Part shown: positions 1-64,000 of the stretch, one piece after another
How positions within the stretch are numbered: position 1 is the stretch's first letter
Layout: each line of letters opens with the position of its first letter
IMG/VR virus record: IMGVR_UViG_3300027896_000028
DNA: 64,000 bases
Source of the DNA: a virus
Lineage: Duplodnaviria; Heunggongvirae; Uroviricota; Caudoviricetes
Direction: 5' to 3' (one strand)
Notes under the pieces: generated by a model
Told to the model about the DNA's origin: nothing
Database searches by the model: none
Seen by the model: the letters and a program-made list of their open reading frames with translations, nothing else
Position numbers and translations under genes: made by a program

Positions 1-26
1 TTTCATATAGTTATAGTAGTATGTTT

Positions 27-356
27 TTATTGTTTAATCAACTTCTCTTTTTGTTCTCTCATCCAAGGCGTGCCTTCAAACCAAGGCTCGATATATTCTA
101 CGATATCCTTACGAGAGAATGAAGCAAAGTTATCGTTAGGACAACTCTCCAACACTTGGGTCATCATGAAAGCTAGCTTGGTAGACTTGTCGCTTTGTTT
201 ATCAGCGAAAGCTTTAACACCTTCCGTGGCTGCATCAATGATATGCTTCACCAGAGAGGGGTCTTCTTTACAAGACTGGTATACCCATTGTGTAATGGCT
301 TCTTTATTATCCATATTAGCAACCTCCAAAAATGCTACAGATAATAATGATTGCAA
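27..356 (-). CDS. hypothetical protein
   Basis: 109-aa ORF in the six-frame track, co-oriented with the flanking minus-strand genes. No recognisable motif. Confidence 0.45.
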   Translation of the reverse strand: MQSLLSVAFLEVANMDNKEAITQWVYQSCKEDPSLVKHIIDAATEGVKAFADKQSDKSTKLAFMMTQVLESCPNDNFASFSRKDIVEYIEPWFEGTPWMREQKEKLIKQ

Positions 357-448
357 TGATTGCAGCCCAGAAGCTGCTGTTATCCTTTGTACTGGTTGAA
401 TAACCTTTATATCTGCCGTGTCTGTCGTAATGATAACGTTTACTCATA

Positions 449-634
449 TTATTCTATCAATTTTGCCTTATAGAGCACCGTTTCAAGTTCCATGCGTTCA
501 GTCTGAACAGCCTCCGCTTTGATAAGTGCATCATCAGCCTCGCGACGATGTTTCGCTTCGCGATATTTCATTGATTCAATAACTTGTTCAAGAGCACGCT
601 TCCAGGCGTCTAATGTATTAGATTGATTATCCAT
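449..634 (-). CDS. hypothetical coiled-coil protein
   Basis: Track ORF 449..685. Start moved to an internal Met (MDNQSN) so it does not overlap the HIT gene. Charged helical sequence. Confidence 0.4.
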   Translation of the reverse strand: MDNQSNTLDAWKRALEQVIESMKYREAKHRREADDALIKAEAVQTERMELETVLYKAKLIE

Positions 635-635
635 A

Positions 636-1025
636 TTATTTCTTCCAGTACTTTGCTTTTTTAGGGATGACATGACGAATACCACCGCGTGGGTCTTTTA
701 CATCTCCTCTATAGCGAGGGATGACGTGACAATGAAATTGTAGCATAGTCTGACCTGCCGCATGTCCTTCGTTAAAGCCTACATTGAATCCATCAGGACG
801 AATAGGTAAACTTACATCTAGGTCACCCATTACCCAATCAACCATCCAAATCAATTCATCACGTTCATCTTTACCTAAGAGCATAAAACACTCTACTGCA
901 CGCTTAGGAACAATTAGAGTATGACCAGGTGAAATAGGAAATCCATCTCTAAAGATCACGAGCCTATCTCCTTCAAATATGAAGTCTTTCTTTTTAATCT
1001 TACCGAATATAGGTAATGTAATCAT
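636..1025 (-). CDS. HIT-family (histidine triad) nucleotide hydrolase/transferase
   Basis: 129 aa. Motif GHTLIVPKRAV resembles the HIT core, and QFHCHVIPR is a degenerate histidine-triad motif. Confidence 0.75.
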   Translation of the reverse strand: MITLPIFGKIKKKDFIFEGDRLVIFRDGFPISPGHTLIVPKRAVECFMLLGKDERDELIWMVDWVMGDLDVSLPIRPDGFNVGFNEGHAAGQTMLQFHCHVIPRYRGDVKDPRGGIRHVIPKKAKYWKK

Positions 1026-1038
1026 AATAAATTATAAG

Positions 1039-1320
1039 TTATTTCTTGTCGTTAGTCAAGCCATATTTCTTCAATTCTTTACTGTTGAGTTGGTGCTTGA
1101 GAGTAATTTTGACAAAAGGTTCTGTACCTTTGCGCCAGCTACGACCATCAGTAGTGTATGTGTCACGAACATACCAACTACGAGAGTCGACTTCACAGGC
1201 TTCACCGAAATGTCCCACAACTACGACTGGCATATCACCTGTCGGGTCGAGCTCTTTCAGTTTAGCTATGACCTGTTTAGTGGCCATAAACTTGCTCATG
1301 GCTGTTTGTTCTTTAGACAT
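1039..1320 (-). CDS. hypothetical protein
   Basis: 93-aa ORF tightly packed between minus-strand genes. Confidence 0.45.
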   Translation of the reverse strand: MSKEQTAMSKFMATKQVIAKLKELDPTGDMPVVVVGHFGEACEVDSRSWYVRDTYTTDGRSWRKGTEPFVKITLKHQLNSKELKKYGLTNDKK

Positions 1321-1476
1321 ATCAGTAACTTACGTATCCACCATCGTAATTACATCTGCTGCAAACACCGCGAGGTGAAGGGTCTTCAGGACCACGGTCG
1401 ACAATCTCAAAGTCGTGCCCACCTTTGTGTAGGTTCTCACACAACCATTGAAACAATTTCCACTTCAATTTGCGTA

Positions 1477-1725
1477 TCATGACCTCAGATCCCTTTCATA
1501 TGAATTGTTTATCGCTTCTTCGCGCAGCCTGTCTAACTCTTCTGCATGTTGTATAGCATTTTCACGTGCTTGATGGACTGATAGCTTTAGATGTTCAATC
1601 TCCATTGCTAATCGATAGTTTTCTTCAGTTAACACATCAATCCGCTGCTCACGCTTGGTGATTTGTTTTAACATAGAATAAGTATAGACTATTCCGCTGG
1701 AACAGGCCAGAATTATTTGACGCAA
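1477..1725 (-). CDS. hypothetical coiled-coil protein
   Basis: 82-aa ORF with heptad-like charged sequence. Confidence 0.4.
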   Translation of the reverse strand: MRQIILACSSGIVYTYSMLKQITKREQRIDVLTEENYRLAMEIEHLKLSVHQARENAIQHAEELDRLREEAINNSYERDLRS

Positions 1726-2156
1726 TTAGGAAAAATCTTAGCAAGAATCCTTTGATCTGCTTTCACTCTGTGCTCATTAAGCTTTTCTTCTTTGTAATCT
1801 AACATACTCTCTATAGCTGCTCTGATACGTTTGGCATCAGCTCGCTCAAATTTGAACATATCTGTATTGGTTAACCAAGCTTCGATGGGGCACGGGTTAT
1901 CCGCTTCTATCCCATAGATCCTGTCACCATCACAAAATGTTAATCTACGTTCTACTGTCTGACTAACTTCATCCGTCCACTTATCGTGGTTCTCAGGCCG
2001 GAGATCAACCAAAATTTGATTCACAATGCATTCATAGGAAACATCTTTCGGTGGTTCAGGTACCGGTGATGCAACTGGTGCAGGTTTCTTAAACGCAGTT
2101 GCAAATACTTTGTATGTATTACGTATATTTTGGAACATAATATCATTTAGCGACAC
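1713..2156 (-). CDS. hypothetical protein
   Basis: 147-aa ORF immediately upstream of the NAMPT-family gene on the same strand. Confidence 0.5.
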   Translation of the reverse strand: MSLNDIMFQNIRNTYKVFATAFKKPAPVASPVPEPPKDVSYECIVNQILVDLRPENHDKWTDEVSQTVERRLTFCDGDRIYGIEADNPCPIEAWLTNTDMFKFERADAKRIRAAIESMLDYKEEKLNEHRVKADQRILAKIFPNCVK

Positions 2157-3759
2157 GTGCCCGAATGTCTGCGAGCGTTTCGTTGATCAACAGTTTACCA
2201 TCGAGGAACACCGACTTGAGTTCACCCTTGGCTTCCTCTTCCGGAGTAACGCGATCGGTGTAGGTATAGTGGCCATCCACCAAGTCGACACGAACCATAC
2301 CTCTGGCAGACTTCTTCATACCATCATCCGACACCGGATCTTTGTACACATCGATCGCAGTGCCATTGACAATACCGTGAGTAGCTTTAATAGCCAGACC
2401 AAACGTATCGCGCGTATTGAATTGATACGTATAGCTACCAATGCCATAGACTGCGTTGGTGGAAGCAAAGCCCTTATCCTTGAGGCGGATACTGATCTTC
2501 TCTGCACGTTCCACAGTAATCGAATCACCATAGATAGCACCGATATGCGAATCCAACATCTTATAACCCTTCGGACTAACAGTACCATCGAAGATGTCCC
2601 AAAGAGATTCAATGAGACCCTTGCGTACCACTTCCTTCTCACGAGGCGTCAGCTTCTCCATCTGAGGATGGTAACCATCAAAGCCGCAGAGACAGTCCAC
2701 CGGATCAGTCCAGAACGAGTCGGGACGGATAACCAGCTTATCCACCGGGAAGCCTCCAGTACGGGCCATGATCTCAGGTTTCAACCGCGGAAGAATCTCA
2801 GATACAACACTGAAGAGGTTATATGTATCACCGACATACGACACAACACCACTCGGAAAGCCTTCAGTGATATACCATTTGAGGAAAGCGTACTCACGGA
2901 TGAGCATCGGATTGATAACCACTGGGTCGTGATCTTCTTGACCTTGACCTTCAGGTGTGCGATCAATAAATTCCTTCATCGACTTACCAAAGTATTCATC
3001 GTTATAGATGATGTTAAAGCTGGCCACAGCATGTTCAGAAGCTGGAACGCTAGCACCAACCAGTTCCTTCTCCACATCCGCATTGTAGTAGTGTTCCAAG
3101 AACTCAATAGCCGGAATGGTATCGGTCCCAGTGAAAGACAACAAATGTCCACCACCACTCGTACAAGCCGACTCCATGCTGCTCATACCACGGAAGCTGA
3201 AGTCATGACCCTGCCATTGACAGAAGCTGGTATCACCAACTGTTTCCATAGCGTACTTGTCGAGCACAGCCCGGAAGGTCTTGGCGATGGTAGCACTAGT
3301 CATCGGCTGCCAAGTGATACAGCTCCAGATGCTCTCCAGATAGTTCACCAACCAATAAGCATGATCAACGGTGTTGGTGATAGTCGTACACGGAGTACGA
3401 ATAGACACGCTAACACCTTCAGGAAGCGATTTGATATGAAGCGGGAGATAGCCCAAGTCGTGGAGCTTCTTGATGTGATCCGTAGTCACCGCACCCTTAC
3501 CGAGCGTGGCGTTAATCATACGGAGATACTTGGCTTCCACTTCAGCCCAAGGCTTACGGAAGAAGTTCACCTCCCATTGATTCAAGAGATACTCCTTGAT
3601 GAAGTATTGCAGGCCGAAGACAACAACCGTATTCGTACCTTCGATACGGCTCTTGCGTGGAGTGAGATTGGAATATACCTTCGTGGTGCCTTTCGGGTAC
3701 ATTTTATAATGTCCCTGTTTGTAGAAATCGTTTTGAATCAGTGGTTGGATATGTTTCAT
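2143..3759 (-). CDS. nicotinamide phosphoribosyltransferase family protein (NAMPT/NadV-like; candidate Namat of an NAD+ reconstitution pathway)
   Basis: 538 aa. The N-terminus MKHIQPLIQNDFYKQGHYKMYP and the overall length are typical of the NAMPT/NadV family. The long antisense ORF 2110..3894 is rejected. Confidence 0.85.
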   Translation of the reverse strand: MKHIQPLIQNDFYKQGHYKMYPKGTTKVYSNLTPRKSRIEGTNTVVVFGLQYFIKEYLLNQWEVNFFRKPWAEVEAKYLRMINATLGKGAVTTDHIKKLHDLGYLPLHIKSLPEGVSVSIRTPCTTITNTVDHAYWLVNYLESIWSCITWQPMTSATIAKTFRAVLDKYAMETVGDTSFCQWQGHDFSFRGMSSMESACTSGGGHLLSFTGTDTIPAIEFLEHYYNADVEKELVGASVPASEHAVASFNIIYNDEYFGKSMKEFIDRTPEGQGQEDHDPVVINPMLIREYAFLKWYITEGFPSGVVSYVGDTYNLFSVVSEILPRLKPEIMARTGGFPVDKLVIRPDSFWTDPVDCLCGFDGYHPQMEKLTPREKEVVRKGLIESLWDIFDGTVSPKGYKMLDSHIGAIYGDSITVERAEKISIRLKDKGFASTNAVYGIGSYTYQFNTRDTFGLAIKATHGIVNGTAIDVYKDPVSDDGMKKSARGMVRVDLVDGHYTYTDRVTPEEEAKGELKSVFLDGKLLINETLADIRARVAK

Positions 3760-3790
3760 AGTAAAATAATAAAGGATTTGGTTGTGATAG

Positions 3791-4042
3791 TCAAGATTTA
3801 TTTGCGAATCTCTCTGACTGTTCTTTTAAGAAGGTCGAGATGGCCTGCTTCTGTGCAACAGACATTTCAGTGGCAATCATCTCATCCGATATAGCTTTCA
3901 GATACGCAGCGACATTGTTTAATCCGATGAATACAGCTTGATACCTATCTGTATCGACTTCCATAATAGCATGGGCGATATCTTCAGAGGATACGTGGAC
4001 TTCTACCTCCACGTCCACGTTTACTGTTTTTGTGATTTTCAT
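3791..4042 (-). CDS. hypothetical protein
   Basis: 83-aa ORF. Confidence 0.45.
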   Translation of the reverse strand: MKITKTVNVDVEVEVHVSSEDIAHAIMEVDTDRYQAVFIGLNNVAAYLKAISDEMIATEMSVAQKQAISTFLKEQSERFANKS

Positions 4043-4043
4043 A

Positions 4044-4253
4044 TCAGGTTTCTTTCGCTAAAATGGCATAAACAGCACCAATGCATTTTTCTTTGGCCCA
4101 GTCAACCCACACTTGTTTATCAATGCAATCACTGGCTTCGATAGCAGATTGTGTAAACCTAATAAATTCACCGCTCATGTCGCAGATAACGAAGCCTTTA
4201 TCATCGATGTATAGCATGTATCTCGTCATAACATTAGGGATTTTCTTCGACAA
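4044..4253 (-). CDS. hypothetical protein
   Basis: 69-aa ORF. Confidence 0.4.
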   Translation of the reverse strand: MSKKIPNVMTRYMLYIDDKGFVICDMSGEFIRFTQSAIEASDCIDKQVWVDWAKEKCIGAVYAILAKET

Positions 4254-4731
4254 TCTTCATATACATCGTGTTCAAATCAGAATACACACGAGCCAGTAGA
4301 GATGGGTTAACCAATTCAGTCTGGATCAATACATCGTTCTTACGCTTGTACTCTGGATGGATACAGACATAAGTCTTGCGATAGGGAGCATACTGACACT
4401 TGACAAGCTGCTTACCATATTCCAGAAGGGTAATGGGTGCCAATGTCTCAGGAGCGAAATAGAATAGAGTAATCTCCGCCAAGTCGAGATGCTTAAACTC
4501 CCAAGCAATCTGCTCGCGTTCTGCTTTAGGGTCAAGAGTGGAATAGTTATCACGGCGTGGATTAAAGATGTTAAAGTGAGGTAACAAACGATTCGCAGCA
4601 TCATCTTGCCAATTGGAGGCACCAGTAATGGAGCCAGCTAGGAAGATGGTATGCTTCAAATCGAGACCAGAGTAGTGTTCAATGCTATTAGGAGCTTCGA
4701 GATATTTCATAAGTTTAAGATATGGCATCAA
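4234..4731 (-). CDS. nucleoside 2-deoxyribosyltransferase-like protein (putative)
   Basis: 165 aa. The motif IFLAGSITGASNWQDD resembles the Rossmann-type N-deoxyribosyltransferase N-terminus. This is an inference from motif recall only. Confidence 0.4.
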   Translation of the reverse strand: MMPYLKLMKYLEAPNSIEHYSGLDLKHTIFLAGSITGASNWQDDAANRLLPHFNIFNPRRDNYSTLDPKAEREQIAWEFKHLDLAEITLFYFAPETLAPITLLEYGKQLVKCQYAPYRKTYVCIHPEYKRKNDVLIQTELVNPSLLARVYSDLNTMYMKIVEENP

Positions 4732-5206
4732 TCGTTGTTCCGAAAGTGCGTACAGCCATTAACGTTTTCCCAAGGAGATTTAATCCTTGCCAATTCTTTT
4801 CATCGAGAATAAGATCATCATCCTCTGCAAGACCTACACCCCATATCTTATCTGTAGGTGAAGCTTCTACTAAAGTCCGTGAGCCTGTAGCTTTTAATAG
4901 TTCCCACAAGCCTAGATTCTGCCGAAACTTCGCAAGCACAGCAGTATGCATGGCGCGCTCACGTAATTTTTCCCATTTAGCATTGTTAAATCCTTTAACC
5001 AGTCTGCCTAGCTTCTTAGCTTCTGCAGGATGCTTAACACTTGCAATCTGCGTCATGATATCAGCATCGTTAAAATGGTAAGCCTTCAACCACATAAAGG
5101 CGTGCTCTGAAGTATAGAATGGTATATCGTCAATGTGTAACGGCGCAGGATAGAAGTTACTCATAAACCCACCGTAGAAATAGATATGTGTGTCAGTGGT
5201 CCTCAT
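4715..5206 (-). CDS. NADAR-domain protein (YbiA-like; NAD- and ADP-ribose-associated)
   Basis: 163 aa. IYFYGGFMSNFYPAPLHIDDIPFYTSEHAFMWLKAYHF matches the conserved YbiA/NADAR signature. Confidence 0.8.
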   Translation of the reverse strand: MRTTDTHIYFYGGFMSNFYPAPLHIDDIPFYTSEHAFMWLKAYHFNDADIMTQIASVKHPAEAKKLGRLVKGFNNAKWEKLRERAMHTAVLAKFRQNLGLWELLKATGSRTLVEASPTDKIWGVGLAEDDDLILDEKNWQGLNLLGKTLMAVRTFGTTIDAIS

Positions 5207-6099
5207 AGTTTGTCAAAGAATTTGTTCACTAACCCAAGGACGTGAATATTTGGGTGTTGCGTATCTACCAAATCATGGTAGTAACTATCAGTAGTCCATA
5301 TCTGATCAATACCGTTACATAACAATTTCTCAAGTGTAGTGGTTAGATTGGTATCTCCACCGAAGACTCCATGAGTAACGTAAAGAATAACCTTACCACA
5401 GTTCTTCTTCTTCAGCTCAGCAGCGAGACCAATGAATGTACCACCCATTTCGCAGATATCATCTACAATAACAACATTCCTACCTTTGAGATCATCGCAG
5501 TAAACAGCAATCTCTTTAATCTTTCCGTTTGTTAGATCGCGAAGCTTATCGGCCCGAACGAAATTGTCATGAGCCAACCAACCAGCCACTTCGGCTGTCT
5601 TCTTATTGCTACCAGCATCCGGACTGACGAGTACACTACCCATCAGAGTAGGAATGAAATCGGTATACTTGTTGAGTACATCGAGCTGAGAGATAATCTG
5701 AACCCGATCGATAACAGCTTCGCTAACCAAGCTATGAGGGTCGACAATGGTTACCTTGTTGAAGTTCAAGCTGTTGATGTAGTTAGCGAATACCTTCAAG
5801 CTAAAGGATTCACCTCTATCACAAACCCTATCCTGCCGAGCATAAGGCAGATAAGGCATGAACAGATTGATAGGGTTCTTGTCAAAGCGTTCAAGAGCGT
5901 CCTTCAGATTAGCCAGCTTGAACAAGTCATCGCTGTTCTGAATGCGAGCAACAATCACATTAGGCTGTTCAATAGATTGGTAAGCATAGTCAGCAGCATT
6001 AAGCTTGACAGACACTTCACCAGCAGGGAAGATGAATTCCTTGAAGTAAAGAGAACTTTTAATGCCAGTTGTGAGGTTAATTTTGTGGATGTTAAACAT
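5203..6099 (-). CDS. ribose-phosphate pyrophosphokinase (PRPP synthetase)-like protein; candidate Adps of an NAD+ reconstitution pathway
   Basis: 298 aa. The PRPP-binding loop NVVIVDDICEMGGTF is diagnostic of the Prs family. The long antisense ORF 5569..6120 is rejected. Confidence 0.8.
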   Translation of the reverse strand: MFNIHKINLTTGIKSSLYFKEFIFPAGEVSVKLNAADYAYQSIEQPNVIVARIQNSDDLFKLANLKDALERFDKNPINLFMPYLPYARQDRVCDRGESFSLKVFANYINSLNFNKVTIVDPHSLVSEAVIDRVQIISQLDVLNKYTDFIPTLMGSVLVSPDAGSNKKTAEVAGWLAHDNFVRADKLRDLTNGKIKEIAVYCDDLKGRNVVIVDDICEMGGTFIGLAAELKKKNCGKVILYVTHGVFGGDTNLTTTLEKLLCNGIDQIWTTDSYYHDLVDTQHPNIHVLGLVNKFFDKL

Positions 6100-6100
6100 A

Positions 6101-6283
6101 TTATTTGGGTGCGTGTATAAAGAGATAAAGGATACCTACAAATAGGCTGACAGTCATCGCGATCTGCAAAGGACTATCAGCGTCTTTGTTGTTACGGAGA
6201 AATCCAGCAATGCTGCACAGGCCACAGATGGACCAGATGATGGTAATTAGCATCAACCAATTGTTGTGAAGTATGATGTCCAT
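6101..6283 (-). CDS. small membrane protein
   Basis: Track ORF 6101..6379 trimmed to an internal Met. Two hydrophobic helices. Confidence 0.4.
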   Translation of the reverse strand: MDIILHNNWLMLITIIWSICGLCSIAGFLRNNKDADSPLQIAMTVSLFVGILYLFIHAPK

Positions 6284-6284
6284 A

Positions 6285-6467
6285 TTATCTTCCTTTGATG
6301 AAAGCAATGAGCAAAACCACCGCAAGAGCTGCTGCTCCAATGATAAAGAGCCAGTAGAAGAATGTAGGATACGTATCAATCAGCTGCTGGAAGCAGTACT
6401 GTTGATACGACATAACAACGACGGGTTGATTGTTCATATTAGTTCTCTTGAACGACGAATGTACCAC
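6285..6467 (-). CDS. small membrane protein
   Basis: 60 aa with a hydrophobic core (FFYWLFIIGAAALAVVLLIAFI). Confidence 0.4.
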   Translation of the reverse strand: MVHSSFKRTNMNNQPVVVMSYQQYCFQQLIDTYPTFFYWLFIIGAAALAVVLLIAFIKGR

Positions 6468-6696
6468 TGATGATTACAGCCTTGTCATTGTTGTCAATGA
6501 AGAAGCAGCTTCCACCACGATCTTCCACCTTGGACTTAGCTTTCCAAGTTTGGATAGCTGTACCGTTTGCGTTGTAGAGGGTGATGGTGCGATTCAAGCC
6601 GAGCCAGTCAGACTTCTCGTGCTTGAGTGCGTTGTTAATTTTACCACAACCGGTCAGAACAACCAGGAGAGGAGCGATGATGAGTAGTTTTTTCAT
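6439..6696 (-). CDS. putative lipoprotein
   Basis: 85 aa. N-terminal signal with lipobox LVVLTGC. Confidence 0.5.
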   Translation of the reverse strand: MKKLLIIAPLLVVLTGCGKINNALKHEKSDWLGLNRTITLYNANGTAIQTWKAKSKVEDRGGSCFFIDNNDKAVIISGTFVVQEN

Positions 6697-7289
6697 TTTG
6701 TTAGTTGATAGATAGATATTCCGAACTTGGTTTTGTCAGCGAACACTTTTGTAAATTCTCCAGTCTTCTCGAAAGCTTCGAGAGCGTTAGAGACACCGCT
6801 ACAGAAAACAGAATCATGGAAAATCATGTAACCATCTTTCGCAACGAGTGATTTGTAATTCTGGATGTCTCTCTTCACACCCTCTTCAGAGTGGTCTGCA
6901 TCAATATAAACTAAGTCGAAGAGCTGGTTATGAGACAATGCCCACGCTTGAGCTTCTTTTGACTGAGAGTCACCGATGTACTCTTCCACGTTCTTACCTT
7001 TGAGGTTATCCTTCCGATAGACGTGAGCAGAGTGTTGATTGTTGTCGATGATTTTGATCGTATCAATACCGAGAAAGTCAGAGAACACTCTTGCATTTCC
7101 ACCAGCAGCAGCACCAACCTCCAAGAGGTTCTTAAAGCTTTTATTAGAAGCCATTAAGAAAGCTACCACATTAGAAATCTCATCCAGGTTCTGCTGCAGA
7201 CGAATACCACCTACAAACTTACCACCAAACATTTCCAAGTTATCAGAACCCAGATCTGCGATTTTGTCTTTAATTTCTTGAATGTCCAT
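6693..7289 (-). CDS. class I SAM-dependent methyltransferase
   Basis: 198 aa. Motif I is LEVGAAAGG, and VYIDADH is typical of O-methyltransferase-like Rossmann enzymes. Confidence 0.7.
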   Translation of the reverse strand: MDIQEIKDKIADLGSDNLEMFGGKFVGGIRLQQNLDEISNVVAFLMASNKSFKNLLEVGAAAGGNARVFSDFLGIDTIKIIDNNQHSAHVYRKDNLKGKNVEEYIGDSQSKEAQAWALSHNQLFDLVYIDADHSEEGVKRDIQNYKSLVAKDGYMIFHDSVFCSGVSNALEAFEKTGEFTKVFADKTKFGISIYQLTK

Positions 7290-7327
7290 ACAAAGAGTGT
7301 AGATGATTTAGTTAATATGTGCAAGAG

Positions 7328-7549
7328 TTAAATTGAATATTCTGGTACAAATTCTTTGTTAAAGCAGTTCACTAGATGCTCCTCGTTAATGAAACCATAT
7401 CCATTGCGATCGAACTTGAATGTGCAGTCTTTATTCTCTGGTGTACCAGCACCACAATAGAAGTACTTGTTGACAGAGTGTAGATACATACACCTACCAA
7501 TCTTTAACTCTTCATTACACAATGGACATTTAGGATTCATAAGTCTCAC
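7328..7549 (-). CDS. cysteine-rich small protein (zinc-ribbon-like)
   Basis: 73 aa with CPLC...C...C...C spacing. Confidence 0.45.
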   Translation of the reverse strand: MRLMNPKCPLCNEELKIGRCMYLHSVNKYFYCGAGTPENKDCTFKFDRNGYGFINEEHLVNCFNKEFVPEYSI

Positions 7550-7763
7550 GCATTTGTACCCAGAACCGTAGGTTAGTAGCTACCGGTAGTCTTGCACTAT
7601 CAGCTACTGCTGTAGCAATATGAATACCGAGATGTGCATATGCATTATCATTCCATGAAGTTATTAGGTCATCGAGGTGTGCACCTGGACTTATAAACAC
7701 CCTGCGAGTGACATAGTCACGTTGCTTAAAAGGTTTACTAACTATTACATCTTCAGCTTCCAT
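7530..7763 (-). CDS. hypothetical protein
   Basis: Track ORF 7530..7832 trimmed to an internal Met to avoid overlap with the ligase gene. Confidence 0.35.
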   Translation of the reverse strand: MEAEDVIVSKPFKQRDYVTRRVFISPGAHLDDLITSWNDNAYAHLGIHIATAVADSARLPVATNLRFWVQMRETYES

Positions 7764-7764
7764 A

Positions 7765-8880
7765 TTAATGCTTAAAGCAATTGTCAATATCGATGCGAGC
7801 GAAGTTTGGAGTACCCAAACCAGTAAGACCATTGTAAAGGAACGTAACTGTCTTCCCTATCCAACCACCCACCTCAAAGAGAACCTTACGGTCCTCATAG
7901 CAACCTTTAAACGTTGCATCAAACTCTATACCCTCCCACAGCAATGTAGCTGTGACTGCAGAACCGTCCATCGTCTTGCCTTGATGGATAGCGAGGATCT
8001 TAGCTTCTGCGTCATCTTCGGGTTTAACCTTGAGTAGATCATATGAGCGACCGTGCTTGTAAGGAGCAGTGATAGACCGATACATAGCACCCTCGTACCC
8101 ATCATCTACATAGGATTGATACACTTTGTATGTCTCATCAACACTCTTCACCATCTCGTAGTCGACAACAACAATGTATTTGATATCCTGTAGAAAAGTC
8201 TTCAGAGCTTCACGACGCTGCAGGTTTCCGGTCTGCTCAGTAACGCCATTGAAACCGTAACCATCATAAACATAGAGCCGAACAAACTCTTCGCTCTCCT
8301 TTAAAACAGCTGGTGTGATCTTCTTCTCCTTCTTTTTGAGAATGCTCATCAACTTGTTGAGCTTATAACGGAACTCGTGATTGTAACCTTCACCATCAAT
8401 AACGAGATCAGGATATCTCTTAAAAAGAGGCTCCAAGGCTTTGATGATGTGTGGAATGGTAAGCCAGGTCTCACCCTTGCGAGTGAATGCACCATCCTTA
8501 GTAACAATGACACGACCACCGTTGTACTTGCGATCCAACATCGCCGGGAAAGTGATTGTATCAAGACGATCTTTGAGATGATAAGCGAGCATAGGCTCAA
8601 CGTACTGAAAGTTGTCAACATCATTGATAGAAAGGAAGTAACCAGTCTTGAGCTGTTTCTTGTATTTCGACTTGACCTCAGCTTCAGCTTGCTCTTCAGC
8701 AGTAGTAGCATTTGCCTTGCCGATGTTCTTCGGCTTAGCAATGACCCAATCTGATTCAACTAGATTAGGGCTACCCTTCACTCCAGCGACAGTACGAAAC
8801 TTATCACCATCACGCTGCTGATACCAGATGCGAATATTACCTGTTGAATCCTTACAATAGAGGGTGTCGTATGTTTTCAT
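7765..8880 (-). CDS. ATP-dependent DNA ligase (T7-like)
   Basis: 371 aa. Motif I is KYNGGR (compare T7 KYDGQR), motif IV is DGYEGAMYR and motif V is LLKVK. Confidence 0.8.
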   Translation of the reverse strand: MKTYDTLYCKDSTGNIRIWYQQRDGDKFRTVAGVKGSPNLVESDWVIAKPKNIGKANATTAEEQAEAEVKSKYKKQLKTGYFLSINDVDNFQYVEPMLAYHLKDRLDTITFPAMLDRKYNGGRVIVTKDGAFTRKGETWLTIPHIIKALEPLFKRYPDLVIDGEGYNHEFRYKLNKLMSILKKKEKKITPAVLKESEEFVRLYVYDGYGFNGVTEQTGNLQRREALKTFLQDIKYIVVVDYEMVKSVDETYKVYQSYVDDGYEGAMYRSITAPYKHGRSYDLLKVKPEDDAEAKILAIHQGKTMDGSAVTATLLWEGIEFDATFKGCYEDRKVLFEVGGWIGKTVTFLYNGLTGLGTPNFARIDIDNCFKH

Positions 8881-8908
8881 TATTAAAATTATAGCTTATT
8901 TTTCGAAA

Positions 8909-9142
8909 TTAGTCAAGAGTTTTTTCAAGTTGTTCACTGAGTAGATGTTGAACAAGTAGATGTTGAACAGTCTGGCTTACTTCCCATGCAACTGGAGATT
9001 CGATGCCAATACGTACCAGCATCATACCATCATCTACTACTGAGAAGGCATTGTACATATCATCATACATAGACATAGCCAACCTTTTCACTTCGTCCAT
9101 CTCAGCTGGTCTAGGTATTATATATGTTGTCATCTTTTCCAT
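8909..9142 (-). CDS. hypothetical protein
   Basis: 77-aa ORF. Confidence 0.4.
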   Translation of the reverse strand: MEKMTTYIIPRPAEMDEVKRLAMSMYDDMYNAFSVVDDGMMLVRIGIESPVAWEVSQTVQHLLVQHLLSEQLEKTLD

Positions 9143-9354
9143 AGGTTACATAAGACAGCTCTCAGTACAGATTGAACAGGTACTCTTGTATTACTGTACG
9201 TGGTTACGAATACTTGTTTATTGACCTCTTGGAAGATACCAATGTCAAAGTGGTTGAAGGTGTCTTCACTACACTGATGTTCTATTGACAGCATAACATC
9301 TGTACCAAGAAAGATATTTGTATCATCCATAATTAAAAAACCGGGCCCAGCCAT
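9130..9354 (-). CDS. hypothetical protein
   Basis: 74-aa ORF. Confidence 0.4.
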   Translation of the reverse strand: MAGPGFLIMDDTNIFLGTDVMLSIEHQCSEDTFNHFDIGIFQEVNKQVFVTTYSNTRVPVQSVLRAVLCNLWKR

Positions 9355-9376
9355 ATCATGTACTAGACCCGGTTGA
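9341..9376 (-). terminator. possible intrinsic terminator
   Basis: CCGGG...CCCGG hairpin with a long loop, followed on the minus strand by a T6 run, downstream of gene 9395..10255. Confidence 0.3.
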
Positions 9377-9394
9377 GTTGGCTACAAACTAAAC

Positions 9395-10255
9395 TTACGT
9401 GAGAATGTCAGCGTTTTCAAACAGGTTCTGATTGCGCCATTTGAGCGCTTCAGCGACAGTTTTGATTTCCGGTGCCACACCCTCAAGGTGGAAGCAGCCG
9501 ATCGATGGATTCGTCATCTTGAGATAACGAGCGTCTTTCAGCTCCTCACTCAGTTCGATGCTGTACAGCTCGTATGTATCCCGTTTGTCGAGCAGCTTGT
9601 GTGGAAGCGCACTGATCACGCGATCCATACCCACCTTGCGAATCAGCTCGCGACGAACTTCAACGTTGGTTTCCTTCAAGACCGTATTGGTGTCTAGCTT
9701 CTCAGCGGGAGTCAACACATACTCTTTCTTCAGCATCACACCGTTGAGTGCGAAGATTTCGTTATCGCCACTGTAAGACAGCGCCGGGCCATCTTCGCAG
9801 TTGAGACCGCTAGCGTTCTTCTTGACAATCGACATCGGTTGGCACACGATGCATTCCTGGTCGAGAGGAAACACCATGCCATACTTCTGGCAGTTGCGAA
9901 GAGCATCGTATTCCGCGCGGTTTTTGTAAACCACGTCGAGTTCATTCGCGCAATATTCGTAGAACGCGAACCACGACGCCCAGAACTGGCAGTCGAAGTA
10001 CGGATACACGAACTTCAGTTGATCGTCTTTCTTGCGACCAAGAACTTCATTGACGCGATCCCAACACGCCTTCGGAGACTGAAAGAGTGAAACCGGTGCC
10101 GGTTTATCCTTCTTCAGGACGAGGCGCTGAAACACTTCGAAGTCAGCTTCCGCATCTTCGAGTTTCAATTGCTTTGTGGTGAGCCCCTTCGCAGTCCATT
10201 CCGCAACGTATTGCGGAAACTTCGCTTGCTGCTCTTCCGTTAGTTTAGTGATCAT
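9395..10255 (-). CDS. hypothetical protein (GC-rich gene)
   Basis: Track ORF 9395..10300 begins at TTG. The start is set to the first in-frame ATG (MITKLTEEQ). Local GC is about 50% against roughly 37% background. Confidence 0.5.
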   Translation of the reverse strand: MITKLTEEQQAKFPQYVAEWTAKGLTTKQLKLEDAEADFEVFQRLVLKKDKPAPVSLFQSPKACWDRVNEVLGRKKDDQLKFVYPYFDCQFWASWFAFYEYCANELDVVYKNRAEYDALRNCQKYGMVFPLDQECIVCQPMSIVKKNASGLNCEDGPALSYSGDNEIFALNGVMLKKEYVLTPAEKLDTNTVLKETNVEVRRELIRKVGMDRVISALPHKLLDKRDTYELYSIELSEELKDARYLKMTNPSIGCFHLEGVAPEIKTVAEALKWRNQNLFENADILT

Positions 10256-10289
10256 AGTCTGAGTGTTATTTGTTGTTTGTGTTGGCGAT

Positions 10290-10610
10290 TTAGTCAACAA
10301 CCTGACGGGTCATCTTGCTGAACCAATCGTATTCTTGAACACGACCAATCTCGTACAAGCCCTTGTCGAGCTTGATGTGACCGTGCTCTTGGTGAGTCAG
10401 AGTAGCCGGCCCCTCGAGCTTCAAGAGCATCTTCTCACCAATCTGGATGAGTTCGGAGTCGGTCTCTTCGATGCCGTGATAGTGACCAGTCACTTCACCT
10501 TCAGCGAGCACGAGCTTGCCTTTGGAAATGACCTTCTGTTCACCAGCAGGCATCTTCGTGATGCGACGGAGAAGCACGTCGCCCTGTTGTACTGTTTTAA
10601 GTTTCTTCAT
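10290..10610 (-). CDS. hypothetical protein
   Basis: 106 aa with GDVLL...GEVTGHYH motifs. GC-rich like its neighbour. Confidence 0.5.
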   Translation of the reverse strand: MKKLKTVQQGDVLLRRITKMPAGEQKVISKGKLVLAEGEVTGHYHGIEETDSELIQIGEKMLLKLEGPATLTHQEHGHIKLDKGLYEIGRVQEYDWFSKMTRQVVD

Positions 10611-10687
10611 AATTTAATTTGTTTATTTTTGTTTGTTAATTCCAACTGTTCCTAAAAGTATAACTTCTTTTCCGGTATAGGCAATAA

Positions 10688-11113
10688 TTATTTAAGACTA
10701 TCTGTAGGTACCAGAAGACCTTCTTGGATGCCTTTGCAGTTGTATGCATACTCACCGATATCAGTTAAGGGAGCAACTAACATAGTTGTAGAGCTCGCTG
10801 CTGAATGAGATACCTTATCCGTATAATTTACATAACGACGAGCTTCGATATAGTTCGTGGTACACCCCATCAAAGATAAAATCCAGTTAGTAGTTGCTAC
10901 AGCAGCAGCAGCAGTATTTACTTGAATTGGTGCAAAGTAAATCTCGTTAGTTACATAGACTGTATTGGTAGTAGGGTTGTGAAGCAAGGTTTGATATTTG
11001 CTCTGTATAGAACCAGCGTATAGAACCACACCAATTGCAACTGCGATTAACAGGCCCACTGCGATATTGTTTTTAGTTTGTTCAGTTAACATAAAATTAG
11101 ATGCACCTGCCAA
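10688..11113 (-). CDS. membrane protein
   Basis: 141 aa with an N-terminal TM helix (IAVGLLIAVAIGVVLYAG). Confidence 0.45.
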   Translation of the reverse strand: MAGASNFMLTEQTKNNIAVGLLIAVAIGVVLYAGSIQSKYQTLLHNPTTNTVYVTNEIYFAPIQVNTAAAAVATTNWILSLMGCTTNYIEARRYVNYTDKVSHSAASSTTMLVAPLTDIGEYAYNCKGIQEGLLVPTDSLK

Positions 11114-11219
11114 TAATGAAACCAGCTACGAGGATGATTATAACCTGCCAGCTAAGAAAGCTGACGAGATAAGCTGCACCTATGATAGCAAATGAAATCA
11201 GAATAAGATGTTTCATATT

Positions 11220-11540
11220 TTAGCGAGTTGAGGTGATTGCTTCGTTTGAATAATAAATTGTTTCAGTAGGTGTGACAACTGTGCAACTCCGTTGAGCGCA
11301 TTGCTTAATCAAATGTTTAGCTAGCTCCTTTGCTTTAGCATCAATCGTATCTGTTTCGCTAGGAAACCGAGGATAGTTAATCAAACCAACACAAACACCT
11401 GACTCCATTCCACCAGTAAAAACAAATAACGTTTTTGTGATGCTCACACAAAAACCAGATAGACAGTAGAAGCTACAAGCATTGACAACTGCATCGTAGT
11501 TACCAGCAATGTATATTTTAACTTCGTATGTCTTTACCAT
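11220..11540 (-). CDS. hypothetical protein
   Basis: 106-aa ORF. Confidence 0.45.
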   Translation of the reverse strand: MVKTYEVKIYIAGNYDAVVNACSFYCLSGFCVSITKTLFVFTGGMESGVCVGLINYPRFPSETDTIDAKAKELAKHLIKQCAQRSCTVVTPTETIYYSNEAITSTR

Positions 11541-11565
11541 GCCACAATAATAATAGAAGAATAAA

Positions 11566-11608
11566 AAAAAGCAAGAAAAACCCTGCGGAGTCTTATAGCT
11601 CCGCAGGG
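11566..11608 (-). terminator. rho-independent terminator
   Basis: Perfect 10-bp GC-rich stem CCCTGCGGAG/CTCCGCAGGG with an 8-nt loop, followed on the minus strand by a T-run. Lies immediately downstream of the pilin-like gene. Confidence 0.7.
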
Positions 11609-11628
11609 TTGCTAACTACACCAAGCTC

Positions 11629-11997
11629 TTATTGCATTGCGTGAGCTGGCGTGGCTGTTGACAGTGTGCATGTAGGTGAAGTACCTACGTTCACTGTGTC
11701 GTTGTACGTCCCGCCACCAGGGCAGCCAGGGACTTTATTATTAGCATTCAGTTTGATATAAACTGAAAGGCTAGCAGATACTGAAGCAGTAGTGCCAGCA
11801 GCCTTGTTGTTCTCTATCGCATACTCCTGCGCTGCATTGTCAATCTGCTGAAGATTGTTAATGCATGCATTAGCTTGCGTCGTTGCACGAGCTCTCACGA
11901 AGTTGGGAATAGCAATAGCAGCAAGCAATCCTATAATTGCGACAACTATCATTATTTCAACAAGCGTGAAGGCGCTTTGTCTTTTGGTCGTTTTCAT
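11629..11997 (-). CDS. type IV pilin / pseudopilin-like protein (prepilin-type N-terminal cleavage/methylation domain)
   Basis: Leader MKTTKRQSA followed by FTLVEIMIVVAIIGLLAAIAIP, the class III signal / N-methyl-Phe hydrophobic helix. Strong SD (AAAGGAGAG) 6 nt upstream of the chosen ATG. GC-rich. Confidence 0.75.
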   Translation of the reverse strand: MKTTKRQSAFTLVEIMIVVAIIGLLAAIAIPNFVRARATTQANACINNLQQIDNAAQEYAIENNKAAGTTASVSASLSVYIKLNANNKVPGCPGGGTYNDTVNVGTSPTCTLSTATPAHAMQ

Positions 11998-12204
11998 GTT
12001 ACTCTCCTTTGAACATGGCGTGGAACAATGCAGCAAGCGGGTTATATGTAGTATGTATTTGTTCCAGTTTATTGCTCGCTGCTACCATATAAATAATTTA
12101 AGCTACTATTTTAAAAAGGTCAACTAAATAGTTTTACTTCTACCTCATCACTCTGGTTGATTCGTGTAAAGCTTTAATAAATATAAGATAGGAACCTAAA
12201 GAAG

Positions 12205-14820
12205 ATGTCTGACAAAAACAACATTGTGGGTGCATTTCGTCACAAAAATACACTCATTACACCTACAGTAGTGAATCGAGGTAATAGCGTCATCTTTTAC
12301 ACATCAAAAAAGAGAATGACTCTCTCTGATGGTGCCTCACCCCTGTATGAATATACTGTACGCGGTAAAAGCCTTATTATTGAGTCCCATACAGTAAAAC
12401 CAGGTGTTGAGGTTGGTGTATTAACAATCGAGAATGCTAATTATGAGTTTCTTCTCCAGCCTGCCGGGAATCGGGAGTCGGCTATTATAATTAACCCAAA
12501 TCAAAAGAAAGTAGTCATTGATAATAGCAGCGTTGCATCCTATTTCACTAAAGATACCGACCACCCGAAATCAATAGAACAAAACAACGGACCTCTCAAG
12601 TTCAATAATTACGAGACAAAGCATCTAGTATATGAAGCACTCACACCACTCTCTGCTCTTATAGCAGAGAGTGTGAGCAATCAAAATGAGTCAATATCAT
12701 TAGCTCTCACAAATCTTAACAATTTCGTCAAAGAACAGCGAGTTGCCTTGGAAGGTGTAATCCAGAAGGATTTTGTCAAGATAAAAGAGTCTCAGCAGAC
12801 ATCATTTACTAAAGGATGGGAGAAGGTTCTCGAAATAACTGACAAGAAGACGTCCGAATGGTTTAAGGTTTATGGTGAGAAGACAAACAAGAAGGTCTCG
12901 TCCGAATTACAATCGTTCGCAAGGAATTTAATAAACGAAGCTGTTGAGAAGCAAGGTGAGGAACTGTTAAAGGAATCTCATACTCACCTAGCATCACTTA
13001 GTGCTTTAACATTCAAATGGTTTAAGGAGCAGGTTAATAACATTGAGAAGATGTCTGATCAACTGCTAGTCGAAAAGAATGAGCAGACTGAAACAGAATT
13101 GGACAAGCGAATAGAGAAGTTGACAGAACAGGTTACCCACAAGCTGCAACATCTTACAGATAAAGTAACGTCCGAATCCACAAAGATTGAACAGTCCTTG
13201 ACATCTAAAGTAGACAAAAAGACAAATGCTATTGACACGTTGTCTAAGTCGCTAGAGAAGATCATTAAGGAGACACCTGGTAATGTTACAGAGCTATTTG
13301 AGAGTGCATCTAGGAAGTGGACGAAGGCGCTCGAAGATAAGGTAACTGAGCTCGAAACATTCAAAGAGAGCATTTACAGTGGTAATAAAGATGTAGTAGA
13401 TAAGTTCAATAAGCTTTCACATAAGGTTACTGAAACAGAGACAGAGCTAGAGAAGCAGAAGAAGACTGTTAACAGGGAAGTAAAGACATATATCGACAAG
13501 CAGACTGCTGAGATGAAAATCTTGATTGGTAAGTCTCTGGAGTCTGGTGGTGGCTCTGCTACTAACCCATTCATTAACGGTGGCACGATGAATGGTGACC
13601 TAACTGTTAAGGGTAACTTAAACGTTGAAGGTATATATCTATCTGCTGGTATTAGTTTATTCACGCTACTATCTGGTGCGGGCGGTGGAACTGGTAGAGA
13701 TGATGTTAACACAGTTGTTATATCTAGCTCAGCTAACTGGAATAGTGTATTCTCAACGGTTAAAGCTAATAGCGCTGAATGGGAAGCTGATTTTACAGTT
13801 GTAAACACTAACTCAGCTAATTGGGATACTGCATACGGTTACTCTACAGTGTACAGTTCTAACAGTGCGTCTTACGGTTCAACATATTCTACCGTTAACA
13901 CTAATAGCGCTAGCTGGGATATATCTTCTGCATACGCAACGGTATACAGCTCTAACAGTGCTAAGTACGAATCTAATTATAGTACGACTACCACTAACTC
14001 AGCTAACTGGGGTAGTGTATACACCACAGTAAATAATACTAGCGCTAATTGGAATATTGGTTATGATTTTGGTACAACGTTCAGTGTTATTAGTGCTTCA
14101 TATGATTCGTCTTATTCAACTGTTAATGCTAACTCCGCTAACTGGGATATCAGTTTTAAATACAGCACAGTTTATAGTGCCAATAGCGCTACATACGCCA
14201 CAATCGCTTATACAGCAAATTATCTGCCTCTCAGTGGTGGTAGCGTAGTAGGTGATGTTACAATTTTCGGTAATCTAACAGCATACGGCACAATTACCTT
14301 CTTAGACACACAGGTAATTGTTGCCAGTGCAATGCATATTACCAATACAGGTACTGGCCCTGCATTAGTAGTAAATCAAACAGGCCCTCAACCTATTGCA
14401 GATTTCCAAGATGACGGTTTTACTGTTGTTCGTATCGCTGATGATGGCTTTGTTGGTATTGGGACAATTACACCGAATGTTGAATTGACGGTTAAGGGTG
14501 CTATCAGCGCTACTGGAGACGTTACATTTAATAGCAGCCTAAACTTAATGCCGGTCGTTTCGGGGGCTGCTGTTGTCTTAGGTGCTAAATCATTCTACGT
14601 ATATTCTGGTGCAGGTGATATTACTTGGACGCTACCTGATTTAGCATCATCACCTAATAGAATGTATTTTATCAAGAATCGTAGTGCGGCTGGTAACATT
14701 TCCCTAAATGCTAGTGGAGCTGATAATTTATACTACACCTCTGTAACGCCTTCTTACAACGTAGGGCCTGGTGAAGCTTATATCATCGCAAACGATGGCA
14801 CATACTGGGAGATCATGTAA
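12205..14820 (+). CDS. tail fiber-like protein (long coiled-coil stalk, NSANW-type repeats, C-terminal beta-rich domain)
   Basis: 871 aa. A roughly 250-aa heptad-rich coiled coil, then GGTMNGDLTVKGNLNVEG and TITPNVELTVKG fiber-type motifs. At least 10 degenerate N(S/T)(A/S)NW repeats (aa 510-650). Confidence 0.65.
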   Translation: MSDKNNIVGAFRHKNTLITPTVVNRGNSVIFYTSKKRMTLSDGASPLYEYTVRGKSLIIESHTVKPGVEVGVLTIENANYEFLLQPAGNRESAIIINPNQKKVVIDNSSVASYFTKDTDHPKSIEQNNGPLKFNNYETKHLVYEALTPLSALIAESVSNQNESISLALTNLNNFVKEQRVALEGVIQKDFVKIKESQQTSFTKGWEKVLEITDKKTSEWFKVYGEKTNKKVSSELQSFARNLINEAVEKQGEELLKESHTHLASLSALTFKWFKEQVNNIEKMSDQLLVEKNEQTETELDKRIEKLTEQVTHKLQHLTDKVTSESTKIEQSLTSKVDKKTNAIDTLSKSLEKIIKETPGNVTELFESASRKWTKALEDKVTELETFKESIYSGNKDVVDKFNKLSHKVTETETELEKQKKTVNREVKTYIDKQTAEMKILIGKSLESGGGSATNPFINGGTMNGDLTVKGNLNVEGIYLSAGISLFTLLSGAGGGTGRDDVNTVVISSSANWNSVFSTVKANSAEWEADFTVVNTNSANWDTAYGYSTVYSSNSASYGSTYSTVNTNSASWDISSAYATVYSSNSAKYESNYSTTTTNSANWGSVYTTVNNTSANWNIGYDFGTTFSVISASYDSSYSTVNANSANWDISFKYSTVYSANSATYATIAYTANYLPLSGGSVVGDVTIFGNLTAYGTITFLDTQVIVASAMHITNTGTGPALVVNQTGPQPIADFQDDGFTVVRIADDGFVGIGTITPNVELTVKGAISATGDVTFNSSLNLMPVVSGAAVVLGAKSFYVYSGAGDITWTLPDLASSPNRMYFIKNRSAAGNISLNASGADNLYYTSVTPSYNVGPGEAYIIANDGTYWEIM
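13720..14200 (+). repeat. degenerate coding tandem repeats (about 45 nt; NxSANW(D/N)xxY motif)
   Basis: Repeated TNSANW / NSASW / NSAKY units are visible in the translation of 12205..14820. Confidence 0.5.
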
Positions 14821-14828
14821 ATATTCAT

Positions 14829-16961
14829 ATGAAGAACATTGTAGTTAAATTCATCTTAGCAGCAGTCTTGGTGTTGTTAGGCATCGCAGACAGTCAAGCA
14901 GCTTTGCAGACAACGTTTCCTGCGAGCGCTATTACTAATGCTCCCTGGACAACAACACAAACTGTATCCCAGATTATTAGCACATCATCTATCTCTGTAC
15001 AGCAGATTACTAATTTTAATCAAGTCATATCAACCTCATCAGTTCCGGCCAATACTATTACTAATCCAATTTGGGTTAATACTAATGGTGGATTTGCATG
15101 GGGTCTTACTATTTTTGGTGGTGTATTCAACGGCAATGGCGGAGGGCTAACCAATCTTAATATTAGCGGCATTTCTAATTTTCCAACAGCATGGAGTTAT
15201 ACGGCTATAACTAATCCACCATGGTGTACAACCGGAGCAGTTAGTAGCATAATTTCAACATCAGCTATTCCAGCTGCTAATATAACTAACCCTACTTGGT
15301 TGACTACTCAGCAAGTTGGTGGTATTATAGCCACGTCAGCAATACCTGCAGCCAATATAACTAACCCCCCTTGGACTACTACAGGAGCAGTTGGTGGAAT
15401 TCTATTAACATCTCAGTTGCCTAATACGGTCATCACTAACCCGCCTTGGACAACAACTGGAGCAGTGCAATCAGCCATCTCATCGTTCGCTTCTACAGGT
15501 ACAGTAGCTTATGCTAACACATCATCAGTCGCAATGAACCTTTCAGCTGATCTAACTAACTGGGTTTTATCATCTGGTGTAGGTGTAGATTTCTATCAAA
15601 CTTCTACTACTAATAACATATCAGCTTCAATCTCCAATTGCTTTATGTTCTCTGTAAGCCCAGTAATAAACATGATGACAAATTCAGTTGTACCTACTGC
15701 AGGTTCTTATGGGCAGACTTGGCTAACTCCAATAACTGTTTCTCGTCTTGAAGTAGGTTACATATACATTAATTCCATGTTCTCGATAACAGGTAACGGT
15801 GGACCATCCACCACTGCTCAATATGAATTGTGGACTTGGAACACAAATGGTACATTTACACAATTCCCTGGTGGTTACTGTTCTGGTATGATGGTTAGTT
15901 CCGCTACGCCCGCCAATACAGGGCCAATGTCTATATCTATACAAAATGCAACCAACTTAGCAAGCGGAACTTATCTCGCACTACGATTAAAATTTGTTAC
16001 AACTAGCGGAAATAATCTAAATTTCTCTACCTATTCTGGAGATGGATATATCTCTGTTATTGCTGTAAATGCTGGTAACTCATTACAGTCAATAGCAACA
16101 AATAACCCATTTAATGGTGCATTCTTAGGGTCAGACGGTATCAACTCTTTCTGGTCGATTAATGCTTATTGGTTAACTAATCTAAACGCTACAAACTTGA
16201 CAGGTATAATTCCTCTAACGAAAATACCATCACTACCGAGTTCAATCATTACTAACCCCCCTTGGTTGACTACTCAGCAAGTTGGAGGTATTATAGCTAC
16301 ATCACAGATACCAGCAGTTAATATTACTAACCCCCCTTGGACTACTACAGGAGCAGTTGGTGGAATTCTATTAACATCTCAGTTGCCTAATACGGTCATC
16401 ACTAACCCGCCTTGGACTACTACAGGAGCGGTTGGTGGAATTCTGCTTACATCTCAGTTACCTAATACGGTAATTACTAATCCACCTTGGACAACTACAC
16501 AAGCAGTAGGTGGCATTGTTGCTACATCCGCGATACCAGCTGCTAATATAACAGGCACTTTGCCTTATATCAGCAACAATAATGGTGCTGGTACAAACAC
16601 TACGCTCGTCACTGTTACTATAACTAATGGTAACTGGACAGGCCTGTTCTCATTAACGAATGTGACATTTACATTTTCAGGTAACATTAGGTATGCTGTT
16701 ACAAACGTATCAGCAAACTATACAGTATCAACGAACGACAACACTGTTAACTGCCTATCTAATTCCTTTAACGTAACCTTACCAACTGCTGTCGGAATTG
16801 AAGGTCTGGAGTATGATGTTAAGAATTCAGGTAACGGTGTTATCACTTTACTAACTACAGCTGGCCAAACGATAGACGGTAACGCTAGTGGAACAATTAA
16901 GTTAGGTACTATGGATAACTATACATTACGTGTAGCCAATACAAACTGGATGATAAGATAA
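14829..16961 (+). CDS. repeat-rich secreted or structural protein (fiber/adhesin-like)
   Basis: 710 aa. N-terminal signal-peptide-like MKNIVVKFILAAVLVLLGIADSQA. At least 10 copies of a roughly 25-aa unit ITNPPWTTTGAVGGILLTSQLPNTV. C-terminal domain similar to that of 12205..14820. Confidence 0.65.
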   Translation: MKNIVVKFILAAVLVLLGIADSQAALQTTFPASAITNAPWTTTQTVSQIISTSSISVQQITNFNQVISTSSVPANTITNPIWVNTNGGFAWGLTIFGGVFNGNGGGLTNLNISGISNFPTAWSYTAITNPPWCTTGAVSSIISTSAIPAANITNPTWLTTQQVGGIIATSAIPAANITNPPWTTTGAVGGILLTSQLPNTVITNPPWTTTGAVQSAISSFASTGTVAYANTSSVAMNLSADLTNWVLSSGVGVDFYQTSTTNNISASISNCFMFSVSPVINMMTNSVVPTAGSYGQTWLTPITVSRLEVGYIYINSMFSITGNGGPSTTAQYELWTWNTNGTFTQFPGGYCSGMMVSSATPANTGPMSISIQNATNLASGTYLALRLKFVTTSGNNLNFSTYSGDGYISVIAVNAGNSLQSIATNNPFNGAFLGSDGINSFWSINAYWLTNLNATNLTGIIPLTKIPSLPSSIITNPPWLTTQQVGGIIATSQIPAVNITNPPWTTTGAVGGILLTSQLPNTVITNPPWTTTGAVGGILLTSQLPNTVITNPPWTTTQAVGGIVATSAIPAANITGTLPYISNNNGAGTNTTLVTVTITNGNWTGLFSLTNVTFTFSGNIRYAVTNVSANYTVSTNDNTVNCLSNSFNVTLPTAVGIEGLEYDVKNSGNGVITLLTTAGQTIDGNASGTIKLGTMDNYTLRVANTNWMIR
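15190..15480 (+). repeat. about 75-bp coding tandem repeats (first block)
   Basis: Near-identical DNA units encoding ITNP(P/T)W(T/L)TT...GGI..TS.(I/L)P. Confidence 0.55.
16240..16560 (+). repeat. about 75-bp coding tandem repeats (second block, 4 units)
   Basis: Units such as actaaccc(c/g)ccttggac(t/a)actaca(g/c)gagc(a/g)gttggtggaattct recur at 16243, 16321, 16396 and 16471. Confidence 0.6.
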
Positions 16962-16968
16962 TAAATTT

Positions 16969-18267
16969 ATGAAGAAAATATTAGCAACAATAACATTAAT
17001 AGTATTTGCCTGTTTTATGGCAGGTGCAACAATCATTAATAATCCAACAGTTGATTTCAACCCAGGTAACGAATCTGCCTTCGGTGTGCTTGAGACAGGT
17101 GAGTTGACACCAGTCTTGCAAATGGACTTTATCTACGGTATTAACATCCAAGTAGGTAAGACAAACATAAGCGGTTTAACCGGCGGTGGTAACGTAGATA
17201 CTTCTGCGAACCGTCTTCGTGTTCAATCTGGAACTAATACGGCAGGATTCGGCACTTTTCAATCTGTGCGTGGTGCTAAATACCGCGCAGGACAAGGCGT
17301 CACAGCCCGTTGGACATCAGTATTCGCTCAGCCTGTAACCAATAACTTACAGGAGATGGGTGCTGGTAATGAATCTGATGGTTATATGTTTGGATATTTT
17401 ACTAATGGACAATTTGGTATCATTTACCGTGGATGGGGAACAAATTCATTCATTCCGCAAACGAGCTGGAATGGTGATAAATCTGACGGTACCGGTAAAA
17501 GTGGATTTGCGTTAATACCCACGAATGGTAATGTGTACATGGTGAAATACCCTTTCCTGGGTTATGGTAATATTGAATTTTTTATTGAAGATGGATCGGC
17601 TGGATTCGTATTGGTGCATACAATTCTATATGCAAATACATCAACCAATACATCTATCAGCAACCCGAATCTGTCATTCTGGGCTCGTAGTATTAACTAT
17701 GGTTCTCAAAGCAATGTTGTTATGTACTCTGGTTCGGTGGGTTTCTTCTTATCAGGTCCTCGTTCATTCTTAAGCAATCCTAAATGGGCTGCAAACTCAG
17801 GTTATCTAACTGCTGCGACTGCATATGAAACTAATCTAATAACACTGCAAAATTGTACAAACTATAACGGTATACCAAACCGTTCATTAATCAGATTAAA
17901 CTCAATGACGATTAGTACTACAGTGACTGCATCTGGAGCTGCTACATATTTTGTTCGATATAACCCAAACTACACTATAGCGCCTACATTCGTAGCTATC
18001 AATGGTACAACTAACCTAAATGGTTTGGTTATAACAAACGGTAACTCTATAACAGGTATATCAACAAACAATACTGGTATATCGGGAGGTCAATTAATAT
18101 TCACTAGTTGTGTTTCTGGTCCTAACAACGGATCTCAGAATCAACTTATTGACCTATCGCCATATGACCTCTATATCGCACCAGGTGATAAGATTACAGT
18201 AAGTGTGCAAGCTGTGGCTGGTACTACAATAAGCATCATCAGCTTAACTTGGACAGAAGATATCTAA
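16969..18267 (+). CDS. secreted or structural protein (signal-peptide-like N-terminus)
   Basis: 432 aa. MKKILATITLIVFACFMAGA, then a Gly/Asn/Thr-rich beta-type sequence. Confidence 0.55.
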   Translation: MKKILATITLIVFACFMAGATIINNPTVDFNPGNESAFGVLETGELTPVLQMDFIYGINIQVGKTNISGLTGGGNVDTSANRLRVQSGTNTAGFGTFQSVRGAKYRAGQGVTARWTSVFAQPVTNNLQEMGAGNESDGYMFGYFTNGQFGIIYRGWGTNSFIPQTSWNGDKSDGTGKSGFALIPTNGNVYMVKYPFLGYGNIEFFIEDGSAGFVLVHTILYANTSTNTSISNPNLSFWARSINYGSQSNVVMYSGSVGFFLSGPRSFLSNPKWAANSGYLTAATAYETNLITLQNCTNYNGIPNRSLIRLNSMTISTTVTASGAATYFVRYNPNYTIAPTFVAINGTTNLNGLVITNGNSITGISTNNTGISGGQLIFTSCVSGPNNGSQNQLIDLSPYDLYIAPGDKITVSVQAVAGTTISIISLTWTEDI

Positions 18268-18272
18268 ACTTT

Positions 18273-19139
18273 ATGAAGTATATTACGTCTCTATTAACAG
18301 TTGGTATATTGTTATTAACCTTTTCAGTAATGGGTCAATCTACAATGACTGTGTCTAGCTTTTCTGGAACCATACAGCAAGGTGTAGTAGTGACTATTGC
18401 GCAGCAGGCTAACTCATTAACTGCCGGGAGTACTAGTACTAATCCGACTTTTGTTGGTACTACAATCTTGAATAGCAATTTGGTAATAAATGCCGACACC
18501 ACTACCAGCCCCATCACAATTACAAACAGCAAATTCGTAACAGTCATAACGAACAGTCTTATAGGAACAACTTTGTACGTAAGTTATGGAGCTAATAAGC
18601 CATTAATATCCTGGAACACTAATGGCAATATTATAATAACACCTGCGACTGGAAGTTCTGTCAGCCTTAATGGTAATACTTCAATAGGTACTACTACGAC
18701 AACTAATACAGTTCGTGGAACAACTATGTTTACCGGTGAAGGTACTACTACAATTGGTGGATCGGTGACAATTTCAAATGGATATGTAGATACTCCGGTT
18801 TACGTAAGCTATACAGGTGTCACAAATGGCATATTAGATTTATCATTGGGATCAACGTTTATGATCACAAATTTAACCAATCACATCTATATATCATTAA
18901 CCAATACTACTGGTTTAATTGGTACGCATAGGAACATAACTCTATTGACTCAACAGAATGGTGTGGGTGGTTGGTTTATTACTTGGAATACTAACGTGGC
19001 TGTAGCTTGCTCTAAGTTTAGTTATGGAGTAATCCCAGTTAACACGACAAATAGTAATGCCCGTACTGTATACTCAGGTACTACATCGCCAAGTAGTACA
19101 AACGTTTTCTGGATAATGACAGACAATTTCCAACCTTAA
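18273..19139 (+). CDS. secreted or structural protein (signal-peptide-like N-terminus)
   Basis: Track ORF 18249..19139. Start moved to MKYITSLLTVGILLLTFSVMG to avoid overlap. Thr/Asn-rich. Confidence 0.5.
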   Translation: MKYITSLLTVGILLLTFSVMGQSTMTVSSFSGTIQQGVVVTIAQQANSLTAGSTSTNPTFVGTTILNSNLVINADTTTSPITITNSKFVTVITNSLIGTTLYVSYGANKPLISWNTNGNIIITPATGSSVSLNGNTSIGTTTTTNTVRGTTMFTGEGTTTIGGSVTISNGYVDTPVYVSYTGVTNGILDLSLGSTFMITNLTNHIYISLTNTTGLIGTHRNITLLTQQNGVGGWFITWNTNVAVACSKFSYGVIPVNTTNSNARTVYSGTTSPSSTNVFWIMTDNFQP

Positions 19140-19142
19140 AAT

Positions 19143-21641
19143 ATGAGATACATATATGCTATACTTGCTGCACTACTCATATTCATTCCTAGAGTAGGAG
19201 CGGTATCTAAGACTGCAGTTTCTACTGGTAACTGGAATGCCGCTATTTGGAGTCCCACTGGAGTTCCAGTCTCTACAGATTCCGTTATTATCTCTAACGT
19301 TACAGTCACCATTACTAATAACATAACGATTACAAATCTCTGGTTGACGAATGCAGTATCAGTTTTAGTAGTTACAAACCCAAATGGCCCAGCTTCCTTA
19401 ACGGTGAAAGGTAACCTCACGAATGAGTCTGGATCAACACTGTCACTCGCCGCGAATTGTACTTGTACGAACCTTGTCATCAATGGTGTTGCTAATAGCA
19501 CAGGTGGACTGATTCTTTTATACAACAGCATATCGCTTACTGCTCAATCAATTACTACGACTGGATTTGGTTCTGGTTCTGGTTCGATTAATAGTGTGAC
19601 TGGAAATAACGTTTGTACCAATCATGGCCAATTTGTTTCTGGCGCTGGTGGGTTTCAGTTGGGATGTGATTCAGGCTCATTTACTCATTCAGGAGGAACT
19701 GGCTCAATAGGATTTAACAAATATGGGGCGGGAACGAATATTCTATATGGGGCGGATGGTACAACTGGCGCACATACTATAAATGCAGGTGTGTGGCAGC
19801 TAAGTCCAGGAGCTTCAATGCAAGCAGTATCTTGGACTATAAAAGGAGTTTTGGACTTGAATAATAACAACTTAGCAGTTGGCGCAGTGGCAAATAAAAC
19901 AATCACACTAGGTAACTCTACAGTTTGTGATATCAAAACAGGAACTGGCACAATGAGTATTTTTTATCCTGATACTATAATTTCAACCTCAGGTGCGGTA
20001 ACTAGCACCATTAGTGGAAACTTAGATATTAATAAGTTTACGAATAATAATGGCGGTCTTCGATTTAATACAGTTAACTCTGCCGCATACATAAAACTTC
20101 AAGCGGTAGTTTCGGGTGGAGGGTTTGTTAAGACTAATGTAGGTACTCTAGAACTTTCTGGTGCAAACATATATACAAATCAATTAGAGATAGCGCAAGG
20201 GGTATTAGTGTTAACTGTCGCTCCTAATAGTAACAACGTTGCTGGTCCATTTGGTAGTAACGCACTCCCGGTGCTTCTTGGAAGCTCAAGTACAATAGCT
20301 AATGCCACTTTGACCTTTGGATTTGATGGATCATCAGATAAAGACTTCTATGTAGGTGTTTCAGGTGAGAGCGGTCCTGCAAATGCTATTAATACGAGTG
20401 GTGGTAACATAGAATTATCAGGATTTATCACTGCTCCTGGTGGAGCTACATCTAAGATGATAGAAAAACGTGGAGGATTAACTCTTACACTTTCCGGAAT
20501 AACTGATAATCTTTGGGTTAAGTGGTATTTAATAGGTGGAACGTTAGTTCTCAATAAATCAAATCCGGCTACTCGAGCAGGTGCTGAGTTATGGCTTGAT
20601 GGTACTTTTAGTACTACAGCTAGACTAGGTCCTGATAGTGGTGGTGATCAAATAGGTACTGGAGGACTAGGAGGAAACCTTAACTTTACTAATCAGAATC
20701 CTGGATCTTTCTCAGTGTTTGATATGAATGGTCAGAATGAAGCTATTGATATTATAAGCGCACCGGTCTCTACTAATTTTATCATCTGTAACAATAGCAA
20801 CAATACCATCTCTACTCTTACTGTAGGTACATCAACTCCTGGCGGTAGTTCATCTTACGGCGGACTATTCTTAGATAATACAAATGGAAGTGGAGGGGGT
20901 TTGGCTTTAAGGAAATATGGTACCGGTATATTCACCTTCTGTTATTCTAATCTATCAGCGTTTACAGGAGGAGTCTTAGTTAGTAATGGTATCTTATCTG
21001 CTACCAACGGGTTCAGGTTTGGTGAAAGCAATAATATCACAGTGGTTCAAGGCGCATATCTATCCCTATTTTCATCATCTAGCGTGCTCGGTACAAACGC
21101 TTGGTTATTTTTAGGTACAAATGCGGGTTCGTTTGTAACTAATAGTTTTAATGGAACTAACTTTATTGGTGCATTGTTCACCAATGGTGTTCGCCTAGCA
21201 AACGGCACCTACGGTGTATCCAACTCTCCTGCAGCTAATAAGATTAACGTCTTCGCAGCAACTAATGTAAATGGTAACGGTATATTGAGTGTGGGTAACG
21301 TTCCTAATGGTATAGCACCGGTTATCACAAACGTTACAGCTAGCTACTTCGAAAATCGCAGTCACTATCCTTGGGCCATACTAACTGGAGTAATCAGCAA
21401 TTCACAAGGTATCTATCCAGCACAAGGAGAAACAGTAACAGCCAAGATAGATGGATTCCCAGCTTATAACGGAACAGTAACTAACAATACAGGCAGATTC
21501 GTAGTAACTAATAGAATTGAGTCTATACCTGGAGGTATATTTCCTATACTATACTCTTATACAGGAGGAACAAACCTCTTAGCTGCACCTACAAATAGCA
21601 GCACAATATTAACCAATGTAGGTTCATTCATGACTTTTTAA
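19143..21641 (+). CDS. autotransporter-like beta-helix repeat protein (PATR-type repeats)
   Basis: 832 aa. Signal-peptide-like MRYIYAILAALLIFIPRVGA. Repeated G-x-GTL-x-LSGAN-x-YT motifs (VGTLELSGANIYTNQLEIAQGVLVL; LRKYGTGIFTF...NGILSATNG) match passenger-associated transport repeats. Confidence 0.55.
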   Translation: MRYIYAILAALLIFIPRVGAVSKTAVSTGNWNAAIWSPTGVPVSTDSVIISNVTVTITNNITITNLWLTNAVSVLVVTNPNGPASLTVKGNLTNESGSTLSLAANCTCTNLVINGVANSTGGLILLYNSISLTAQSITTTGFGSGSGSINSVTGNNVCTNHGQFVSGAGGFQLGCDSGSFTHSGGTGSIGFNKYGAGTNILYGADGTTGAHTINAGVWQLSPGASMQAVSWTIKGVLDLNNNNLAVGAVANKTITLGNSTVCDIKTGTGTMSIFYPDTIISTSGAVTSTISGNLDINKFTNNNGGLRFNTVNSAAYIKLQAVVSGGGFVKTNVGTLELSGANIYTNQLEIAQGVLVLTVAPNSNNVAGPFGSNALPVLLGSSSTIANATLTFGFDGSSDKDFYVGVSGESGPANAINTSGGNIELSGFITAPGGATSKMIEKRGGLTLTLSGITDNLWVKWYLIGGTLVLNKSNPATRAGAELWLDGTFSTTARLGPDSGGDQIGTGGLGGNLNFTNQNPGSFSVFDMNGQNEAIDIISAPVSTNFIICNNSNNTISTLTVGTSTPGGSSSYGGLFLDNTNGSGGGLALRKYGTGIFTFCYSNLSAFTGGVLVSNGILSATNGFRFGESNNITVVQGAYLSLFSSSSVLGTNAWLFLGTNAGSFVTNSFNGTNFIGALFTNGVRLANGTYGVSNSPAANKINVFAATNVNGNGILSVGNVPNGIAPVITNVTASYFENRSHYPWAILTGVISNSQGIYPAQGETVTAKIDGFPAYNGTVTNNTGRFVVTNRIESIPGGIFPILYSYTGGTNLLAAPTNSSTILTNVGSFMTF

Positions 21642-21645
21642 AACT

Positions 21646-21879
21646 ATGGCAAACCTTAACCTTAGAGAACCAAACAATATAACTAGCAATTGGTATGTTG
21701 ATACAACATGCACACATTGCCATAAATGCACTAGAACTTGCTCTGCTGTGTTCTACGGCAACGAAAATGCTACATGGGTATTTGCCGGCCCGCATACTCC
21801 TGAGGATTTGGCTCTGTGTGAGAAAGCTATGGCCGAATGTCCAGTCGGTGCAATAGGTAATGATTGGGTAGAGCCTTGA
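21646..21879 (+). CDS. 4Fe-4S ferredoxin-like protein
   Basis: 77 aa with CTHCHKCTRTC (CxxCxxCxxxC) and a distal ECP cysteine. Confidence 0.55.
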   Translation: MANLNLREPNNITSNWYVDTTCTHCHKCTRTCSAVFYGNENATWVFAGPHTPEDLALCEKAMAECPVGAIGNDWVEP

Positions 21880-21909
21880 TTCGTATTAAGCAGGTACTAC
21901 AATACTACT

Positions 21910-22455
21910 ATGAAAGCAATTGTAGCAATGGATTTAAACCGAACCATTGGTAATAACGGTAAACTCCCCTGGCCAAAAATTAAAGAAGATTTCGCGTTCT
22001 TCAAGAAGATGACTATAGGTGACAATCTTATCATGGGTCGCAAGACTTTTGACTCTGTAGGTGAGTTACCTGGACGCTTCACTTGGATCTTAACTAATGA
22101 TCAATCTAAGATGGCTAAGAAGTGCCTTAATATGGCTGGTGAGAGTTATGCCTACAATAATAACAGCGCTTATGTTGAGCGAGCTGATATTGATAAATTT
22201 ATAGCGACTGAAGGAAAAGATCCTCGATACACTAGCGATTTATGGGTTTGTGGTGGTGCCCAAATCTACAAAGATCTGATTCCCCTCTGCACAGATGTTT
22301 ATGTTACTCTAGTATTGAACGAATACGAAGGTGATACATTTCTACCGGAGTTTGAACATCTCTTCATTGAGCAAACTATTATTAAAGAACATAAAGACTT
22401 CTGGATCATTAGATACCACACACCTACTGCGATACCGGGAACACAATTGGTATAG
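21910..22455 (+). CDS. dihydrofolate reductase
   Basis: 181 aa. AIVAMDLNRTIGNNGKLPW and WVCGGAQIY are the DHFR signature motifs. Confidence 0.85.
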   Translation: MKAIVAMDLNRTIGNNGKLPWPKIKEDFAFFKKMTIGDNLIMGRKTFDSVGELPGRFTWILTNDQSKMAKKCLNMAGESYAYNNNSAYVERADIDKFIATEGKDPRYTSDLWVCGGAQIYKDLIPLCTDVYVTLVLNEYEGDTFLPEFEHLFIEQTIIKEHKDFWIIRYHTPTAIPGTQLV

Positions 22456-22576
22456 GTTTACCTTCGGAGTCAGTTAACACTGTAGCGTCTCCGTTACTGT
22501 TGATAGCATTCGGCATTGTTTGGCAACCTTGCATTAACACTAAAAGTAGTGGTATAGTAATAAACAGAATCTTCAT
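22424..22576 (-). CDS. putative small lipoprotein
   Basis: Track ORF 22424..22630 trimmed to MKILFITIPLLLVLMQGC (lipobox). Confidence 0.35.
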   Translation of the reverse strand: MKILFITIPLLLVLMQGCQTMPNAINSNGDATVLTDSEGKPIPIVFPVSQ

Positions 22577-22908
22577 ATAGCCTCGACAGTATTTATTACT
22601 GGAGGTAGCTCTGGCAATGTAGTCCACCACTTAACCTGGATATCCGCTGCATTCTGATTGTCAAATATCCAATAGAAAACATTAGAGTCTGAGTTATCAG
22701 GCATCTGTCGAGCAATGGTAATTGTTTCACCATCGCTAATAAGAACACGCTCATGCTTCGGAGGAGGTGAGGCATGAGTATACCTATTCCAGTTAACGTT
22801 CATATCAATATTTAATATGTTTTCTTTCATAATCAAAGGATATAACCGATTTGGACGAAGTGCAAGTCTATTAATACGTCCGAATTTACTAGTTGATTTA
22901 TGTTTCAT
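22573..22908 (-). CDS. hypothetical protein
   Basis: 111-aa ORF. Confidence 0.4.
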   Translation of the reverse strand: MKHKSTSKFGRINRLALRPNRLYPLIMKENILNIDMNVNWNRYTHASPPPKHERVLISDGETITIARQMPDNSDSNVFYWIFDNQNAADIQVKWWTTLPELPPVINTVEAI

Positions 22909-22924
22909 ACCTCTAAATAGTAGT

Positions 22925-23404
22925 ATGAAGAAGATTACTGCTTACGCCGCTATCGCGCTTGTCGCAACGATGTTTATTATTGGTTGTTCTACCACCAAGG
23001 ATCTTGCACCAAACGGTGCATATAATCAAGATGCATACCTGTATAACATTGATCAAACCGTTGTTGTATCATATAACGTGATTGATCAATTTCTCATATT
23101 TGAAATGAAGAATAACGACTGGATTAAAACCAATTCACCTGAGGTCTTTAAGATTGCTAACGACATCAGAGATAAGACACCGAACGTCCTGAAGAATATC
23201 TCAACAGCTCGTAACTTGTATATCAAGTATCTAGGTAACACCAATGAACTAGCAGCCAATAAAGAATTGGCAAAAGCACAGCTGTCATCAGCTGTCGGTG
23301 ATCTTAGCAACACTGCATTGATCGCTCAAAGCGCTATTGGCGCAGTCAGTATAGGTGCACAAGCTCCGGTTGCTACGAATGTTGTCAACATCCTACCCCA
23401 ATAA
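22925..23404 (+). CDS. putative lipoprotein
   Basis: Track ORF 22817..23404 trimmed to MKKITAYAAIALVATMFIIGCS (lipobox). Confidence 0.5.
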   Translation: MKKITAYAAIALVATMFIIGCSTTKDLAPNGAYNQDAYLYNIDQTVVVSYNVIDQFLIFEMKNNDWIKTNSPEVFKIANDIRDKTPNVLKNISTARNLYIKYLGNTNELAANKELAKAQLSSAVGDLSNTALIAQSAIGAVSIGAQAPVATNVVNILPQ

Positions 23405-23407
23405 TTT

Positions 23408-23692
23408 ATGTCAAATCAAACTACTGAAACAATTGCGACAAATGCATCTGCAATCTTGAATGCTGTTAACGGTGTTCTACCTATCGTCGAAGCTCTTGTA
23501 CCTGCAGCTCAAGGTAACGCTCAGGTTATTAAACTCGCTACCGATGCTGCAGCTGCGTTGATACCTCTTATTAGATGTATACCGACCGGTGGTGAAGTAA
23601 CTGTGCAAGAGCAAGCTGCTCAATTCGCTCGAGTTTACGCTATCCTTGCTGGTACACCACTAACTGGACCGCAGTGGCAGAAACAGGTCTAA
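23408..23692 (+). CDS. hypothetical protein
   Basis: 94 aa, Ala-rich. Confidence 0.45.
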   Translation: MSNQTTETIATNASAILNAVNGVLPIVEALVPAAQGNAQVIKLATDAAAALIPLIRCIPTGGEVTVQEQAAQFARVYAILAGTPLTGPQWQKQV

Positions 23693-23694
23693 CA

Positions 23695-23922
23695 TTACCA
23701 GTTAATCGTTGTAGTTTCACTATCCATGTCTACATGGACCTGGTAACCTAACCTCAAGAGCTCCCTCTTGACTGTAGCTTTAATGCGGTAAGCTAGTCTA
23801 CATTCGCGTAAATTAGTATTAATACTGCGAAGGATATTCTCTTCTACGTTCTCAAGCTGACCTTCGAGGCTACCCTCAACCATGTCAGCTGCTTCCTGTG
23901 CTGTAGGTAATTTTTTAAACAT
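23695..23922 (-). CDS. hypothetical protein
   Basis: Track ORF 23695..24021 trimmed to an internal Met to reduce overlap with the next gene. Confidence 0.35.
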   Translation of the reverse strand: MFKKLPTAQEAADMVEGSLEGQLENVEENILRSINTNLRECRLAYRIKATVKRELLRLGYQVHVDMDSETTTINW

Positions 23923-24250
23923 ATACGATTTTGATTTTATTTTGTTCTGCGAATTCAATCTCGGCTTTAACACCGACAGATACATCCCAGCCTGGGAGCT
24001 GATAAACGAATAAACCATCACACAAGCTCAAAAAATGTAGATCGTGCTCTGACCAGAACTCCCATGTGTGAGGTAATTTAGGCTCAGCAGCGAGAGCAAT
24101 TGGACGACCGTGTGATATCGGAGAGTATACGCGATACCCTTCTAACATCAGAGCAGCTGCCTTCTTGTTGATGAGGTTAAACCTGCTCTCCATCTCCTTA
24201 GGGTCTGGATGTGAGTATGGTGCTGCCAGATAGATGAATAGCTTTTTCAT
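23915..24250 (-). CDS. nucleoside 2-deoxyribosyltransferase-like / DUF4406-like protein (putative)
   Basis: 111 aa. MKKLFIYLAAPYSHPD...CDGLFVYQLPGWDVSVGVKAEIEFA matches the small Rossmann NDT-like fold pattern (inference). Confidence 0.4.
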   Translation of the reverse strand: MKKLFIYLAAPYSHPDPKEMESRFNLINKKAAALMLEGYRVYSPISHGRPIALAAEPKLPHTWEFWSEHDLHFLSLCDGLFVYQLPGWDVSVGVKAEIEFAEQNKIKIVYV

Positions 24251-24251
24251 G

Positions 24252-24482
24252 TTATTTGCGTCTAGCTAGATTGTGAATAAAACCATCCATGTCCGTTCCT
24301 CTCCAGACATCATAACCAGTTGCACCTTTAGGAAGCGCTCTATTCTCTTTGCGAGCTTCTTCTACAAGCTGTTTAACTACACATGGCTTCAGCACTACGG
24401 ACCAGTCATGTATTTGCTTGTATTGCATCTTCAGACCGTCTTGAAGAGTGAACGATTTATTGATTAAGTCTTCGACTAACAT
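24252..24482 (-). CDS. hypothetical protein
   Basis: Track ORF 24252..24527 trimmed to a downstream Met so it does not overlap the tRNA. Confidence 0.4.
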   Translation of the reverse strand: MLVEDLINKSFTLQDGLKMQYKQIHDWSVVLKPCVVKQLVEEARKENRALPKGATGYDVWRGTDMDGFIHNLARRK

Positions 24483-24493
24483 ATGATTTAAGT

Positions 24494-24569
<76 letters not shown>

Positions 24570-24779
24570 GAGATTATTTTTTCTTTTTCTTTATTGGCAT
24601 GTACTTCCGGTCTCTACCGTTAAGTGCAAGGGCGTAGTTCAGCGTATTGGCGACACTATCGCTCATCGTATATACAGCTTTAAACACCTTTTGATTAGTA
24701 TCCGTGTTAATCAAATTGTACTTTCTTTCCATAACAATAATGTAGTATCAAAATGAAAATTAAGCAACTGAATTTTAGA

Positions 24780-25580
24780 CTATTTTAAGAGGTTGAAGTA
24801 TTCTCGCCAATCACATTTAATGAGCTTGCATTGTCTAGGGTCAGACAGATATAAGAAGTCTAAAATCTTTTCATCACTACCAATGTAGCCATTTGCAATG
24901 CAGGCTTCTACAATCATGTTAAATGTAGTAACCATTGAGTCTATCATTTCAATAGGTACAATGAATGCTGTACCTTGAATAAAGCGCATCTGCGACAAAG
25001 CATGATCTCTCGGTACTTGTATGCTAATATCTGAATGATGAGAGAAGAATGTAATTCGTTCTTTATCGATCTTAGCTTCGTTAGGCCATACCACACCCTT
25101 GTAGTTTTTTATATCTTCTCTCAAGCCACCAGCGTCAACCCAGAATAGGAACTGCTGACCTGGGAAAGCTGCAGCTTCTGCTGCAATCTCCAGAAAGCGT
25201 ACCTTATTAAACATCACTACATTGTATAGGGGTTTAGACATCTCTGGTACATGGTGAAAGGACACTTGCTTCTTGAATGCTTCAGAAGACATCAGCTCTT
25301 CAAGTTCATCGTTAAACTGAACATAGGCATCTAGCTCTTTAAGAGGTGTAATTAGTAGATGCGTCTTACAACCTGTAGGGTCAACCTCTCTACGAGATCT
25401 TATGATCTCCTCTTTAAATTTCTCTTCAGTAAAGATGACCATATTGCAGTCGATAGCTAACGTATTCTTCATCCAGTGGAGATACGTGTTGTAAGACATA
25501 GTGTGATGTTGCCATTTATCCCTCTCAATATCATAGAGAGCTGTAACTAGAGTAGTGTGTTTATTCATATCCATTGCCAA
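24780..25580 (-). CDS. hypothetical protein (possible nucleotide-sugar transferase-like)
   Basis: 266 aa. An LFWVDAGG motif lies in a glycosylation gene cluster. The family assignment is uncertain. Confidence 0.45.
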   Translation of the reverse strand: MAMDMNKHTTLVTALYDIERDKWQHHTMSYNTYLHWMKNTLAIDCNMVIFTEEKFKEEIIRSRREVDPTGCKTHLLITPLKELDAYVQFNDELEELMSSEAFKKQVSFHHVPEMSKPLYNVVMFNKVRFLEIAAEAAAFPGQQFLFWVDAGGLREDIKNYKGVVWPNEAKIDKERITFFSHHSDISIQVPRDHALSQMRFIQGTAFIVPIEMIDSMVTTFNMIVEACIANGYIGSDEKILDFLYLSDPRQCKLIKCDWREYFNLLK

Positions 25581-26323
25581 TTTACAATTTGATTTTTGTG
25601 AAGTATATTTACCTTAGACACATCAAAATGTCTAGAGGTGTTATCAGGGCTGTATAGAGAGTCTAATTTAAAGCCTACATGGTTAAGCATAGTGGGTACA
25701 AAACCTTCACCGTAACCAAAATAACCAGCATCATTGAAATCTAACAAAGCTTTAAACGCTTCATTTGAATATCGAGTGATAGCAAAGAATGAACCGAATA
25801 TGTCTTTGACATCAGCAGGCATAGTATCTGTCGGGCCAGGATATCTACGAAACCAATCGGTACCTGAGTGAGTATTATTGTCAATCAACGGTACTAGAGG
25901 TTGTTCAGTGATACCAGCATTCTTGAATATGAAGTAGCTTAGGAAATCTGAATCATACTTTACATCTTTAAAAAATGCATCCCAGTCATTGCAGAGTATA
26001 TCATCATCAAAGAACCAATAGTAGTCGAAATTTGGATTAGCTTTATAGAAGTTAAGCATCCTTAGATAAGCATAGAACCATATGATGTTACGATTACCAT
26101 AAGCATTCCAGTAATGCTGCTTGCTTACCTCGTGTGGAAATTTCAGATTCTTTCGTACATCTGCTTCTGTGTAGATAAATGAGTTACCGTTGATAGGAGA
26201 AACTGGATTACTCTGACTATCGATAATAGCGTAGGTATTAGGTTTTTCAAGAAATGCCTTCCAGTGTGGGATATAGCTATTAATTGAATGGTTAGCAAAG
26301 CATGCACAATAACTGTTAATCAT
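25565..26323 (-). CDS. putative glycosyltransferase (DxD motif)
   Basis: 252 aa. YWFFDDDILCNDWD is a DXD-type motif. Confidence 0.5.
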   Translation of the reverse strand: MINSYCACFANHSINSYIPHWKAFLEKPNTYAIIDSQSNPVSPINGNSFIYTEADVRKNLKFPHEVSKQHYWNAYGNRNIIWFYAYLRMLNFYKANPNFDYYWFFDDDILCNDWDAFFKDVKYDSDFLSYFIFKNAGITEQPLVPLIDNNTHSGTDWFRRYPGPTDTMPADVKDIFGSFFAITRYSNEAFKALLDFNDAGYFGYGEGFVPTMLNHVGFKLDSLYSPDNTSRHFDVSKVNILHKNQIVNWQWI

Positions 26324-27122
26324 ACGAAGTTCTTAGAATTTTATACCATGTAGGTATCCGGTTAAATTGATGTACAATAGCATAAGGTGACCTCTGTTTA
26401 TTTACTATGCGACCATTGTATAGTTCAGGTACACAGTACTTCTCTTTTATGATGTTAAAGAATCCCCACACATTGAAGAATTGTGTTGGTCCAGCTACTG
26501 CACAATGCATAGCCCAGCTGTCATTTAAATTATAAATCTTCAGCTTATCTACCTGCTTCTTAGCTACCATGACAATGAGAGCTGCCTGGTCTTGTATATC
26601 ATGCTTATTAGTGCTACCTTCACACATAGCGTACATCCGCTTAAGCAATGAACTTAGAGGTGCGCGATTACCAGCAATGACACCAGAGTTGATGACTTCT
26701 TGATCTGAACATACAGCTCTATCACCTGGAAATAGCTTGCTTATGTTATCGGCATTCCATGGTTCCTGGTTAACCGTAACACCTTCACCACTTACAAAAA
26801 TATCATATGTACTGAAATCGAGCAAGAGCGGATTATCTTGAAATACGACATCAAAGACATCTGTGTACAGGATATGTTCATCTGTAATTGTGTCTAGATA
26901 ATCTGCAGCTACCTTCAACCGTGTATGATTAATAGATTGCTCGTGTGGTAGATTAACAGATATAACTTTCAACGGTAGATCGGCTACAGACTGCAAATCT
27001 CGTTCAGTCGCGTTAATAGCAAGTAAAACTACTGCATCTGGGCTGAAACGCTTGAAGCTCCTACTCCAGAGGCTTATTTTCGCTTTGTTATTGAACAGTT
27101 GATTACAAACACCTAAAAGCAT
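26316..27122 (-). CDS. putative glycosyltransferase
   Basis: 268 aa. ILYTDVFDVVFQDNP is a DxD-like motif. Co-oriented with neighbouring GT genes. Confidence 0.45.
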   Translation of the reverse strand: MLLGVCNQLFNNKAKISLWSRSFKRFSPDAVVLLAINATERDLQSVADLPLKVISVNLPHEQSINHTRLKVAADYLDTITDEHILYTDVFDVVFQDNPLLLDFSTYDIFVSGEGVTVNQEPWNADNISKLFPGDRAVCSDQEVINSGVIAGNRAPLSSLLKRMYAMCEGSTNKHDIQDQAALIVMVAKKQVDKLKIYNLNDSWAMHCAVAGPTQFFNVWGFFNIIKEKYCVPELYNGRIVNKQRSPYAIVHQFNRIPTWYKILRTSYD

Positions 27123-27123
27123 A

Positions 27124-28362
27124 TTAAAGTTTACCTATAATTTGGTTACACCATCCCTTGCTCATACTATGAGGCCAAACAATCCAGCTAGCAGGTTTTT
27201 CAACTACATCAAACTCTCTCCAAATTTTAACCCATTGATCATCACCAGCGAGACAAGCCTTCACCTCTTCTAGATTAGCATCCTTACGATATAGATCGCG
27301 ACCGTCAGCAGCCTTGAAAGCAACACACCAGAAATCATAATCAGTCTCAGTAAACTGTGGTCTATGAGCATCTATACAATGCTTGAAACGACGTGTGAGC
27401 GATGCTTCCCAATTTTCAACTGGTGGATTAGGAGCTATCTTATTCTCTAATGTATATTGCTGAACTGAGCGATTCTTGAAGCTGATACCAGCATACAGCT
27501 CGTAATCGCGAAGTGTACGCTTAGTACCGAATCCGTAGATACCAAAATCAATATCCTGTACTTCGTTATCCATACCGAAAAGCTTACGATTTCTTAAATG
27601 AGATTCCTTATTCTGTTCACCCCATTTAGGTGCATCATCCCAATGCTTTGTACGACCCTTTCTAGTATACTCGTGCCAGCATATAACCTTGTGCGGACAG
27701 AACAAATCATATCCATGTGTAAATGACCTCACAGCAAGGTTAATCTCTTCACCATGAAAGTAATAATGTGGGTCATAAATCACCTCTTTATTCCATTGAC
27801 CTAGAGTGAAGATAAAATGAGCTGAGAGAAAACGAGCTGGTAACGGTGAATTATAACTCTGCCAATTCGGTATAGTAGCTGGAAGAAAGAATACAGCTCC
27901 TTCAGGAATGAATCTATCAAAATTCATCAACCACGGAACCTCTGTTCTACCAGCTGGATAAGTCTCCGGGTTAAATGATGGTATATAAGATGTCAGCAAA
28001 GGTTTCTCATGTCCTTTAGCTCTCAACTCCTCGAGCATGTTGATACAAGTTTCATCCCAGTTCGGTGTAAACCTGTGATGTGAATCCAAACATAACGAAT
28101 ACTTCTCATTTGTATACTGCTGTTGAATGAGATTACGTGCCCAGCAACAGCCACCTGTTTTGTCATGGGGTATATCAAGTATCTTTACATTCGGCAGATC
28201 TTTAATCTCGTCAATTTTCTCATCCGGTGAATGCTGCCATGCAATGCAGATTGTAATATTCTCTGGATTCTTAGCGTTTGAAAGTAGGTGCTGAATTGTC
28301 GACACCAACAGAGGGTCTCGGTAAGCAGCGATCTGCACAAAAATAGTATTTGGTTGCGCCAT
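27124..28362 (-). CDS. glycosyltransferase (GT-A fold)
   Basis: 412 aa. N-terminal IFVQIAAYRDP...ICIAWQHSPDE...CLDSHHRF follows a GT-A Rossmann pattern. Confidence 0.6.
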   Translation of the reverse strand: MAQPNTIFVQIAAYRDPLLVSTIQHLLSNAKNPENITICIAWQHSPDEKIDEIKDLPNVKILDIPHDKTGGCCWARNLIQQQYTNEKYSLCLDSHHRFTPNWDETCINMLEELRAKGHEKPLLTSYIPSFNPETYPAGRTEVPWLMNFDRFIPEGAVFFLPATIPNWQSYNSPLPARFLSAHFIFTLGQWNKEVIYDPHYYFHGEEINLAVRSFTHGYDLFCPHKVICWHEYTRKGRTKHWDDAPKWGEQNKESHLRNRKLFGMDNEVQDIDFGIYGFGTKRTLRDYELYAGISFKNRSVQQYTLENKIAPNPPVENWEASLTRRFKHCIDAHRPQFTETDYDFWCVAFKAADGRDLYRKDANLEEVKACLAGDDQWVKIWREFDVVEKPASWIVWPHSMSKGWCNQIIGKL

Positions 28363-28383
28363 GATAATAATTACGTATAAATA

Positions 28384-28635
28384 ATGTATATGCCACTTAA
28401 ACCAGGTTCAAGTAAAAAAACGATTAGTTCTAATGTTGGTGAGTTGATGAGCTCTTACAAAAAGAAAGGTACGCTCGGTACTTCCCACCCAAAAAGCAAA
28501 GCAAAAGCTCGCAAACAGGCTATAGCTATTGCAATGAGCAAAGCCGGTAAAAATAAGAAGACTCATAATGAGTGCTTTAATAACGCTGTTAACAGAGTGC
28601 TGTCCGAGGCTTTCGAGTTTAAAATTGAAAGCTGA
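28384..28635 (+). CDS. small basic protein
   Basis: 83 aa, Lys-rich. Confidence 0.4.
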   Translation: MYMPLKPGSSKKTISSNVGELMSSYKKKGTLGTSHPKSKAKARKQAIAIAMSKAGKNKKTHNECFNNAVNRVLSEAFEFKIES

Positions 28636-28639
28636 GTTG

Positions 28640-29460
28640 TAAATCCTTCTGACTCCATCGCCGGAATCAAAGCTCATAAACAAGACGATCTGCTTACAAA
28701 CTCTCAGCAAAATTATGTTTATTGTTAGAGCACAAAAACGCTTATTTAAAAAAGCTGGTGACTGTTTTCGCGTGGTCACGGCAGCGGCTAGTTCGCGTAA
28801 CTAGCGGACGGAATAGTGAATGTCCATATTAGGGTCGGCTCACCACGTGCTCAAGCCTTGTTAGGTTTTTAATTTAGCGCTATGCCTAACGAACGCGTCT
28901 CCGTCGAGATTTAAATTGGACTTGGTGGGGGTTTAGATTACCCACAACTCACCTGTTCAACGATCTTTTCAGTCACACCAGCAAGCTTAATTACTTCTTG
29001 CCTTTTTAGGTGATGGGATTGATTACCCACAGTTCTCGGCAGCTATCTAATATATTTTAGAATAGCCTGAACCCCTTCTCAGTACCAAGTTGGCCAACTC
29101 AATACCTCCAGGACTTTAACCATCAAACAGACTCTGTACTCGTATCTGCTCTTCGCAGCTCCGATGCGTTACCCCTTGCTTCAAAGGTTGTTCCGCCACA
29201 AAAGTCCAAATTGTCTGTTCATGAGCCGGTTGATGGGCTTGCACACATGCTGTCCGCTTGGTCACGGGTATGGCCAGCTCACAAACAAATTTTAAAAGAA
29301 CAAAACTACAAAATTGCGGTAGGTTTTTAAACCGATGCACCTACAAAATCGGTCGGGTTAGACTTTCTATCACCCGCAGTTCCGAGTCATTATAGCATTC
29401 ACATCCTCGCGCGCTGTTGAGTTTTTAGTTTAAGGTAACGCACTCAACGAACCTAAATCG
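28640..29460. other. about 0.8-kb structured non-coding region (possible ncRNA, origin or regulatory region)
   Basis: No credible ORF. GC is elevated against background. Multiple hairpins (GCTAGTT-CGCG-AACTAGC; GTGGG...CCCAC) and two copies of GATTACCCACA at 28936 and 29021. Confidence 0.4.
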
Positions 29461-29461
29461 A

Positions 29462-29788
29462 TCAATGCGCAGTCGACAAATAGTGACTGTGCAAACCAAC
29501 TACCTTGTTACCCATTTCCGGGAACGCGACAAAATAGCGAGTAAATTGCCGGTTGCTATTACCACGGATATGGACACCATCCTGAGTCGAGACCGCGACA
29601 ACCGTACCGGTCAAGCCAACATACTTCTTGTAACGACCTTGCTCACTCTTGCGAGTATTGCGCGTAACCTTCACCGTTTGAGCGGGGGTAAATTTGCAAT
29701 TGCGGTTCGTGCTTTGGTCCCACTCAGTGAGCACCGAGGCATAGATGTTGTTCTTGTCGAGTAATTTGATACGTTTCGTTAAGTTCAT
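29462..29788 (-). CDS. hypothetical protein
   Basis: 108 aa. GC-rich. Confidence 0.45.
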   Translation of the reverse strand: MNLTKRIKLLDKNNIYASVLTEWDQSTNRNCKFTPAQTVKVTRNTRKSEQGRYKKYVGLTGTVVAVSTQDGVHIRGNSNRQFTRYFVAFPEMGNKVVGLHSHYLSTAH

Positions 29789-29835
29789 ATTTTTATTATA
29801 CTGTATTGTTTTTGTTTTTCAACTGTTTTTTCCGT

Positions 29836-30366
29836 TTAAACCGTTTTAAAGTATTTGACCTCTTTACCTTTTTTATTGCAAGCTTTCATCTCTGTAAAGA
29901 CGATCGTCTTAGCTTTGACACCATCCTTGATAGCTTTGTAAGCTTCCATGTAACTGATGCCGAGCTTCTCAGACAACTCCTTACAGCTGTATTCACCTTC
30001 AGGTAACTTTACAGCTACCTTTACGACCTCTTCTTCGTCTTCAGCAGCCAGCTTCGCAACACCTGCTGCAGTCAGCTCTTCAAATTTAACCTTGGCAGCA
30101 CCACGAGCTCCATAGCTCCAAGCCGTGCGACCAAACGTATTAGCTGACGGATAAACTTCACGATCTTCCGGTTCAAAAGCACCACCAGGTAATGGGTCAC
30201 CTTTCTTGCGCTTCTTGATTATGAAGACTTCGTATCCCATTAACAAGTCTTTCTGACGACGTTCGTAAATTGCAACGTTCTCGTTGCGCATGACTTGATT
30301 CAAAGTAACAGGGTTACCGACAAAACCATCACCAGTCCAAATCTTAGTTTTCGGTAATTCAATCAT
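29836..30366 (-). CDS. hypothetical protein
   Basis: 176 aa. GC-rich, with a charged Ala/Glu/Lys-rich C-terminus. Confidence 0.5.
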   Translation of the reverse strand: MIELPKTKIWTGDGFVGNPVTLNQVMRNENVAIYERRQKDLLMGYEVFIIKKRKKGDPLPGGAFEPEDREVYPSANTFGRTAWSYGARGAAKVKFEELTAAGVAKLAAEDEEEVVKVAVKLPEGEYSCKELSEKLGISYMEAYKAIKDGVKAKTIVFTEMKACNKKGKEVKYFKTV

Positions 30367-30613
30367 ATGTAAATTATAGTCGCTTCTCTCACTTAGTCAA
30401 GAAAATATTTTGTGTGAATGGAGGTATCACCCTCTTGATGCATTTTGGCCAATGCTGGTTACTTCTGTCGAGTCGATATCAAACTACTTACGGGTTATAG
30501 TCTGCAGGTATATACGCCGCCTGTTTTACATTTCCATTGCCGGCTGCAGCGAGCAACGTTTGCCGTTTTGGTTTGTCGTGGTGAGTTGTCCACGTTTCAT
30601 TCACACAAAAAAT

Positions 30614-30835
30614 TTAAAAAGTCGTAGTCAGTTGACTGCGTATTGAGTCGACATCCTCAATCCCCTTGGGTTTGGTCGCGTCAATTTCAGCGTGAATTTC
30701 GCGGAGCAGTTTCCAGCTATTTCTGGTCACGGCCCAGCCAGCCATACGCTCACGCAATCTTTTTGCCGACGGACGACCGTAGTTGGGGTTTTGGGAGAGT
30801 TTGGTACCGACGTAGACAGCTTTCGAATCAGACAT
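30614..30835 (-). CDS. hypothetical protein
   Basis: 73-aa ORF. Confidence 0.4.
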   Translation of the reverse strand: MSDSKAVYVGTKLSQNPNYGRPSAKRLRERMAGWAVTRNSWKLLREIHAEIDATKPKGIEDVDSIRSQLTTTF

Positions 30836-30994
30836 AATAATTTAGTCAGTTGAGGTTTAGGTTGTTACGGCATGAATGTCAAAACAAATATCATCGCGAT
30901 AGCGTAGGCAGTATTCGGTGAACCTGACCACGCCGTCCAAGCGATGGCGACTAAGAGTACAACTCTTAGCAGCCAAAGCCAGTTCGACAAAAAC

Positions 30995-31318
30995 TTAAGC
31001 AGCAGCGGGCTCATTGTTAATCTTTTTGTCGAAGTGGAAACGCAGTTTGTTGCCAGCTGTCCAAATCGTCAGGATGCCCTTCGCGACTCCAGCTGCGTTG
31101 ACCACCAGTGTACAACCGATTTCGTCGTTGTACCGGTAATTGTATTCAGACGACTCAGCAACGTGCTGGTCGTAACGTTTGAGGATCCAATCCTTGGCGA
31201 CTTTTGCGTATTCGGTTAATTGTTTATCGATCATGTTTATATTTTGGCTCATAAATTGTGTTTGTGCAAGTTGTTTCTTTGTATTTCTGTATTTTTCTTT
31301 AGACACCCACGGAATCAT
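30995..31318 (-). CDS. hypothetical protein
   Basis: 107-aa ORF. Confidence 0.4.
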   Translation of the reverse strand: MIPWVSKEKYRNTKKQLAQTQFMSQNINMIDKQLTEYAKVAKDWILKRYDQHVAESSEYNYRYNDEIGCTLVVNAAGVAKGILTIWTAGNKLRFHFDKKINNEPAAA

Positions 31319-31727
31319 TGGAGTCTTGAGATTTGGTCTGCTTAGATATCAAGTGATCTAGGTTAATTTTCAGGGGATTTTGGTTTGTTTCACTGTGTTT
31401 TTCCATCTGACTATACATACTCTCACCCAGTTCTGTCAACTTAAAGACTGGTTCTCCGTATTTGTCAACCTCAGTTGGATGTGGTTCTAGCAAACCAGCC
31501 TCCTGTAATTTGTCGGTGACTTCTTTCATAGCTTTGTCTTTTTCTTCCATGATAATTAGTCGAGCTTTCCACCTCGTACAGCCTAGTTGCTCCATAAGGA
31601 ACGTCTCAGCATCTGCGTCCGACATTATCGTTTTTTGTTTCTTCTCCGAAGTATAAATCCAGAGCAGAAATAAATTTGCAGCTATAATTGCTACAACCAG
31701 ACCATATTGTATGAACGTGTATAACAT
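31299..31727 (-). CDS. membrane-anchored protein
   Basis: 142 aa with an N-terminal TM helix (LVVAIIAANLFLLWIY). Confidence 0.45.
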   Translation of the reverse strand: MLYTFIQYGLVVAIIAANLFLLWIYTSEKKQKTIMSDADAETFLMEQLGCTRWKARLIIMEEKDKAMKEVTDKLQEAGLLEPHPTEVDKYGEPVFKLTELGESMYSQMEKHSETNQNPLKINLDHLISKQTKSQDSNDSVGV

Positions 31728-31732
31728 ATTTT

Positions 31733-32059
31733 CTATCCACTGCAGTTAAAGGTTTGAGTCGATTTCGTTGCTCCCACCTTATGACAGATTTCTTTAAAGA
31801 CATTTGTCGCGACATCATTGTCAGTAATCGACAATATTCTCTTAACTTTGTCGCGACCCTGATCTTCAGTCAAGTTGGTCCATTCTGGGTCACCAGATGT
31901 AAATACGTTGACCGTAGCAGACTTACTTATTTGGACGTCAGGAAATAGCCTTGCAATCTCCCTCACGAACGCTTCGTCAAAATCTCTTTCATACGCCGCG
32001 TTCATCATACTCTCAAGTAGGTTACCAGCGCTTAGAGTCTTACTCTTTTTTCGTCTCAT
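31733..32059 (-). CDS. hypothetical protein (paralog family, member 1)
   Basis: 108 aa. Shares GDPEW(T/S)NLT(E/D)D and a ...ICxxxG core with 32063..32371. Confidence 0.5.
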   Translation of the reverse strand: MRRKKSKTLSAGNLLESMMNAAYERDFDEAFVREIARLFPDVQISKSATVNVFTSGDPEWTNLTEDQGRDKVKRILSITDNDVATNVFKEICHKVGATKSTQTFNCSG

Positions 32060-32062
32060 ACG

Positions 32063-32371
32063 TCAAAAAGGTGGTTCTGATATGTCGACTGCTTTCCACT
32101 CGCCATTGTATCCTGTGTATATCCAGGTCTCGTCTGCAGTGCTCTCGTCGTTATTATACGACGTTACTGACAGTGCTTCAGCATCGCGCTTGTCACGAGC
32201 TTGACTGCAAATTTCATTGAAGAGGTTTAAAGCGGTTTTATAGTCTAGACCGGGAAACATTGCCTGCACCTTAATGACACCAGCATCATCAGTCAGATTA
32301 CTCCACTCTGGGTCGCCGACCTCACCGGATGTTTTGACAGGTTTGACTACACCTGGTTTACCTCGCTTCAT
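32063..32371 (-). CDS. hypothetical protein (paralog family, member 2)
   Basis: 102 aa. GDPEWSNLTDDAG...LFNEICSQ. Confidence 0.5.
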   Translation of the reverse strand: MKRGKPGVVKPVKTSGEVGDPEWSNLTDDAGVIKVQAMFPGLDYKTALNLFNEICSQARDKRDAEALSVTSYNNDESTADETWIYTGYNGEWKAVDISEPPF

Positions 32372-32454
32372 TGACTCTAGTATTTGGCGAATAGCATCTG
32401 TTGCTTCTTGCTTCTTGCTTCTGTTCGTCAGTTCTGTAGTCTGCGTAGTAGTCT

Positions 32455-32781
32455 TTAATCTTCATACGACTTGGTAATGTTATAGATTGACTGATCTATT
32501 GTATAAGCACCTGTCAGAGTTACAAAATTAGTGCTTTGAAAAACCGCTTTCATACCTGCATTCTTAATTTCCTGTTTACACAATTCTTTAAAAATTTCTG
32601 CTGCGGTTATGTTATTAGGTATAGACAACAACTCTGATACTGCTTTGCTACCCTCTGGTGTTGTCATATGACTCCAAACTATCGGGGTATTTGGAACCAT
32701 AGCAATCTCTAAACAAGGATTAGGCACACTACCGGGTGTGTTCAATGTCCATTCTTCATCTGTTATTGGGTCTTCGTTCAT
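32455..32781 (-). CDS. hypothetical protein (paralog family, member 3, divergent)
   Basis: 108 aa. TDEEWTLNTPG...IFKELCKQ. Confidence 0.45.
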   Translation of the reverse strand: MNEDPITDEEWTLNTPGSVPNPCLEIAMVPNTPIVWSHMTTPEGSKAVSELLSIPNNITAAEIFKELCKQEIKNAGMKAVFQSTNFVTLTGAYTIDQSIYNITKSYED

Positions 32782-33257
32782 TCAGAGTCGATTTCATCTA
32801 ATGTGGAGTCAAAATCAACCGAGCTGTTAAGCCTCTTAATAATCTCGTCCTTGCAGCTATCTATCAAACCGACATCAGTATCAGTCTGAACTAGATGAGA
32901 TGTCAGATTAGACATATCGTTGTCATCATCCACAATTACAAAGCAAGTCACATCCGGGTTCTCGTCGAGCCAGTGTTGTATCTCACCACCTCTATCGAGG
33001 TGCGGCAGACTTGCTGTCTTACCAATGACTACACGACGAGTAGCTGGGCTGAGTTTTGAGAACAGATAATTAACTGATGCTGGGTGATGTCTCCATGTAG
33101 ATGAAAGAACGATGTCGCAGCCTGTTTCTGCAGCAATTTGATCTAACATTGCGCATTTATCTTTTTCTACCCCTACCAAACCATCAAATGATTCGGTCGT
33201 AAACCTGTTGTTGAGAACTCCATCAACGTCTAAGAAGAGTACTTTCCTTGATTGCAT
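32778..33257 (-). CDS. HAD-superfamily phosphatase
   Basis: 159 aa. Motif I is FLDVDGVLN, and the acidic motif is FVIVDDDND. Confidence 0.7.
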   Translation of the reverse strand: MQSRKVLFLDVDGVLNNRFTTESFDGLVGVEKDKCAMLDQIAAETGCDIVLSSTWRHHPASVNYLFSKLSPATRRVVIGKTASLPHLDRGGEIQHWLDENPDVTCFVIVDDDNDMSNLTSHLVQTDTDVGLIDSCKDEIIKRLNSSVDFDSTLDEIDSE

Positions 33258-33323
33258 AATTAGTTTTTTTGTAGTGTGATTTCCATTGTTGTAATTATAT
33301 TTGACAAATTTAAAAAGTCAATG

Positions 33324-34799
33324 TTATTTTTTAATTTGGTCTTTCCAGAATATCGATAGAGCGAGTTGAGTACAGCGACTCTGGAATTGAGCTGCACTTT
33401 CACCTCTGCCTGCTTCGATAGTTTTCTCAACCAGTTCAGGGTAATCAGAGAGTATATATTTCGCAACTTTTTCGCGCTCTGTTTGCTCCATCTCGTGCAG
33501 CTCGATAATACGGTCTACACGCCCTGGTCGAGTTGATTTGACTTCGATATCAGCCTTATCTGGTATACCAAGTGCAGGGTCAAGACTTGATATGTCGTTA
33601 GTTGTAATAACCAAGAACACACCATCTCCATTATTGACACCTGAAATAGTATTCAAGAGACAATCGAATGTGAGTGAGTCTATCAACTCCTTAGCCGTAA
33701 TATTTGCTCTACCGCTGAACACGTTATCAATATCTTCAATCAGAGCTATAGCAGGTGCATTTTGTTGAACCTCCTGCCATGCTTCGGTAAAGGAGTTATT
33801 GTCTAACCCGCTTAAGTCGAGAACATATACAGGTAAATCCAAATCCATCGCAATAGAACGAACAAGTGTACTCTTACCAGTTCCAGGTTTACCGTGTAGG
33901 AGCCAGCCCATGCGCCAGGTAATACCTTTTTCTTTGAACCACTTTTCGTGTTTAAGCCACAACCGAATTTCTTTAACGGCTTCCATAACATAGTCAGGGA
34001 AGAAGAAAACATTAAAAGCTGTGTTCTTACCTTTCTTGGTTCCAATATCGCCAATCTCCCAGTTAAGTAGGCGAACTACGTTTGTGCGTATATTTGTTTC
34101 ATCTGAAGATACACCAGTGTGACCACCTCTACTCGACACTTCATCGCTACCATTCTTTCCACCTGAGCCCTTCATAGAGCGACCAATACGCGTAATGCTA
34201 AAGCGATTATTCTTTTCTACAAGGTTTTCAAAGCCTGTTACACACTTCAACCCGCTATTAGAGCTTATGCGGTGTAGGCTGTTATAATAGTCGATCGACT
34301 CTAATACAAGTTTATTGATATCAAATAGGCCTCTGATTGTGCTGACGTTAATAATAAAGTCGGAGCTATATTCACCAAAGCCGCGAGAATCCTTCTGACC
34401 ATTAAAACCGTATACAATTGGTCTCTTATTAAGCCATACTAGGATGCTTTCAGACGAGAAGCTTTCAAAACCAACAACCTCAACGCGTTGAACAGGGTTA
34501 ACAAACAGCTTACTACCACCAAAGACTCGAGGTCCAAATATGCTACGCTTTGCTTTAGCGTTTAAGTAAGCGCTTATTGCTTTAGCTGAATCATCCTTAA
34601 GAGTAACCTTGACAAACAATATGCTGCTCAAATTGCGCACAAAACCGGTAATATGGCCCCATGCAGTAACAACTATCGCGATTACAGCAGCGATACCCGC
34701 ATATCCACCAGCACTAGTTAAGTATGCAGGTATATTTGAACTTGCTGCATGAACAACAGGGACTGCGTTAGAAGCTTGAATAATGAAGTTAGTTGTCAT
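33324..34799 (-). CDS. membrane-anchored AAA+ ATPase (BCS1-like)
   Basis: 491 aa. N-terminal TM segment, Walker A LLHGKPGTGKST and Walker B ALIEDID (the IEDID form typical of BCS1). Confidence 0.65.
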   Translation of the reverse strand: MTTNFIIQASNAVPVVHAASSNIPAYLTSAGGYAGIAAVIAIVVTAWGHITGFVRNLSSILFVKVTLKDDSAKAISAYLNAKAKRSIFGPRVFGGSKLFVNPVQRVEVVGFESFSSESILVWLNKRPIVYGFNGQKDSRGFGEYSSDFIINVSTIRGLFDINKLVLESIDYYNSLHRISSNSGLKCVTGFENLVEKNNRFSITRIGRSMKGSGGKNGSDEVSSRGGHTGVSSDETNIRTNVVRLLNWEIGDIGTKKGKNTAFNVFFFPDYVMEAVKEIRLWLKHEKWFKEKGITWRMGWLLHGKPGTGKSTLVRSIAMDLDLPVYVLDLSGLDNNSFTEAWQEVQQNAPAIALIEDIDNVFSGRANITAKELIDSLTFDCLLNTISGVNNGDGVFLVITTNDISSLDPALGIPDKADIEVKSTRPGRVDRIIELHEMEQTEREKVAKYILSDYPELVEKTIEAGRGESAAQFQSRCTQLALSIFWKDQIKK

Positions 34800-34800
34800 A

Positions 34801-35103
34801 TTATTTTACCTTTTCAAAAACGTGAGCTACAAATGCACCTTCCTTAAGAGTATAAGAGCCAATAAATAAGACCCCTGTGTCAGAGCAAGGTGTATCTACT
34901 CCTACTGTAATTATCTCTTTTGGTATATATGGATTGTTAATATTCTCTGCAACATACAAGTTAACTGCTGGTCTAATACCATACGCACCAGATACTGGTT
35001 TTGATTTATCAGTATGAATGCTTAAGAACATGGCTCCCTCTCTCACATGAATATTCTGTGAGTTGCTGACGCTCAGTTCTATAGCTCTAATTTGCATGCT
35101 CAT
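34801..35103 (-). CDS. hypothetical protein
   Basis: 100 aa. Confidence 0.4.
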   Translation of the reverse strand: MSMQIRAIELSVSNSQNIHVREGAMFLSIHTDKSKPVSGAYGIRPAVNLYVAENINNPYIPKEIITVGVDTPCSDTGVLFIGSYTLKEGAFVAHVFEKVK

Positions 35104-35725
35104 AATTTGTCGTGAATGTCGTTGTTTGATTTATTTCCAGACACTTATAATACACACCATCAATAGTAATTTCAAGATTTTTATGGTGGTGTCCAAAGAA
35201 AACTTGTTTCGGTTTGCGTCTCTCAATCATTCGCTGGAGAGCTAACCTAGTACGAGATTTTGCAGTAACCCACGGCCACGCACCCTGTACAATATTCTGA
35301 GGGCCATCGTGTGAAAGAAGAGTATCAGCAGAGCTGTGTTCCCATTGATTAATAGCTTCTTCGAGTTGTTGGTATGTCAACTCTTCATCATCCCACCAGT
35401 CGATACCAATTGTGCGAGAATCCTTGTCATGACTATCTGCACCAGAAACAAAGAAGAAGCCTTTATACTCACCGAAATCACCTAGACAGTTTGGAAGGGT
35501 ATGGCACTCTTTGCGATTGTCGTGATTACCTGGGAAGAACTTAAAGGTAGGTGGTAACTTCTTAAACTTGTATGTATCCGGTACACCATCAACAATAAAG
35601 CCAACACCTAAGTCTCCTATCTGGATAACCTCAGTTTTAGTAGGTACCCTCTTCTGAGCTTTTTGGTGCACCTTATGGCACCTATCTAGGTAACCATGTA
35701 CATCGCCTAAAATTGTAAATGTCAT
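35087..35725 (-). CDS. metallophosphoesterase (calcineurin-like / lambda PPase-like)
   Basis: 212 aa with GDVHG, GDLGVG and GNHDN motifs. Confidence 0.75.
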   Translation of the reverse strand: MTFTILGDVHGYLDRCHKVHQKAQKRVPTKTEVIQIGDLGVGFIVDGVPDTYKFKKLPPTFKFFPGNHDNRKECHTLPNCLGDFGEYKGFFFVSGADSHDKDSRTIGIDWWDDEELTYQQLEEAINQWEHSSADTLLSHDGPQNIVQGAWPWVTAKSRTRLALQRMIERRKPKQVFFGHHHKNLEITIDGVYYKCLEINQTTTFTTNYEHAN

Positions 35726-35922
35726 ACTATTGGTGATCTTAGATCTAAGAGATCAAAGTCGTTCTTGTTGACAGTTAGTTTTCCGTGGTCTTTAAACTCT
35801 ACAATGTAGTAGTAGTCATCGCATACTCTAGTATCTCGAGTAACAGCAATTAAGGTACCTTCTTCATGCTTCTCTATTCTGTTACCTTCAACGGTAACAG
35901 CTTTGCGTGCGCACACCCTCAT
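35722..35922 (-). CDS. hypothetical protein
   Basis: 66 aa. Confidence 0.35.
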   Translation of the reverse strand: MRVCARKAVTVEGNRIEKHEEGTLIAVTRDTRVCDDYYYIVEFKDHGKLTVNKNDFDLLDLRSPIV

Positions 35923-36022
35923 TCTATTGTAGATTCTTCAGCTTTGATAGCTTCCTGTTTTTGTTTCTCGAGATAGATGTTGTATTCCGCTTCTTGTTCA
36001 GTTTGTTCTTCAGTCGTCATAT

Positions 36023-36205
36023 TTACCTTTTTAATAGGATGTTGATCCAAGTGATTAATGTAATTAAAAATGGTGCTGTAATCAAGGCGAAAATCACGCC
36101 ACCTACTGGCCCGGAATCACAATGCCAGAAATGGAACCATTTAGTCTTCTTGACTATTACAGTTGGTTTGGTAGGTACTATCGGTTTTGATGTTTGTTGT
36201 ATCAT
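36023..36205 (-). CDS. small membrane protein
   Basis: 60 aa, hydrophobic. Confidence 0.3.
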   Translation of the reverse strand: MIQQTSKPIVPTKPTVIVKKTKWFHFWHCDSGPVGGVIFALITAPFLITLITWINILLKR

Positions 36206-36420
36206 GCTAGTTCGTTAATAGTTGGTAAATGGTTTCCTTGGACATTACGTGTATATACAAAAGTCGACGGTACTAGGTCCCATGGATTATATCCAATATA
36301 AGCTGTATGCGAAGTTGTATCCGGTTTAGGGAATTCAATCTTCTGCGGTCCAGGTGGTTGAAACAGTGTGTTCAAACCAACTGGTCTCAGGATATTAGGG
36401 TTAATAGCTCCTACAGTCAT
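36202..36420 (-). CDS. hypothetical protein
   Basis: 72 aa. Confidence 0.35.
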   Translation of the reverse strand: MTVGAINPNILRPVGLNTLFQPPGPQKIEFPKPDTTSHTAYIGYNPWDLVPSTFVYTRNVQGNHLPTINELA

Positions 36421-36872
36421 ACAGGTAGTTTACAGATAAACAAAGTACCTTCCCACTCTTCGAAGATAACTTTGAGCATCGTTTCAATAATTCTCCAGTC
36501 TCCTCCACCGAGGCCACACCCGATAAAGTAGGGTACTGCAGCACTTCTCAAACCTACAGTTTCAAGATGACTGCGAATACCTGTCATCCCGGTAAAGAAG
36601 GCTTCATAGTCGGTATGACGTTTATCACTTCCATACCGATATTGACTGTATAGGTTATAGATGTACTTAGCATCATAAGCTTTAACACAGCTATAGTGGC
36701 CCATCTTAGCTTTGTCTCCACAAGTGGTATGATTATCTGCCTCAGCAGCTTCAGGGTACCTATCACGAATTAACCTAGCAATGCCGCCACCCATCTTCCC
36801 AAAGCAATTGCATTGGTGAATGATAGCATCACTCTCCATTTTAAAGATGTCCATTTCAACATTTGTAATCAT
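36417..36872 (-). CDS. Macro-domain protein (ADP-ribose binding/processing)
   Basis: 151 aa. IIHQCNCFGKMGGGIARLI matches the macro-domain core (NAAN...GGGV). Confidence 0.7.
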   Translation of the reverse strand: MITNVEMDIFKMESDAIIHQCNCFGKMGGGIARLIRDRYPEAAEADNHTTCGDKAKMGHYSCVKAYDAKYIYNLYSQYRYGSDKRHTDYEAFFTGMTGIRSHLETVGLRSAAVPYFIGCGLGGGDWRIIETMLKVIFEEWEGTLFICKLPV

Positions 36873-37522
36873 TTCTTTTCCTCTAGTCTTCCAGCTGTAT
36901 TGTCAATTTCCTGTCTACGTTTAGCTGCTTTAGCTCTGCATTCAGCGCAGCGAATAGTAACCCAGCCCAGACTAGCTGTTACATCCTTTGTGGAACCGCA
37001 AGTCTCACAAATCTTATAAGACATAGATTCCGCGAAGTCGATATACGCCATGGTGGTCATATCCCCACCCCTAACATAGAAGCACAACCCGCCGAACTTT
37101 TCTTTAACCTGCAAAGCAACCACTTGAGATCTGGGGATCTTGGATTCCTTATGGTGTTCATGCAAGCTGAAATGGCTTTGAATCCACTGATACAATCTCC
37201 ACTCTGTACTCTTAAAATATCCCGCAGGTCTAGGGCCCTTGTTGTCGTCCAACAATATGTTGTGTGCTAACGGATACACGATATGATTCCACACCAAGGC
37301 ATTCCACAATCTCTTCAGCTTACGAATGACTATATTTTCAGGGACCCAATCCTTCTGGTCGCAATGCCATTGAATCTTGCGACAGGTTAGATCAAGAAGA
37401 TCATACCATCCATCTCCGCATTCAAACCCCCAGTACATACAACTTTCAGTCATTGGCTTATCTCTGTCAGCAAAGATCTTAGGGTACTTGTCGTATAACT
37501 TCTTTGTATTTTCTTCGTTCAT
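36869..37522 (-). CDS. hypothetical protein with C-terminal zinc ribbon
   Basis: 217 aa. CETCGS...CAEC at the C-terminus. Translationally coupled to the macro gene. Confidence 0.5.
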   Translation of the reverse strand: MNEENTKKLYDKYPKIFADRDKPMTESCMYWGFECGDGWYDLLDLTCRKIQWHCDQKDWVPENIVIRKLKRLWNALVWNHIVYPLAHNILLDDNKGPRPAGYFKSTEWRLYQWIQSHFSLHEHHKESKIPRSQVVALQVKEKFGGLCFYVRGGDMTTMAYIDFAESMSYKICETCGSTKDVTASLGWVTIRCAECRAKAAKRRQEIDNTAGRLEEKK

Positions 37523-37525
37523 ATA

Positions 37526-37843
37526 TTATGTCGATTTAATCGGACCACACCAAGGCCCATTAGGCACTGGCCAACCTGGACCTGGGTTTATAATAGGCGG
37601 ATAATGCACCTGTGGTGGACTACAAGGACAGACAGATGTAAAGGGAGACAACCCAGCGCCACATCGCGGACAAATCCAACCTGTTAAGCCACCAGCTGGT
37701 CTAGAGTTCGGGCTCGGGTTCTGTATCAGCTCTTTTTTATCACCACTAGCTTCTTGTATTATTTGCAGCCACGTCTTTCCGCAGCAGGTACAAGAGCCAC
37801 CATCAGACTCAAAATTATGTTCATTCCAGATACATTCGCTCAT
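37526..37843 (-). CDS. cysteine-rich zinc-finger protein
   Basis: 105 aa with CTCCGK...CPRCGAG...CPCS. Confidence 0.45.
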
Positions 37844-37893
37844 AAGACATATTAACCTATTCTATCGTCATAATCAACTTAAAATATTGACAT

Positions 37894-37930
37894 AAAAAAC
37901 GCGTACTATTTCTAATACGCGTTTTGTGTT
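37894..37930 (-). terminator. rho-independent terminator (bidirectional hairpin)
   Basis: 10-bp stem AAAACGCGTA/TACGCGTTTT, 10-nt loop, flanked by A6 and T-runs. Downstream of gene 37942..38190. Confidence 0.6.
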
Positions 37931-37941
37931 TATCTGTTTGG

Positions 37942-38190
37942 TTAGTTAAATGCAGTTAATGCATTCACAACTGTAGCGAGGCGAGCGTTAGCCTGAGCCT
38001 GCGTCCAGTCACCAGCAGCATCGTAAGCAGCTCCACTCCACAACACAACCGGTTGCGCGAGTTCTGCGACGAAAGCGCGGACGATCTTCTGACTTGGAAG
38101 ATCGACAACGCGCTCAAGCGTTACAGAGGAGATAACTACAGCCTGCTTAATCGTCTTAGGAGACGATAGGTCTATTTTAATGGCAGCCAT
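37942..38190 (-). CDS. hypothetical protein
   Basis: 82 aa. Confidence 0.45.
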   Translation of the reverse strand: MAAIKIDLSSPKTIKQAVVISSVTLERVVDLPSQKIVRAFVAELAQPVVLWSGAAYDAAGDWTQAQANARLATVVNALTAFN

Positions 38191-38301
38191 ATTTGGTCCT
38201 TTTTGTTATGTCCGATTGTCTACGCGATCAGCTTTCGTTCGGACGCCGTGCTAATCGTTTATAAGGTTACCACTCAGTAACCAAAATTGTTAAATTATTT
38301 A

Positions 38302-39516
38302 TTAAACCCCAGCACCTAAGTCCCAGGTTCTGATAGTACCTGCATTATTGTATTCAGCTATTAAGTTGCCAGATGAAACGTCAATACGGAAAGCTAAACC
38401 ACCACGCATCAAAGTACCATCTATTTCGTTACCCACTATCGCACCACCATCTGTAAGAGCGGATAGCGTAGGAACTGTCATCGCCACAGTCCCAGTTTGA
38501 TGTATACGTATACTACTACGTGAATTAGTACTGTTGTGTCTACCAAATTCCATAACACGGAAAGGGGCTGGCCCTATGTTTACAGCCATACCAACTACAA
38601 CCGATTCGTTTGCGGAAACTGAATTTTCCCAACCGAATATTTGTGAGGAAACGTTTCCAGAAGCTATCTGATTAAATCCGCCAATCACTGTAGAATTCGT
38701 ACCTAGCAGTTGGTTATTACAACCTACTACAGTTGATGTATTACCGCTACCGTTTATTGTATTAATAGAGCCAACAATTGTAGCATTATCGCAGGTATCA
38801 TAATTGCTAGATGTCATTGTATTACCATAACCGACTACTGTCGCATTATCAAAGTATTTTGCAGACATTGTATTACTACAACCAACAGCTGTAACATTCA
38901 GTTGAGGTATATTGCCGTAACCATTTGAAACTGTATTGTTGTACCCAAACACGGCGGCATTTTCACCGTGGACTGTATTCTTATAACCAAATGCGCAACC
39001 TTTCTGACCGTCTGCAATTGAATTTTTGTAACCAATTGCTGTAGACCGATAAGCTGATGCAGTGTTATTATAACCGAAGGTAGAAGTATAATAACCACTA
39101 GAAGTGTTGCCATGACCAAAAGCCGAACTATACGGACTACCGACTGTGTTGCTATGACCAAATGCGGAGCCACCCGAAAGGTAAGTTGGGTAAGACCATG
39201 TCGTCGAGTGAACTACATTACGAAAACCGACTGCAGAGCTTTCATTAAAGTAATTCGAAACGGTGTTATTGCAACCAACCGCAGAACCGTTCACACTACC
39301 CGCATAATTACCCCATCCCATTGCAACTGCATGAGCATACATACCTGCCGTCGTATTACTACTACCCACTCTAATCTCACCGCTTGGTAATCCATTAACA
39401 ACAGAGACTGCTGTAGCTCTAAACTCTGTGTTAGAGTTAGTATTGTAACCAACTAATTGAGCATCAGTTAGCTGTGTATTATCTTTCGATGCGAAGTTAG
39501 TAAAATTCTGTGACAT
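38302..39516 (-). CDS. fiber/adhesin-like repeat protein, paralog A (YadA-head/Hep_Hag-like repeats)
   Basis: 404 aa. Starts MSQNFTNFAS. Central S(A/T)(A/F)(F/I)GY.NT degenerate heptad-ish repeats. Conserved C-terminal domain ...DGTLMRGGLAFRIDVSSGNLIAEYNNAGTIRTWDLGAGV. Confidence 0.55.
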   Translation of the reverse strand: MSQNFTNFASKDNTQLTDAQLVGYNTNSNTEFRATAVSVVNGLPSGEIRVGSSNTTAGMYAHAVAMGWGNYAGSVNGSAVGCNNTVSNYFNESSAVGFRNVVHSTTWSYPTYLSGGSAFGHSNTVGSPYSSAFGHGNTSSGYYTSTFGYNNTASAYRSTAIGYKNSIADGQKGCAFGYKNTVHGENAAVFGYNNTVSNGYGNIPQLNVTAVGCSNTMSAKYFDNATVVGYGNTMTSSNYDTCDNATIVGSINTINGSGNTSTVVGCNNQLLGTNSTVIGGFNQIASGNVSSQIFGWENSVSANESVVVGMAVNIGPAPFRVMEFGRHNSTNSRSSIRIHQTGTVAMTVPTLSALTDGGAIVGNEIDGTLMRGGLAFRIDVSSGNLIAEYNNAGTIRTWDLGAGV

Positions 39517-39537
39517 ATATGTGATTATTTAATGCTC

Positions 39538-40347
39538 TCAGTAACCAAAAGCATTAAAAAACCAGGTGTGGTCGTTACGAATCATGTTGGCCAAGTCTTT
39601 GCCTAAAACATCATTATAATCAGGTTTAACGGCTTTAAGCGAAGTTGCTACCTGATGATTACCATACACGCCAAAATGCGAGTCGTCTTCAAACACTTCT
39701 TTCTTCAGATTATTGAAGTCATGAGTGAATGGATCTATGCCAATATATTCGTACACCTTATTCATTGTCTCTTGCGGTGCCATGCAAAGATCCTCGTATC
39801 GGACGAATAGAATCTTCTTATCTATACCACGTTGAAATGAATCGGCTGTACGTAATAACGCTAATCCGATAGGTTGAGTATTCAACCAATGCTGAATGCG
39901 CTGGCCTGTAGTCATGTTAGTTAGATTAACTGGATTATCTGTACCAACAGGCAAATGACGAGTCTTGCGGTAAACCTTTTCCATACTAGCAATAGAAGCT
40001 CTCAAATCTCTAACCATACAGATCATCTTCGGGTTAGGATTCCATTGGTCTACCCATTCATAGTAATGAGACCAACCTCTATTCTTATCGCATACAATTG
40101 GACGATTAGTAATAGGCGCGTAATAGGAATCTGCCATTCCTTTGCACATGTTGATGAAACCTTTTAACATCAACTCGGGATCTTGAGATTTGACTTCAGG
40201 AAGATTGTAGTTGCCACGAGCCGCAAATTGATATTCAAGCAATGGTGAGGTGGCGCTACCGTAGATATTAGGATTCTGGTGCAGAATGACTTGAAGTAGT
40301 TCGGAGCCACTACGGGGCATCGATGTATTAAAAATCAGCTTTTCCAT
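39538..40347 (-). CDS. sulfotransferase-family protein
   Basis: 269 aa. The 5'-PSB-like loop SMPRSGSELL and the 3'-PB-like RDLRASIAS are arranged as in PAPS-dependent sulfotransferases. Confidence 0.6.
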   Translation of the reverse strand: MEKLIFNTSMPRSGSELLQVILHQNPNIYGSATSPLLEYQFAARGNYNLPEVKSQDPELMLKGFINMCKGMADSYYAPITNRPIVCDKNRGWSHYYEWVDQWNPNPKMICMVRDLRASIASMEKVYRKTRHLPVGTDNPVNLTNMTTGQRIQHWLNTQPIGLALLRTADSFQRGIDKKILFVRYEDLCMAPQETMNKVYEYIGIDPFTHDFNNLKKEVFEDDSHFGVYGNHQVATSLKAVKPDYNDVLGKDLANMIRNDHTWFFNAFGY

Positions 40348-40385
40348 ATGCTGATTATTTAATTAAAAGTTCTAAAAATCAAATG

Positions 40386-40643
40386 CTATACACCTACACC
40401 TAAATCCCAAGTTTTGATAGTACCGCCACTGTTATGATCAACCATTAAGTGGCCAGTAGACGGATCAATTCGAAAACCCAAACCATTACGCATTAAAGTA
40501 CCATCTATCTCTTGACCTAAACTGCTGCCGCCGTCAGCAAATGCGGATGCAGTTAACGTTGTAAAGGTTGTAGCACCTGTATTAGTATGCATACGAATGC
40601 CTGTGCGGGATACGAAGTTGGTAAAATTCTGCGACATACGCAA
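40386..40643 (-). CDS. truncated fiber paralog (shared N-terminus and C-terminal domain only)
   Basis: 85 aa. MRMSQNFTNFVSR... then directly the conserved GTLMRNGLGFRID...WDLGVGV C-domain. Confidence 0.5.
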   Translation of the reverse strand: MRMSQNFTNFVSRTGIRMHTNTGATTFTTLTASAFADGGSSLGQEIDGTLMRNGLGFRIDPSTGHLMVDHNSGGTIKTWDLGVGV

Positions 40644-40647
40644 TTAT

Positions 40648-41784
40648 TTATACTAACAAACCTAAATCTAATGATGTGACATTGCCAGACGCATTATTGA
40701 ATTGTAGTATCGCGTGATTGCTTGTGCTAATACGAACAGCAATACTGCCACGCATTAATGTACCATCGACTTCGCTGCCTGCAGTAGATCCACCGTCTGT
40801 AAAGGCTGTATCGGTTTGTGGAACGGTAAGGTTAGTCATACCACTTGCAGTATGCATACGAACCGCTGCTCGAGTAGTGCTCCAATCACCGAGCTCTAAT
40901 GCCCCTTTAGTTGAATGTACGCTACGACCGATAGCTGTACTATTCGTATCTTCACTGTTACCGTAGCCAACTGAACATCCTATCCCGATGGCTATTAAGT
41001 TGTTAGTACCATTACCATCAGGGTCTACTACATTACTATTACCTAATATCAAACAGTTAGTACCATTAAGTGTATTGCTGTTACCAACCACTACTCCTCC
41101 TTGATTCACAATTGCGTAATTGCTATTACCTACAACGAAAGCATTTACAAACCCTGCTTGTTGAGCATGAGTAGAATTACCAAATATACAATTACCAGGA
41201 CCGATTGGGACGTTGCTATTACCAACTATAATAGTACCAGTATCATCAGCTGTGCTTCGATTATTGTAACCAAATATTGCACCATGATTACCGGCTAATA
41301 TATTATTACTTCCAACCGCTGTTGAAAAGTATCGAAGATTCGTATTGACTGAGTTATTATAACCTATAGCGACTGTGTTGTAACCATGAGCTGTGTTATT
41401 AATACCTAGTGCTGTGCTGTGATCAACAGTAGCGCTATTACCTGCACCTACAGCAACAGCGTTAGTGTAACCGTTGGCTGTGTTGGCATTACCTATTGCT
41501 GCTGAACTACCTGTTCCGTATCCGAAATTACTAATACTGTTATTGCTGATACCTATAGCTGTTACTAAATTACCTGAATACCCTGAATTAAAGGAACCTG
41601 TATTACCATCACCTATCATCACCATCTGACTGCTACTACCATCAGGTGTGCTTAAATGGTTGACAACATTTAATAAATCAGCTCGGAATTCAACATTTGC
41701 AGCCGGGCTATAACCTACAATCTGAACCCCAGAGAGTTCGGCCGATGTTGTTCTCTCTGTGAAGTTAGTGAAATTCTGCGACAT
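40648..41784 (-). CDS. fiber/adhesin-like repeat protein, paralog B
   Basis: 378 aa. MSQNFTNFTE N-terminus, GNSN/GYNN repeat core and the same C-terminal domain. Confidence 0.55.
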   Translation of the reverse strand: MSQNFTNFTERTTSAELSGVQIVGYSPAANVEFRADLLNVVNHLSTPDGSSSQMVMIGDGNTGSFNSGYSGNLVTAIGISNNSISNFGYGTGSSAAIGNANTANGYTNAVAVGAGNSATVDHSTALGINNTAHGYNTVAIGYNNSVNTNLRYFSTAVGSNNILAGNHGAIFGYNNRSTADDTGTIIVGNSNVPIGPGNCIFGNSTHAQQAGFVNAFVVGNSNYAIVNQGGVVVGNSNTLNGTNCLILGNSNVVDPDGNGTNNLIAIGIGCSVGYGNSEDTNSTAIGRSVHSTKGALELGDWSTTRAAVRMHTASGMTNLTVPQTDTAFTDGGSTAGSEVDGTLMRGSIAVRISTSNHAILQFNNASGNVTSLDLGLLV

Positions 41785-41859
41785 ATGAAGTATTTATTCT
41801 TCATATAACAGAATTGTTGGTATGTAGTGAGTAGAATTTAGTCTAAGCTATCACTAACA

Positions 41860-42087
41860 CTACCCTTTATAATCAGCTAGATCTTTAAAATCAGTCAAAT
41901 AAACAAAATTTTCGATGATTATGTATGTCCCTAAATCACCATCAGATTCGGACTGCTCGATAGCTACACAAGGAAATTGTGCAGGTTTACCTATGGAATA
42001 TCTGGTATAACTATCATTCTTCCAATATTTGGCTTGGTGCTGCTTGAACGCCTTCTCGTCTGCTAAGTATGTTTTTTCGACGATCAT
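41860..42087 (-). CDS. hypothetical protein
   Basis: 75 aa. Confidence 0.4.
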   Translation of the reverse strand: MIVEKTYLADEKAFKQHQAKYWKNDSYTRYSIGKPAQFPCVAIEQSESDGDLGTYIIIENFVYLTDFKDLADYKG

Positions 42088-42088
42088 A

Positions 42089-42556
42089 TTATCCTTGAGT
42101 TATCGGTGTACGAATTAAAGGATCTTTAAAAGTCTTCTTGCTCATGATCTCTTGCACCTTTTCAAAACTGATAGGGAAGTAGTTATGACAGTCAACACCT
42201 ACGTCGATTGAGAGAGCATGTGGATCATCTGGTAACGTATTGTGAGTATGACCGTACAAGTGCCAAGCGCCGCGATGAGATTGGTTCCAAACGCGCATAG
42301 CATAATGACACAATGTAATACTCTTATCGCGACAAGTGATCTCTCTATAGCTATCAGAGTATGAGTAAAACTTCTCTCTATTCTGCCAAGCTATATGGTC
42401 ATGATTACCTTTAACAAGTACAATCAAACCGTTAAGGCGTTTGAGATAACTATCAAAACCATACTCAGTCTTGGTAAAAGCGAAATCACCGAGGTGATAA
42501 ATTAGGTCATCTTTCTTCACAACACTATTCCAATTAGCGATTAAAGCCTCATCCAT
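42089..42556 (-). CDS. metallophosphoesterase
   Basis: 155 aa with LGDFAF, GNHDH and GHTHN motifs. Confidence 0.7.
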   Translation of the reverse strand: MDEALIANWNSVVKKDDLIYHLGDFAFTKTEYGFDSYLKRLNGLIVLVKGNHDHIAWQNREKFYSYSDSYREITCRDKSITLCHYAMRVWNQSHRGAWHLYGHTHNTLPDDPHALSIDVGVDCHNYFPISFEKVQEIMSKKTFKDPLIRTPITQG

Positions 42557-42670
42557 TTCAACAGAGCTCTTGAACGGGCGATTACAATACTTGATTATGT
42601 TAGAATGTCCGAAATGAGCTAGGTGTCAGCGGTGAACCAAGTATGGTACCCGCTGACATCACCTTTCTCT

Positions 42671-43539
42671 TTAAATTGTTGATTCATAATATTTGTTTAT
42701 ATACTCTTCTTTGTTATATCTCTCTCCTCGTTTGTATCTATCTATAAGTATAACACATAGCTGCTGCTCTTGCCACTCTTTTTTGAAAGATAAAATTTTA
42801 TCAAACAATTGATCCAGGGTCATGCCATCAGCATCTGTATATCTCCCTTTCTTTTTACTGACATTTTCACTATGGGTCAGTATTTGGCAATTACAAGGAT
42901 GGCGCAATATCTCCGGAAACACTTTATTTTGGAATCCTGTTCTTCTAGAATATATGTGATCTCGTACAACCCCATCAATATTTGTTGTGTTATTAAAAAC
43001 ACCACAATTTGATAATTTATTTTTAGTATCCTTTACAATATCAAACATTCTTTGATTCCAATTGGCGCAATCACGATAAAAAATATAATCATCCTTTTGA
43101 TTGAGTGGGACCCAGTAACCCTTCTCTTCGTATTGTTTTCGTTGTCTCGATTTATATTCAGGTGTAAATTTATTTCTCGATTTAATACCTATGAGCTGTT
43201 TTATTTCATCTGTATGTTTGTGTGAATACGATTCAGCGTCACGATGTTCATGCATAGCGCGAATGCGTTGTTTAGAGAATTTTTTCCTCTGTTCGCAGTA
43301 CCCGCCTTAAACCTATATTCATCGTTAACCTTGGATTTTACAAGTCGTGATTGCTCTTGTTTTTGCTTCAGGGACCATTTGTTTTTGTAATTGGGGTTAT
43401 TAGCCCCACGAAGAGCAGTCTTATACAATATCCTTTGGCATTCTTTTGAACATACAGGGGTATTTGAATTCACTTGGCATGCGTATCGTTTAAATGATGT
43501 TTTACAGACCGCACATTTATATGTAGACTGATTCTTCAT
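42671..43539 (-). pseudogene. HNH homing endonuclease, split into two frames (frameshifted or programmed)
   Basis: ORF 43201..43539 carries an N-terminal zinc finger and a GANNPNYKNKWS NUMOD-like motif. ORF 42671..43255 in another frame carries the HNH core (HIYSRR...HPCNCQILTHSEN). The overlap region contains a T-rich run. Confidence 0.5.
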
Positions 43540-43739
43540 ATAAATATTTAGTCATATCGCGTGTCCAAAATGGGTATCAGATGTGAACCAAGTGCTCATA
43601 TTATTTTTTAAGCCATTCCAGTATAAAATGTATCCACCAAAGCACACCATTGACAAGCATTAGCCAGTAAGCTAACACAGCTGCCATTTTAGTAAAATCA
43701 TTTTGTCTATCTAAATACCTGGCTAATGTTTTCATCATA

Positions 43740-43994
43740 TTATTTCCTAAACCAACTCTCAGTAATATCCATAATACGGAATACTCTGGGAGCCACTATG
43801 TCACTTATAAAAATACAAAACCAAACTATCGGTCCATGTAGAGCTTTATAAAGAAGCCTCTTACGTGGATTGGGTATCTCGTTTTCAGCGGCATACCTAC
43901 CATTACCATCATAATACATCGCCGCGCCTATGCAGCTATATGTTATGATTGCAAATGCAATTAGAAGATTTATCAATATTCTTATGTCTGACAT
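43740..43994 (-). CDS. membrane protein
   Basis: 84 aa with two TM helices. Confidence 0.4.
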   Translation of the reverse strand: MSDIRILINLLIAFAIITYSCIGAAMYYDGNGRYAAENEIPNPRKRLLYKALHGPIVWFCIFISDIVAPRVFRIMDITESWFRK

Positions 43995-44009
43995 ATTAAG
44001 ATTATATCT

Positions 44010-44573
44010 TTATTTCAGATAAGTGGCAAGTGTTTTTAGCGTTTCACTAAAGGAAACTGAAGACACTTTACAAATACCACCTAGCTTGCGTTCCACCATG
44101 CCGTATAGCCATTTACAGAGATTTTCCGAAGTTGGTACAAATTGCACCAATACTAACCCACCCGCCACTTCAATATGATGGGGCGCCGTTGATGGTGTTG
44201 GCGCGATACAATACTCTACGTGATCATTTACAACAACCGCTTGAACGGCATTGAGATCTAGTGCTGATACCTTATCGAGATTTGTTCGCGTGGAATTGAC
44301 AAAATCAATCGCCCACGGGTCTTCGAGATCTAAAATGGTTTTATGGTCCAGCTGATCATCTATAAACTTCTTAAACCAATTCAAATTAACATAATCAAGA
44401 AGCATGCCTTGCGGGTTAACCATTTCCCCTTCTAACTCCACTGTGATGATAGAGTTGTGGCCATGGCACCTCTTACATTTGCAAATAGAATTGTTTGAGA
44501 GTTCATCAGAAAGCTCTTGTTTCCAGACACGATGGGTGTAGCAGAGTTCGAATTGTTTTGAGATTTTATACAT
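44010..44573 (-). CDS. 6-carboxytetrahydropterin synthase (QueD/PTPS)-like protein
   Basis: 187 aa with a CxxxHGH motif (CKRCHGHNSIITVELEG). Confidence 0.6.
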   Translation of the reverse strand: MYKISKQFELCYTHRVWKQELSDELSNNSICKCKRCHGHNSIITVELEGEMVNPQGMLLDYVNLNWFKKFIDDQLDHKTILDLEDPWAIDFVNSTRTNLDKVSALDLNAVQAVVVNDHVEYCIAPTPSTAPHHIEVAGGLVLVQFVPTSENLCKWLYGMVERKLGGICKVSSVSFSETLKTLATYLK

Positions 44574-44585
44574 ATCATTATTATA

Positions 44586-45287
44586 CTATATTTTTTTCTT
44601 AAATCCACAAGAAGGTGTTGAAGTTCCGTAGATTTCTAAATACGATTTCCCTATTTTAGAGTGATTAGGACAATAATAATGTCCAGGTGTTTTAACCATT
44701 TTATTACAACCGCATAAACAAGCTCGAGGTTTTTTGCATTCTACACAAAAACGACCTTTGATATCTGCTGACATAAATTCATTCTTACAGTTCTCACATA
44801 TATGTTTAAATTTTTTATCTTTAAGCTTATACGGCCCTTTCTTTTGCCCTGTTCGACTTAGAACCATCTTTAATCTACTCTCTGCAGAGTGAACTTTGCC
44901 TTTATTGCTTTGAGATATCTTTCGTCTAGTCTCATCAGATATAGTGCGTATTGAATTATTTTGTGATACCATTTTACTATGTTGTATTTTTAATTTTTCG
45001 TATACAACTGATGTAACTTTATAATCTCTTAATACTCTACTATTTTCTGTATTCAGTTGATTACACATGGCCCATAGGGCAAATTTAAGTTTGTTGTTAT
45101 CAGGGTATATCCTTGTCAGTAATTGATGGCATATAAAATGCTCTCTTGCTGTTAAAGACACCTTGTTTGTTTTGCTATTATTGCCGCTCAGGCATTTTGG
45201 TATAATGTGATGTTTTTCGGTGTAACCTTGTAGTACTCGTTGTTTAGCCCTTTCAATGATGTCGTCGTAAATCTTCTTATATTTCAT
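44586..45287 (-). CDS. HNH homing endonuclease
   Basis: 233 aa. HNH core EKHHIIPKC...REH, NUMOD3-like repeats (ETRRKISQSNKGK.HS) and a C-terminal Cys cluster. Confidence 0.7.
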   Translation of the reverse strand: MKYKKIYDDIIERAKQRVLQGYTEKHHIIPKCLSGNNSKTNKVSLTAREHFICHQLLTRIYPDNNKLKFALWAMCNQLNTENSRVLRDYKVTSVVYEKLKIQHSKMVSQNNSIRTISDETRRKISQSNKGKVHSAESRLKMVLSRTGQKKGPYKLKDKKFKHICENCKNEFMSADIKGRFCVECKKPRACLCGCNKMVKTPGHYYCPNHSKIGKSYLEIYGTSTPSCGFKKKI

Positions 45288-45324
45288 ATTAATTATTTAT
45301 ATGAAATGCTTTAATATACACGTA

Positions 45325-45624
45325 TTATTTGGGTGACATATCTGGATTTATAGCCCATTGAATGCATTTCATATCTGTGATATCCACTAAGCGGATACCG
45401 TTCTTCGTTTTAAAGGTAACATGGTTATCTACCTTAGGCGGTTCTATTTTAGGCTGACAATTATCGCAACGTTTGATGTGAAAATCCCAATGGCCACAAA
45501 CATCACAAAAAAAGCCACACGAAGGTTTCCCTTCATGCGGCTTGGACGGATCTGTATTGCCAGAATAAGGCATAAACAGTTTGAAAATGTAGTAGCTAAT
45601 ATCTGTTGTAGGATTTGTAGTCAT
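45325..45624 (-). CDS. cysteine-rich small protein
   Basis: 99 aa with CGFFCDVCGH...CDNC. Confidence 0.4.
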   Translation of the reverse strand: MTTNPTTDISYYIFKLFMPYSGNTDPSKPHEGKPSCGFFCDVCGHWDFHIKRCDNCQPKIEPPKVDNHVTFKTKNGIRLVDITDMKCIQWAINPDMSPK

Positions 45625-46694
45625 TACTTCTTGCTGTCATAGTGTTTGTTAATGATTTTAAAGCTCTTACCGCCTTTCATTTTAACGACAACACCCTCGA
45701 AAGGTACACCATTAATATTGTCAATACCTTCATCGTACTTCTTAATCAATTCAGGTGTTAAGACAACATCCTTCTCAATCATAGGAACTGTTTCAATGCC
45801 AAGAGCTTCGGCTACCTTTACATAGTAGTGTGGAGACTCAATACCTTCATACTGAAGTGTATTGAAATTATAAACGCTGAACAATGCAAAGCCTAATGGT
45901 TTACTAGAATGGGGGTTGATAGACATCTTCTGAATACCATTACCATACATCTCACCGCGTAAGGCTAAGCTGACTTTATGCTTAACGCAGTAATCTTTAA
46001 GCTTCGCAACCAAATCCTTTTCTTTAGCAATAGTGGTGTACTTGTTAACACATTCTGTCTTCAACTCCATGCTTCGAGTGGTGATACCAATATGGTAATG
46101 ACTCGACCAATCTGATGTCTCTAATTGAGCTGCTACCTCTTTACAGAAGACTGTCATGCTACTTCCATCGATTTTCAAAGTAACATCTACAACCTCGCCA
46201 TAAGGAATAGCATCCAAGTTCTGGTAACGCTCTTCATCTGTCTTGCCTAAGCCTGTAGGCAACGGACCTTTAGCATCCAAGTCTTGCGGTATTGGTGGCT
46301 CATATTTAGTGACACCAAGAATATCAGCAACATCCGCACCTTCTAAACCACCAACAACAGTTCCAGAGAATGCATTCATTCGCTCTATTTCAACCGTAGG
46401 AACAATACCCAATGATTCAACAATACCCATACTCCAACTGCCGCGAAGCTTTACAGCTTTCACGCGACTGGATTTGGCTTTGTAGAAAGCAGCCCATTCT
46501 TTATCAGGGAGAACAGTATCAGGCTGGATGAATACAATCAGTTCACCAACTTTATATTGATCACGCTTAACGATACACTGATAGCCCAACACCTTGACAA
46601 TGTCTAAAGTATCTGCATTGCTGTGATGAGCTACTTCTAAAATTTTTTCAATAGATGCGAGTTTCATATTCAAATTATAGCGATTATTTAGCAA
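45624..46694 (-). CDS. ATP-dependent RNA ligase (DraRnl/Rnl5-like: N-terminal OB/tRNA-binding-like domain plus C-terminal nucleotidyltransferase)
   Basis: 356 aa. The N-terminus EVAHHSNADTLDIVKVLGYQCIV resembles the tRNA-binding OB fold. Motif I is KIDGSS, motif IV PFEGVVVK and motif V KIINK. Confidence 0.65.
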   Translation of the reverse strand: MLNNRYNLNMKLASIEKILEVAHHSNADTLDIVKVLGYQCIVKRDQYKVGELIVFIQPDTVLPDKEWAAFYKAKSSRVKAVKLRGSWSMGIVESLGIVPTVEIERMNAFSGTVVGGLEGADVADILGVTKYEPPIPQDLDAKGPLPTGLGKTDEERYQNLDAIPYGEVVDVTLKIDGSSMTVFCKEVAAQLETSDWSSHYHIGITTRSMELKTECVNKYTTIAKEKDLVAKLKDYCVKHKVSLALRGEMYGNGIQKMSINPHSSKPLGFALFSVYNFNTLQYEGIESPHYYVKVAEALGIETVPMIEKDVVLTPELIKKYDEGIDNINGVPFEGVVVKMKGGKSFKIINKHYDSKK

Positions 46695-46817
46695 AAGACA
46701 AGATTAAAGTTGTGACACCATATAAGAAGTATACAATAGCCATCTTGTAGTTACATTTAATGATGGCTTCGATAGCTGCTCCGAAGAGCATGAAACCAGC
46801 TGCAGTATTACATATAT

Positions 46818-47027
46818 TCACTGTACAACCTCCTCTTTCCATTTAGTCCCGTCAAACCAGTTAAGTTTCTTTTGCGCCTCTTCTAAAGTATAGAAGGTGT
46901 CAGTACACCAAAGATCGGTATTATACGAAGCGTCTACCCAGCACCATCTAAACAAGCAATGCTTTTGCTGTATAACATATGTAACCTTACCTTCCGGATT
47001 TTCTCTTTTAATGATTCTAGCTTTCAT
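46818..47027 (-). CDS. hypothetical protein
   Basis: 69 aa. Confidence 0.4.
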   Translation of the reverse strand: MKARIIKRENPEGKVTYVIQQKHCLFRWCWVDASYNTDLWCTDTFYTLEEAQKKLNWFDGTKWKEEVVQ

Positions 47028-47028
47028 A

Positions 47029-47247
47029 TTATTTCAACCACATTGTTAATCCCCACACAATCCAAGCAATAGCAGTACCTACAAAGCATATAATCATAAC
47101 AAGCGCTGTGAACATACCAGCAAACCACCCCGTATCTTTTCGTTCCATGTATGCCATAATGTATGCCATAATAAGTGTCGCAGCGAAACCTAGCAGTGTT
47201 ATAAATTCTGGTACAACCCAACTTGTCAAATGTATTGTAATATTCAT
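47029..47247 (-). CDS. membrane protein
   Basis: 72 aa with two TM helices. Confidence 0.4.
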   Translation of the reverse strand: MNITIHLTSWVVPEFITLLGFAATLIMAYIMAYMERKDTGWFAGMFTALVMIICFVGTAIAWIVWGLTMWLK

Positions 47248-47249
47248 AT

Positions 47250-47564
47250 CTAGGAGTTTTTAAGGTGTGACAAAGTCTGCTCCATCTCTTTGATGTCAGC
47301 TTCGTACGTCTCAGCTAACATCTTATTCTTTCGAGTAGTTCGACCTAAGCTTATATCATGAAATGCTAGAAGCTCCTTCGTACTATCCAACCCATTTTGA
47401 ATACATCGTATAGCTGCATAGATATAATCCTTCTGTATCGTTCGCATCTCTGGCTGATAAGAGATAGGATTAACAAATTCAGCTGCGTGATATTCACTTA
47501 AACCGTGCGTTGGACAGTTACGACCTTCCCCGCAGCAGCAATTCGCTATATTTGTAGTATTCAT
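47250..47564 (-). CDS. hypothetical protein
   Basis: 104 aa. Confidence 0.45.
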   Translation of the reverse strand: MNTTNIANCCCGEGRNCPTHGLSEYHAAEFVNPISYQPEMRTIQKDYIYAAIRCIQNGLDSTKELLAFHDISLGRTTRKNKMLAETYEADIKEMEQTLSHLKNS

Positions 47565-47569
47565 TATGT

Positions 47570-47609
47570 TAAAAGTAGAAAGCTGGCCTCTAGATCTCTA
47601 GAGGCCAGC
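47570..47609 (-). terminator. rho-independent terminator
   Basis: Perfect 12-bp palindromic stem GCTGGCCTCTAG/CTAGAGGCCAGC with a 4-nt loop, just downstream of the SPFH gene stop. T-rich on the minus strand. Confidence 0.6.
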
Positions 47610-47621
47610 TATTGTTGTTGA

Positions 47622-48905
47622 TTACTTCTTCGTCGTAGTCGTCATATCCAAGCTCAGCTCCTTGGCCGTCTTAGCCGTAAGCAGACTGATCAAGTCGGAC
47701 GCACCGCCTGCAGGTCCAGCACCTCCACCACCGAGAACGGTAGTCGGGACCCAATTGCCTTGGTACTTGGCGATGGACTCAGCATAGGCTTTATTAACCT
47801 CAACCCAAGCCGAGAGCTTCTGTTCCAATGCACCGTTAGCCTGCATGACCAACTGTGCAGCTTGCGCTTGACCTTCACCGATCAAGATCTGTGCAGCCTT
47901 GGTAGCTTCAGCAGCCTTAGCGGAGAGTTCAGCTTCATTCACTTTCTTCTGTGCGATAATGATAGCGTTCGTCATTTCAGCTTGAGCATTAAGGCGTGTG
48001 ACTTCCAGGTTCTTCTGTGCAATCGTAACTTCCTTAGCTTTGATTGCTTCCTGTTCCCACTTCGCCTGTGCAGCGCTAGCTTTACCCTGCTGTTCGATCG
48101 TCAGAGCATCCTGTTCAGCTGTCTTAGCTTTCGCAATAGCAGTCTGAACTGCCATGATTGCTTGCTGTTGGTTTGCAATCTGATTCTTAACGACATCAGA
48201 GTAAGCAATACCATCGATAGTCAAGTTGAACGTACGGAGACCGAGAACACCAATCAAGCTCGTGTCTTCACGAACCGGGTTTCCATGGCTATCCATCGAG
48301 ATGTCAACTTGGCGAACGGTCTTCTCCTGACCAGTCAACGGATCGATACTACGAACATCGCGCGACAGCGTTTTATACGCACCCTTTTCAATCTGGTCAT
48401 AAACCAAGCTCAAGAGGTCGTTACGACGAGAAGCGTACGATTCAGCAGATGACATCAACGGACCTGTCATATACACTGCTTTACCGATGTTCTTCACGAT
48501 AATCTGCTGTTCGATAGCAGAGGGTGAGCCATACGTCTTGTGCAACGTAATGACCTGATCCATTGTAGCTGGCATTTCCCAGGCCAGAGACCCAGAGATT
48601 TCAGCTTCAGCACCGTCGTTGAAACGGATGTCCAATTTCGGAATGTGATACACTCCGTCGTTATCATCTTTATCCTTGGCATTGTCGAAGTCGATCTGAC
48701 CCCGACGCGGATAGAAGGTGACTTTACCACCCCAGCGCTGGTGAATACCAGGATTGAATGATACTGTAAGAGTACCATCAATCGGGCTTTGCAGCACTGC
48801 GATTTGATTTGCGTCCTGATGATACCATGCGGTATTACACACGACGATGATTGCGATTAACGCTACTGCAGCAAGGCAGAGCCCGACGATTTGACGAGTT
48901 GTCAT
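47622..48905 (-). CDS. SPFH/band-7 domain protein with C-terminal coiled coil
   Basis: 427 aa. N-terminal TM, beta-rich core, then an Ala/Gln/Glu-rich helical tail. Confidence 0.55.
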   Translation of the reverse strand: MTTRQIVGLCLAAVALIAIIVVCNTAWYHQDANQIAVLQSPIDGTLTVSFNPGIHQRWGGKVTFYPRRGQIDFDNAKDKDDNDGVYHIPKLDIRFNDGAEAEISGSLAWEMPATMDQVITLHKTYGSPSAIEQQIIVKNIGKAVYMTGPLMSSAESYASRRNDLLSLVYDQIEKGAYKTLSRDVRSIDPLTGQEKTVRQVDISMDSHGNPVREDTSLIGVLGLRTFNLTIDGIAYSDVVKNQIANQQQAIMAVQTAIAKAKTAEQDALTIEQQGKASAAQAKWEQEAIKAKEVTIAQKNLEVTRLNAQAEMTNAIIIAQKKVNEAELSAKAAEATKAAQILIGEGQAQAAQLVMQANGALEQKLSAWVEVNKAYAESIAKYQGNWVPTTVLGGGGAGPAGGASDLISLLTAKTAKELSLDMTTTTKK

Positions 48906-48911
48906 ATTTTT

Positions 48912-49244
48912 TTATTTCTTGTTGTTTTTGTTGTTTGTTTGTTTACTACCCCGCTCTTTAGGAGCAGGAGATTCTTTGGTAGTACTGAATAGATCATCCA
49001 CTACTTTCTTCCGTTTAAGCTCAGCTTTGAGTCTGGCGATTTCAGCCTTCATCTCTTCTTCGTCCATCTCTTCTTTAACACTCGCAATTTCCTTAGCGAG
49101 TTTAGGCTTCTTACTGAAGATAGGAAACATCGGTCTATATGTAAGCAGAGGCCAGATGATTTGAGACGCAAATGTAATCAGCATGGTAGCAACCATGATG
49201 AATTCAATGAACCGTACCGGTGAACCAAATAGAATTTTGTACAT
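48912..49244 (-). CDS. membrane protein with charged C-terminal helix
   Basis: 110 aa. Confidence 0.4.
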   Translation of the reverse strand: MYKILFGSPVRFIEFIMVATMLITFASQIIWPLLTYRPMFPIFSKKPKLAKEIASVKEEMDEEEMKAEIARLKAELKRKKVVDDLFSTTKESPAPKERGSKQTNNKNNKK

Positions 49245-49350
49245 AGGAAAATGATATATGTTTTTTTGTTTTAATCAACGTCTTTTTCTACGCGGACCAG
49301 AAATAGATGTTGTGATTGTTTTGCGTATCTTATAGCTACCAACACGCTTT

Positions 49351-49749
49351 TCATACCGCCTTGTTTTTGTTATTTTCATAAAGCTCTGGGTTTTCAAACT
49401 CGTTACCGACAACAATCATATCCTGTGTCGTCATATATGCTAATTCTTTTTCTGTCTGGTCATCCCAATTACAGACGAACATACCCGCCAAAAAACTAAC
49501 CCATCCAATTCTTTTAGAAAAATCAATTCCGTATTGAATAATATCTCCCTCGTAGATCTCTTTACCATTCTTATCCTTGACTCCTGTATATTGTAGAGCG
49601 GCACAGTCATTCAATTCTTCAATACCCACTTTATCCATAAAACCACCCATGAGTATTATCTCACCGAAGAGATTGACCTCGTAACCTGGTTTATGAATCC
49701 ATTCGTTAGTCTTTGTGTTTCGCACTCTAAATTTAATTTCTCTATTCAT
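49351..49749 (-). CDS. YopX-family protein
   Basis: Track ORF trimmed to an internal Met. KEIYEGDIIQYG motif. Confidence 0.5.
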   Translation of the reverse strand: MNREIKFRVRNTKTNEWIHKPGYEVNLFGEIILMGGFMDKVGIEELNDCAALQYTGVKDKNGKEIYEGDIIQYGIDFSKRIGWVSFLAGMFVCNWDDQTEKELAYMTTQDMIVVGNEFENPELYENNKNKAV

Positions 49750-49750
49750 A

Positions 49751-50167
49751 TTATTGTAATTTCCAATATCCGTAAACTCGTCTCCATCCCTTTGTTGTGT
49801 GAATTTTGTCATCATTCATCACACCATAAATGATTGCAACGACATGCTCTCTTAAGCTACAAATGATCTTACCTCTGGGCACCTTTCCATCTTCTAGTAT
49901 GAATGAGGGGGCTGTATACCAAACAAACCCCAGCTCTTTCATGTATCGCTTAAACCAAGCAGCTCGTGTCGAGATACCATCCATCACCGTACATGATGGA
50001 GTATGGTGTATAGATTTGCGCTGCTTAGCGTTACCTTCTGCTAGTCTATTGTACACCTGCTGATAAGGTAGGCCTGTAGCGATTGCTATAGAGCGACAAA
50101 CACAGTCTCCACCCTTACTGCGATAACCAGCAGCAGCTCTACCACCATCATTGAATTTAAATTTCAT
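49751..50167 (-). CDS. hypothetical protein
   Basis: 138 aa. Confidence 0.45.
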   Translation of the reverse strand: MKFKFNDGGRAAAGYRSKGGDCVCRSIAIATGLPYQQVYNRLAEGNAKQRKSIHHTPSCTVMDGISTRAAWFKRYMKELGFVWYTAPSFILEDGKVPRGKIICSLREHVVAIIYGVMNDDKIHTTKGWRRVYGYWKLQ

Positions 50168-50742
50168 TATACAACAGGTACAACCTTTAAAATAGCGTGG
50201 TGGTGTTTGTGCATAGGCTTTGGATTAAAAGCCTTCAACTTCTTCAGCTTAGGCCTCTTCCAACCCATCTCCTCAGGAGTCTTGCTACCCTTCTTGTTAT
50301 TACGCTTCTTATGCAACAGAGCAATATTGTTAGGGTCCTTCCTGCTACCACCACGGCTAATTGGGTCAAGATGGTCAAGAGATCTATCCTCAGGAGCAAG
50401 AATCTCACCAGTTACATAATCTCTACCACCATCGCGTTCAGAGATAGTCTTTAAGTTCACCTTAGCAGAACGCTTCGGCACTCTGTCATAGTTGACAGCA
50501 ACAATAACAGTTGGCATCCTAATCCTAGATACAGTGGTGTGGAGAGTCTCTTCAGCAGAGAGTGGTTCGAGCTTAATCCAATCTTCCCACTTGACAGGGT
50601 AGTACTCATCGTCATTGCGAAAGTCAAGAGCAGTCGCAGCGTCAATGAACATCTGCTTAATAGCGTCCTCGACAGTTACCTCATTAATGAGCTGCCAGTT
50701 CGAATTAAGTACAAATACTTTGCGTCTTAGAATATCAGACAT
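50167..50742 (-). CDS. HNH endonuclease
   Basis: 191 aa. RDGGRDYVTGE...LDHLDPISRGG...NIALLHKKRN follows the HNH His-Asn-His pattern, with a basic tail. Confidence 0.65.
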   Translation of the reverse strand: MSDILRRKVFVLNSNWQLINEVTVEDAIKQMFIDAATALDFRNDDEYYPVKWEDWIKLEPLSAEETLHTTVSRIRMPTVIVAVNYDRVPKRSAKVNLKTISERDGGRDYVTGEILAPEDRSLDHLDPISRGGSRKDPNNIALLHKKRNNKKGSKTPEEMGWKRPKLKKLKAFNPKPMHKHHHAILKVVPVV

Positions 50743-50830
50743 ATTGTTAATACAAAGAATATATGGTTTTCAGTCACTAATCAACTAAATTACACCGCGA
50801 AAAACAATATTTCGGGATTAAATATCTAAA

Positions 50831-51124
50831 ATGGCCTTTACAAATCAAAATTTATGTCGCAGCTTTAATGTAGCTGTAACCAACAGCCTTGTTTCTTTAA
50901 CTGCTCAGGATTGTACTGAAGTGGTGATTTATAATCAAGGACCATCTGCAGTATTGTTATTTGATAATGGATACACAGATGCATCTAATAGCTATATTGT
51001 TGCACCCTCTGCTTCATTCACAGTCAGGGGTATTACGAATAGTTCAGCGTTGAGCGCCCAGAGCATAGGGACATCTCAAGTGTATTACCGTACTCAGTAT
51101 TATCATGCACACGTGATTCGGTAA
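50831..51124 (+). CDS. hypothetical protein
   Basis: 97 aa. Confidence 0.45.
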   Translation: MAFTNQNLCRSFNVAVTNSLVSLTAQDCTEVVIYNQGPSAVLLFDNGYTDASNSYIVAPSASFTVRGITNSSALSAQSIGTSQVYYRTQYYHAHVIR

Positions 51125-51143
51125 GATTTCTAAACACAAAAAA

Positions 51144-51176
51144 AGCCTGTAGATTTCTCTACAGGCTTTTTTATTT
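51144..51176 (+). terminator. rho-independent terminator
   Basis: 10-bp stem AGCCTGTAGA/TCTACAGGCT followed by TTTTTTATTT, immediately after the stop of 50831..51124. Confidence 0.7.
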
Positions 51177-51283
51177 GGTCACCTCGACTAGACTCCCACT
51201 AGCATCTTCAACGTTAGGACCGTTGCGCTCTATTAAATTGAGCTACGAGGTGAAAAAGTGATTTTTAAGACTAAATATTTGAT

Positions 51284-51745
51284 ATGGCAACTATACGTCG
51301 TTCAGAAGAAAAGGTGCTCTCAGAAGCATACACTCAAGTTTTAAACACCGAAGGCTTCTTTGATCGAGTTGCTGCTACCGGAGCGGGTGTTATGCAGACA
51401 GCTAAGAATGTTGGTTCTGGTATTAAAGCTACTGGACAAGCTCTTACTGGTAATCTCGCAGGTGCACAAGCAACTGTTGCTAAAATGTCACCAGCAGACG
51501 ATGCTAAGATGCAATCTATTTTAAAGAATTCAGCTAAAAACTTTCTTACGGACATCTTCAAGCTTAAATTGATACCAGGTGCAGAAAATCTTCAACCACA
51601 GGATGTTGATATTAAGGCATTCATCACTGCTGTTGAACCTTTCCTTCAACAGTTAAAGGCTTCAAAGGCACCGGCTCCAGCCGCACCAGCAACTGGAACA
51701 ACTCCAGCAACTCCGGCCGCACCAGCAACTCCACCGGTAGCTTAA
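51284..51745 (+). CDS. Ala/Pro-rich protein
   Basis: 153 aa with a C-terminal PAAPATGTTPATPAAPATPP low-complexity tail. Confidence 0.5.
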   Translation: MATIRRSEEKVLSEAYTQVLNTEGFFDRVAATGAGVMQTAKNVGSGIKATGQALTGNLAGAQATVAKMSPADDAKMQSILKNSAKNFLTDIFKLKLIPGAENLQPQDVDIKAFITAVEPFLQQLKASKAPAPAAPATGTTPATPAAPATPPVA

Positions 51746-51749
51746 TAAA

Positions 51750-51782
51750 TGGCGGATGAGGAGGGAGTTCCACCCCCGGACG
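51750..51782 (-). other. tRNA 3'-end fragment (T-arm + acceptor 3' strand + CCA; Ser-like)
   Basis: The minus strand reads GGGGG-TGGAACT-CCCTC-CTCATCC-G-CCA. This closely resembles the 3' end of tRNA-Ser at 63778..63871. There is no 5' partner. Confidence 0.35.
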
Positions 51783-51847
51783 TTTTTTAGGCGTCGACTG
51801 TTTAGCAAACAGTTGTGTAAATGTGACATACACGTCTCATCCAAAAA

Positions 51848-51923
51848 TGGTACCCTAGGCCGGTCTTGCACCGGCACTTGACAGATTTTAAGTCTGTTGA
51901 CTCTGCTTTTGGTCTACTAGGGC
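51848..51923 (-). tRNA. tRNA-like gene, anticodon UAA (Leu-type anticodon but class I length; non-canonical D/T loops)
   Basis: 76 nt with an encoded CCA. Acceptor GCCCTAG/CTAGGGT (G1-U72), D-loop AAAAGCAG without GG, anticodon stem ACAGA/TCTGT, loop CUUAAAA, T-arm GCCGG-TGCAAGA-CCGGC, discriminator A. Confidence 0.55.
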
Positions 51924-52012
51924 GTCAAATAAACTCCCCCAGGATTACGCTTTGTTATAGGCCTCAGGGTCACCTGATTATTAGCTTTACAAGAGGCGCT
52001 GGAGGATTAAAA

Positions 52013-52089
52013 TGGTACTCCGGGTAGGACTTGCACCTACAACATTTGAGGTTTGAGCTCAACGACTCTTCTAATTGGTCTACCGGAGC
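52013..52089 (-). tRNA. tRNA-like gene, anticodon CAA (Leu-type anticodon, class I length; non-canonical D/T loops)
   Basis: 77 nt with CCA. Acceptor GCTCCGG/CCGGAGT (G1-U72), anticodon stem TTGAG/CTCAA, loop CUCAAAC, T-arm GTAGG-TGCAAGT-CCTAC, A73. Confidence 0.55.
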
Positions 52090-52090
52090 A

Positions 52091-52600
52091 TTAGTTGCTA
52101 CTAAAATCAGGATCAGTGAAATGAACGTGACCAGTCTTGTAATGTCTACGAGCTATTATCACATTTTCAAGTTCATTGATTGCATTCTTATCCGCTTCAA
52201 CTGTTTTAAATTGCTTGGTCGCTAACGACGTAATCAAGGGTATCGCTTGCTTTTGTACACCCTGTACAAACTCTTGAATTTTATCTAACTCTTCAGGGCT
52301 GAGAGTAGTTGGATCAAGTTTTAAGTGCTCTGATATATCGAGAAGAGCATCACCTAAGAGTCTACTAGTTATATCATCTACAACAATGTGGCTAGTAAAG
52401 AACCCTGCAGCGTCTCTAATCTCACCAGCAGCACAACTAGCGGCTACTTCTTCCTTTTCGTAATACTCACCTTCGATAATATCCTCTATTACTTTAAGAG
52501 TTCTGTCAATCAACATTCGAGGTGTAATATACCGCTGAGCATACTTCATCAGATCTTTACCGTTGTATGCTTCATTTATTAGATGATTGTCCAAGTTCAT
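52091..52600 (-). CDS. hypothetical protein
   Basis: 169 aa, acidic. Confidence 0.5.
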   Translation of the reverse strand: MNLDNHLINEAYNGKDLMKYAQRYITPRMLIDRTLKVIEDIIEGEYYEKEEVAASCAAGEIRDAAGFFTSHIVVDDITSRLLGDALLDISEHLKLDPTTLSPEELDKIQEFVQGVQKQAIPLITSLATKQFKTVEADKNAINELENVIIARRHYKTGHVHFTDPDFSSN

Positions 52601-52619
52601 AATATTATTTAGGCAAAAG

Positions 52620-52675
52620 TGGTCCTCCCAGCGAGACTCACACTCGCAACCTAGCCCTTATCGAGGGGTAGCTCT
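52620..52675 (-). other. tRNA 3' half (class II: anticodon-stem 3' strand, long variable arm, T-arm, acceptor, CCA)
   Basis: The minus strand reads GAGCT-ACCCCTCGATAAGGGCTAGG-GCGAG-TGTGAGT-CTCGC-TGGGAGG-A-CCA. It pairs with the 5' half at 53171..53200 (acceptor CCTCCTG/TGGGAGG and anticodon stem AGCTC/GAGCT). Confidence 0.45.
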
Positions 52676-52688
52676 ATTAAATAATTAT

Positions 52689-53087
52689 ATGAAGACATCT
52701 AATTGTTTAAATTGTAAAGTAACATTTAATTATAATGGCTCTAACTATCATGGTAAGTATTGCTCAAATAAATGCCAAGGAGAGTATAGACAGAAGCAAT
52801 ATCTGATAAATCTCAAATCTGGAGCATTAAACGGTAAGACTATAAATAGACCTAGTGTATATGCTCATTTAGTTCGTGAGAACGGTAATAGATGCGCTAT
52901 ATGCCTTACAGAAGGTATATGGAATGAAAAACCGTTGAGGTTATGGGTAGATCATATAGACGGCAATGCCTCCAATAATACCTGGACTAATTTTAGATTA
53001 ATATGTCCTAACTGTGAATCACAGTTAGATACATGCAGAGCTAAGAATAAAGGTAAGGGCAGAAAAGCCATCGGTATGAAATGGTAG
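52689..53087 (+). CDS. HNH homing endonuclease
   Basis: Track ORF 52587..53087; ATG chosen at MKTSNCLNC. N-terminal Cys4 finger, then NRCAICL...WVDHIDGNASNNTWTNFRLICPNCES (HNH). Its stop overlaps the 3' end of the tRNA at 53082. Confidence 0.7.
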   Translation: MKTSNCLNCKVTFNYNGSNYHGKYCSNKCQGEYRQKQYLINLKSGALNGKTINRPSVYAHLVRENGNRCAICLTEGIWNEKPLRLWVDHIDGNASNNTWTNFRLICPNCESQLDTCRAKNKGKGRKAIGMKW

Positions 53088-53156
53088 TCCTGGCAGGATT
53101 TTCGCCCGCAACCTGAGGGTTATATGCCCACTGCTCTAAAATTGAGCTACAGGACC
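53082..53156 (-). tRNA. tRNA-like gene, anticodon loop CAUAUAA (UAU, Ile-like, if canonical numbering applies)
   Basis: 75 nt with CCA. Acceptor GGTCCTG/CAGGACT (G1-U72), D-arm GCTC-AATTTTA-GAGC (TT in place of GG), T-loop CGAAAAT. A sits at position 33, which is atypical. Confidence 0.45.
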
Positions 53157-53170
53157 GTTAAATTTATAAA

Positions 53171-53200
53171 GAGCTTGCTCTACAATTGAGCTACAGGAGG
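53171..53200 (-). other. tRNA 5' half (acceptor 5' strand, D-arm, anticodon-stem 5' strand)
   Basis: The minus strand reads CCTCCTG-TA-GCTC-AATTGTA-GAGC-A-AGCTC. It is followed directly by an intact tRNA and is complementary to the 3' half at 52620..52675. Confidence 0.4.
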
Positions 53201-53203
53201 AAA

Positions 53204-53279
53204 TGGTAGACACGACAGGTCTTGCACCCGCACTAAGCCGGTCCTAAGCCGACTGCCTCTGCTTTTGGGCTACGTGTCC
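53204..53279 (-). tRNA. tRNA-like gene, anticodon UAG (Leu-type anticodon, class I length)
   Basis: 76 nt with CCA. Acceptor GGACACG/CGTGTCT (G1-U72), D-loop AAAAGCAGA, anticodon stem GTCGG/CCGGC, loop CUUAGGA, T-loop TGCAAGA, A73. Confidence 0.55.
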
Positions 53280-53286
53280 ATTAAAA

Positions 53287-53362
53287 TGGCAGCCTGTGAA
53301 GGACTTGCACCCTCAATTACCGTTCCGAAGACGGTAGTGATATCTAATTTCACCAACAGGCC
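53287..53362 (-). tRNA. tRNA-Arg (anticodon UCG), non-canonical D/T loops
   Basis: 76 nt with CCA. Acceptor GGCCTGT/ACAGGCT (G1-U72), D-arm GTGA-AATTAGATA-TCAC, anticodon stem ACCGT/ACGGT, loop CUUCGGA, T-arm GAGGG-TGCAAGT-CCTTC, G73. Confidence 0.6.
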
Positions 53363-53441
53363 ATGGAGCTGAATGTCGGTAATGCTCCGACTTATCTAGT
53401 TTACGAAACTAGTGCATCACTTTATATGCTTATCCAGCAAA

Positions 53442-54077
53442 TCAACTCTTTATATATTTAGAAGGAGGAAACTCTTCGTGGTAGTGATTTACACCACTTG
53501 TAAATAAACTCTTGTATGTATCATTCTTACCTAAACTAAGCAACCACTTTTCAGATGAATAATAATCAGTTGTATCACAGGTTGGCAACTGTTTGATATA
53601 CGAACTCTTTGCCCACCAAAAATTACCTGAGTAGTGTAATCCAAAACCAGGTGCATCCTGTTTATTAACACCAACTGTATTCATCTCCTCCAAAGCTTTA
53701 AAACACTCTTTCCACTCTTCTATAAGAAAGTACTCCATATAAGCTATCCAGCTATTAACAGGTACACTATCACATTTAGTAACACCTTTCGAGTGGATAT
53801 AAAGTATATTAGCTTCTGATTCTAAGTTTCGGCAAAACTCTCTAATGTAGTTAGTTGTTAACGATTCATTAGAAAACATAACCGGTGACAAACTGATAAC
53901 CTCTATCTTCGGATGCACTTTAAACTTCGGTGCATTTGACATATCACCGTTCAAGGAAACATATATCTTATCTACTGCGTCAATGAGACCACTCGATACG
54001 ATTTTATTATACGTCTTCAGGAAGCGTTCGTGGTAATCGTTTAAAGTTGATGAATGATAAAATATGTAACTTTGCAT
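53442..54077 (-). CDS. hypothetical protein
   Basis: 211 aa. Confidence 0.5.
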   Translation of the reverse strand: MQSYIFYHSSTLNDYHERFLKTYNKIVSSGLIDAVDKIYVSLNGDMSNAPKFKVHPKIEVISLSPVMFSNESLTTNYIREFCRNLESEANILYIHSKGVTKCDSVPVNSWIAYMEYFLIEEWKECFKALEEMNTVGVNKQDAPGFGLHYSGNFWWAKSSYIKQLPTCDTTDYYSSEKWLLSLGKNDTYKSLFTSGVNHYHEEFPPSKYIKS

Positions 54078-54131
54078 ATGGTTATTTTATAACATCTCTA
54101 TTTGTTATCAACTTTAATAAATGGCGGGAAA

Positions 54132-54392
54132 TTAATCAGGTTCAATGAATGATAAATCGTTTTGAAACCAAGATTCACCTTCATGATGTTTACAGCACTT
54201 ATTTGAGCAATAACCCCACCAATCTCCTTCATATTGAGGATGATCTTTGGTATCCCAATTACAGCAAACATGGATGATAGGCCAACCACAATCTTTGCAA
54301 TGTATACCTTCTGAAATTTCTATCGTCTCTGTGCTAGTTTTATATTTCAACTTATGCATAAATGGTGGGAATGATAGGATTTGCACATACAC
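54132..54392 (-). CDS. Cys/His-rich small protein
   Basis: 86 aa with CKDCGW...HVCCNW...CSNKCCKHHEG. Confidence 0.4.
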   Translation of the reverse strand: MYVQILSFPPFMHKLKYKTSTETIEISEGIHCKDCGWPIIHVCCNWDTKDHPQYEGDWWGYCSNKCCKHHEGESWFQNDLSFIEPD

Positions 54393-54446
54393 TGTTTACC
54401 TCCTCAAGGTAACGTCTCCTGCTAGTTGGACTACATTCCCGTAAAT

Positions 54447-54523
54447 TGGTGCGCTCGGAGGTAGTTGCAACCTCACCATATCCGGTTAAGAGCCGGGTGC
54501 CGGTCTACTGTAGCTTCAGGCGC
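54447..54523 (-). tRNA. tRNA-like element (anticodon loop CUCUUAA, CUU Lys-like); poor D-arm
   Basis: Ends in ACCA. T-arm GAGGT-TGCAACT-ACCTC, anticodon stem CCGG/CCGG, acceptor with one mismatch. The D-arm cannot be folded canonically. Confidence 0.3.
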
Positions 54524-54529
54524 ATTAAA

Positions 54530-54952
54530 TTATAACGACGATATACTCTGCGATAAGGCTGATTGTTTAAATGCTTCCATCTCTTCTTTGCTTGGTCGCA
54601 CTTCGACTCTTTCAGTCTTAAATTCTAGGTTAATAGACATATCAACATCAGAACCATCCAATGCTTTGATAGTCTTACCTTTAACAGGTCTCTCGTAAAC
54701 ACATTGCATATAGAAGACTTTGCCCATCTTCTTTGGTTTGATATCATCTAGTTGTTTACCTATCTCGAGCTGCTCTGTAAACCACTTATCACCGTCACGC
54801 ATTTCTTTCGGGCGCCCATTAGAAAAGTGAGCATTGAAGTATTCGAGGAGTTCTTCCTTTGTACCGACTAATATTTCAGCTTTTTGTATCATGGAATCAA
54901 TATAACAGATAAAGATATAAATGCAACTGAAGTTTAGAAATGGTCGCAGCAC
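54530..54952 (-). CDS. hypothetical protein
   Basis: 140 aa. GTG start, N-terminal hydrophobic segment. Confidence 0.45.
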   Translation of the reverse strand: MLRPFLNFSCIYIFICYIDSMIQKAEILVGTKEELLEYFNAHFSNGRPKEMRDGDKWFTEQLEIGKQLDDIKPKKMGKVFYMQCVYERPVKGKTIKALDGSDVDMSINLEFKTERVEVRPSKEEMEAFKQSALSQSISSL

Positions 54953-55015
54953 CCGGTGCTACCCCGGACTGAACTGGCTTATGAAACCTGCTCGATCGTT
55001 GGATCTACTGCGAAA

Positions 55016-55090
55016 TGGAGCCACCAGAAGGATATGCACCTTCCTGTCTGACTTACCAAGTCAGTTCATCGCTGTCTATGAGTTGGCGGC
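55016..55090 (-). tRNA. tRNA-Thr (anticodon GGU), non-canonical D/T loops
   Basis: 75 nt with CCA. Acceptor GCCGCCA/TGGTGGC, D-arm TCAT-AGACAGCG-ATGA, anticodon stem CTGAC/GTCAG, loop UUGGUAA, T-arm GAAGG-TGCATAT-CCTTC, U73. Confidence 0.6.
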
Positions 55091-55097
55091 GTTGTGA

Positions 55098-55499
55098 TTA
55101 ACAATTAATCAAATCAATATTCTGATCACCTGCAATGTTTACCAACCCGTTATCACCTGCGATGTTAAACAACTGACATGAATCACCAGGTGTTGGAGTA
55201 GGTGTTGGGGTAGGTGTGATCTCTGTCGGTGTCGGAGTCGGCAAAATCTCTGTCGGTGTTGGTGTGATCTCTGTCGGTGTCGGAGTCGGCAAAATCTCTG
55301 TCGGTGTTGGTGTGGTACCTGGTGTGGGTGGAACGTACAAGGTATGGCCTACTGTAGTAGCAGATGTGTTAGATATCTTAGGTTGTATACCTCTTGCTCT
55401 TCCACCAGCTCGCACTGATGCCGCTGCAGCTATTCTCGCCTCTGAACGCGTAGCTCTTGCTATTCTAATACTATCAAATTGTGATGGTGACTGTGCCAT
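55098..55499 (-). CDS. Pro/Thr-repeat protein
   Basis: 133 aa with TPTPTEILPTPTPTEITP tandem repeats. Encoded by a perfect 2 x 48-bp DNA tandem duplication. Confidence 0.5.
   Translation of the reverse strand: MAQSPSQFDSIRIARATRSEARIAAAASVRAGGRARGIQPKISNTSATTVGHTLYVPPTPGTTPTPTEILPTPTPTEITPTPTEILPTPTPTEITPTPTPTPTPGDSCQLFNIAGDNGLVNIAGDQNIDLINC
55213..55308. repeat. perfect 48-bp tandem duplication (2 copies)
   Basis: ggtgtgatctctgtcggtgtcggagtcggcaaaatctctgtcggtgtt occurs twice, back to back. Confidence 0.8.
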
Positions 55500-55518
55500 A
55501 CATATATTTATCTAAAAC

Positions 55519-55592
55519 TGGAGCTCAGTATTGGATTTGATCCGTCGTTTCAGTCTTACCAAGACCGTGTTCTGCTATTGAACTAACAAGGC
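55519..55592 (-). other. chimeric tRNA-like element (Thr-GGU-like 5' two-thirds + unrelated T-arm/acceptor 3' end with CCA)
   Basis: The 5' part is GCCTTGT-TA-GTTC-AATAGCA-GAAC-A-CGGTC-UUGGUAA-GACTG. The 3' part GGATCAAATCCAATACTGAGC-T-CCA does not pair with the 5' acceptor strand. Confidence 0.35.
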
Positions 55593-55595
55593 AAA

Positions 55596-55624
55596 TGGAG
55601 CTCAATATTGGATTTGCACCAATG
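55596..55624 (-). other. tRNA 3'-end fragment (T-arm ATTGG-TGCAAAT-CCAAT + acceptor 3' strand ATTGAGC + U + CCA)
   Basis: A direct repeat of the 3' end of the chimera. There is no 5' partner adjacent. Confidence 0.35.
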
Positions 55625-55655
55625 AATAATCGTTTTGAGTTCATTAAATAATTAT

Positions 55656-56435
55656 ATGACACAAAAAACAGGTATTTATACTAATTGTAAGCAATGTAAT
55701 AAGTCTATATATGTTACAAGAGGTGCAGCGAAGAAACGTCAAAATCATTTTTGTTCGCAGACATGCTCAGCAAAATACAATAACGCGCATAGAGCACCTA
55801 TGACAAGCAAGCAGAAGCAACAGAGATCAGATACCCTACGCAAATTTCATGGATTGCCTACACGAATATTGACACAACCAATTATGCCACTCGAACATCG
55901 ACTTAGTATATCTCGTGCTCACAGGGAAGGTAAGATTATGCAAAAGGAATATACTTGTAAGGTGTGCAATCAACTATTCATTTCACATAGGCAAGGCAAG
56001 GCATATTTTCCTACTGTTTGTTCAGATGAATGTCGCGGGCAACAATTAATTAAAAACGCGCACGGATGTAGATACATCTATAAAAACACCCATATGCAAT
56101 CTAGCTGGGAAGTTAGTATTGCAAAATTTCTTGATGAACAAGGTATAGAGTGGGTACGCCCTAAGTGTATACCTTACAAATATCTAGATGGAAAGATGAG
56201 AAATTATTTTGCTGATTTTTTTATACCATCTCTTAATTTATATGTAGATCCTAAAAATCCGATAATTGCCCGCATTCAAAAGGATAAGCTTCTTATTTTA
56301 GAAAAACAGATTGATCTTATCTATGGTACGGTGGATTTTCTCAAACAAGAAATACTTAAACGGGTTAAGAAGATGGAGCTAGGTGTCGGTGCTGCCCCGA
56401 CTAACTTCCGCTTTGCAGGCGGTGCCGTTTGCTGA
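55656..56435 (+). CDS. putative homing endonuclease (N-terminal Zn fingers + C-terminal Vsr/DUF559-like PD-(D/E)xK domain)
   Basis: Track ORF 55635..56435 (TTG start); ATG at MTQKTGIY chosen. It shares the upstream leader TTAAATAATTATATG with the HNH gene at 52689. The motif YFADFFIP...LYVDPKNP resembles the Vsr-like nuclease core. The C-terminal 20 codons run antisense through a tRNA. Confidence 0.55.
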   Translation: MTQKTGIYTNCKQCNKSIYVTRGAAKKRQNHFCSQTCSAKYNNAHRAPMTSKQKQQRSDTLRKFHGLPTRILTQPIMPLEHRLSISRAHREGKIMQKEYTCKVCNQLFISHRQGKAYFPTVCSDECRGQQLIKNAHGCRYIYKNTHMQSSWEVSIAKFLDEQGIEWVRPKCIPYKYLDGKMRNYFADFFIPSLNLYVDPKNPIIARIQKDKLLILEKQIDLIYGTVDFLKQEILKRVKKMELGVGAAPTNFRFAGGAVC

Positions 56436-56449
56436 TTCGGTAACCTAGC
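56374..56449 (-). tRNA. tRNA-Cys (anticodon GCA), non-canonical T-loop
   Basis: 76 nt with CCA. Acceptor GCTAGGT/ACCTAGC (perfect), U8 A9, anticodon stem CCGC/GCGG, loop CUGCAAA, T-arm GTCGG-GGCAGCA-CCGAC, U73. Confidence 0.5.
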
Positions 56450-56550
56450 TTAAGACGAGTCCCTTAGCTTCTTGGGTAACTGAGCATTAAATGGGGTGAC
56501 CGGTGGGTAATTACTTCGATTTTATCACCCCATCAGATATAAGTATTAAT

Positions 56551-57282
56551 ATGAAGACAACAGTAAGCTGTCCGATGTGTAAAACGGCTTTCAAACAACT
56601 AACTAATAGCCATTTTAAGCGGTGTCATAATACTACAATACACGATATAAAAATACAATTCCCTAATATTCAATTAAAATCGGATGCAACATATTCATTA
56701 GAATGCAAACAAATGGTATTAAAACGCCATTTAGCTGTTAAATTTAAAAATACAGAAAAGAAACAACGAGTTATTGAATATAATTCTAATCCTAAATGCT
56801 GTCAACAATGCTCAAAACCTATTTCATATACGAATAAGCGTTATGCTGATTTTTGTTCACATAAATGTGCAGCTGTTTTTAATAAATCACATCTCAGTTT
56901 TTCAGTTAAACGTAGTAAGGCTGAGATGTATATGGAACGGTTACTAACGAAATCTTTTCCTCTTATACCCATTGAAACAAACAACAGAAGTGTGCTCTCA
57001 ACTAAATTTGAAATTGATATATTATTACCAACGATTAAACTAGCTATTGAAATAAATGGGCCGACTCATTTTATACCAGTTCATGGTGATGAGATTCTTA
57101 AAAAAATACAGAATAGAGATTTACAGAAGGTATTAGAACTCCAGAAATTAAATTATACTTTTTTTGTTATTGATATAAGTCAGTTTACAAATTTTGAAAA
57201 GACTGTGAAATATCTTGATATTATATTCATTAAACAAATTAAGCCTTTTATTGAGCAGTATCAAAAAGAAATGGTCAGGTAG
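56551..57282 (+). CDS. putative homing endonuclease (Zn finger + Vsr/DUF559-like PD-(D/E)xK domain), paralog of 55656..56435
   Basis: Track ORF 56503..57282 (GTG start); the ATG at MKTTVSCPMCK has the same ATGAAGACA context as the HNH gene at 52689. The motif FEIDILLP...LAIEINGPTHF is a D...(E/Q)xK-like core. Its stop overlaps the tRNA at 57272. Confidence 0.55.
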   Translation: MKTTVSCPMCKTAFKQLTNSHFKRCHNTTIHDIKIQFPNIQLKSDATYSLECKQMVLKRHLAVKFKNTEKKQRVIEYNSNPKCCQQCSKPISYTNKRYADFCSHKCAAVFNKSHLSFSVKRSKAEMYMERLLTKSFPLIPIETNNRSVLSTKFEIDILLPTIKLAIEINGPTHFIPVHGDEILKKIQNRDLQKVLELQKLNYTFFVIDISQFTNFEKTVKYLDIIFIKQIKPFIEQYQKEMVR

Positions 57283-57348
57283 GTGGGATTTGCACCCACA
57301 CAGTTCCCTTCACAGAGGAAGATGCTAACTATTACATCACGTACCTGA
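57272..57348 (-). tRNA. tRNA-like gene with enlarged or irregular anticodon loop (anticodon unresolved)
   Basis: 77 nt ending in CCA. Acceptor TCAGGTA/TACCTGA, D-arm GATG...CATC, T-arm GTGGG-TGCAAAT-CCCAC. The anticodon region TTCC-UCUGUGAAG-GGAA folds only with an 8-9-nt loop. Confidence 0.4.
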
Positions 57349-57354
57349 ATAATC

Positions 57355-57423
57355 TGGAGCCAAGCCGGACATTGCAGTCCGCATCCTCGTTTACAAAACG
57401 AGCGTAGGTAGCTTACGCAAGGC
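57355..57423 (-). tRNA. tRNA-Thr-like (anticodon UGU), 5' region shortened (possible pseudo-tRNA)
   Basis: 69 nt with CCA. Perfect anticodon stem CTCGT/ACGAG with loop UUUGUAA, T-arm CGGAC-TGCAATG-GTCCG. The acceptor has two U-U mismatches and a 3-bp D-stem. Confidence 0.4.
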
Positions 57424-57427
57424 AAAA

Positions 57428-57502
57428 TGGAGCCCCATGAAAGATTTGCGCTTTCCTTTCCGGATTACAAAGCCGGTGCATCGCTGTCTATGCTTATAGG
57501 GC
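57428..57502 (-). tRNA. tRNA-Thr (anticodon UGU), non-canonical D/T loops
   Basis: 75 nt with CCA. Acceptor GCCCTAT/ATGGGGC, D-arm GCAT-AGACAGCG-ATGC, anticodon stem CCGG(C)/(U)CCGG, loop UUUGUAA, T-arm GAAAG-CGCAAAT-CTTTC, U73. Confidence 0.55.
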
Positions 57503-57539
57503 GTAAAATATGCAGATGTTTTGCTAACACTTGCATAAA

Positions 57540-57613
57540 TGGTAGGGGATAGAGGTAACGCTCCTCTGTCCTGTCGGTGTAAGCGACTCGCTCTGCTTTT
57601 GAGCTAACCCCCC
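57540..57613 (-). tRNA. tRNA-Val (anticodon UAC), non-canonical D/T loops
   Basis: 74 nt with CCA. Acceptor GGGGGGT/ATCCCCT (G1-U72), D-arm GCTC-AAAAGCA-GAGC, anticodon loop CUUACAC, T-arm AGAGG-AGCGTTA-CCTCT, A73. Confidence 0.55.
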
Positions 57614-57620
57614 ATGAAAA

Positions 57621-57923
57621 TTAAACTTGGCCTGGTCCCGTATTCTGCATCTCACAATCCTCATCTCCACCTACTTCTTCTTTTGCAGACCATTTTTCAT
57701 CGGCTTCGACTGTGTGCATGCCAATAAGTTCTTTAGCAAGGTGCAATATATCCTCTAAAACATACACCGGGTCTTGGCGTTCATCATCACTATTGAGATG
57801 ATCTTCGATTAAAGAAATAATTGCTTTACCAATCTGAACCTCACGCTTCTCTTCAGGATTAGACATATTGGTTTCATCATGCTCTACGTACAATCTATAA
57901 ATTTTGTCGGAATCGTTTGTCAT
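57621..57923 (-). CDS. acidic hypothetical protein
   Basis: 100 aa, Asp/Glu-rich. Confidence 0.45.
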   Translation of the reverse strand: MTNDSDKIYRLYVEHDETNMSNPEEKREVQIGKAIISLIEDHLNSDDERQDPVYVLEDILHLAKELIGMHTVEADEKWSAKEEVGGDEDCEMQNTGPGQV

Positions 57924-57943
57924 ACTAATATTTATGTATTTTA

Positions 57944-58609
57944 TTACAACTTTAAGGCTTTATCAACTTCTGATTTTTGTTTTTTACTGACACCCGCTTT
58001 ATGCATCACTTCATTACGCTTCATAGTGTCCATTATATTATCATCTATATGAATGACATCTGCAGCGGTTTTTGTTATCGCATTTGGTATTGCGGTCTTA
58101 CTAGTTACTACTGTTGTATCAATATTACACGTTTGTTTAAGATCCTCTATACACGATAAGAGCTCAGAAGTAAACACTTCGTCTGTCACAATATACAAGT
58201 GAGATATGTCATTAAATTCATTGTCTCTATCGCGAACCCAATCATGTAGGCATACAATATTTGAATGTGAGTTAACACGTACAGTATTCAATATTTTGTT
58301 CATTGCCTTGTATGGGTTTGAACTATGCTTAATTTCATGAACAGAGCGTACTTCGTTATCATATATTACAACGGTTACATCAGTGTTCAACTCTCCTATC
58401 TTATATGAAACCCACTGTAACTGAGTCATTATTGCCCAACCGTTTGATCTAGTTCGATATGACAGTGAAGCACTGGATGTATCAACAGCAATAACCAGTC
58501 TCGATTTCTTAGCTTTCGGTTTAACAAATTTCTTACCTGGTTCAAGCTTGAGCTCGGGTTGTATTGTTTGATAGGCTTCGACTAGAAGCGATGTATCCTT
58601 ATTGCTCAT
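57944..58609 (-). CDS. VWA-like domain protein (putative)
   Basis: 221 aa. LVIAVDTSSAS resembles a MIDAS DxSxS motif. Confidence 0.45.
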   Translation of the reverse strand: MSNKDTSLLVEAYQTIQPELKLEPGKKFVKPKAKKSRLVIAVDTSSASLSYRTRSNGWAIMTQLQWVSYKIGELNTDVTVVIYDNEVRSVHEIKHSSNPYKAMNKILNTVRVNSHSNIVCLHDWVRDRDNEFNDISHLYIVTDEVFTSELLSCIEDLKQTCNIDTTVVTSKTAIPNAITKTAADVIHIDDNIMDTMKRNEVMHKAGVSKKQKSEVDKALKL

Positions 58610-59421
58610 AAATTCATTGCATCAATTACGGTACCCATATCTTCCGGTTTAACACCAGATGAAATTGCATCGTGTTGCTTCTTAGATAGCTCTTTACCGT
58701 TTATATAGTAACCATGATGCAAATCGACCCGCTTAAATTCTACTGCTGGTCCATCCATACGGTGGTTTATAGTACAACCAGCATCTTTATAGTATAGTGT
58801 TACGAATCCTTTATCATCTTTACACAATTTTTCACCAGAAACTTTGTCAGTATAACCTACTATGTTTATAACATCTGTCATCTTTTTCCAACCTGTTACA
58901 AAGTATATACGAGTTTGACCTGCACCCCGTGATGTAAATTCCTTACGGGCATATATAAATGGTTCGCCATCTATTGTACCTGGTATATAAAACGATAATA
59001 GGTATCCTTTAGGTCCTTTTATCGGGTCGTAAGTCTCACCTTTATATAGAGAAGGTACAGTGTAAACAATACCTTGATACTCAACTTTTTGATCTATTGT
59101 AGATCTATTTACCTTAAATTTATTGAGATTATTGCGTGTTACAGAGCTCAGAGGTGCAGTATCAAGTGGAAATATCCAACCCGGTGAATGCTTTACAACT
59201 TTAGATTTACCAACAGTTAAGTTGATATCGTTATCAAAGATTTTGTCGCTGTACTTTGCCCACTTAGCTTCAGTAGCAGTACCCTCATACAACATTACCA
59301 GATTCTTATTGTCCGTCTTGTTTGCGCATCTCATTGACATACGGTAAATTCTTAACTTTTCTTTTAGCAGGGTTTCTGATACGCTTTGTAGGTGTTTCTT
59401 GATCCTCTTCCTGAGGTGCAC
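58606..59421 (-). CDS. hypothetical protein
   Basis: 271 aa, basic N-terminus. Confidence 0.5.
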   Translation of the reverse strand: MHLRKRIKKHLQSVSETLLKEKLRIYRMSMRCANKTDNKNLVMLYEGTATEAKWAKYSDKIFDNDINLTVGKSKVVKHSPGWIFPLDTAPLSSVTRNNLNKFKVNRSTIDQKVEYQGIVYTVPSLYKGETYDPIKGPKGYLLSFYIPGTIDGEPFIYARKEFTSRGAGQTRIYFVTGWKKMTDVINIVGYTDKVSGEKLCKDDKGFVTLYYKDAGCTINHRMDGPAVEFKRVDLHHGYYINGKELSKKQHDAISSGVKPEDMGTVIDAMNL

Positions 59422-59487
59422 GATGGGGCACAGGCATTGCTGCTATATTGTTAATGTGCTGCTGTATCTTATTAATATCCATCATAA

Positions 59488-60870
59488 TTATTTGGTACCT
59501 TTATCTAAAGATGCTTGAGCACGTGTCCAATCCTTTGACATAAACGATTTAAACGGCTCAACGTTCTTATTATCAAGTATAGTCTTAAATAGCGTAGCAG
59601 TTATCATATTATCCACTCTATTAAGTTTACTAAAGAAAACGTTCATCCATTCTTCATCAAGTTCGTGTAGGATACCGCACATCTCAGCGGCAACTTTTAT
59701 CTGTGTTTTCTTATCAGCTCCCATCAGTCTCTTTTGAAGCTCTGATGTGCAGCGTGAAAGAACACCATGGAGTTGATCAGTGCTAACACCTTCCGTCTCC
59801 TTGGTGTTCTTTTTCAAACCGATATGCTTCTTAGGGTTAGATACTAACTTATCCCAATCGAAATGACGCATATAACGCAAGTGCGCCATAAATCTACGAG
59901 ACCATGCTGGGCCACATGACTCACCAGCAGCTATTTCAATCTCTGTCATCGGATCGTAACTCAACTTACCATTACTCGCTTTGAAATCTTTATAGATTTC
60001 CTCCATATCTTCACTCAATGTAACAAACGAGCGAGGACATGCAAACTGATTATCGAAAGAAGGTTTCTCGTAGAAATTCTTTTCTGGATCAATTTCAACA
60101 AACTCACAGATGTATTCACTAATATTATTCATTCGTGCCCACTTTAGCCAAGTTGGAGCATCTGCAACCATTATACCAGCTTTAAAACGACTGGTTAAAG
60201 CGATCGGAAGTGGTTCATTGAAATCTGCACCTAAGTTACCTGCAGCAACAATACCCCAATCATCATTCATCTTCAAGTTACCAATCTTGCGATCTAATAC
60301 TAACTGAAATAGCGCCTTTTGTACAGCTTGGTGACCTTGATTTATTTCATCAAGGAAAAGCATACCAGATGAAGAAGGTATACCCATGATATATGCATAA
60401 AGCTGTGGCTTCATCTCGAGATATTCCTTCCTGCTTCTGATATCAATAATACCCGTAATGTCAGAAGGTTCTAACATCGCTGTGCGAATATCCCAAAAGA
60501 AGAAGTAATCTTTATAGAGGTTGTTATCGATAATATGACGCTGTTCATCAACACTTAATAATGCCCAGTCAACTACTTTACGCTTACCACCAAGTTTCTG
60601 ATCGACTATTCTTGCTAAATCGTTAGCTGATTCTTTAATCACAGCAGTTTTACCAAGACCAGGATCACCATAAACAAGCACAGATCTATGAGTCTTAAAA
60701 CCTCTGACAATAGAACGAACGGTTTGTTCAATTGAACGCTCAACTAGGTTCTTTTCCGCATGAGAGTGTGTAGGTGTATTAGTATCTGGAAACTCAGAGA
60801 TATCGATAGCATCTTCCTCTGCATATTCACAGAGTTTTCTAAAAGTATCGATTGTTTTGAAGGCTCTCAT
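59488..60870 (-). CDS. AAA+ ATPase (MoxR/AAA_5-like)
   Basis: 460 aa. Walker A VLVYGDPGLGKTAV, Walker B MLFLDEINQG and a sensor AAGN. Confidence 0.65.
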   Translation of the reverse strand: MRAFKTIDTFRKLCEYAEEDAIDISEFPDTNTPTHSHAEKNLVERSIEQTVRSIVRGFKTHRSVLVYGDPGLGKTAVIKESANDLARIVDQKLGGKRKVVDWALLSVDEQRHIIDNNLYKDYFFFWDIRTAMLEPSDITGIIDIRSRKEYLEMKPQLYAYIMGIPSSSGMLFLDEINQGHQAVQKALFQLVLDRKIGNLKMNDDWGIVAAGNLGADFNEPLPIALTSRFKAGIMVADAPTWLKWARMNNISEYICEFVEIDPEKNFYEKPSFDNQFACPRSFVTLSEDMEEIYKDFKASNGKLSYDPMTEIEIAAGESCGPAWSRRFMAHLRYMRHFDWDKLVSNPKKHIGLKKNTKETEGVSTDQLHGVLSRCTSELQKRLMGADKKTQIKVAAEMCGILHELDEEWMNVFFSKLNRVDNMITATLFKTILDNKNVEPFKSFMSKDWTRAQASLDKGTK

Positions 60871-60874
60871 ATAT

Positions 60875-62254
60875 TTATTTAATGTCGATAAGAAAGGTTT
60901 TGAGTCTAGTTTCAGGTTGTAGAGTTTTAATACCTTCCGCTGTGGTAACTAATGCAAAGTTCTTTGTCGGTGGTGGTAATAGATTAATAGGTGGATGCTC
61001 GACAAAACCGTCAGTTATATAAACAACTGCAGTAGCCTGCTTTTCTAGTTTATTCTTTCTAAGATATTCAGCTACCGACCCCATTGTAGTTCCACCACTC
61101 CTGAGATTGTTTAAAATAGTTTGTAACAACGTTGGAGCAGTACCTTTAGTTACGTTGATATGATAGTAAGCAACGTCATGCCACAACACTATGCATATGT
61201 TAGCTTGAGGGTAATGCCTGAAGACGTTAAGAGTTTCTGTGACAAAAGCTGAGAGTTCTTGTTGACCGATAGAACCTGAGGTATCGATAGCGATCACAAT
61301 GGGCGGTAAAATATCTTCATTGTGCATCTTTGGTAATATAACACCAGCTGCAAGAGGTCTCTTAGCAAATTTTCGCTGATCGTATCTTGCAACCGTCTGC
61401 ACTATAATCTGTTTCAACACAACTCGCCAATCAACGCGAGGTTTATGGATATCCATGATGTGTTCTCTCATGCCGCCTTCACCAGTACCTCGCTGTTTAC
61501 CCCTTCCAGCATCTTCATCATTTTTAGATGATTGGCTAGCTTGGCTAACCGCACGTCTAATATCATCAGCAGATTTATTACCAATTTCACCATCAACAAT
61601 AACGATCGGGGTACCGTCATTTGTTTTTCCTGGTGTACCCAGGACAATATCGAGAGGTGCAACTGCATTAAACTTCATTTGCTTATCAAGAATTTTATAC
61701 AAATATTCTGCACTCTTATTGCTAACGTCTATAGATACTGCCTTACCTGATGCTGTTAGCTTTGAATTTAACACAACCTTAGCTGTAGCACCATTGTTAC
61801 TCATTACAGGTATACAGCCCGCAGATGGCAGTTTAAAACCATTGCGGAGTAGGTCTCGGTTCATAATGAAATCTGTAGCAATATTCCACAACTGGTGGTG
61901 ACGACCCTTCTTGCGATCAGATGTCATTGTTGCAATGTGAGATGCTTCATGAGCAAGTACACCTATGCATTCGTCAAAATCTAAAAATTCAAGAGCGAAT
62001 CGAGGATTTATATAAATGTTACCTTGGGTATCAACTGCCATTGTTGGTAAACTATAGGTAGTTACTACGTTAAGCTTCTGTAGAAAGTGACCTAGAAATG
62101 GTGCATGTTTATAGATTTGAAACTTAGAACCCTTTAATCTAAGTCTAAACTTATCTTCCTGTTCTGGTGTAAGTGGTACCGACATCTCGTCGTAATTAAG
62201 CTCACGCTTAGAAGCTTCAGTCAAAATATTCGCAACTGTGTCGTTAAATTTCAC
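60875..62254 (-). CDS. zinc-metallopeptidase (HExxH) + VWA domain protein (DUF2201-like partner of MoxR ATPases)
   Basis: 459 aa. VLAHEASHIATM is an HExxH motif. The C-terminal VIAIDTSGSIGQQEL is a VWA MIDAS motif. GTG start. The antisense ORF 61455..61901 is rejected. Confidence 0.65.
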   Translation of the reverse strand: MKFNDTVANILTEASKRELNYDEMSVPLTPEQEDKFRLRLKGSKFQIYKHAPFLGHFLQKLNVVTTYSLPTMAVDTQGNIYINPRFALEFLDFDECIGVLAHEASHIATMTSDRKKGRHHQLWNIATDFIMNRDLLRNGFKLPSAGCIPVMSNNGATAKVVLNSKLTASGKAVSIDVSNKSAEYLYKILDKQMKFNAVAPLDIVLGTPGKTNDGTPIVIVDGEIGNKSADDIRRAVSQASQSSKNDEDAGRGKQRGTGEGGMREHIMDIHKPRVDWRVVLKQIIVQTVARYDQRKFAKRPLAAGVILPKMHNEDILPPIVIAIDTSGSIGQQELSAFVTETLNVFRHYPQANICIVLWHDVAYYHINVTKGTAPTLLQTILNNLRSGGTTMGSVAEYLRKNKLEKQATAVVYITDGFVEHPPINLLPPPTKNFALVTTAEGIKTLQPETRLKTFLIDIK

Positions 62255-62277
62255 ACTATTATTTATGTCTTCTTAAA

Positions 62278-62353
62278 TGGCGCTTGTATCTGAAGTTGCA
62301 TCAGAAATTTAACCTTCGCAGGGTTATGTGATATCTATTTTCACCATACAAGC
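62278..62353 (-). tRNA. tRNA-Arg (anticodon GCG), non-canonical D/T loops
   Basis: 76 nt with CCA. Perfect acceptor GCTTGTA/TACAAGC, D-arm GTGA-AAATAGATA-TCAC, anticodon stem TAACC/GGTTA, loop CUGCGAA, T-arm TCTGA-TGCAACT-TCAGA, G73. Confidence 0.6.
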
Positions 62354-62387
62354 AAACCGGCGCTCTATCTAACTGAGCTACTCGAGC
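62354..62387 (-). other. tRNA 5' half fused upstream of tRNA-Arg(GCG)
   Basis: The minus strand reads GCTCGAG-TA-GCTC-AGTTAGATA-GAGC-G-CCGGT-UU and then runs directly into the next tRNA. There is no 3' partner adjacent. Confidence 0.35.
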
Positions 62388-62388
62388 A

Positions 62389-62580
62389 TTAAATTTTTTC
62401 GAAGTTATCAAGAGTATCCCATTCAAGCAACCTCTTGTGTGCACTATACTCTATTACAAGACCTCTAGATTCACGTTTAACAACACGGACCGTGTAACCA
62501 AAGCCTTTATGTTGAAGGACGTCACCAACACCCCACTCTTTAGGGGACTGTGTTTGTTCATAAAAGACCTTGAAAGTCAT
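62389..62580 (-). CDS. hypothetical protein
   Basis: 63 aa. Confidence 0.4.
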   Translation of the reverse strand: MTFKVFYEQTQSPKEWGVGDVLQHKGFGYTVRVVKRESRGLVIEYSAHKRLLEWDTLDNFEKI

Positions 62581-62599
62581 ATTATTATTTAGTCTTAAA

Positions 62600-62674
62600 T
62601 GGTAGCGCGTAGGGGTTACGCTCCCCTGCCTTAGCCTTGAAAGGGCTCTATCCTAACTATTAGACGAACACGCC
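62600..62674 (-). tRNA. tRNA-Glu (anticodon UUC), non-canonical D/T loops
   Basis: 75 nt with CCA. Acceptor GGCGTGT/ACGCGCT (G1-U72), anticodon stem AGCC/GGCT, loop CUUUCAA, T-arm AGGGG-AGCGTAA-CCCCT, A73. Confidence 0.55.
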
Positions 62675-62675
62675 A

Positions 62676-62999
62676 TTAAATTTGTCGAGCTTGGCAAGCT
62701 GGGCACCTGCGAAGCAGCTCAGTGTAGTTAGCTTTAACATCGTACCAACCTACATGATTAAAATTTTCTAAAACACTGCAATCTAGGGGTGTCTTATGCT
62801 TCATATTGCGATTCAACATCTCTTCTGCAATCTCATCGTGTCGAGTTTGCAATGTCTTTGTATCGACTAAGCCAGTAGAAGCATACTTACCAAGTGCAAC
62901 ACCTTTTTTGATAGAACCAATAAACATATGATGTTCTACGTGCTCACCAAGCAGGTGTTTATTGCACATTAATTTAGGATTTACATGCCATTGTCTCAT
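62676..62999 (-). CDS. pyrimidine-dimer DNA glycosylase (T4 endonuclease V / DenV-like)
   Basis: 107 aa. LMCNKHLLGEHVEHHMFIGSIKKGV aligns with the DenV motif [24 protein letters not shown]. Confidence 0.55.
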   Translation of the reverse strand: MRQWHVNPKLMCNKHLLGEHVEHHMFIGSIKKGVALGKYASTGLVDTKTLQTRHDEIAEEMLNRNMKHKTPLDCSVLENFNHVGWYDVKANYTELLRRCPACQARQI

Positions 63000-63040
63000 A
63001 GATTTAATGTATAAAATCTATGAAGTAAAATCAATGCATT

Positions 63041-63499
63041 TTACCCGTTTTGATTCTTTAGGTTGGAGATGTAGTCACCGTAAGAGTTATAATCAGTAAA
63101 GATTCTTGTCCAAATAAAGAGGTTGTTCTTTCCTCCGTTAACAGTCTCTTTAATACCAATTACATGGAAAGGTGGTTGACGTTTTTGTACTTCTACACCG
63201 TAAATGAGGGTAGTAGGTTTACTAGGTCCCTCTGTCTTAAATCTGATAGATGCTTTCAATTCGAAAATTGCATCTTGTCCTCGGCTAGCTTTCCACGCTC
63301 GAAAATATCGACGCATAATAGCTCGCTCGTTAGGCTTCAACTTCTTCTTATCTGATAAGAACTGTTTAGTTACCTTTTCACGATCACCGGCACCTCGGTC
63401 ATATCGAAGAGCTACCTTGGATGGTCTATGAGCCTCTGCTAGAATAAACGACTTAAAGCTTTTCATTTTTAACCTCTGGTTTAGCAGCTGCATCAGCAA
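63041..63499 (-). CDS. hypothetical basic protein
   Basis: 152 aa. Confidence 0.45.
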   Translation of the reverse strand: MLMQLLNQRLKMKSFKSFILAEAHRPSKVALRYDRGAGDREKVTKQFLSDKKKLKPNERAIMRRYFRAWKASRGQDAIFELKASIRFKTEGPSKPTTLIYGVEVQKRQPPFHVIGIKETVNGGKNNLFIWTRIFTDYNSYGDYISNLKNQNG

Positions 63500-63650
63500 A
63501 AGCGTCTTGGGTATCTACAGCTGTATCAACACCTAGAGCATGTTTAAAATCCTCTTCAGAATTAAACGTCAACACCGGGATATCTTGGACATCATAAGTG
63601 CTTTCAAGCATCAGTTGACCATCTGCGGCTTTTTTCAATTTCTTGCTCAT
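63453..63650 (-). CDS. hypothetical protein
   Basis: 65 aa, overlapping the previous ORF by 47 nt. Confidence 0.35.
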   Translation of the reverse strand: MSKKLKKAADGQLMLESTYDVQDIPVLTFNSEEDFKHALGVDTAVDTQDAFADAAAKPEVKNEKL

Positions 63651-63697
63651 ATTATTATTTATATGATATTGACAAATTAACCAATAGTCAATAAAAA

Positions 63698-63772
63698 TGG
63701 TCCACTAGGTTGGTATCGCACCAACGTCCACGGGGTTTCAATCCGTTGCTAATCTATCTCAGCTACTAGTGG
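63698..63772 (-). tRNA. tRNA-Phe (anticodon GAA), non-canonical T-loop
   Basis: 75 nt with CCA. Perfect acceptor CCACTAG/CTAGTGG, U8 A9, anticodon loop UUGAAAC, T-arm GTTGG-TGCGATA-CCAAC, A73. Confidence 0.65.
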
Positions 63773-63777
63773 TTAAA

Positions 63778-63871
63778 TGGCGGATAAGTGAGGTGCTGCC
63801 CCCCAGTCCGAGTGGATACGGCTCCGATCGGTTTTCAAGACCGCCCCGAACGCTGGTCCGGATACTCATCC
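63778..63871 (-). tRNA. tRNA-Ser (anticodon UGA), class II with long variable arm
   Basis: 94 nt with CCA. Acceptor GGATGAG/CTTATCC, anticodon stem CGGT/ACCG, loop CUUGAAA, long variable stem-loop, T-arm TGGGG-GGCAGCA-CCTCA, G73. Confidence 0.6.
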
Positions 63872-63877
63872 ATGAAA

Positions 63878-64000
63878 TGGAGCGGCCGAAGGACTTTCAC
63901 CTCATCAATCGGGTATAAACCGATTATCTTATATACTTCAGAGCCCAAGCCGGGTCACCGGTACGTTGGCCCACGTGTATTATTAGACGATTACCGCATA
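63878..64000 (-). other. partial class II tRNA-like gene (3' end with CCA and a long variable arm); 5' end beyond the window
   Basis: The minus strand ends ...ATCGG-TTTATAC-CCGAT...GAGG-TGAAAGT-CCTT-CGGCCGC-T-CCA. The anticodon could not be assigned. Confidence 0.3.

Follow-up and report, generated by a model that had tools for sequence, protein, structure and literature searches.

A direct repeat of tRNA 3′ ends marks a split tRNA gene and a chimeric tRNA-Thr gene beside a putative homing endonuclease gene in a phage tRNA island

Introduction

Phage tRNA gene clusters are now regarded as counter-defence and codon-supply modules, which are moved and amplified by homing endonucleases such as SegB. 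In the tRNA island of a large uncultivated phage, two nearly identical 22-nt sequences lie next to a predicted nuclease gene, within a window of 64 kb (the whole stretch of DNA analysed here). A direct repeat of a tRNA 3′ end is also what the tRNA-gene att sites of integrative elements display, and the initial annotation had considered the pair to be a recombination scar, for example a target duplication or an att-like site. The locus thus raises the question of what kind of event left two copies of one tRNA 3′ end here, and how the nuclease gene is related to it.

Results

The two repeat copies are tRNA 3′ ends

All the tRNA genes in the island are encoded on the minus strand, and each copy of the repeat corresponds to a tRNA 3′ end:

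55519..55540, minus strand: repeat copy 1, TGGAGCTCAGTATTGGATTTGA; minus-strand reading UCAAAUCCAAUACUGAGCUCCA, the last 22 nt of a tRNA-Thr(GGU) gene
55596..55617, minus strand: repeat copy 2, TGGAGCTCAATATTGGATTTGC; minus-strand reading GCAAAUCCAAUAUUGAGCUCCA, the last 22 nt of an orphan tRNA 3′ part, X3′

The copies, near-identical according to the initial annotation, agree at 20 of 22 positions, and on the minus strand both comprise the 3′ half of a T loop, the 3′ strands of the T stem and acceptor stem, U73 and CCA, which agrees with its assignment of each copy to a tRNA 3′ end. Copy 1 is composed of T-loop positions 55-60, the T-stem 3′ strand CCAAU, the acceptor 3′ strand ACUGAGC, U73 and CCA. 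A repeat search of the window extended the likeness to 24 nt at 92% identity (55516-55539 and 55593-55616). The 21-nt core TGGAGCTCARTATTGGATTTG was found exactly twice in the 64-kb window, even with three mismatches allowed, against a chance expectation of 0.01, and none of 100 shuffles contained at least two matches.

The background likeness of tRNA 3′ ends in the island is high (10-17 of 22 positions), the GCUCCA terminus being common to the Thr-type tRNAs, the Cys-like tRNA and X, and most T loops reading NGCAAAU. The two copies are an outlier: they agree at 20/22 positions, and none of the other 299 pairs of tRNA 3′ ends in the island exceeds 17/22; at the 12 variable positions of the T-stem and acceptor 3′ strands they reach 11/12, against a maximum of 9/12. 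They are 77 bp apart, and the 55 bp in between are a tRNA 5′ part alone. A tandem duplication of the 77-bp unit was not found, as the likeness is confined to 24 nt and the remaining 53-55 nt, aligned by structural position, are 33% identical.

Repeat copy 2 belongs to a tRNA gene split by an 814-bp insertion

Analysis of the region around copy 2 revealed the following features:

55596..55635, minus strand: X3′, 40-nt orphan 3′ part (AAACGAU, UAUUC, AUUGG-UGCAAAU-CCAAU, AUUGAGC, U, CCA)
55636..56449: insertion splitting X, 814 bp, consisting of a nuclease-gene start region, the nuclease ORF and a complete Cys(GCA)-like tRNA gene
55656..56435, plus strand: HEG1, the nuclease ORF, 259 aa, with two CxxC...FCSxxCS zinc fingers and a C-terminal PD-(D/E)xK nuclease domain, convergent with the tRNAs
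56374..56449, minus strand: Cys(GCA)-like tRNA gene, 76 nt, with perfect cloverleaf geometry, T loop GGCAGCA and 3′ end ACCUAGC-U-CCA
56450..56485, minus strand: X5′, 36-nt 5′ half (GCUCAGU-UA-CCC-AAGAAGCUAA-GGG-A-CUCGU-CUUAA)

The tRNA gene that ends in repeat copy 2, named X here, is interrupted in its anticodon loop by the 814-bp insertion. In X3′, AAACGAU represents the end of the anticodon loop and the 3′ strand of the anticodon stem, and the T arm is perfect. X3′ forms no contiguous cloverleaf and yields one only when joined to 56485..56450. When an acceptor 5′ strand was sought 68-99 nt upstream of CCA, only two of the 19 modules of T arm, acceptor and CCA in the island, at 55596 and 52620, had no partner at tRNA distance; each of these adjoins the point where a nuclease ORF on the plus strand begins. 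The best contiguous partner of copy 2 pairs at 5/7 positions, versus 7/7 in 17 of the other 18 modules. X5′ begins directly after the usual tRNA leader of the island, CCAUUUAAU; its acceptor strand GCUCAGU (56485..56479) pairs with copy 2 with one G.U, and the acceptor 3′ strand ACUGAGC of copy 1 is its perfect Watson-Crick partner.

Joined X5′ and X3′ make a 76-nt tRNA. Default ARAGORN recognised it at all junctions of this total length, and the junction chosen determines whether the anticodon is UAA or UCA; the insertion boundaries can slide by up to 3 nt each. In a join control, X3′ combined with all 127,929 36-mers of the window gave six exact full-length default ARAGORN calls, one of them at 56485, and two of the six were real tRNA 5′ fragments. 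A contiguous island tRNA with anticodon UAA was called by ARAGORN at 51848-51923, which would be the anticodon of X if X reads UAA.

Since X is split by the insertion, it is most likely a dead gene. X3′ bears a C27.U43 mismatch and a G.U that copy 1 does not have, which is consistent with the drift of a dead gene. A search of 55636-56449 with Rfam gave neither an Intron_gpI nor a group II match at E≤10 and revealed no further known RNA in the insertion; the insert ends in ...GAACUC(A) rather than in G, and the junction options are unlike the classical U34/A35 tRNA-Leu intron site. As for assembly in trans, the complementarity of the sequences flanking the X halves amounted to -6.7 kcal/mol, with 31% of shuffles as good, and that of the sequences flanking the Y halves, described below, to -1.4 kcal/mol.

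Default ARAGORN called nine of the approximately 24 tRNA-like genes in the island, neither repeat-bearing one among them; together with the missing acceptor partner of copy 2 at tRNA distance, this speaks against the two copies being ordinary 3′ ends of two full tRNAs. An island-specific covariance model, R1, detected X3′ (23.8 bits, E 7e-4), Y3′ and the chimera. Because R1 gave only 16.6 bits to an unseen intact Met-like cloverleaf at 54941-55012, it was not used for judging function.

The insertion carries a complete tRNA gene and a putative nuclease gene

The Cys(GCA)-like tRNA, whose acceptor stem pairs at 7/7 positions, was called by ARAGORN with the -mt option and was missed by Rfam and by default ARAGORN. 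Its 5′ end abuts X5′ with no spacer. HEG1 begins 38 nt past copy 2, so that the nuclease gene does adjoin the repeat; the cassette to which it belongs sits within a tRNA gene, X, and not merely beside the repeat. The last 19 aa of HEG1 are encoded antisense to the Cys-like tRNA and are missing from its homologs.

HEG1 matches PHROG endonuclease and resolvase families, and E152, D187 and D198-x-K200 are invariant in the family alignment. The nuclease domain had a pLDDT of 81-93 in the AF2 model, for which the top Foldseek matches were weak (best E 2e-3) and comprised PvuRts1I, Bax1, AbaSI, R2 endonuclease, RecE and Vsr; PDB sequence searches returned nothing significant. No match to a GIY-YIG domain was found in HEG1, the motif and fold being those of PD-(D/E)xK. 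HEG1 is located within a phage tRNA gene cluster, and its homologs lay in phage tRNA arrays in all five contexts found (5/5). In one of these, an orphan tRNA 3′ fragment starting in the T loop adjoins (contig L003, 5950-5972), for which no duplicate was found. Family, motif and model matches together predict that HEG1 is a putative homing-endonuclease-like nuclease. A scan for promoters and terminators gave results no better than shuffles.

The same layout recurs in a second split tRNA gene

The order of 5′ half, whole tRNA, antisense nuclease ORF and 3′ part recurs at 52620-53200, and related features lie elsewhere in the window:

52620..52674, minus strand: Y3′, 55 nt, GAGCU, a long variable region, T arm GCGAG-UGUGAGU-CUCGC and UGGGAGG-A-CCA
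52689..53087, plus strand: HEG3, 132 aa, zinc finger and HNH-like motif
53082..53156, minus strand: complete tRNA(UAU) gene between Y5′ and HEG3, Rfam score 48.4 bits
53164..53200, minus strand: Y5′, 37-nt 5′ half (CCUCCUG-UA-GCUC-AAUUGU-AGAGC-A-AGCUC-UUUAUAA)
56551..57282, plus strand: HEG2, 243 aa, zinc finger and Vsr/DUF559-like nuclease (PHROG 559 and 3339)
62354..62387, minus strand: Z5′, third orphan 5′ fragment, 34 nt, ending at U33 of the anticodon loop

Y3′ (R1 score 34.4 bits) abuts the start of HEG3, whose HNH_3 match (E 2e-4) is below the Pfam cut-off and whose start region shares the motif TAAATAATTATATG with HEG1. The tRNA(UAU) gene is carried with its own 7-nt leader, AUUUAAC (53157-53163). 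Y5′ and Y3′ form an acceptor stem of five Watson-Crick and two G.U pairs, and their anticodon stem AGCUC/GAGCU is fully paired (5/5). Joining Y3′ to all 127,927 37-mers gave a single exact ARAGORN call, at 53200. No duplicate of the Y3′ end was found. Z5′ is fused directly onto the 5′ end of tRNA-Arg(GCG), and neither a nuclease ORF nor a 3′ part was found for it. The HEG2 stop overlaps the CCA end of tRNA-His, and, in the minus-strand direction, the HEG2 start region immediately precedes X5′.

The tRNA-Thr(GGU) gene is an in-register chimera

Two Thr(GGU) genes are located near the repeat:

55519..55592, minus strand: chimeric tRNA-Thr(GGU) gene, 74 nt; 5′ 52 nt Thr-like, 3′ 22 nt X-like
55016-55090: second Thr(GGU) gene, downstream of the chimera and beyond the ORF at 55098-55499

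The Thr-like 5′ part, which the Rfam alignment likewise places between the copies, consists of the acceptor strand GCCUUGU, a D arm, the anticodon arm CGGUC-UUGGUAA-GACUG and the T-stem 5′ strand GACGG. The identity of the whole gene to X is 18/55 (33%) upstream of C56, whereas it reaches 22/24 (92%) from C56 through the trailer (Fisher p ~1e-6). Thr(GGU) is hence X-type, exactly in register, from T-loop position 56 to 2-3 nt into the trailer beyond CCA. This step in identity substantiates the chimeric nature proposed for the tRNA. The broader notion of a recombination scar at tRNA 3′ ends beside a nuclease gene is supported as well.

The X-type swap breaks two pairs each in the T stem and the acceptor stem, so that neither a fully paired 7-bp acceptor stem nor a fully paired 5-bp T stem is formed. 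GCCUUGU pairs with copy 1 at 5/7 positions, with mismatches C3.A70 and U5.U68 in the Rfam alignment, and the T stem has 3/5 pairs; the statement that the Thr acceptor strand "cannot pair" with the 3′ ends was therefore too strong. The chimera scored 33.2 bits with Rfam RF00005, above the gathering threshold of 29 and the lowest tRNA score in the island. It was missed by ARAGORN at default settings and called only at -ps80, and R1 gave it 23.3 bits, compared with 44-72 bits for the tRNAs used to build the model. Because the gathering threshold is passed and G1-C72, C2-G71 and U73 are retained, some function may be left in the chimera.

An intact Thr gene with the same 5′ strands would match 15/21 repeat positions anyway, so the recombination signal rests on about six positions and the in-register breakpoint. 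The six X-specific positions of copy 1 are exactly those that break the T and acceptor stems of the Thr gene. The spacer between X and Thr, UUU, is a normal inter-tRNA spacer in the island. Neither a reciprocal product nor the displaced original Thr 3′ end (CAAATCCGTCACAAGGCTCCA) was found in the 64-kb window, and the downstream Thr(GGU) gene is very unlike the 5′ part of the chimera outside the anticodon loop.

Comparison with other genomes

A megablast of the 53-58 kb region against phages gave no match, and the 22-mer had no matches in viral, metagenome and genome contigs. The 'empty-site' junction GGGACTCGTCTTAAAAACGATTAT was absent from metagenomes (0 matches), as was the X5′ pattern from viral contigs (0 matches). 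The anticodon-arm pattern of Thr matched only unrelated canonical phage tRNA-Thr genes. The neighbouring ATPase had no relatives in viral contigs, with matches of only 22-27% identity in a phage collection, and the neighbouring 221-aa protein had no homolog among 5.8 billion proteins. Since the collections searched yielded no related genome in which X is uninterrupted or the Thr gene unconverted, a single genome underlies what is inferred here about the direction and order of the events and about their mechanism.

Just one further contig covers the locus, an independently recorded one from JGI (L001), and its sequence there is the same throughout except for N's. A filled/empty pair in another phage (contigs L011 and L012) showed an HNH nuclease ORF inserted cleanly between two tRNA genes with no duplication, which indicates that scars are not an obligatory by-product of such insertions.

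Discussion

We propose, at a probability of roughly 60%, that the locus represents a scar field within a tRNA island which free-standing homing-endonuclease-like genes have colonised in a large uncultivated phage, and that the X-type 3′ end of Thr(GGU) is an in-register recombination or gene-conversion patch. The in-register junction of a chimera of normal length points to a homology-guided exchange. The patch would have arisen through homeologous recombination or short-tract gene conversion between the adjacent X and Thr genes, with exchange points in the shared T-loop bases CAAAUCC and in the shared GCUCCA/trailer. Most plausibly, and by analogy with T4 SegB, this would have accompanied repair after one of the island nucleases had cut both DNA strands at a tRNA 3′ end. 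The unconverted Thr(GGU) 3′ end would then have read GACGGAUCAAAUCCGUCACAAGGCUCCA. The cassette may have entered the anticodon loop through microhomology of the A/U-rich loop with the A/U-rich leader AUUUAAU or with the nuclease start region.

The more specific suggestions of the initial annotation, a target-site duplication or an att-like site, did not hold up, given copies 77 bp apart that enclose only a tRNA 5′ part, the absence of an integrase from the surrounding 16 kb, and a junction in register with tRNA structure, as for recombination of two aligned tRNA genes. In a target duplication, a 55-nt piece (UUU and the first 52 nt of Thr) would have been inserted into the T loop of X, with 22-25 bp of X duplicated by fill-in of a long staggered break. 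This fits copies that directly flank the Thr 5′ part, and in X5′, Y5′ and Z5′ the island has further tRNA 5′ fragments that are truncated and joined to foreign sequence. We nevertheless consider it improbable: the piece must end exactly at Thr position 55 and the cut must fall exactly between X positions 55 and 56, the normal length and register of the chimera (74 nt, 7-nt T loop) would be a coincidence, the UUU is the normal X-Thr intergenic spacer, and the 2-4 nt overhangs that homing endonucleases typically leave are far shorter than 22-25 bp, those of SegB being 2-nt 3′ ends (PMC2330249). If X and Thr genes in tandem had undergone unequal crossing-over or replication slippage between their T loops, the resulting order would have been X - [Thr5′/X3′] - Thr, with the distal intact Thr later lost or displaced. 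The in-register junction in a conserved T loop and the second Thr(GGU) gene at 55016-55090 are in line with this course of events, which is unlikely all the same, since that gene is too different outside the anticodon loop to be the required recent duplicate and an extra deletion or insertion step is needed. For an att site, with the copies as attL and attR of an integrative element, the argument is that duplicated tRNA 3′ ends are a hallmark of integrase-mediated insertion into tRNA genes. It appears extremely improbable here, where merely 55 bp of tRNA 5′ part separate the copies, no integrase or recombinase family was found in the neighbouring ORFs or in the Pfam list for 47.9-64 kb, and the upstream copy completes no functional tRNA. 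The candidate was rejected, with no recombinase, no repeats bracketing an element and no reconstituted tRNA.

Ordinary paralogy or convergence, in which common identity elements account for the shared 3′ ends with no recombination, could draw on the high background similarity and the widespread GCUCCA and NGCAAAU; it is very unlikely, because selection would have retained the pairs that the six X-specific positions break in Thr's own stems, and because the copy pair is a clear outlier whose identity profile has a sharp step. It is also very doubtful that split X (and Y) are still functional, with the 814 bp being intron-like or the halves being joined or assembled in trans, and that the repeat reflects selection on a shared 3′ end. 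Both halves have kept their mutual complementarity, and X5′ abuts the Cys-like tRNA, so RNase P cleavage would release it with a defined 3′ end; however, the intron searches and insert ends, an ORF that runs antisense, a flank complementarity no greater than that of shuffles, the C27.U43 and G.U drift in X3′ and, if the anticodon of X is UAA, the contiguous UAA tRNA all tell against it. An assembly artefact might be suspected from metagenome data with short repeats and is hardly credible, given the identical JGI contig, a 22-bp repeat below usual assembly k-mers, and structures that are biologically coherent.

T4 SegB, the nearest functional counterpart, is a free-standing GIY-YIG homing endonuclease in the T4 tRNA gene cluster (PMC2330249; PMC13096335). 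It recognises a 27-bp site around the conserved T stem-loop (T arm) and cuts tRNA genes at the 3′ end, often just after CCA; repair of the break co-converts neighbouring tRNA genes (PMC2330249), and [tRNA + segB] units are rearranged through microhomology (PMC13096335). In both phages a nuclease gene lies among tRNA genes, and the segment cut by SegB is the one duplicated here. HEG1 instead combines zinc fingers with PD-(D/E)xK and is not GIY-YIG, so the analogy would be a functional one only; furthermore, HEG1 and the tRNAs are convergent, the cassette interrupts a tRNA gene and a tRNA next to it is chimeric. A term search of the two SegB papers (PMC2330249; PMC13096335) found no mention of chimeric or truncated tRNAs.

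Both this locus and that of I-Ssp6803I tie a PD-(D/E)xK-type nuclease gene to a tRNA gene interrupted in the anticodon loop. I-Ssp6803I is the homing endonuclease of a group I intron that interrupts the tRNA-fMet gene of Synechocystis in its anticodon loop. Here, in contrast, there is no intron RNA signal, the ORF is on the opposite strand, the insert contains a whole tRNA gene, the host tRNA is most likely inactivated, and HEG1 has no detectable sequence similarity to any solved structure. Genes in pieces are another product of homing-endonuclease insertion, as in nrdA of Aeromonas phage Aeh1 split by mobE, where a free-standing HEG inside a gene likewise leaves two adjacent, precisely complementary pieces; nrdA is a protein gene whose pieces reassemble as subunits, whereas a 76-nt RNA gene is affected here and its pieces are putatively nonfunctional. 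The direct repeat of a tRNA 3′ end is shared with tRNA-gene att sites, but not the integrase, the element between the repeats or the reconstituted tRNA. Nanoarchaeum equitans has split tRNA genes with halves separated in the anticodon-loop region, as in X; unlike those, the halves described here have no complementary flanks, belong to a bacterial-type phage and lie 814 bp apart on one strand around a selfish cassette.

A tentative and rather unlikely extension is that the cassette is a mobile unit of a new kind, made up of a complete tRNA gene with a short leader and a convergent zinc-finger nuclease gene, which inserts into the anticodon-loop DNA of resident tRNA genes. The arrangement is seen twice with a nuclease present (X and Y) and may have a third instance in Z; the shared zinc-finger module is combined with different catalytic domains, PD-(D/E)xK and HNH. 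If this reading is true, targeting of tRNA-gene DNA would fall to the zinc-finger module, and the cassette would destroy its target but supply a replacement or additional tRNA; in the extreme form, the split tRNAs may still be usable.

For the biology of phage tRNA islands, our analysis implies that tRNA-carrying nuclease cassettes can land inside other tRNA genes and split them, and that the conserved T loop can serve as an in-register crossover point yielding chimeric tRNAs. Standard tRNA finders mis-annotate such islands, and apparent 'pseudo-tRNAs' may be halves of split genes. If the cassette is a targeted mobile unit, its nucleases would form a new class, specific for tRNA genes and equipped with a modular zinc-finger domain for recognition.

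The two copies of the repeat in the tRNA island

The initial annotation had described the 22-mers at 55519-55540 (copy 1) and 55596-55617 (copy 2) as near-identical direct repeats of tRNA 3′ ends. Both were present at these coordinates, and the description was confirmed, with 20 of 22 positions identical. Read on the minus strand, both copies are (U/G)CAAAUCCAAUA(C/U)UGAGCUCCA, comprising in order the 3′ half of the T loop, the 3′ strand of the T stem, the 3′ strand of the acceptor stem, U73 and CCA. Even with three mismatches permitted, the window contains just two occurrences of the 21-nt core, against 0.01 expected by chance and two or more matches in 0 of 100 shuffles; after extension in a repeat search (D20), the repeat spans 24 nt at 92% identity. 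Since tRNA 3′ ends in the island share much sequence, the pair was judged against all 300 pairs of island 3′ ends. The next best pair reached 17/22, and at the 12 variable positions copies 1 and 2 agreed at 11, vs at most 9 in other island pairs.

The source of the window is a large uncultivated dsDNA phage, and the longest contig encoding a protein that neighbours the locus measures 157 kb. Other genes of the window include NAMPT, DNA ligase, glycosyltransferases and a MoxR/VWA pair. The minus strand holds every tRNA gene, with ~24 tRNA-like genes in the island at 51.2-63.9 kb, where ARAGORN found 9 by default and ~22 in mitochondrial mode, and Rfam found 14-15. Default ARAGORN overlooks additional cloverleaves with good pairing, and so, for most of them, does Rfam:

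Cloverleaves missed by default ARAGORN
51750-51843 and 63778-63871, minus strand, two long Ser-like genes
54447-54523, minus strand, Lys(CUU)
54941-55012, minus strand, Met(CAU)-like
55016-55090, minus strand, Thr(GGU)
56374-56449, minus strand, Cys(GCA)-like

In every island tRNA-like gene (51176-63871, minus strand), T-loop position 55 is G, not U, in loops such as UGCAAAU, UGCAAGA, AGCGUUA, GGCAGCA and CGAAAAU, and the D loops are A/U-rich without G18G19. The sole tRNA outside the island, Met CAU (24494-24569), is fully canonical. UGCGAAU and UGCAAUU loops likewise occur in L003, a 219-kb freshwater phage contig. Our literature search found no description of G55 T loops of this kind, which may, for example, allow escape from host tRNA-targeting enzymes or alter the tRNA elbow. 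A long variable arm is normal for bacterial tRNA-Leu; the four Leu-anticodon tRNAs here (UAA, CAA, UAG and GAG; 51848-51923, 52013-52089, 53204-53279 and 54363-54440) lack it, at only 76-78 nt.

Copy 2 ends a tRNA gene split in its anticodon loop

The island was scanned for modules of a perfect 5-bp T stem, 7-nt loop, 7 nt, N and CCA. All but two of the 19 modules had an acceptor 5′ partner at the normal tRNA distance, with pairing of 7/7 in 17 and 6/7 in tRNA-His. The partnerless modules end at 55596 (copy 2) and at 52620, and both abut the start of a plus-strand nuclease ORF. The 3′ part that ends in copy 2 (X3′, 55635..55596) reads AAACGAU-UAUUC-AUUGG-UGCAAAU-CCAAU-AUUGAGC-U-CCA on the minus strand, from the 3′ side of the anticodon loop onward. 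Its 5′ half (X5′, 56485..56450; GCUCAGU-UA-CCC-AAGAAGCUAA-GGG-A-CUCGU-CUUAA, minus strand) lies, seen from copy 2, beyond the nuclease gene HEG1 and the complete Cys(GCA)-like tRNA gene (56449..56374), and is preceded by the usual island tRNA leader CCAUUUAAU.

Joined, the two parts amount to 76 nt, which default ARAGORN recognizes as a tRNA. As a control, X3′ was joined to each of the window's 127,929 36-mers; only six gave an exact full-length call. X5′ at 56485 was one of them, and a second, at 62387, came from a real tRNA 5′ fragment that is also an orphan. An orphan 3′ part and a matching 5′ half that are called when joined thus show one tRNA gene, here X, whose anticodon loop is interrupted by 814 bp (55636-56449), a split that the initial annotation had missed. 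Because every junction offset totalling 76 nt yields a call, the breakpoint can be placed variously within the loop, and the anticodon is UAA or UCA. In reconstructed X (56450-56485 with 55596-55638), UAA corresponds to Leu codon UUA; UCA would read UGA, making X an opal-suppressor-type tRNA. In the interval from X5′ to the HEG2 start is a 9-bp inverted repeat with a 25-nt loop (56491-56533; ATGGGGTGA ... TCACCCCAT; its minus-strand reading ends in UCACCCCA), possibly a signal in the form of a hairpin or a further remnant of a tRNA.

Copy 1 ends a chimeric Thr(GGU) gene

The gene that ends in copy 1 was recognized by the Rfam tRNA model as Thr(GGU) (55592..55522; 33.2 bits, gathering score 29), with two mispairs each in the acceptor and T stems. 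With this gene rejected by default ARAGORN and copy 2 lacking a 5′ partner, the copies are not the ordinary 3′ ends of two full tRNAs. In an alignment with reconstructed X by structural position, the Thr gene matched at 18/55 positions as far as position 55 in the T loop, and at 22/24 over the rest, which starts at position 56 and takes in CCA and the trailer (Fisher p ~1e-6). It is precisely at its X-type positions that the gene's own stems are mispaired. The Thr(GGU) gene is therefore chimeric; its normal length and register are kept, and the 3-nt spacer to X3′ is typical of the island. The acceptor strand of copy 1 (ACUGAGC) is fully Watson-Crick complementary to GCUCAGU of X5′; copy 2 forms one G.U with it, and X3′ also has a C27.U43 mismatch, consistent with drift of a dead X gene after its sequence was copied.

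A PT-rich 133-aa ORF (55098-55499, minus strand) lies directly downstream of the chimera; its repeats (TPTPTEI(L/T)P...) come from ~48-nt DNA repeats (D3), and it had no protein family match. The 69-nt Thr(UGU)-like gene at 57355-57423 (minus strand) hints at more mosaicism in the island: its D region is aberrant, its acceptor stem (GCCUUGC/GCUUGGC) contains two U.U mismatches and has a 5′ strand similar to that of the chimera, and its anticodon stem (CUCGU/ACGAG) has the same 5′ strand as X.

Origin of the chimera

While the sequence itself shows that X is split and that the Thr gene is a chimera, their origin is inferred. The best-supported account is an in-register, homology-guided exchange between the two adjacent tRNA genes, which would have proceeded by short-tract gene conversion or homeologous recombination; its limits would be the T-loop bases common to both genes and their common GCUCCA and trailer. 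The initial annotation's recombination scar and chimeric tRNA adjoining a nuclease gene were supported; its proposals for the repeat were not. If a Thr 5′ fragment had been inserted and its target site duplicated, two breaks would have had to fall independently at precisely matching structural positions, and the duplication would be unusually long; an att site is excluded because the surrounding 16 kb hold no recombinase and no element lies between the copies.

After unequal crossing-over between the X and Thr genes, an intact Thr duplicate should come next; there is none, and the Thr(GGU) gene that does lie downstream (55016-55090) is a distant paralog. Neither a reciprocal product nor a displaced Thr 3′ end was found in the window. 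For X as a still functional split or intron-bearing gene, no supporting signal was seen, including in an Rfam search for an intron. Mis-assembly is unlikely, as an independent contig is identical across the locus; a JGI contig (3300003852, Ga0031655_10000127) differs from the window only by N's across 16 kb, and the match of a Logan contig is identical up to 57535. No related genome with the X/Thr locus was found in any collection searched (phage, viral, metagenome and genome contigs).

Recurrence of split tRNA genes

The second partnerless module belongs to another split tRNA, Y. After its 37-nt 5′ half (53200..53164; CCUCCUG...AGCUC-UUUAUAA) come a leader of 7 nt and an entire tRNA(UAU) gene at 53156..53082; HEG3, in antisense, then separates these from the orphan 3′ part at 52674..52620. 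The acceptor stem pairs with 5 Watson-Crick and 2 G.U pairs and the anticodon stem at 5/5. The joined halves are called as a tRNA, and 53200 was the only exact match among all 127,927 37-mers. The fragment at 62387..62354 (Z5′, minus strand) comprises an acceptor strand, D arm, anticodon-stem 5′ strand and UU; U33 is its last base, tRNA-Arg(GCG) begins immediately after it, and no nuclease ORF or matching 3′ part lies nearby. Each of the three 5′ fragments breaks off in an anticodon loop rich in A/U, where it meets a leader of the AUUUAAU type, also A/U-rich, or else base 1 of a complete tRNA; this suggests that their junctions arose by microhomology-mediated joining.

On L003, a distant relative, an orphan tRNA 3′ fragment that starts in the T loop (5950-5972) likewise precedes the start of a HEG1 homolog. 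A tandem pair of ~85-nt tRNA-like units lies at 7740-7900 beside the end of another plus-strand ORF. Two 99% identical phage contigs, also with HEG1 homologs, show a clean 544-bp presence/absence of an HNH_2 ORF (L011 2119 vs L012 1991-2534), exactly between tRNA-Gln and tRNA-His and without duplication; the scars at the X/Thr locus are thus not an automatic product of insertion.

Nuclease genes of the island and comparison with SegB

Three plus-strand nuclease-like ORFs with a common start-region motif, TAAATAATTATATG (D11), are interspersed in the island:

Nuclease-like ORFs
52689-53087, plus strand, HEG3, zinc finger and HNH-like motif (under the Pfam threshold)
55656-56435, plus strand, HEG1, two CxxC...FCSxxCS zinc fingers and a domain with invariant E...D...DxK
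56551-57282, plus strand, HEG2, zinc finger and Vsr/DUF559-like domain

The E...D...DxK domain of HEG1 was modelled by AlphaFold at pLDDT 81-93, and the best Foldseek matches of the model, though weak, are PD-(D/E)xK nucleases (PvuRts1I, Bax1, AbaSI, R2 endonuclease, RecE and Vsr). The zinc-finger module CxxC...(F/Y)CSxxC is common to all three ORFs despite different catalytic domains (HNH-like in HEG3, PD-(D/E)xK in HEG1, Vsr/DUF559-like in HEG2), and looks like one DNA-binding module that was shuffled among them. Four HEG1 homologs were detectable (32-38% identity), all inside phage tRNA arrays. The final 19 codons of HEG1 (56375-56435, plus strand; ELGVGAAPTNFRFAGGAVC) are antisense of the Cys-like tRNA and lacking in all homologs. 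It looks as if the original stop was lost, or was replaced, where the ORF and the tRNA meet. The homolog's ORF on L003 ends 7 nt short of the 3′ end of a convergent tRNA. Together, the two cases associate the nuclease gene with a convergent tRNA 3′ end in at least two family members.

That phage tRNA clusters harbour free-standing homing-endonuclease genes is already known; our literature search found no description of nuclease-plus-tRNA cassettes that split anticodon loops next to an in-register chimera. The PD-(D/E)xK homing endonuclease I-Ssp6803I is tied to interruption of a tRNA anticodon loop, whereas the insertion here has no intron signal and its ORF is antisense. To our knowledge, T4 SegB is the only characterised tRNA-cluster homing endonuclease. 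Its 27-bp site is centred on the conserved T stem-loop, its cuts fall at tRNA-gene 3′ ends, frequently right behind CCA, and flanking tRNA genes are co-converted during repair (PMC2330249); it also drives microhomology rearrangement of [tRNA + segB] units (PMC13096335). The tract converted here, from the T loop to just past CCA, coincides with the SegB recognition and cleavage zone. Since HEG1 is not a SegB homolog, the claim is limited to function by analogy: the HEG1 locus would work like SegB rather than be a member of its family.
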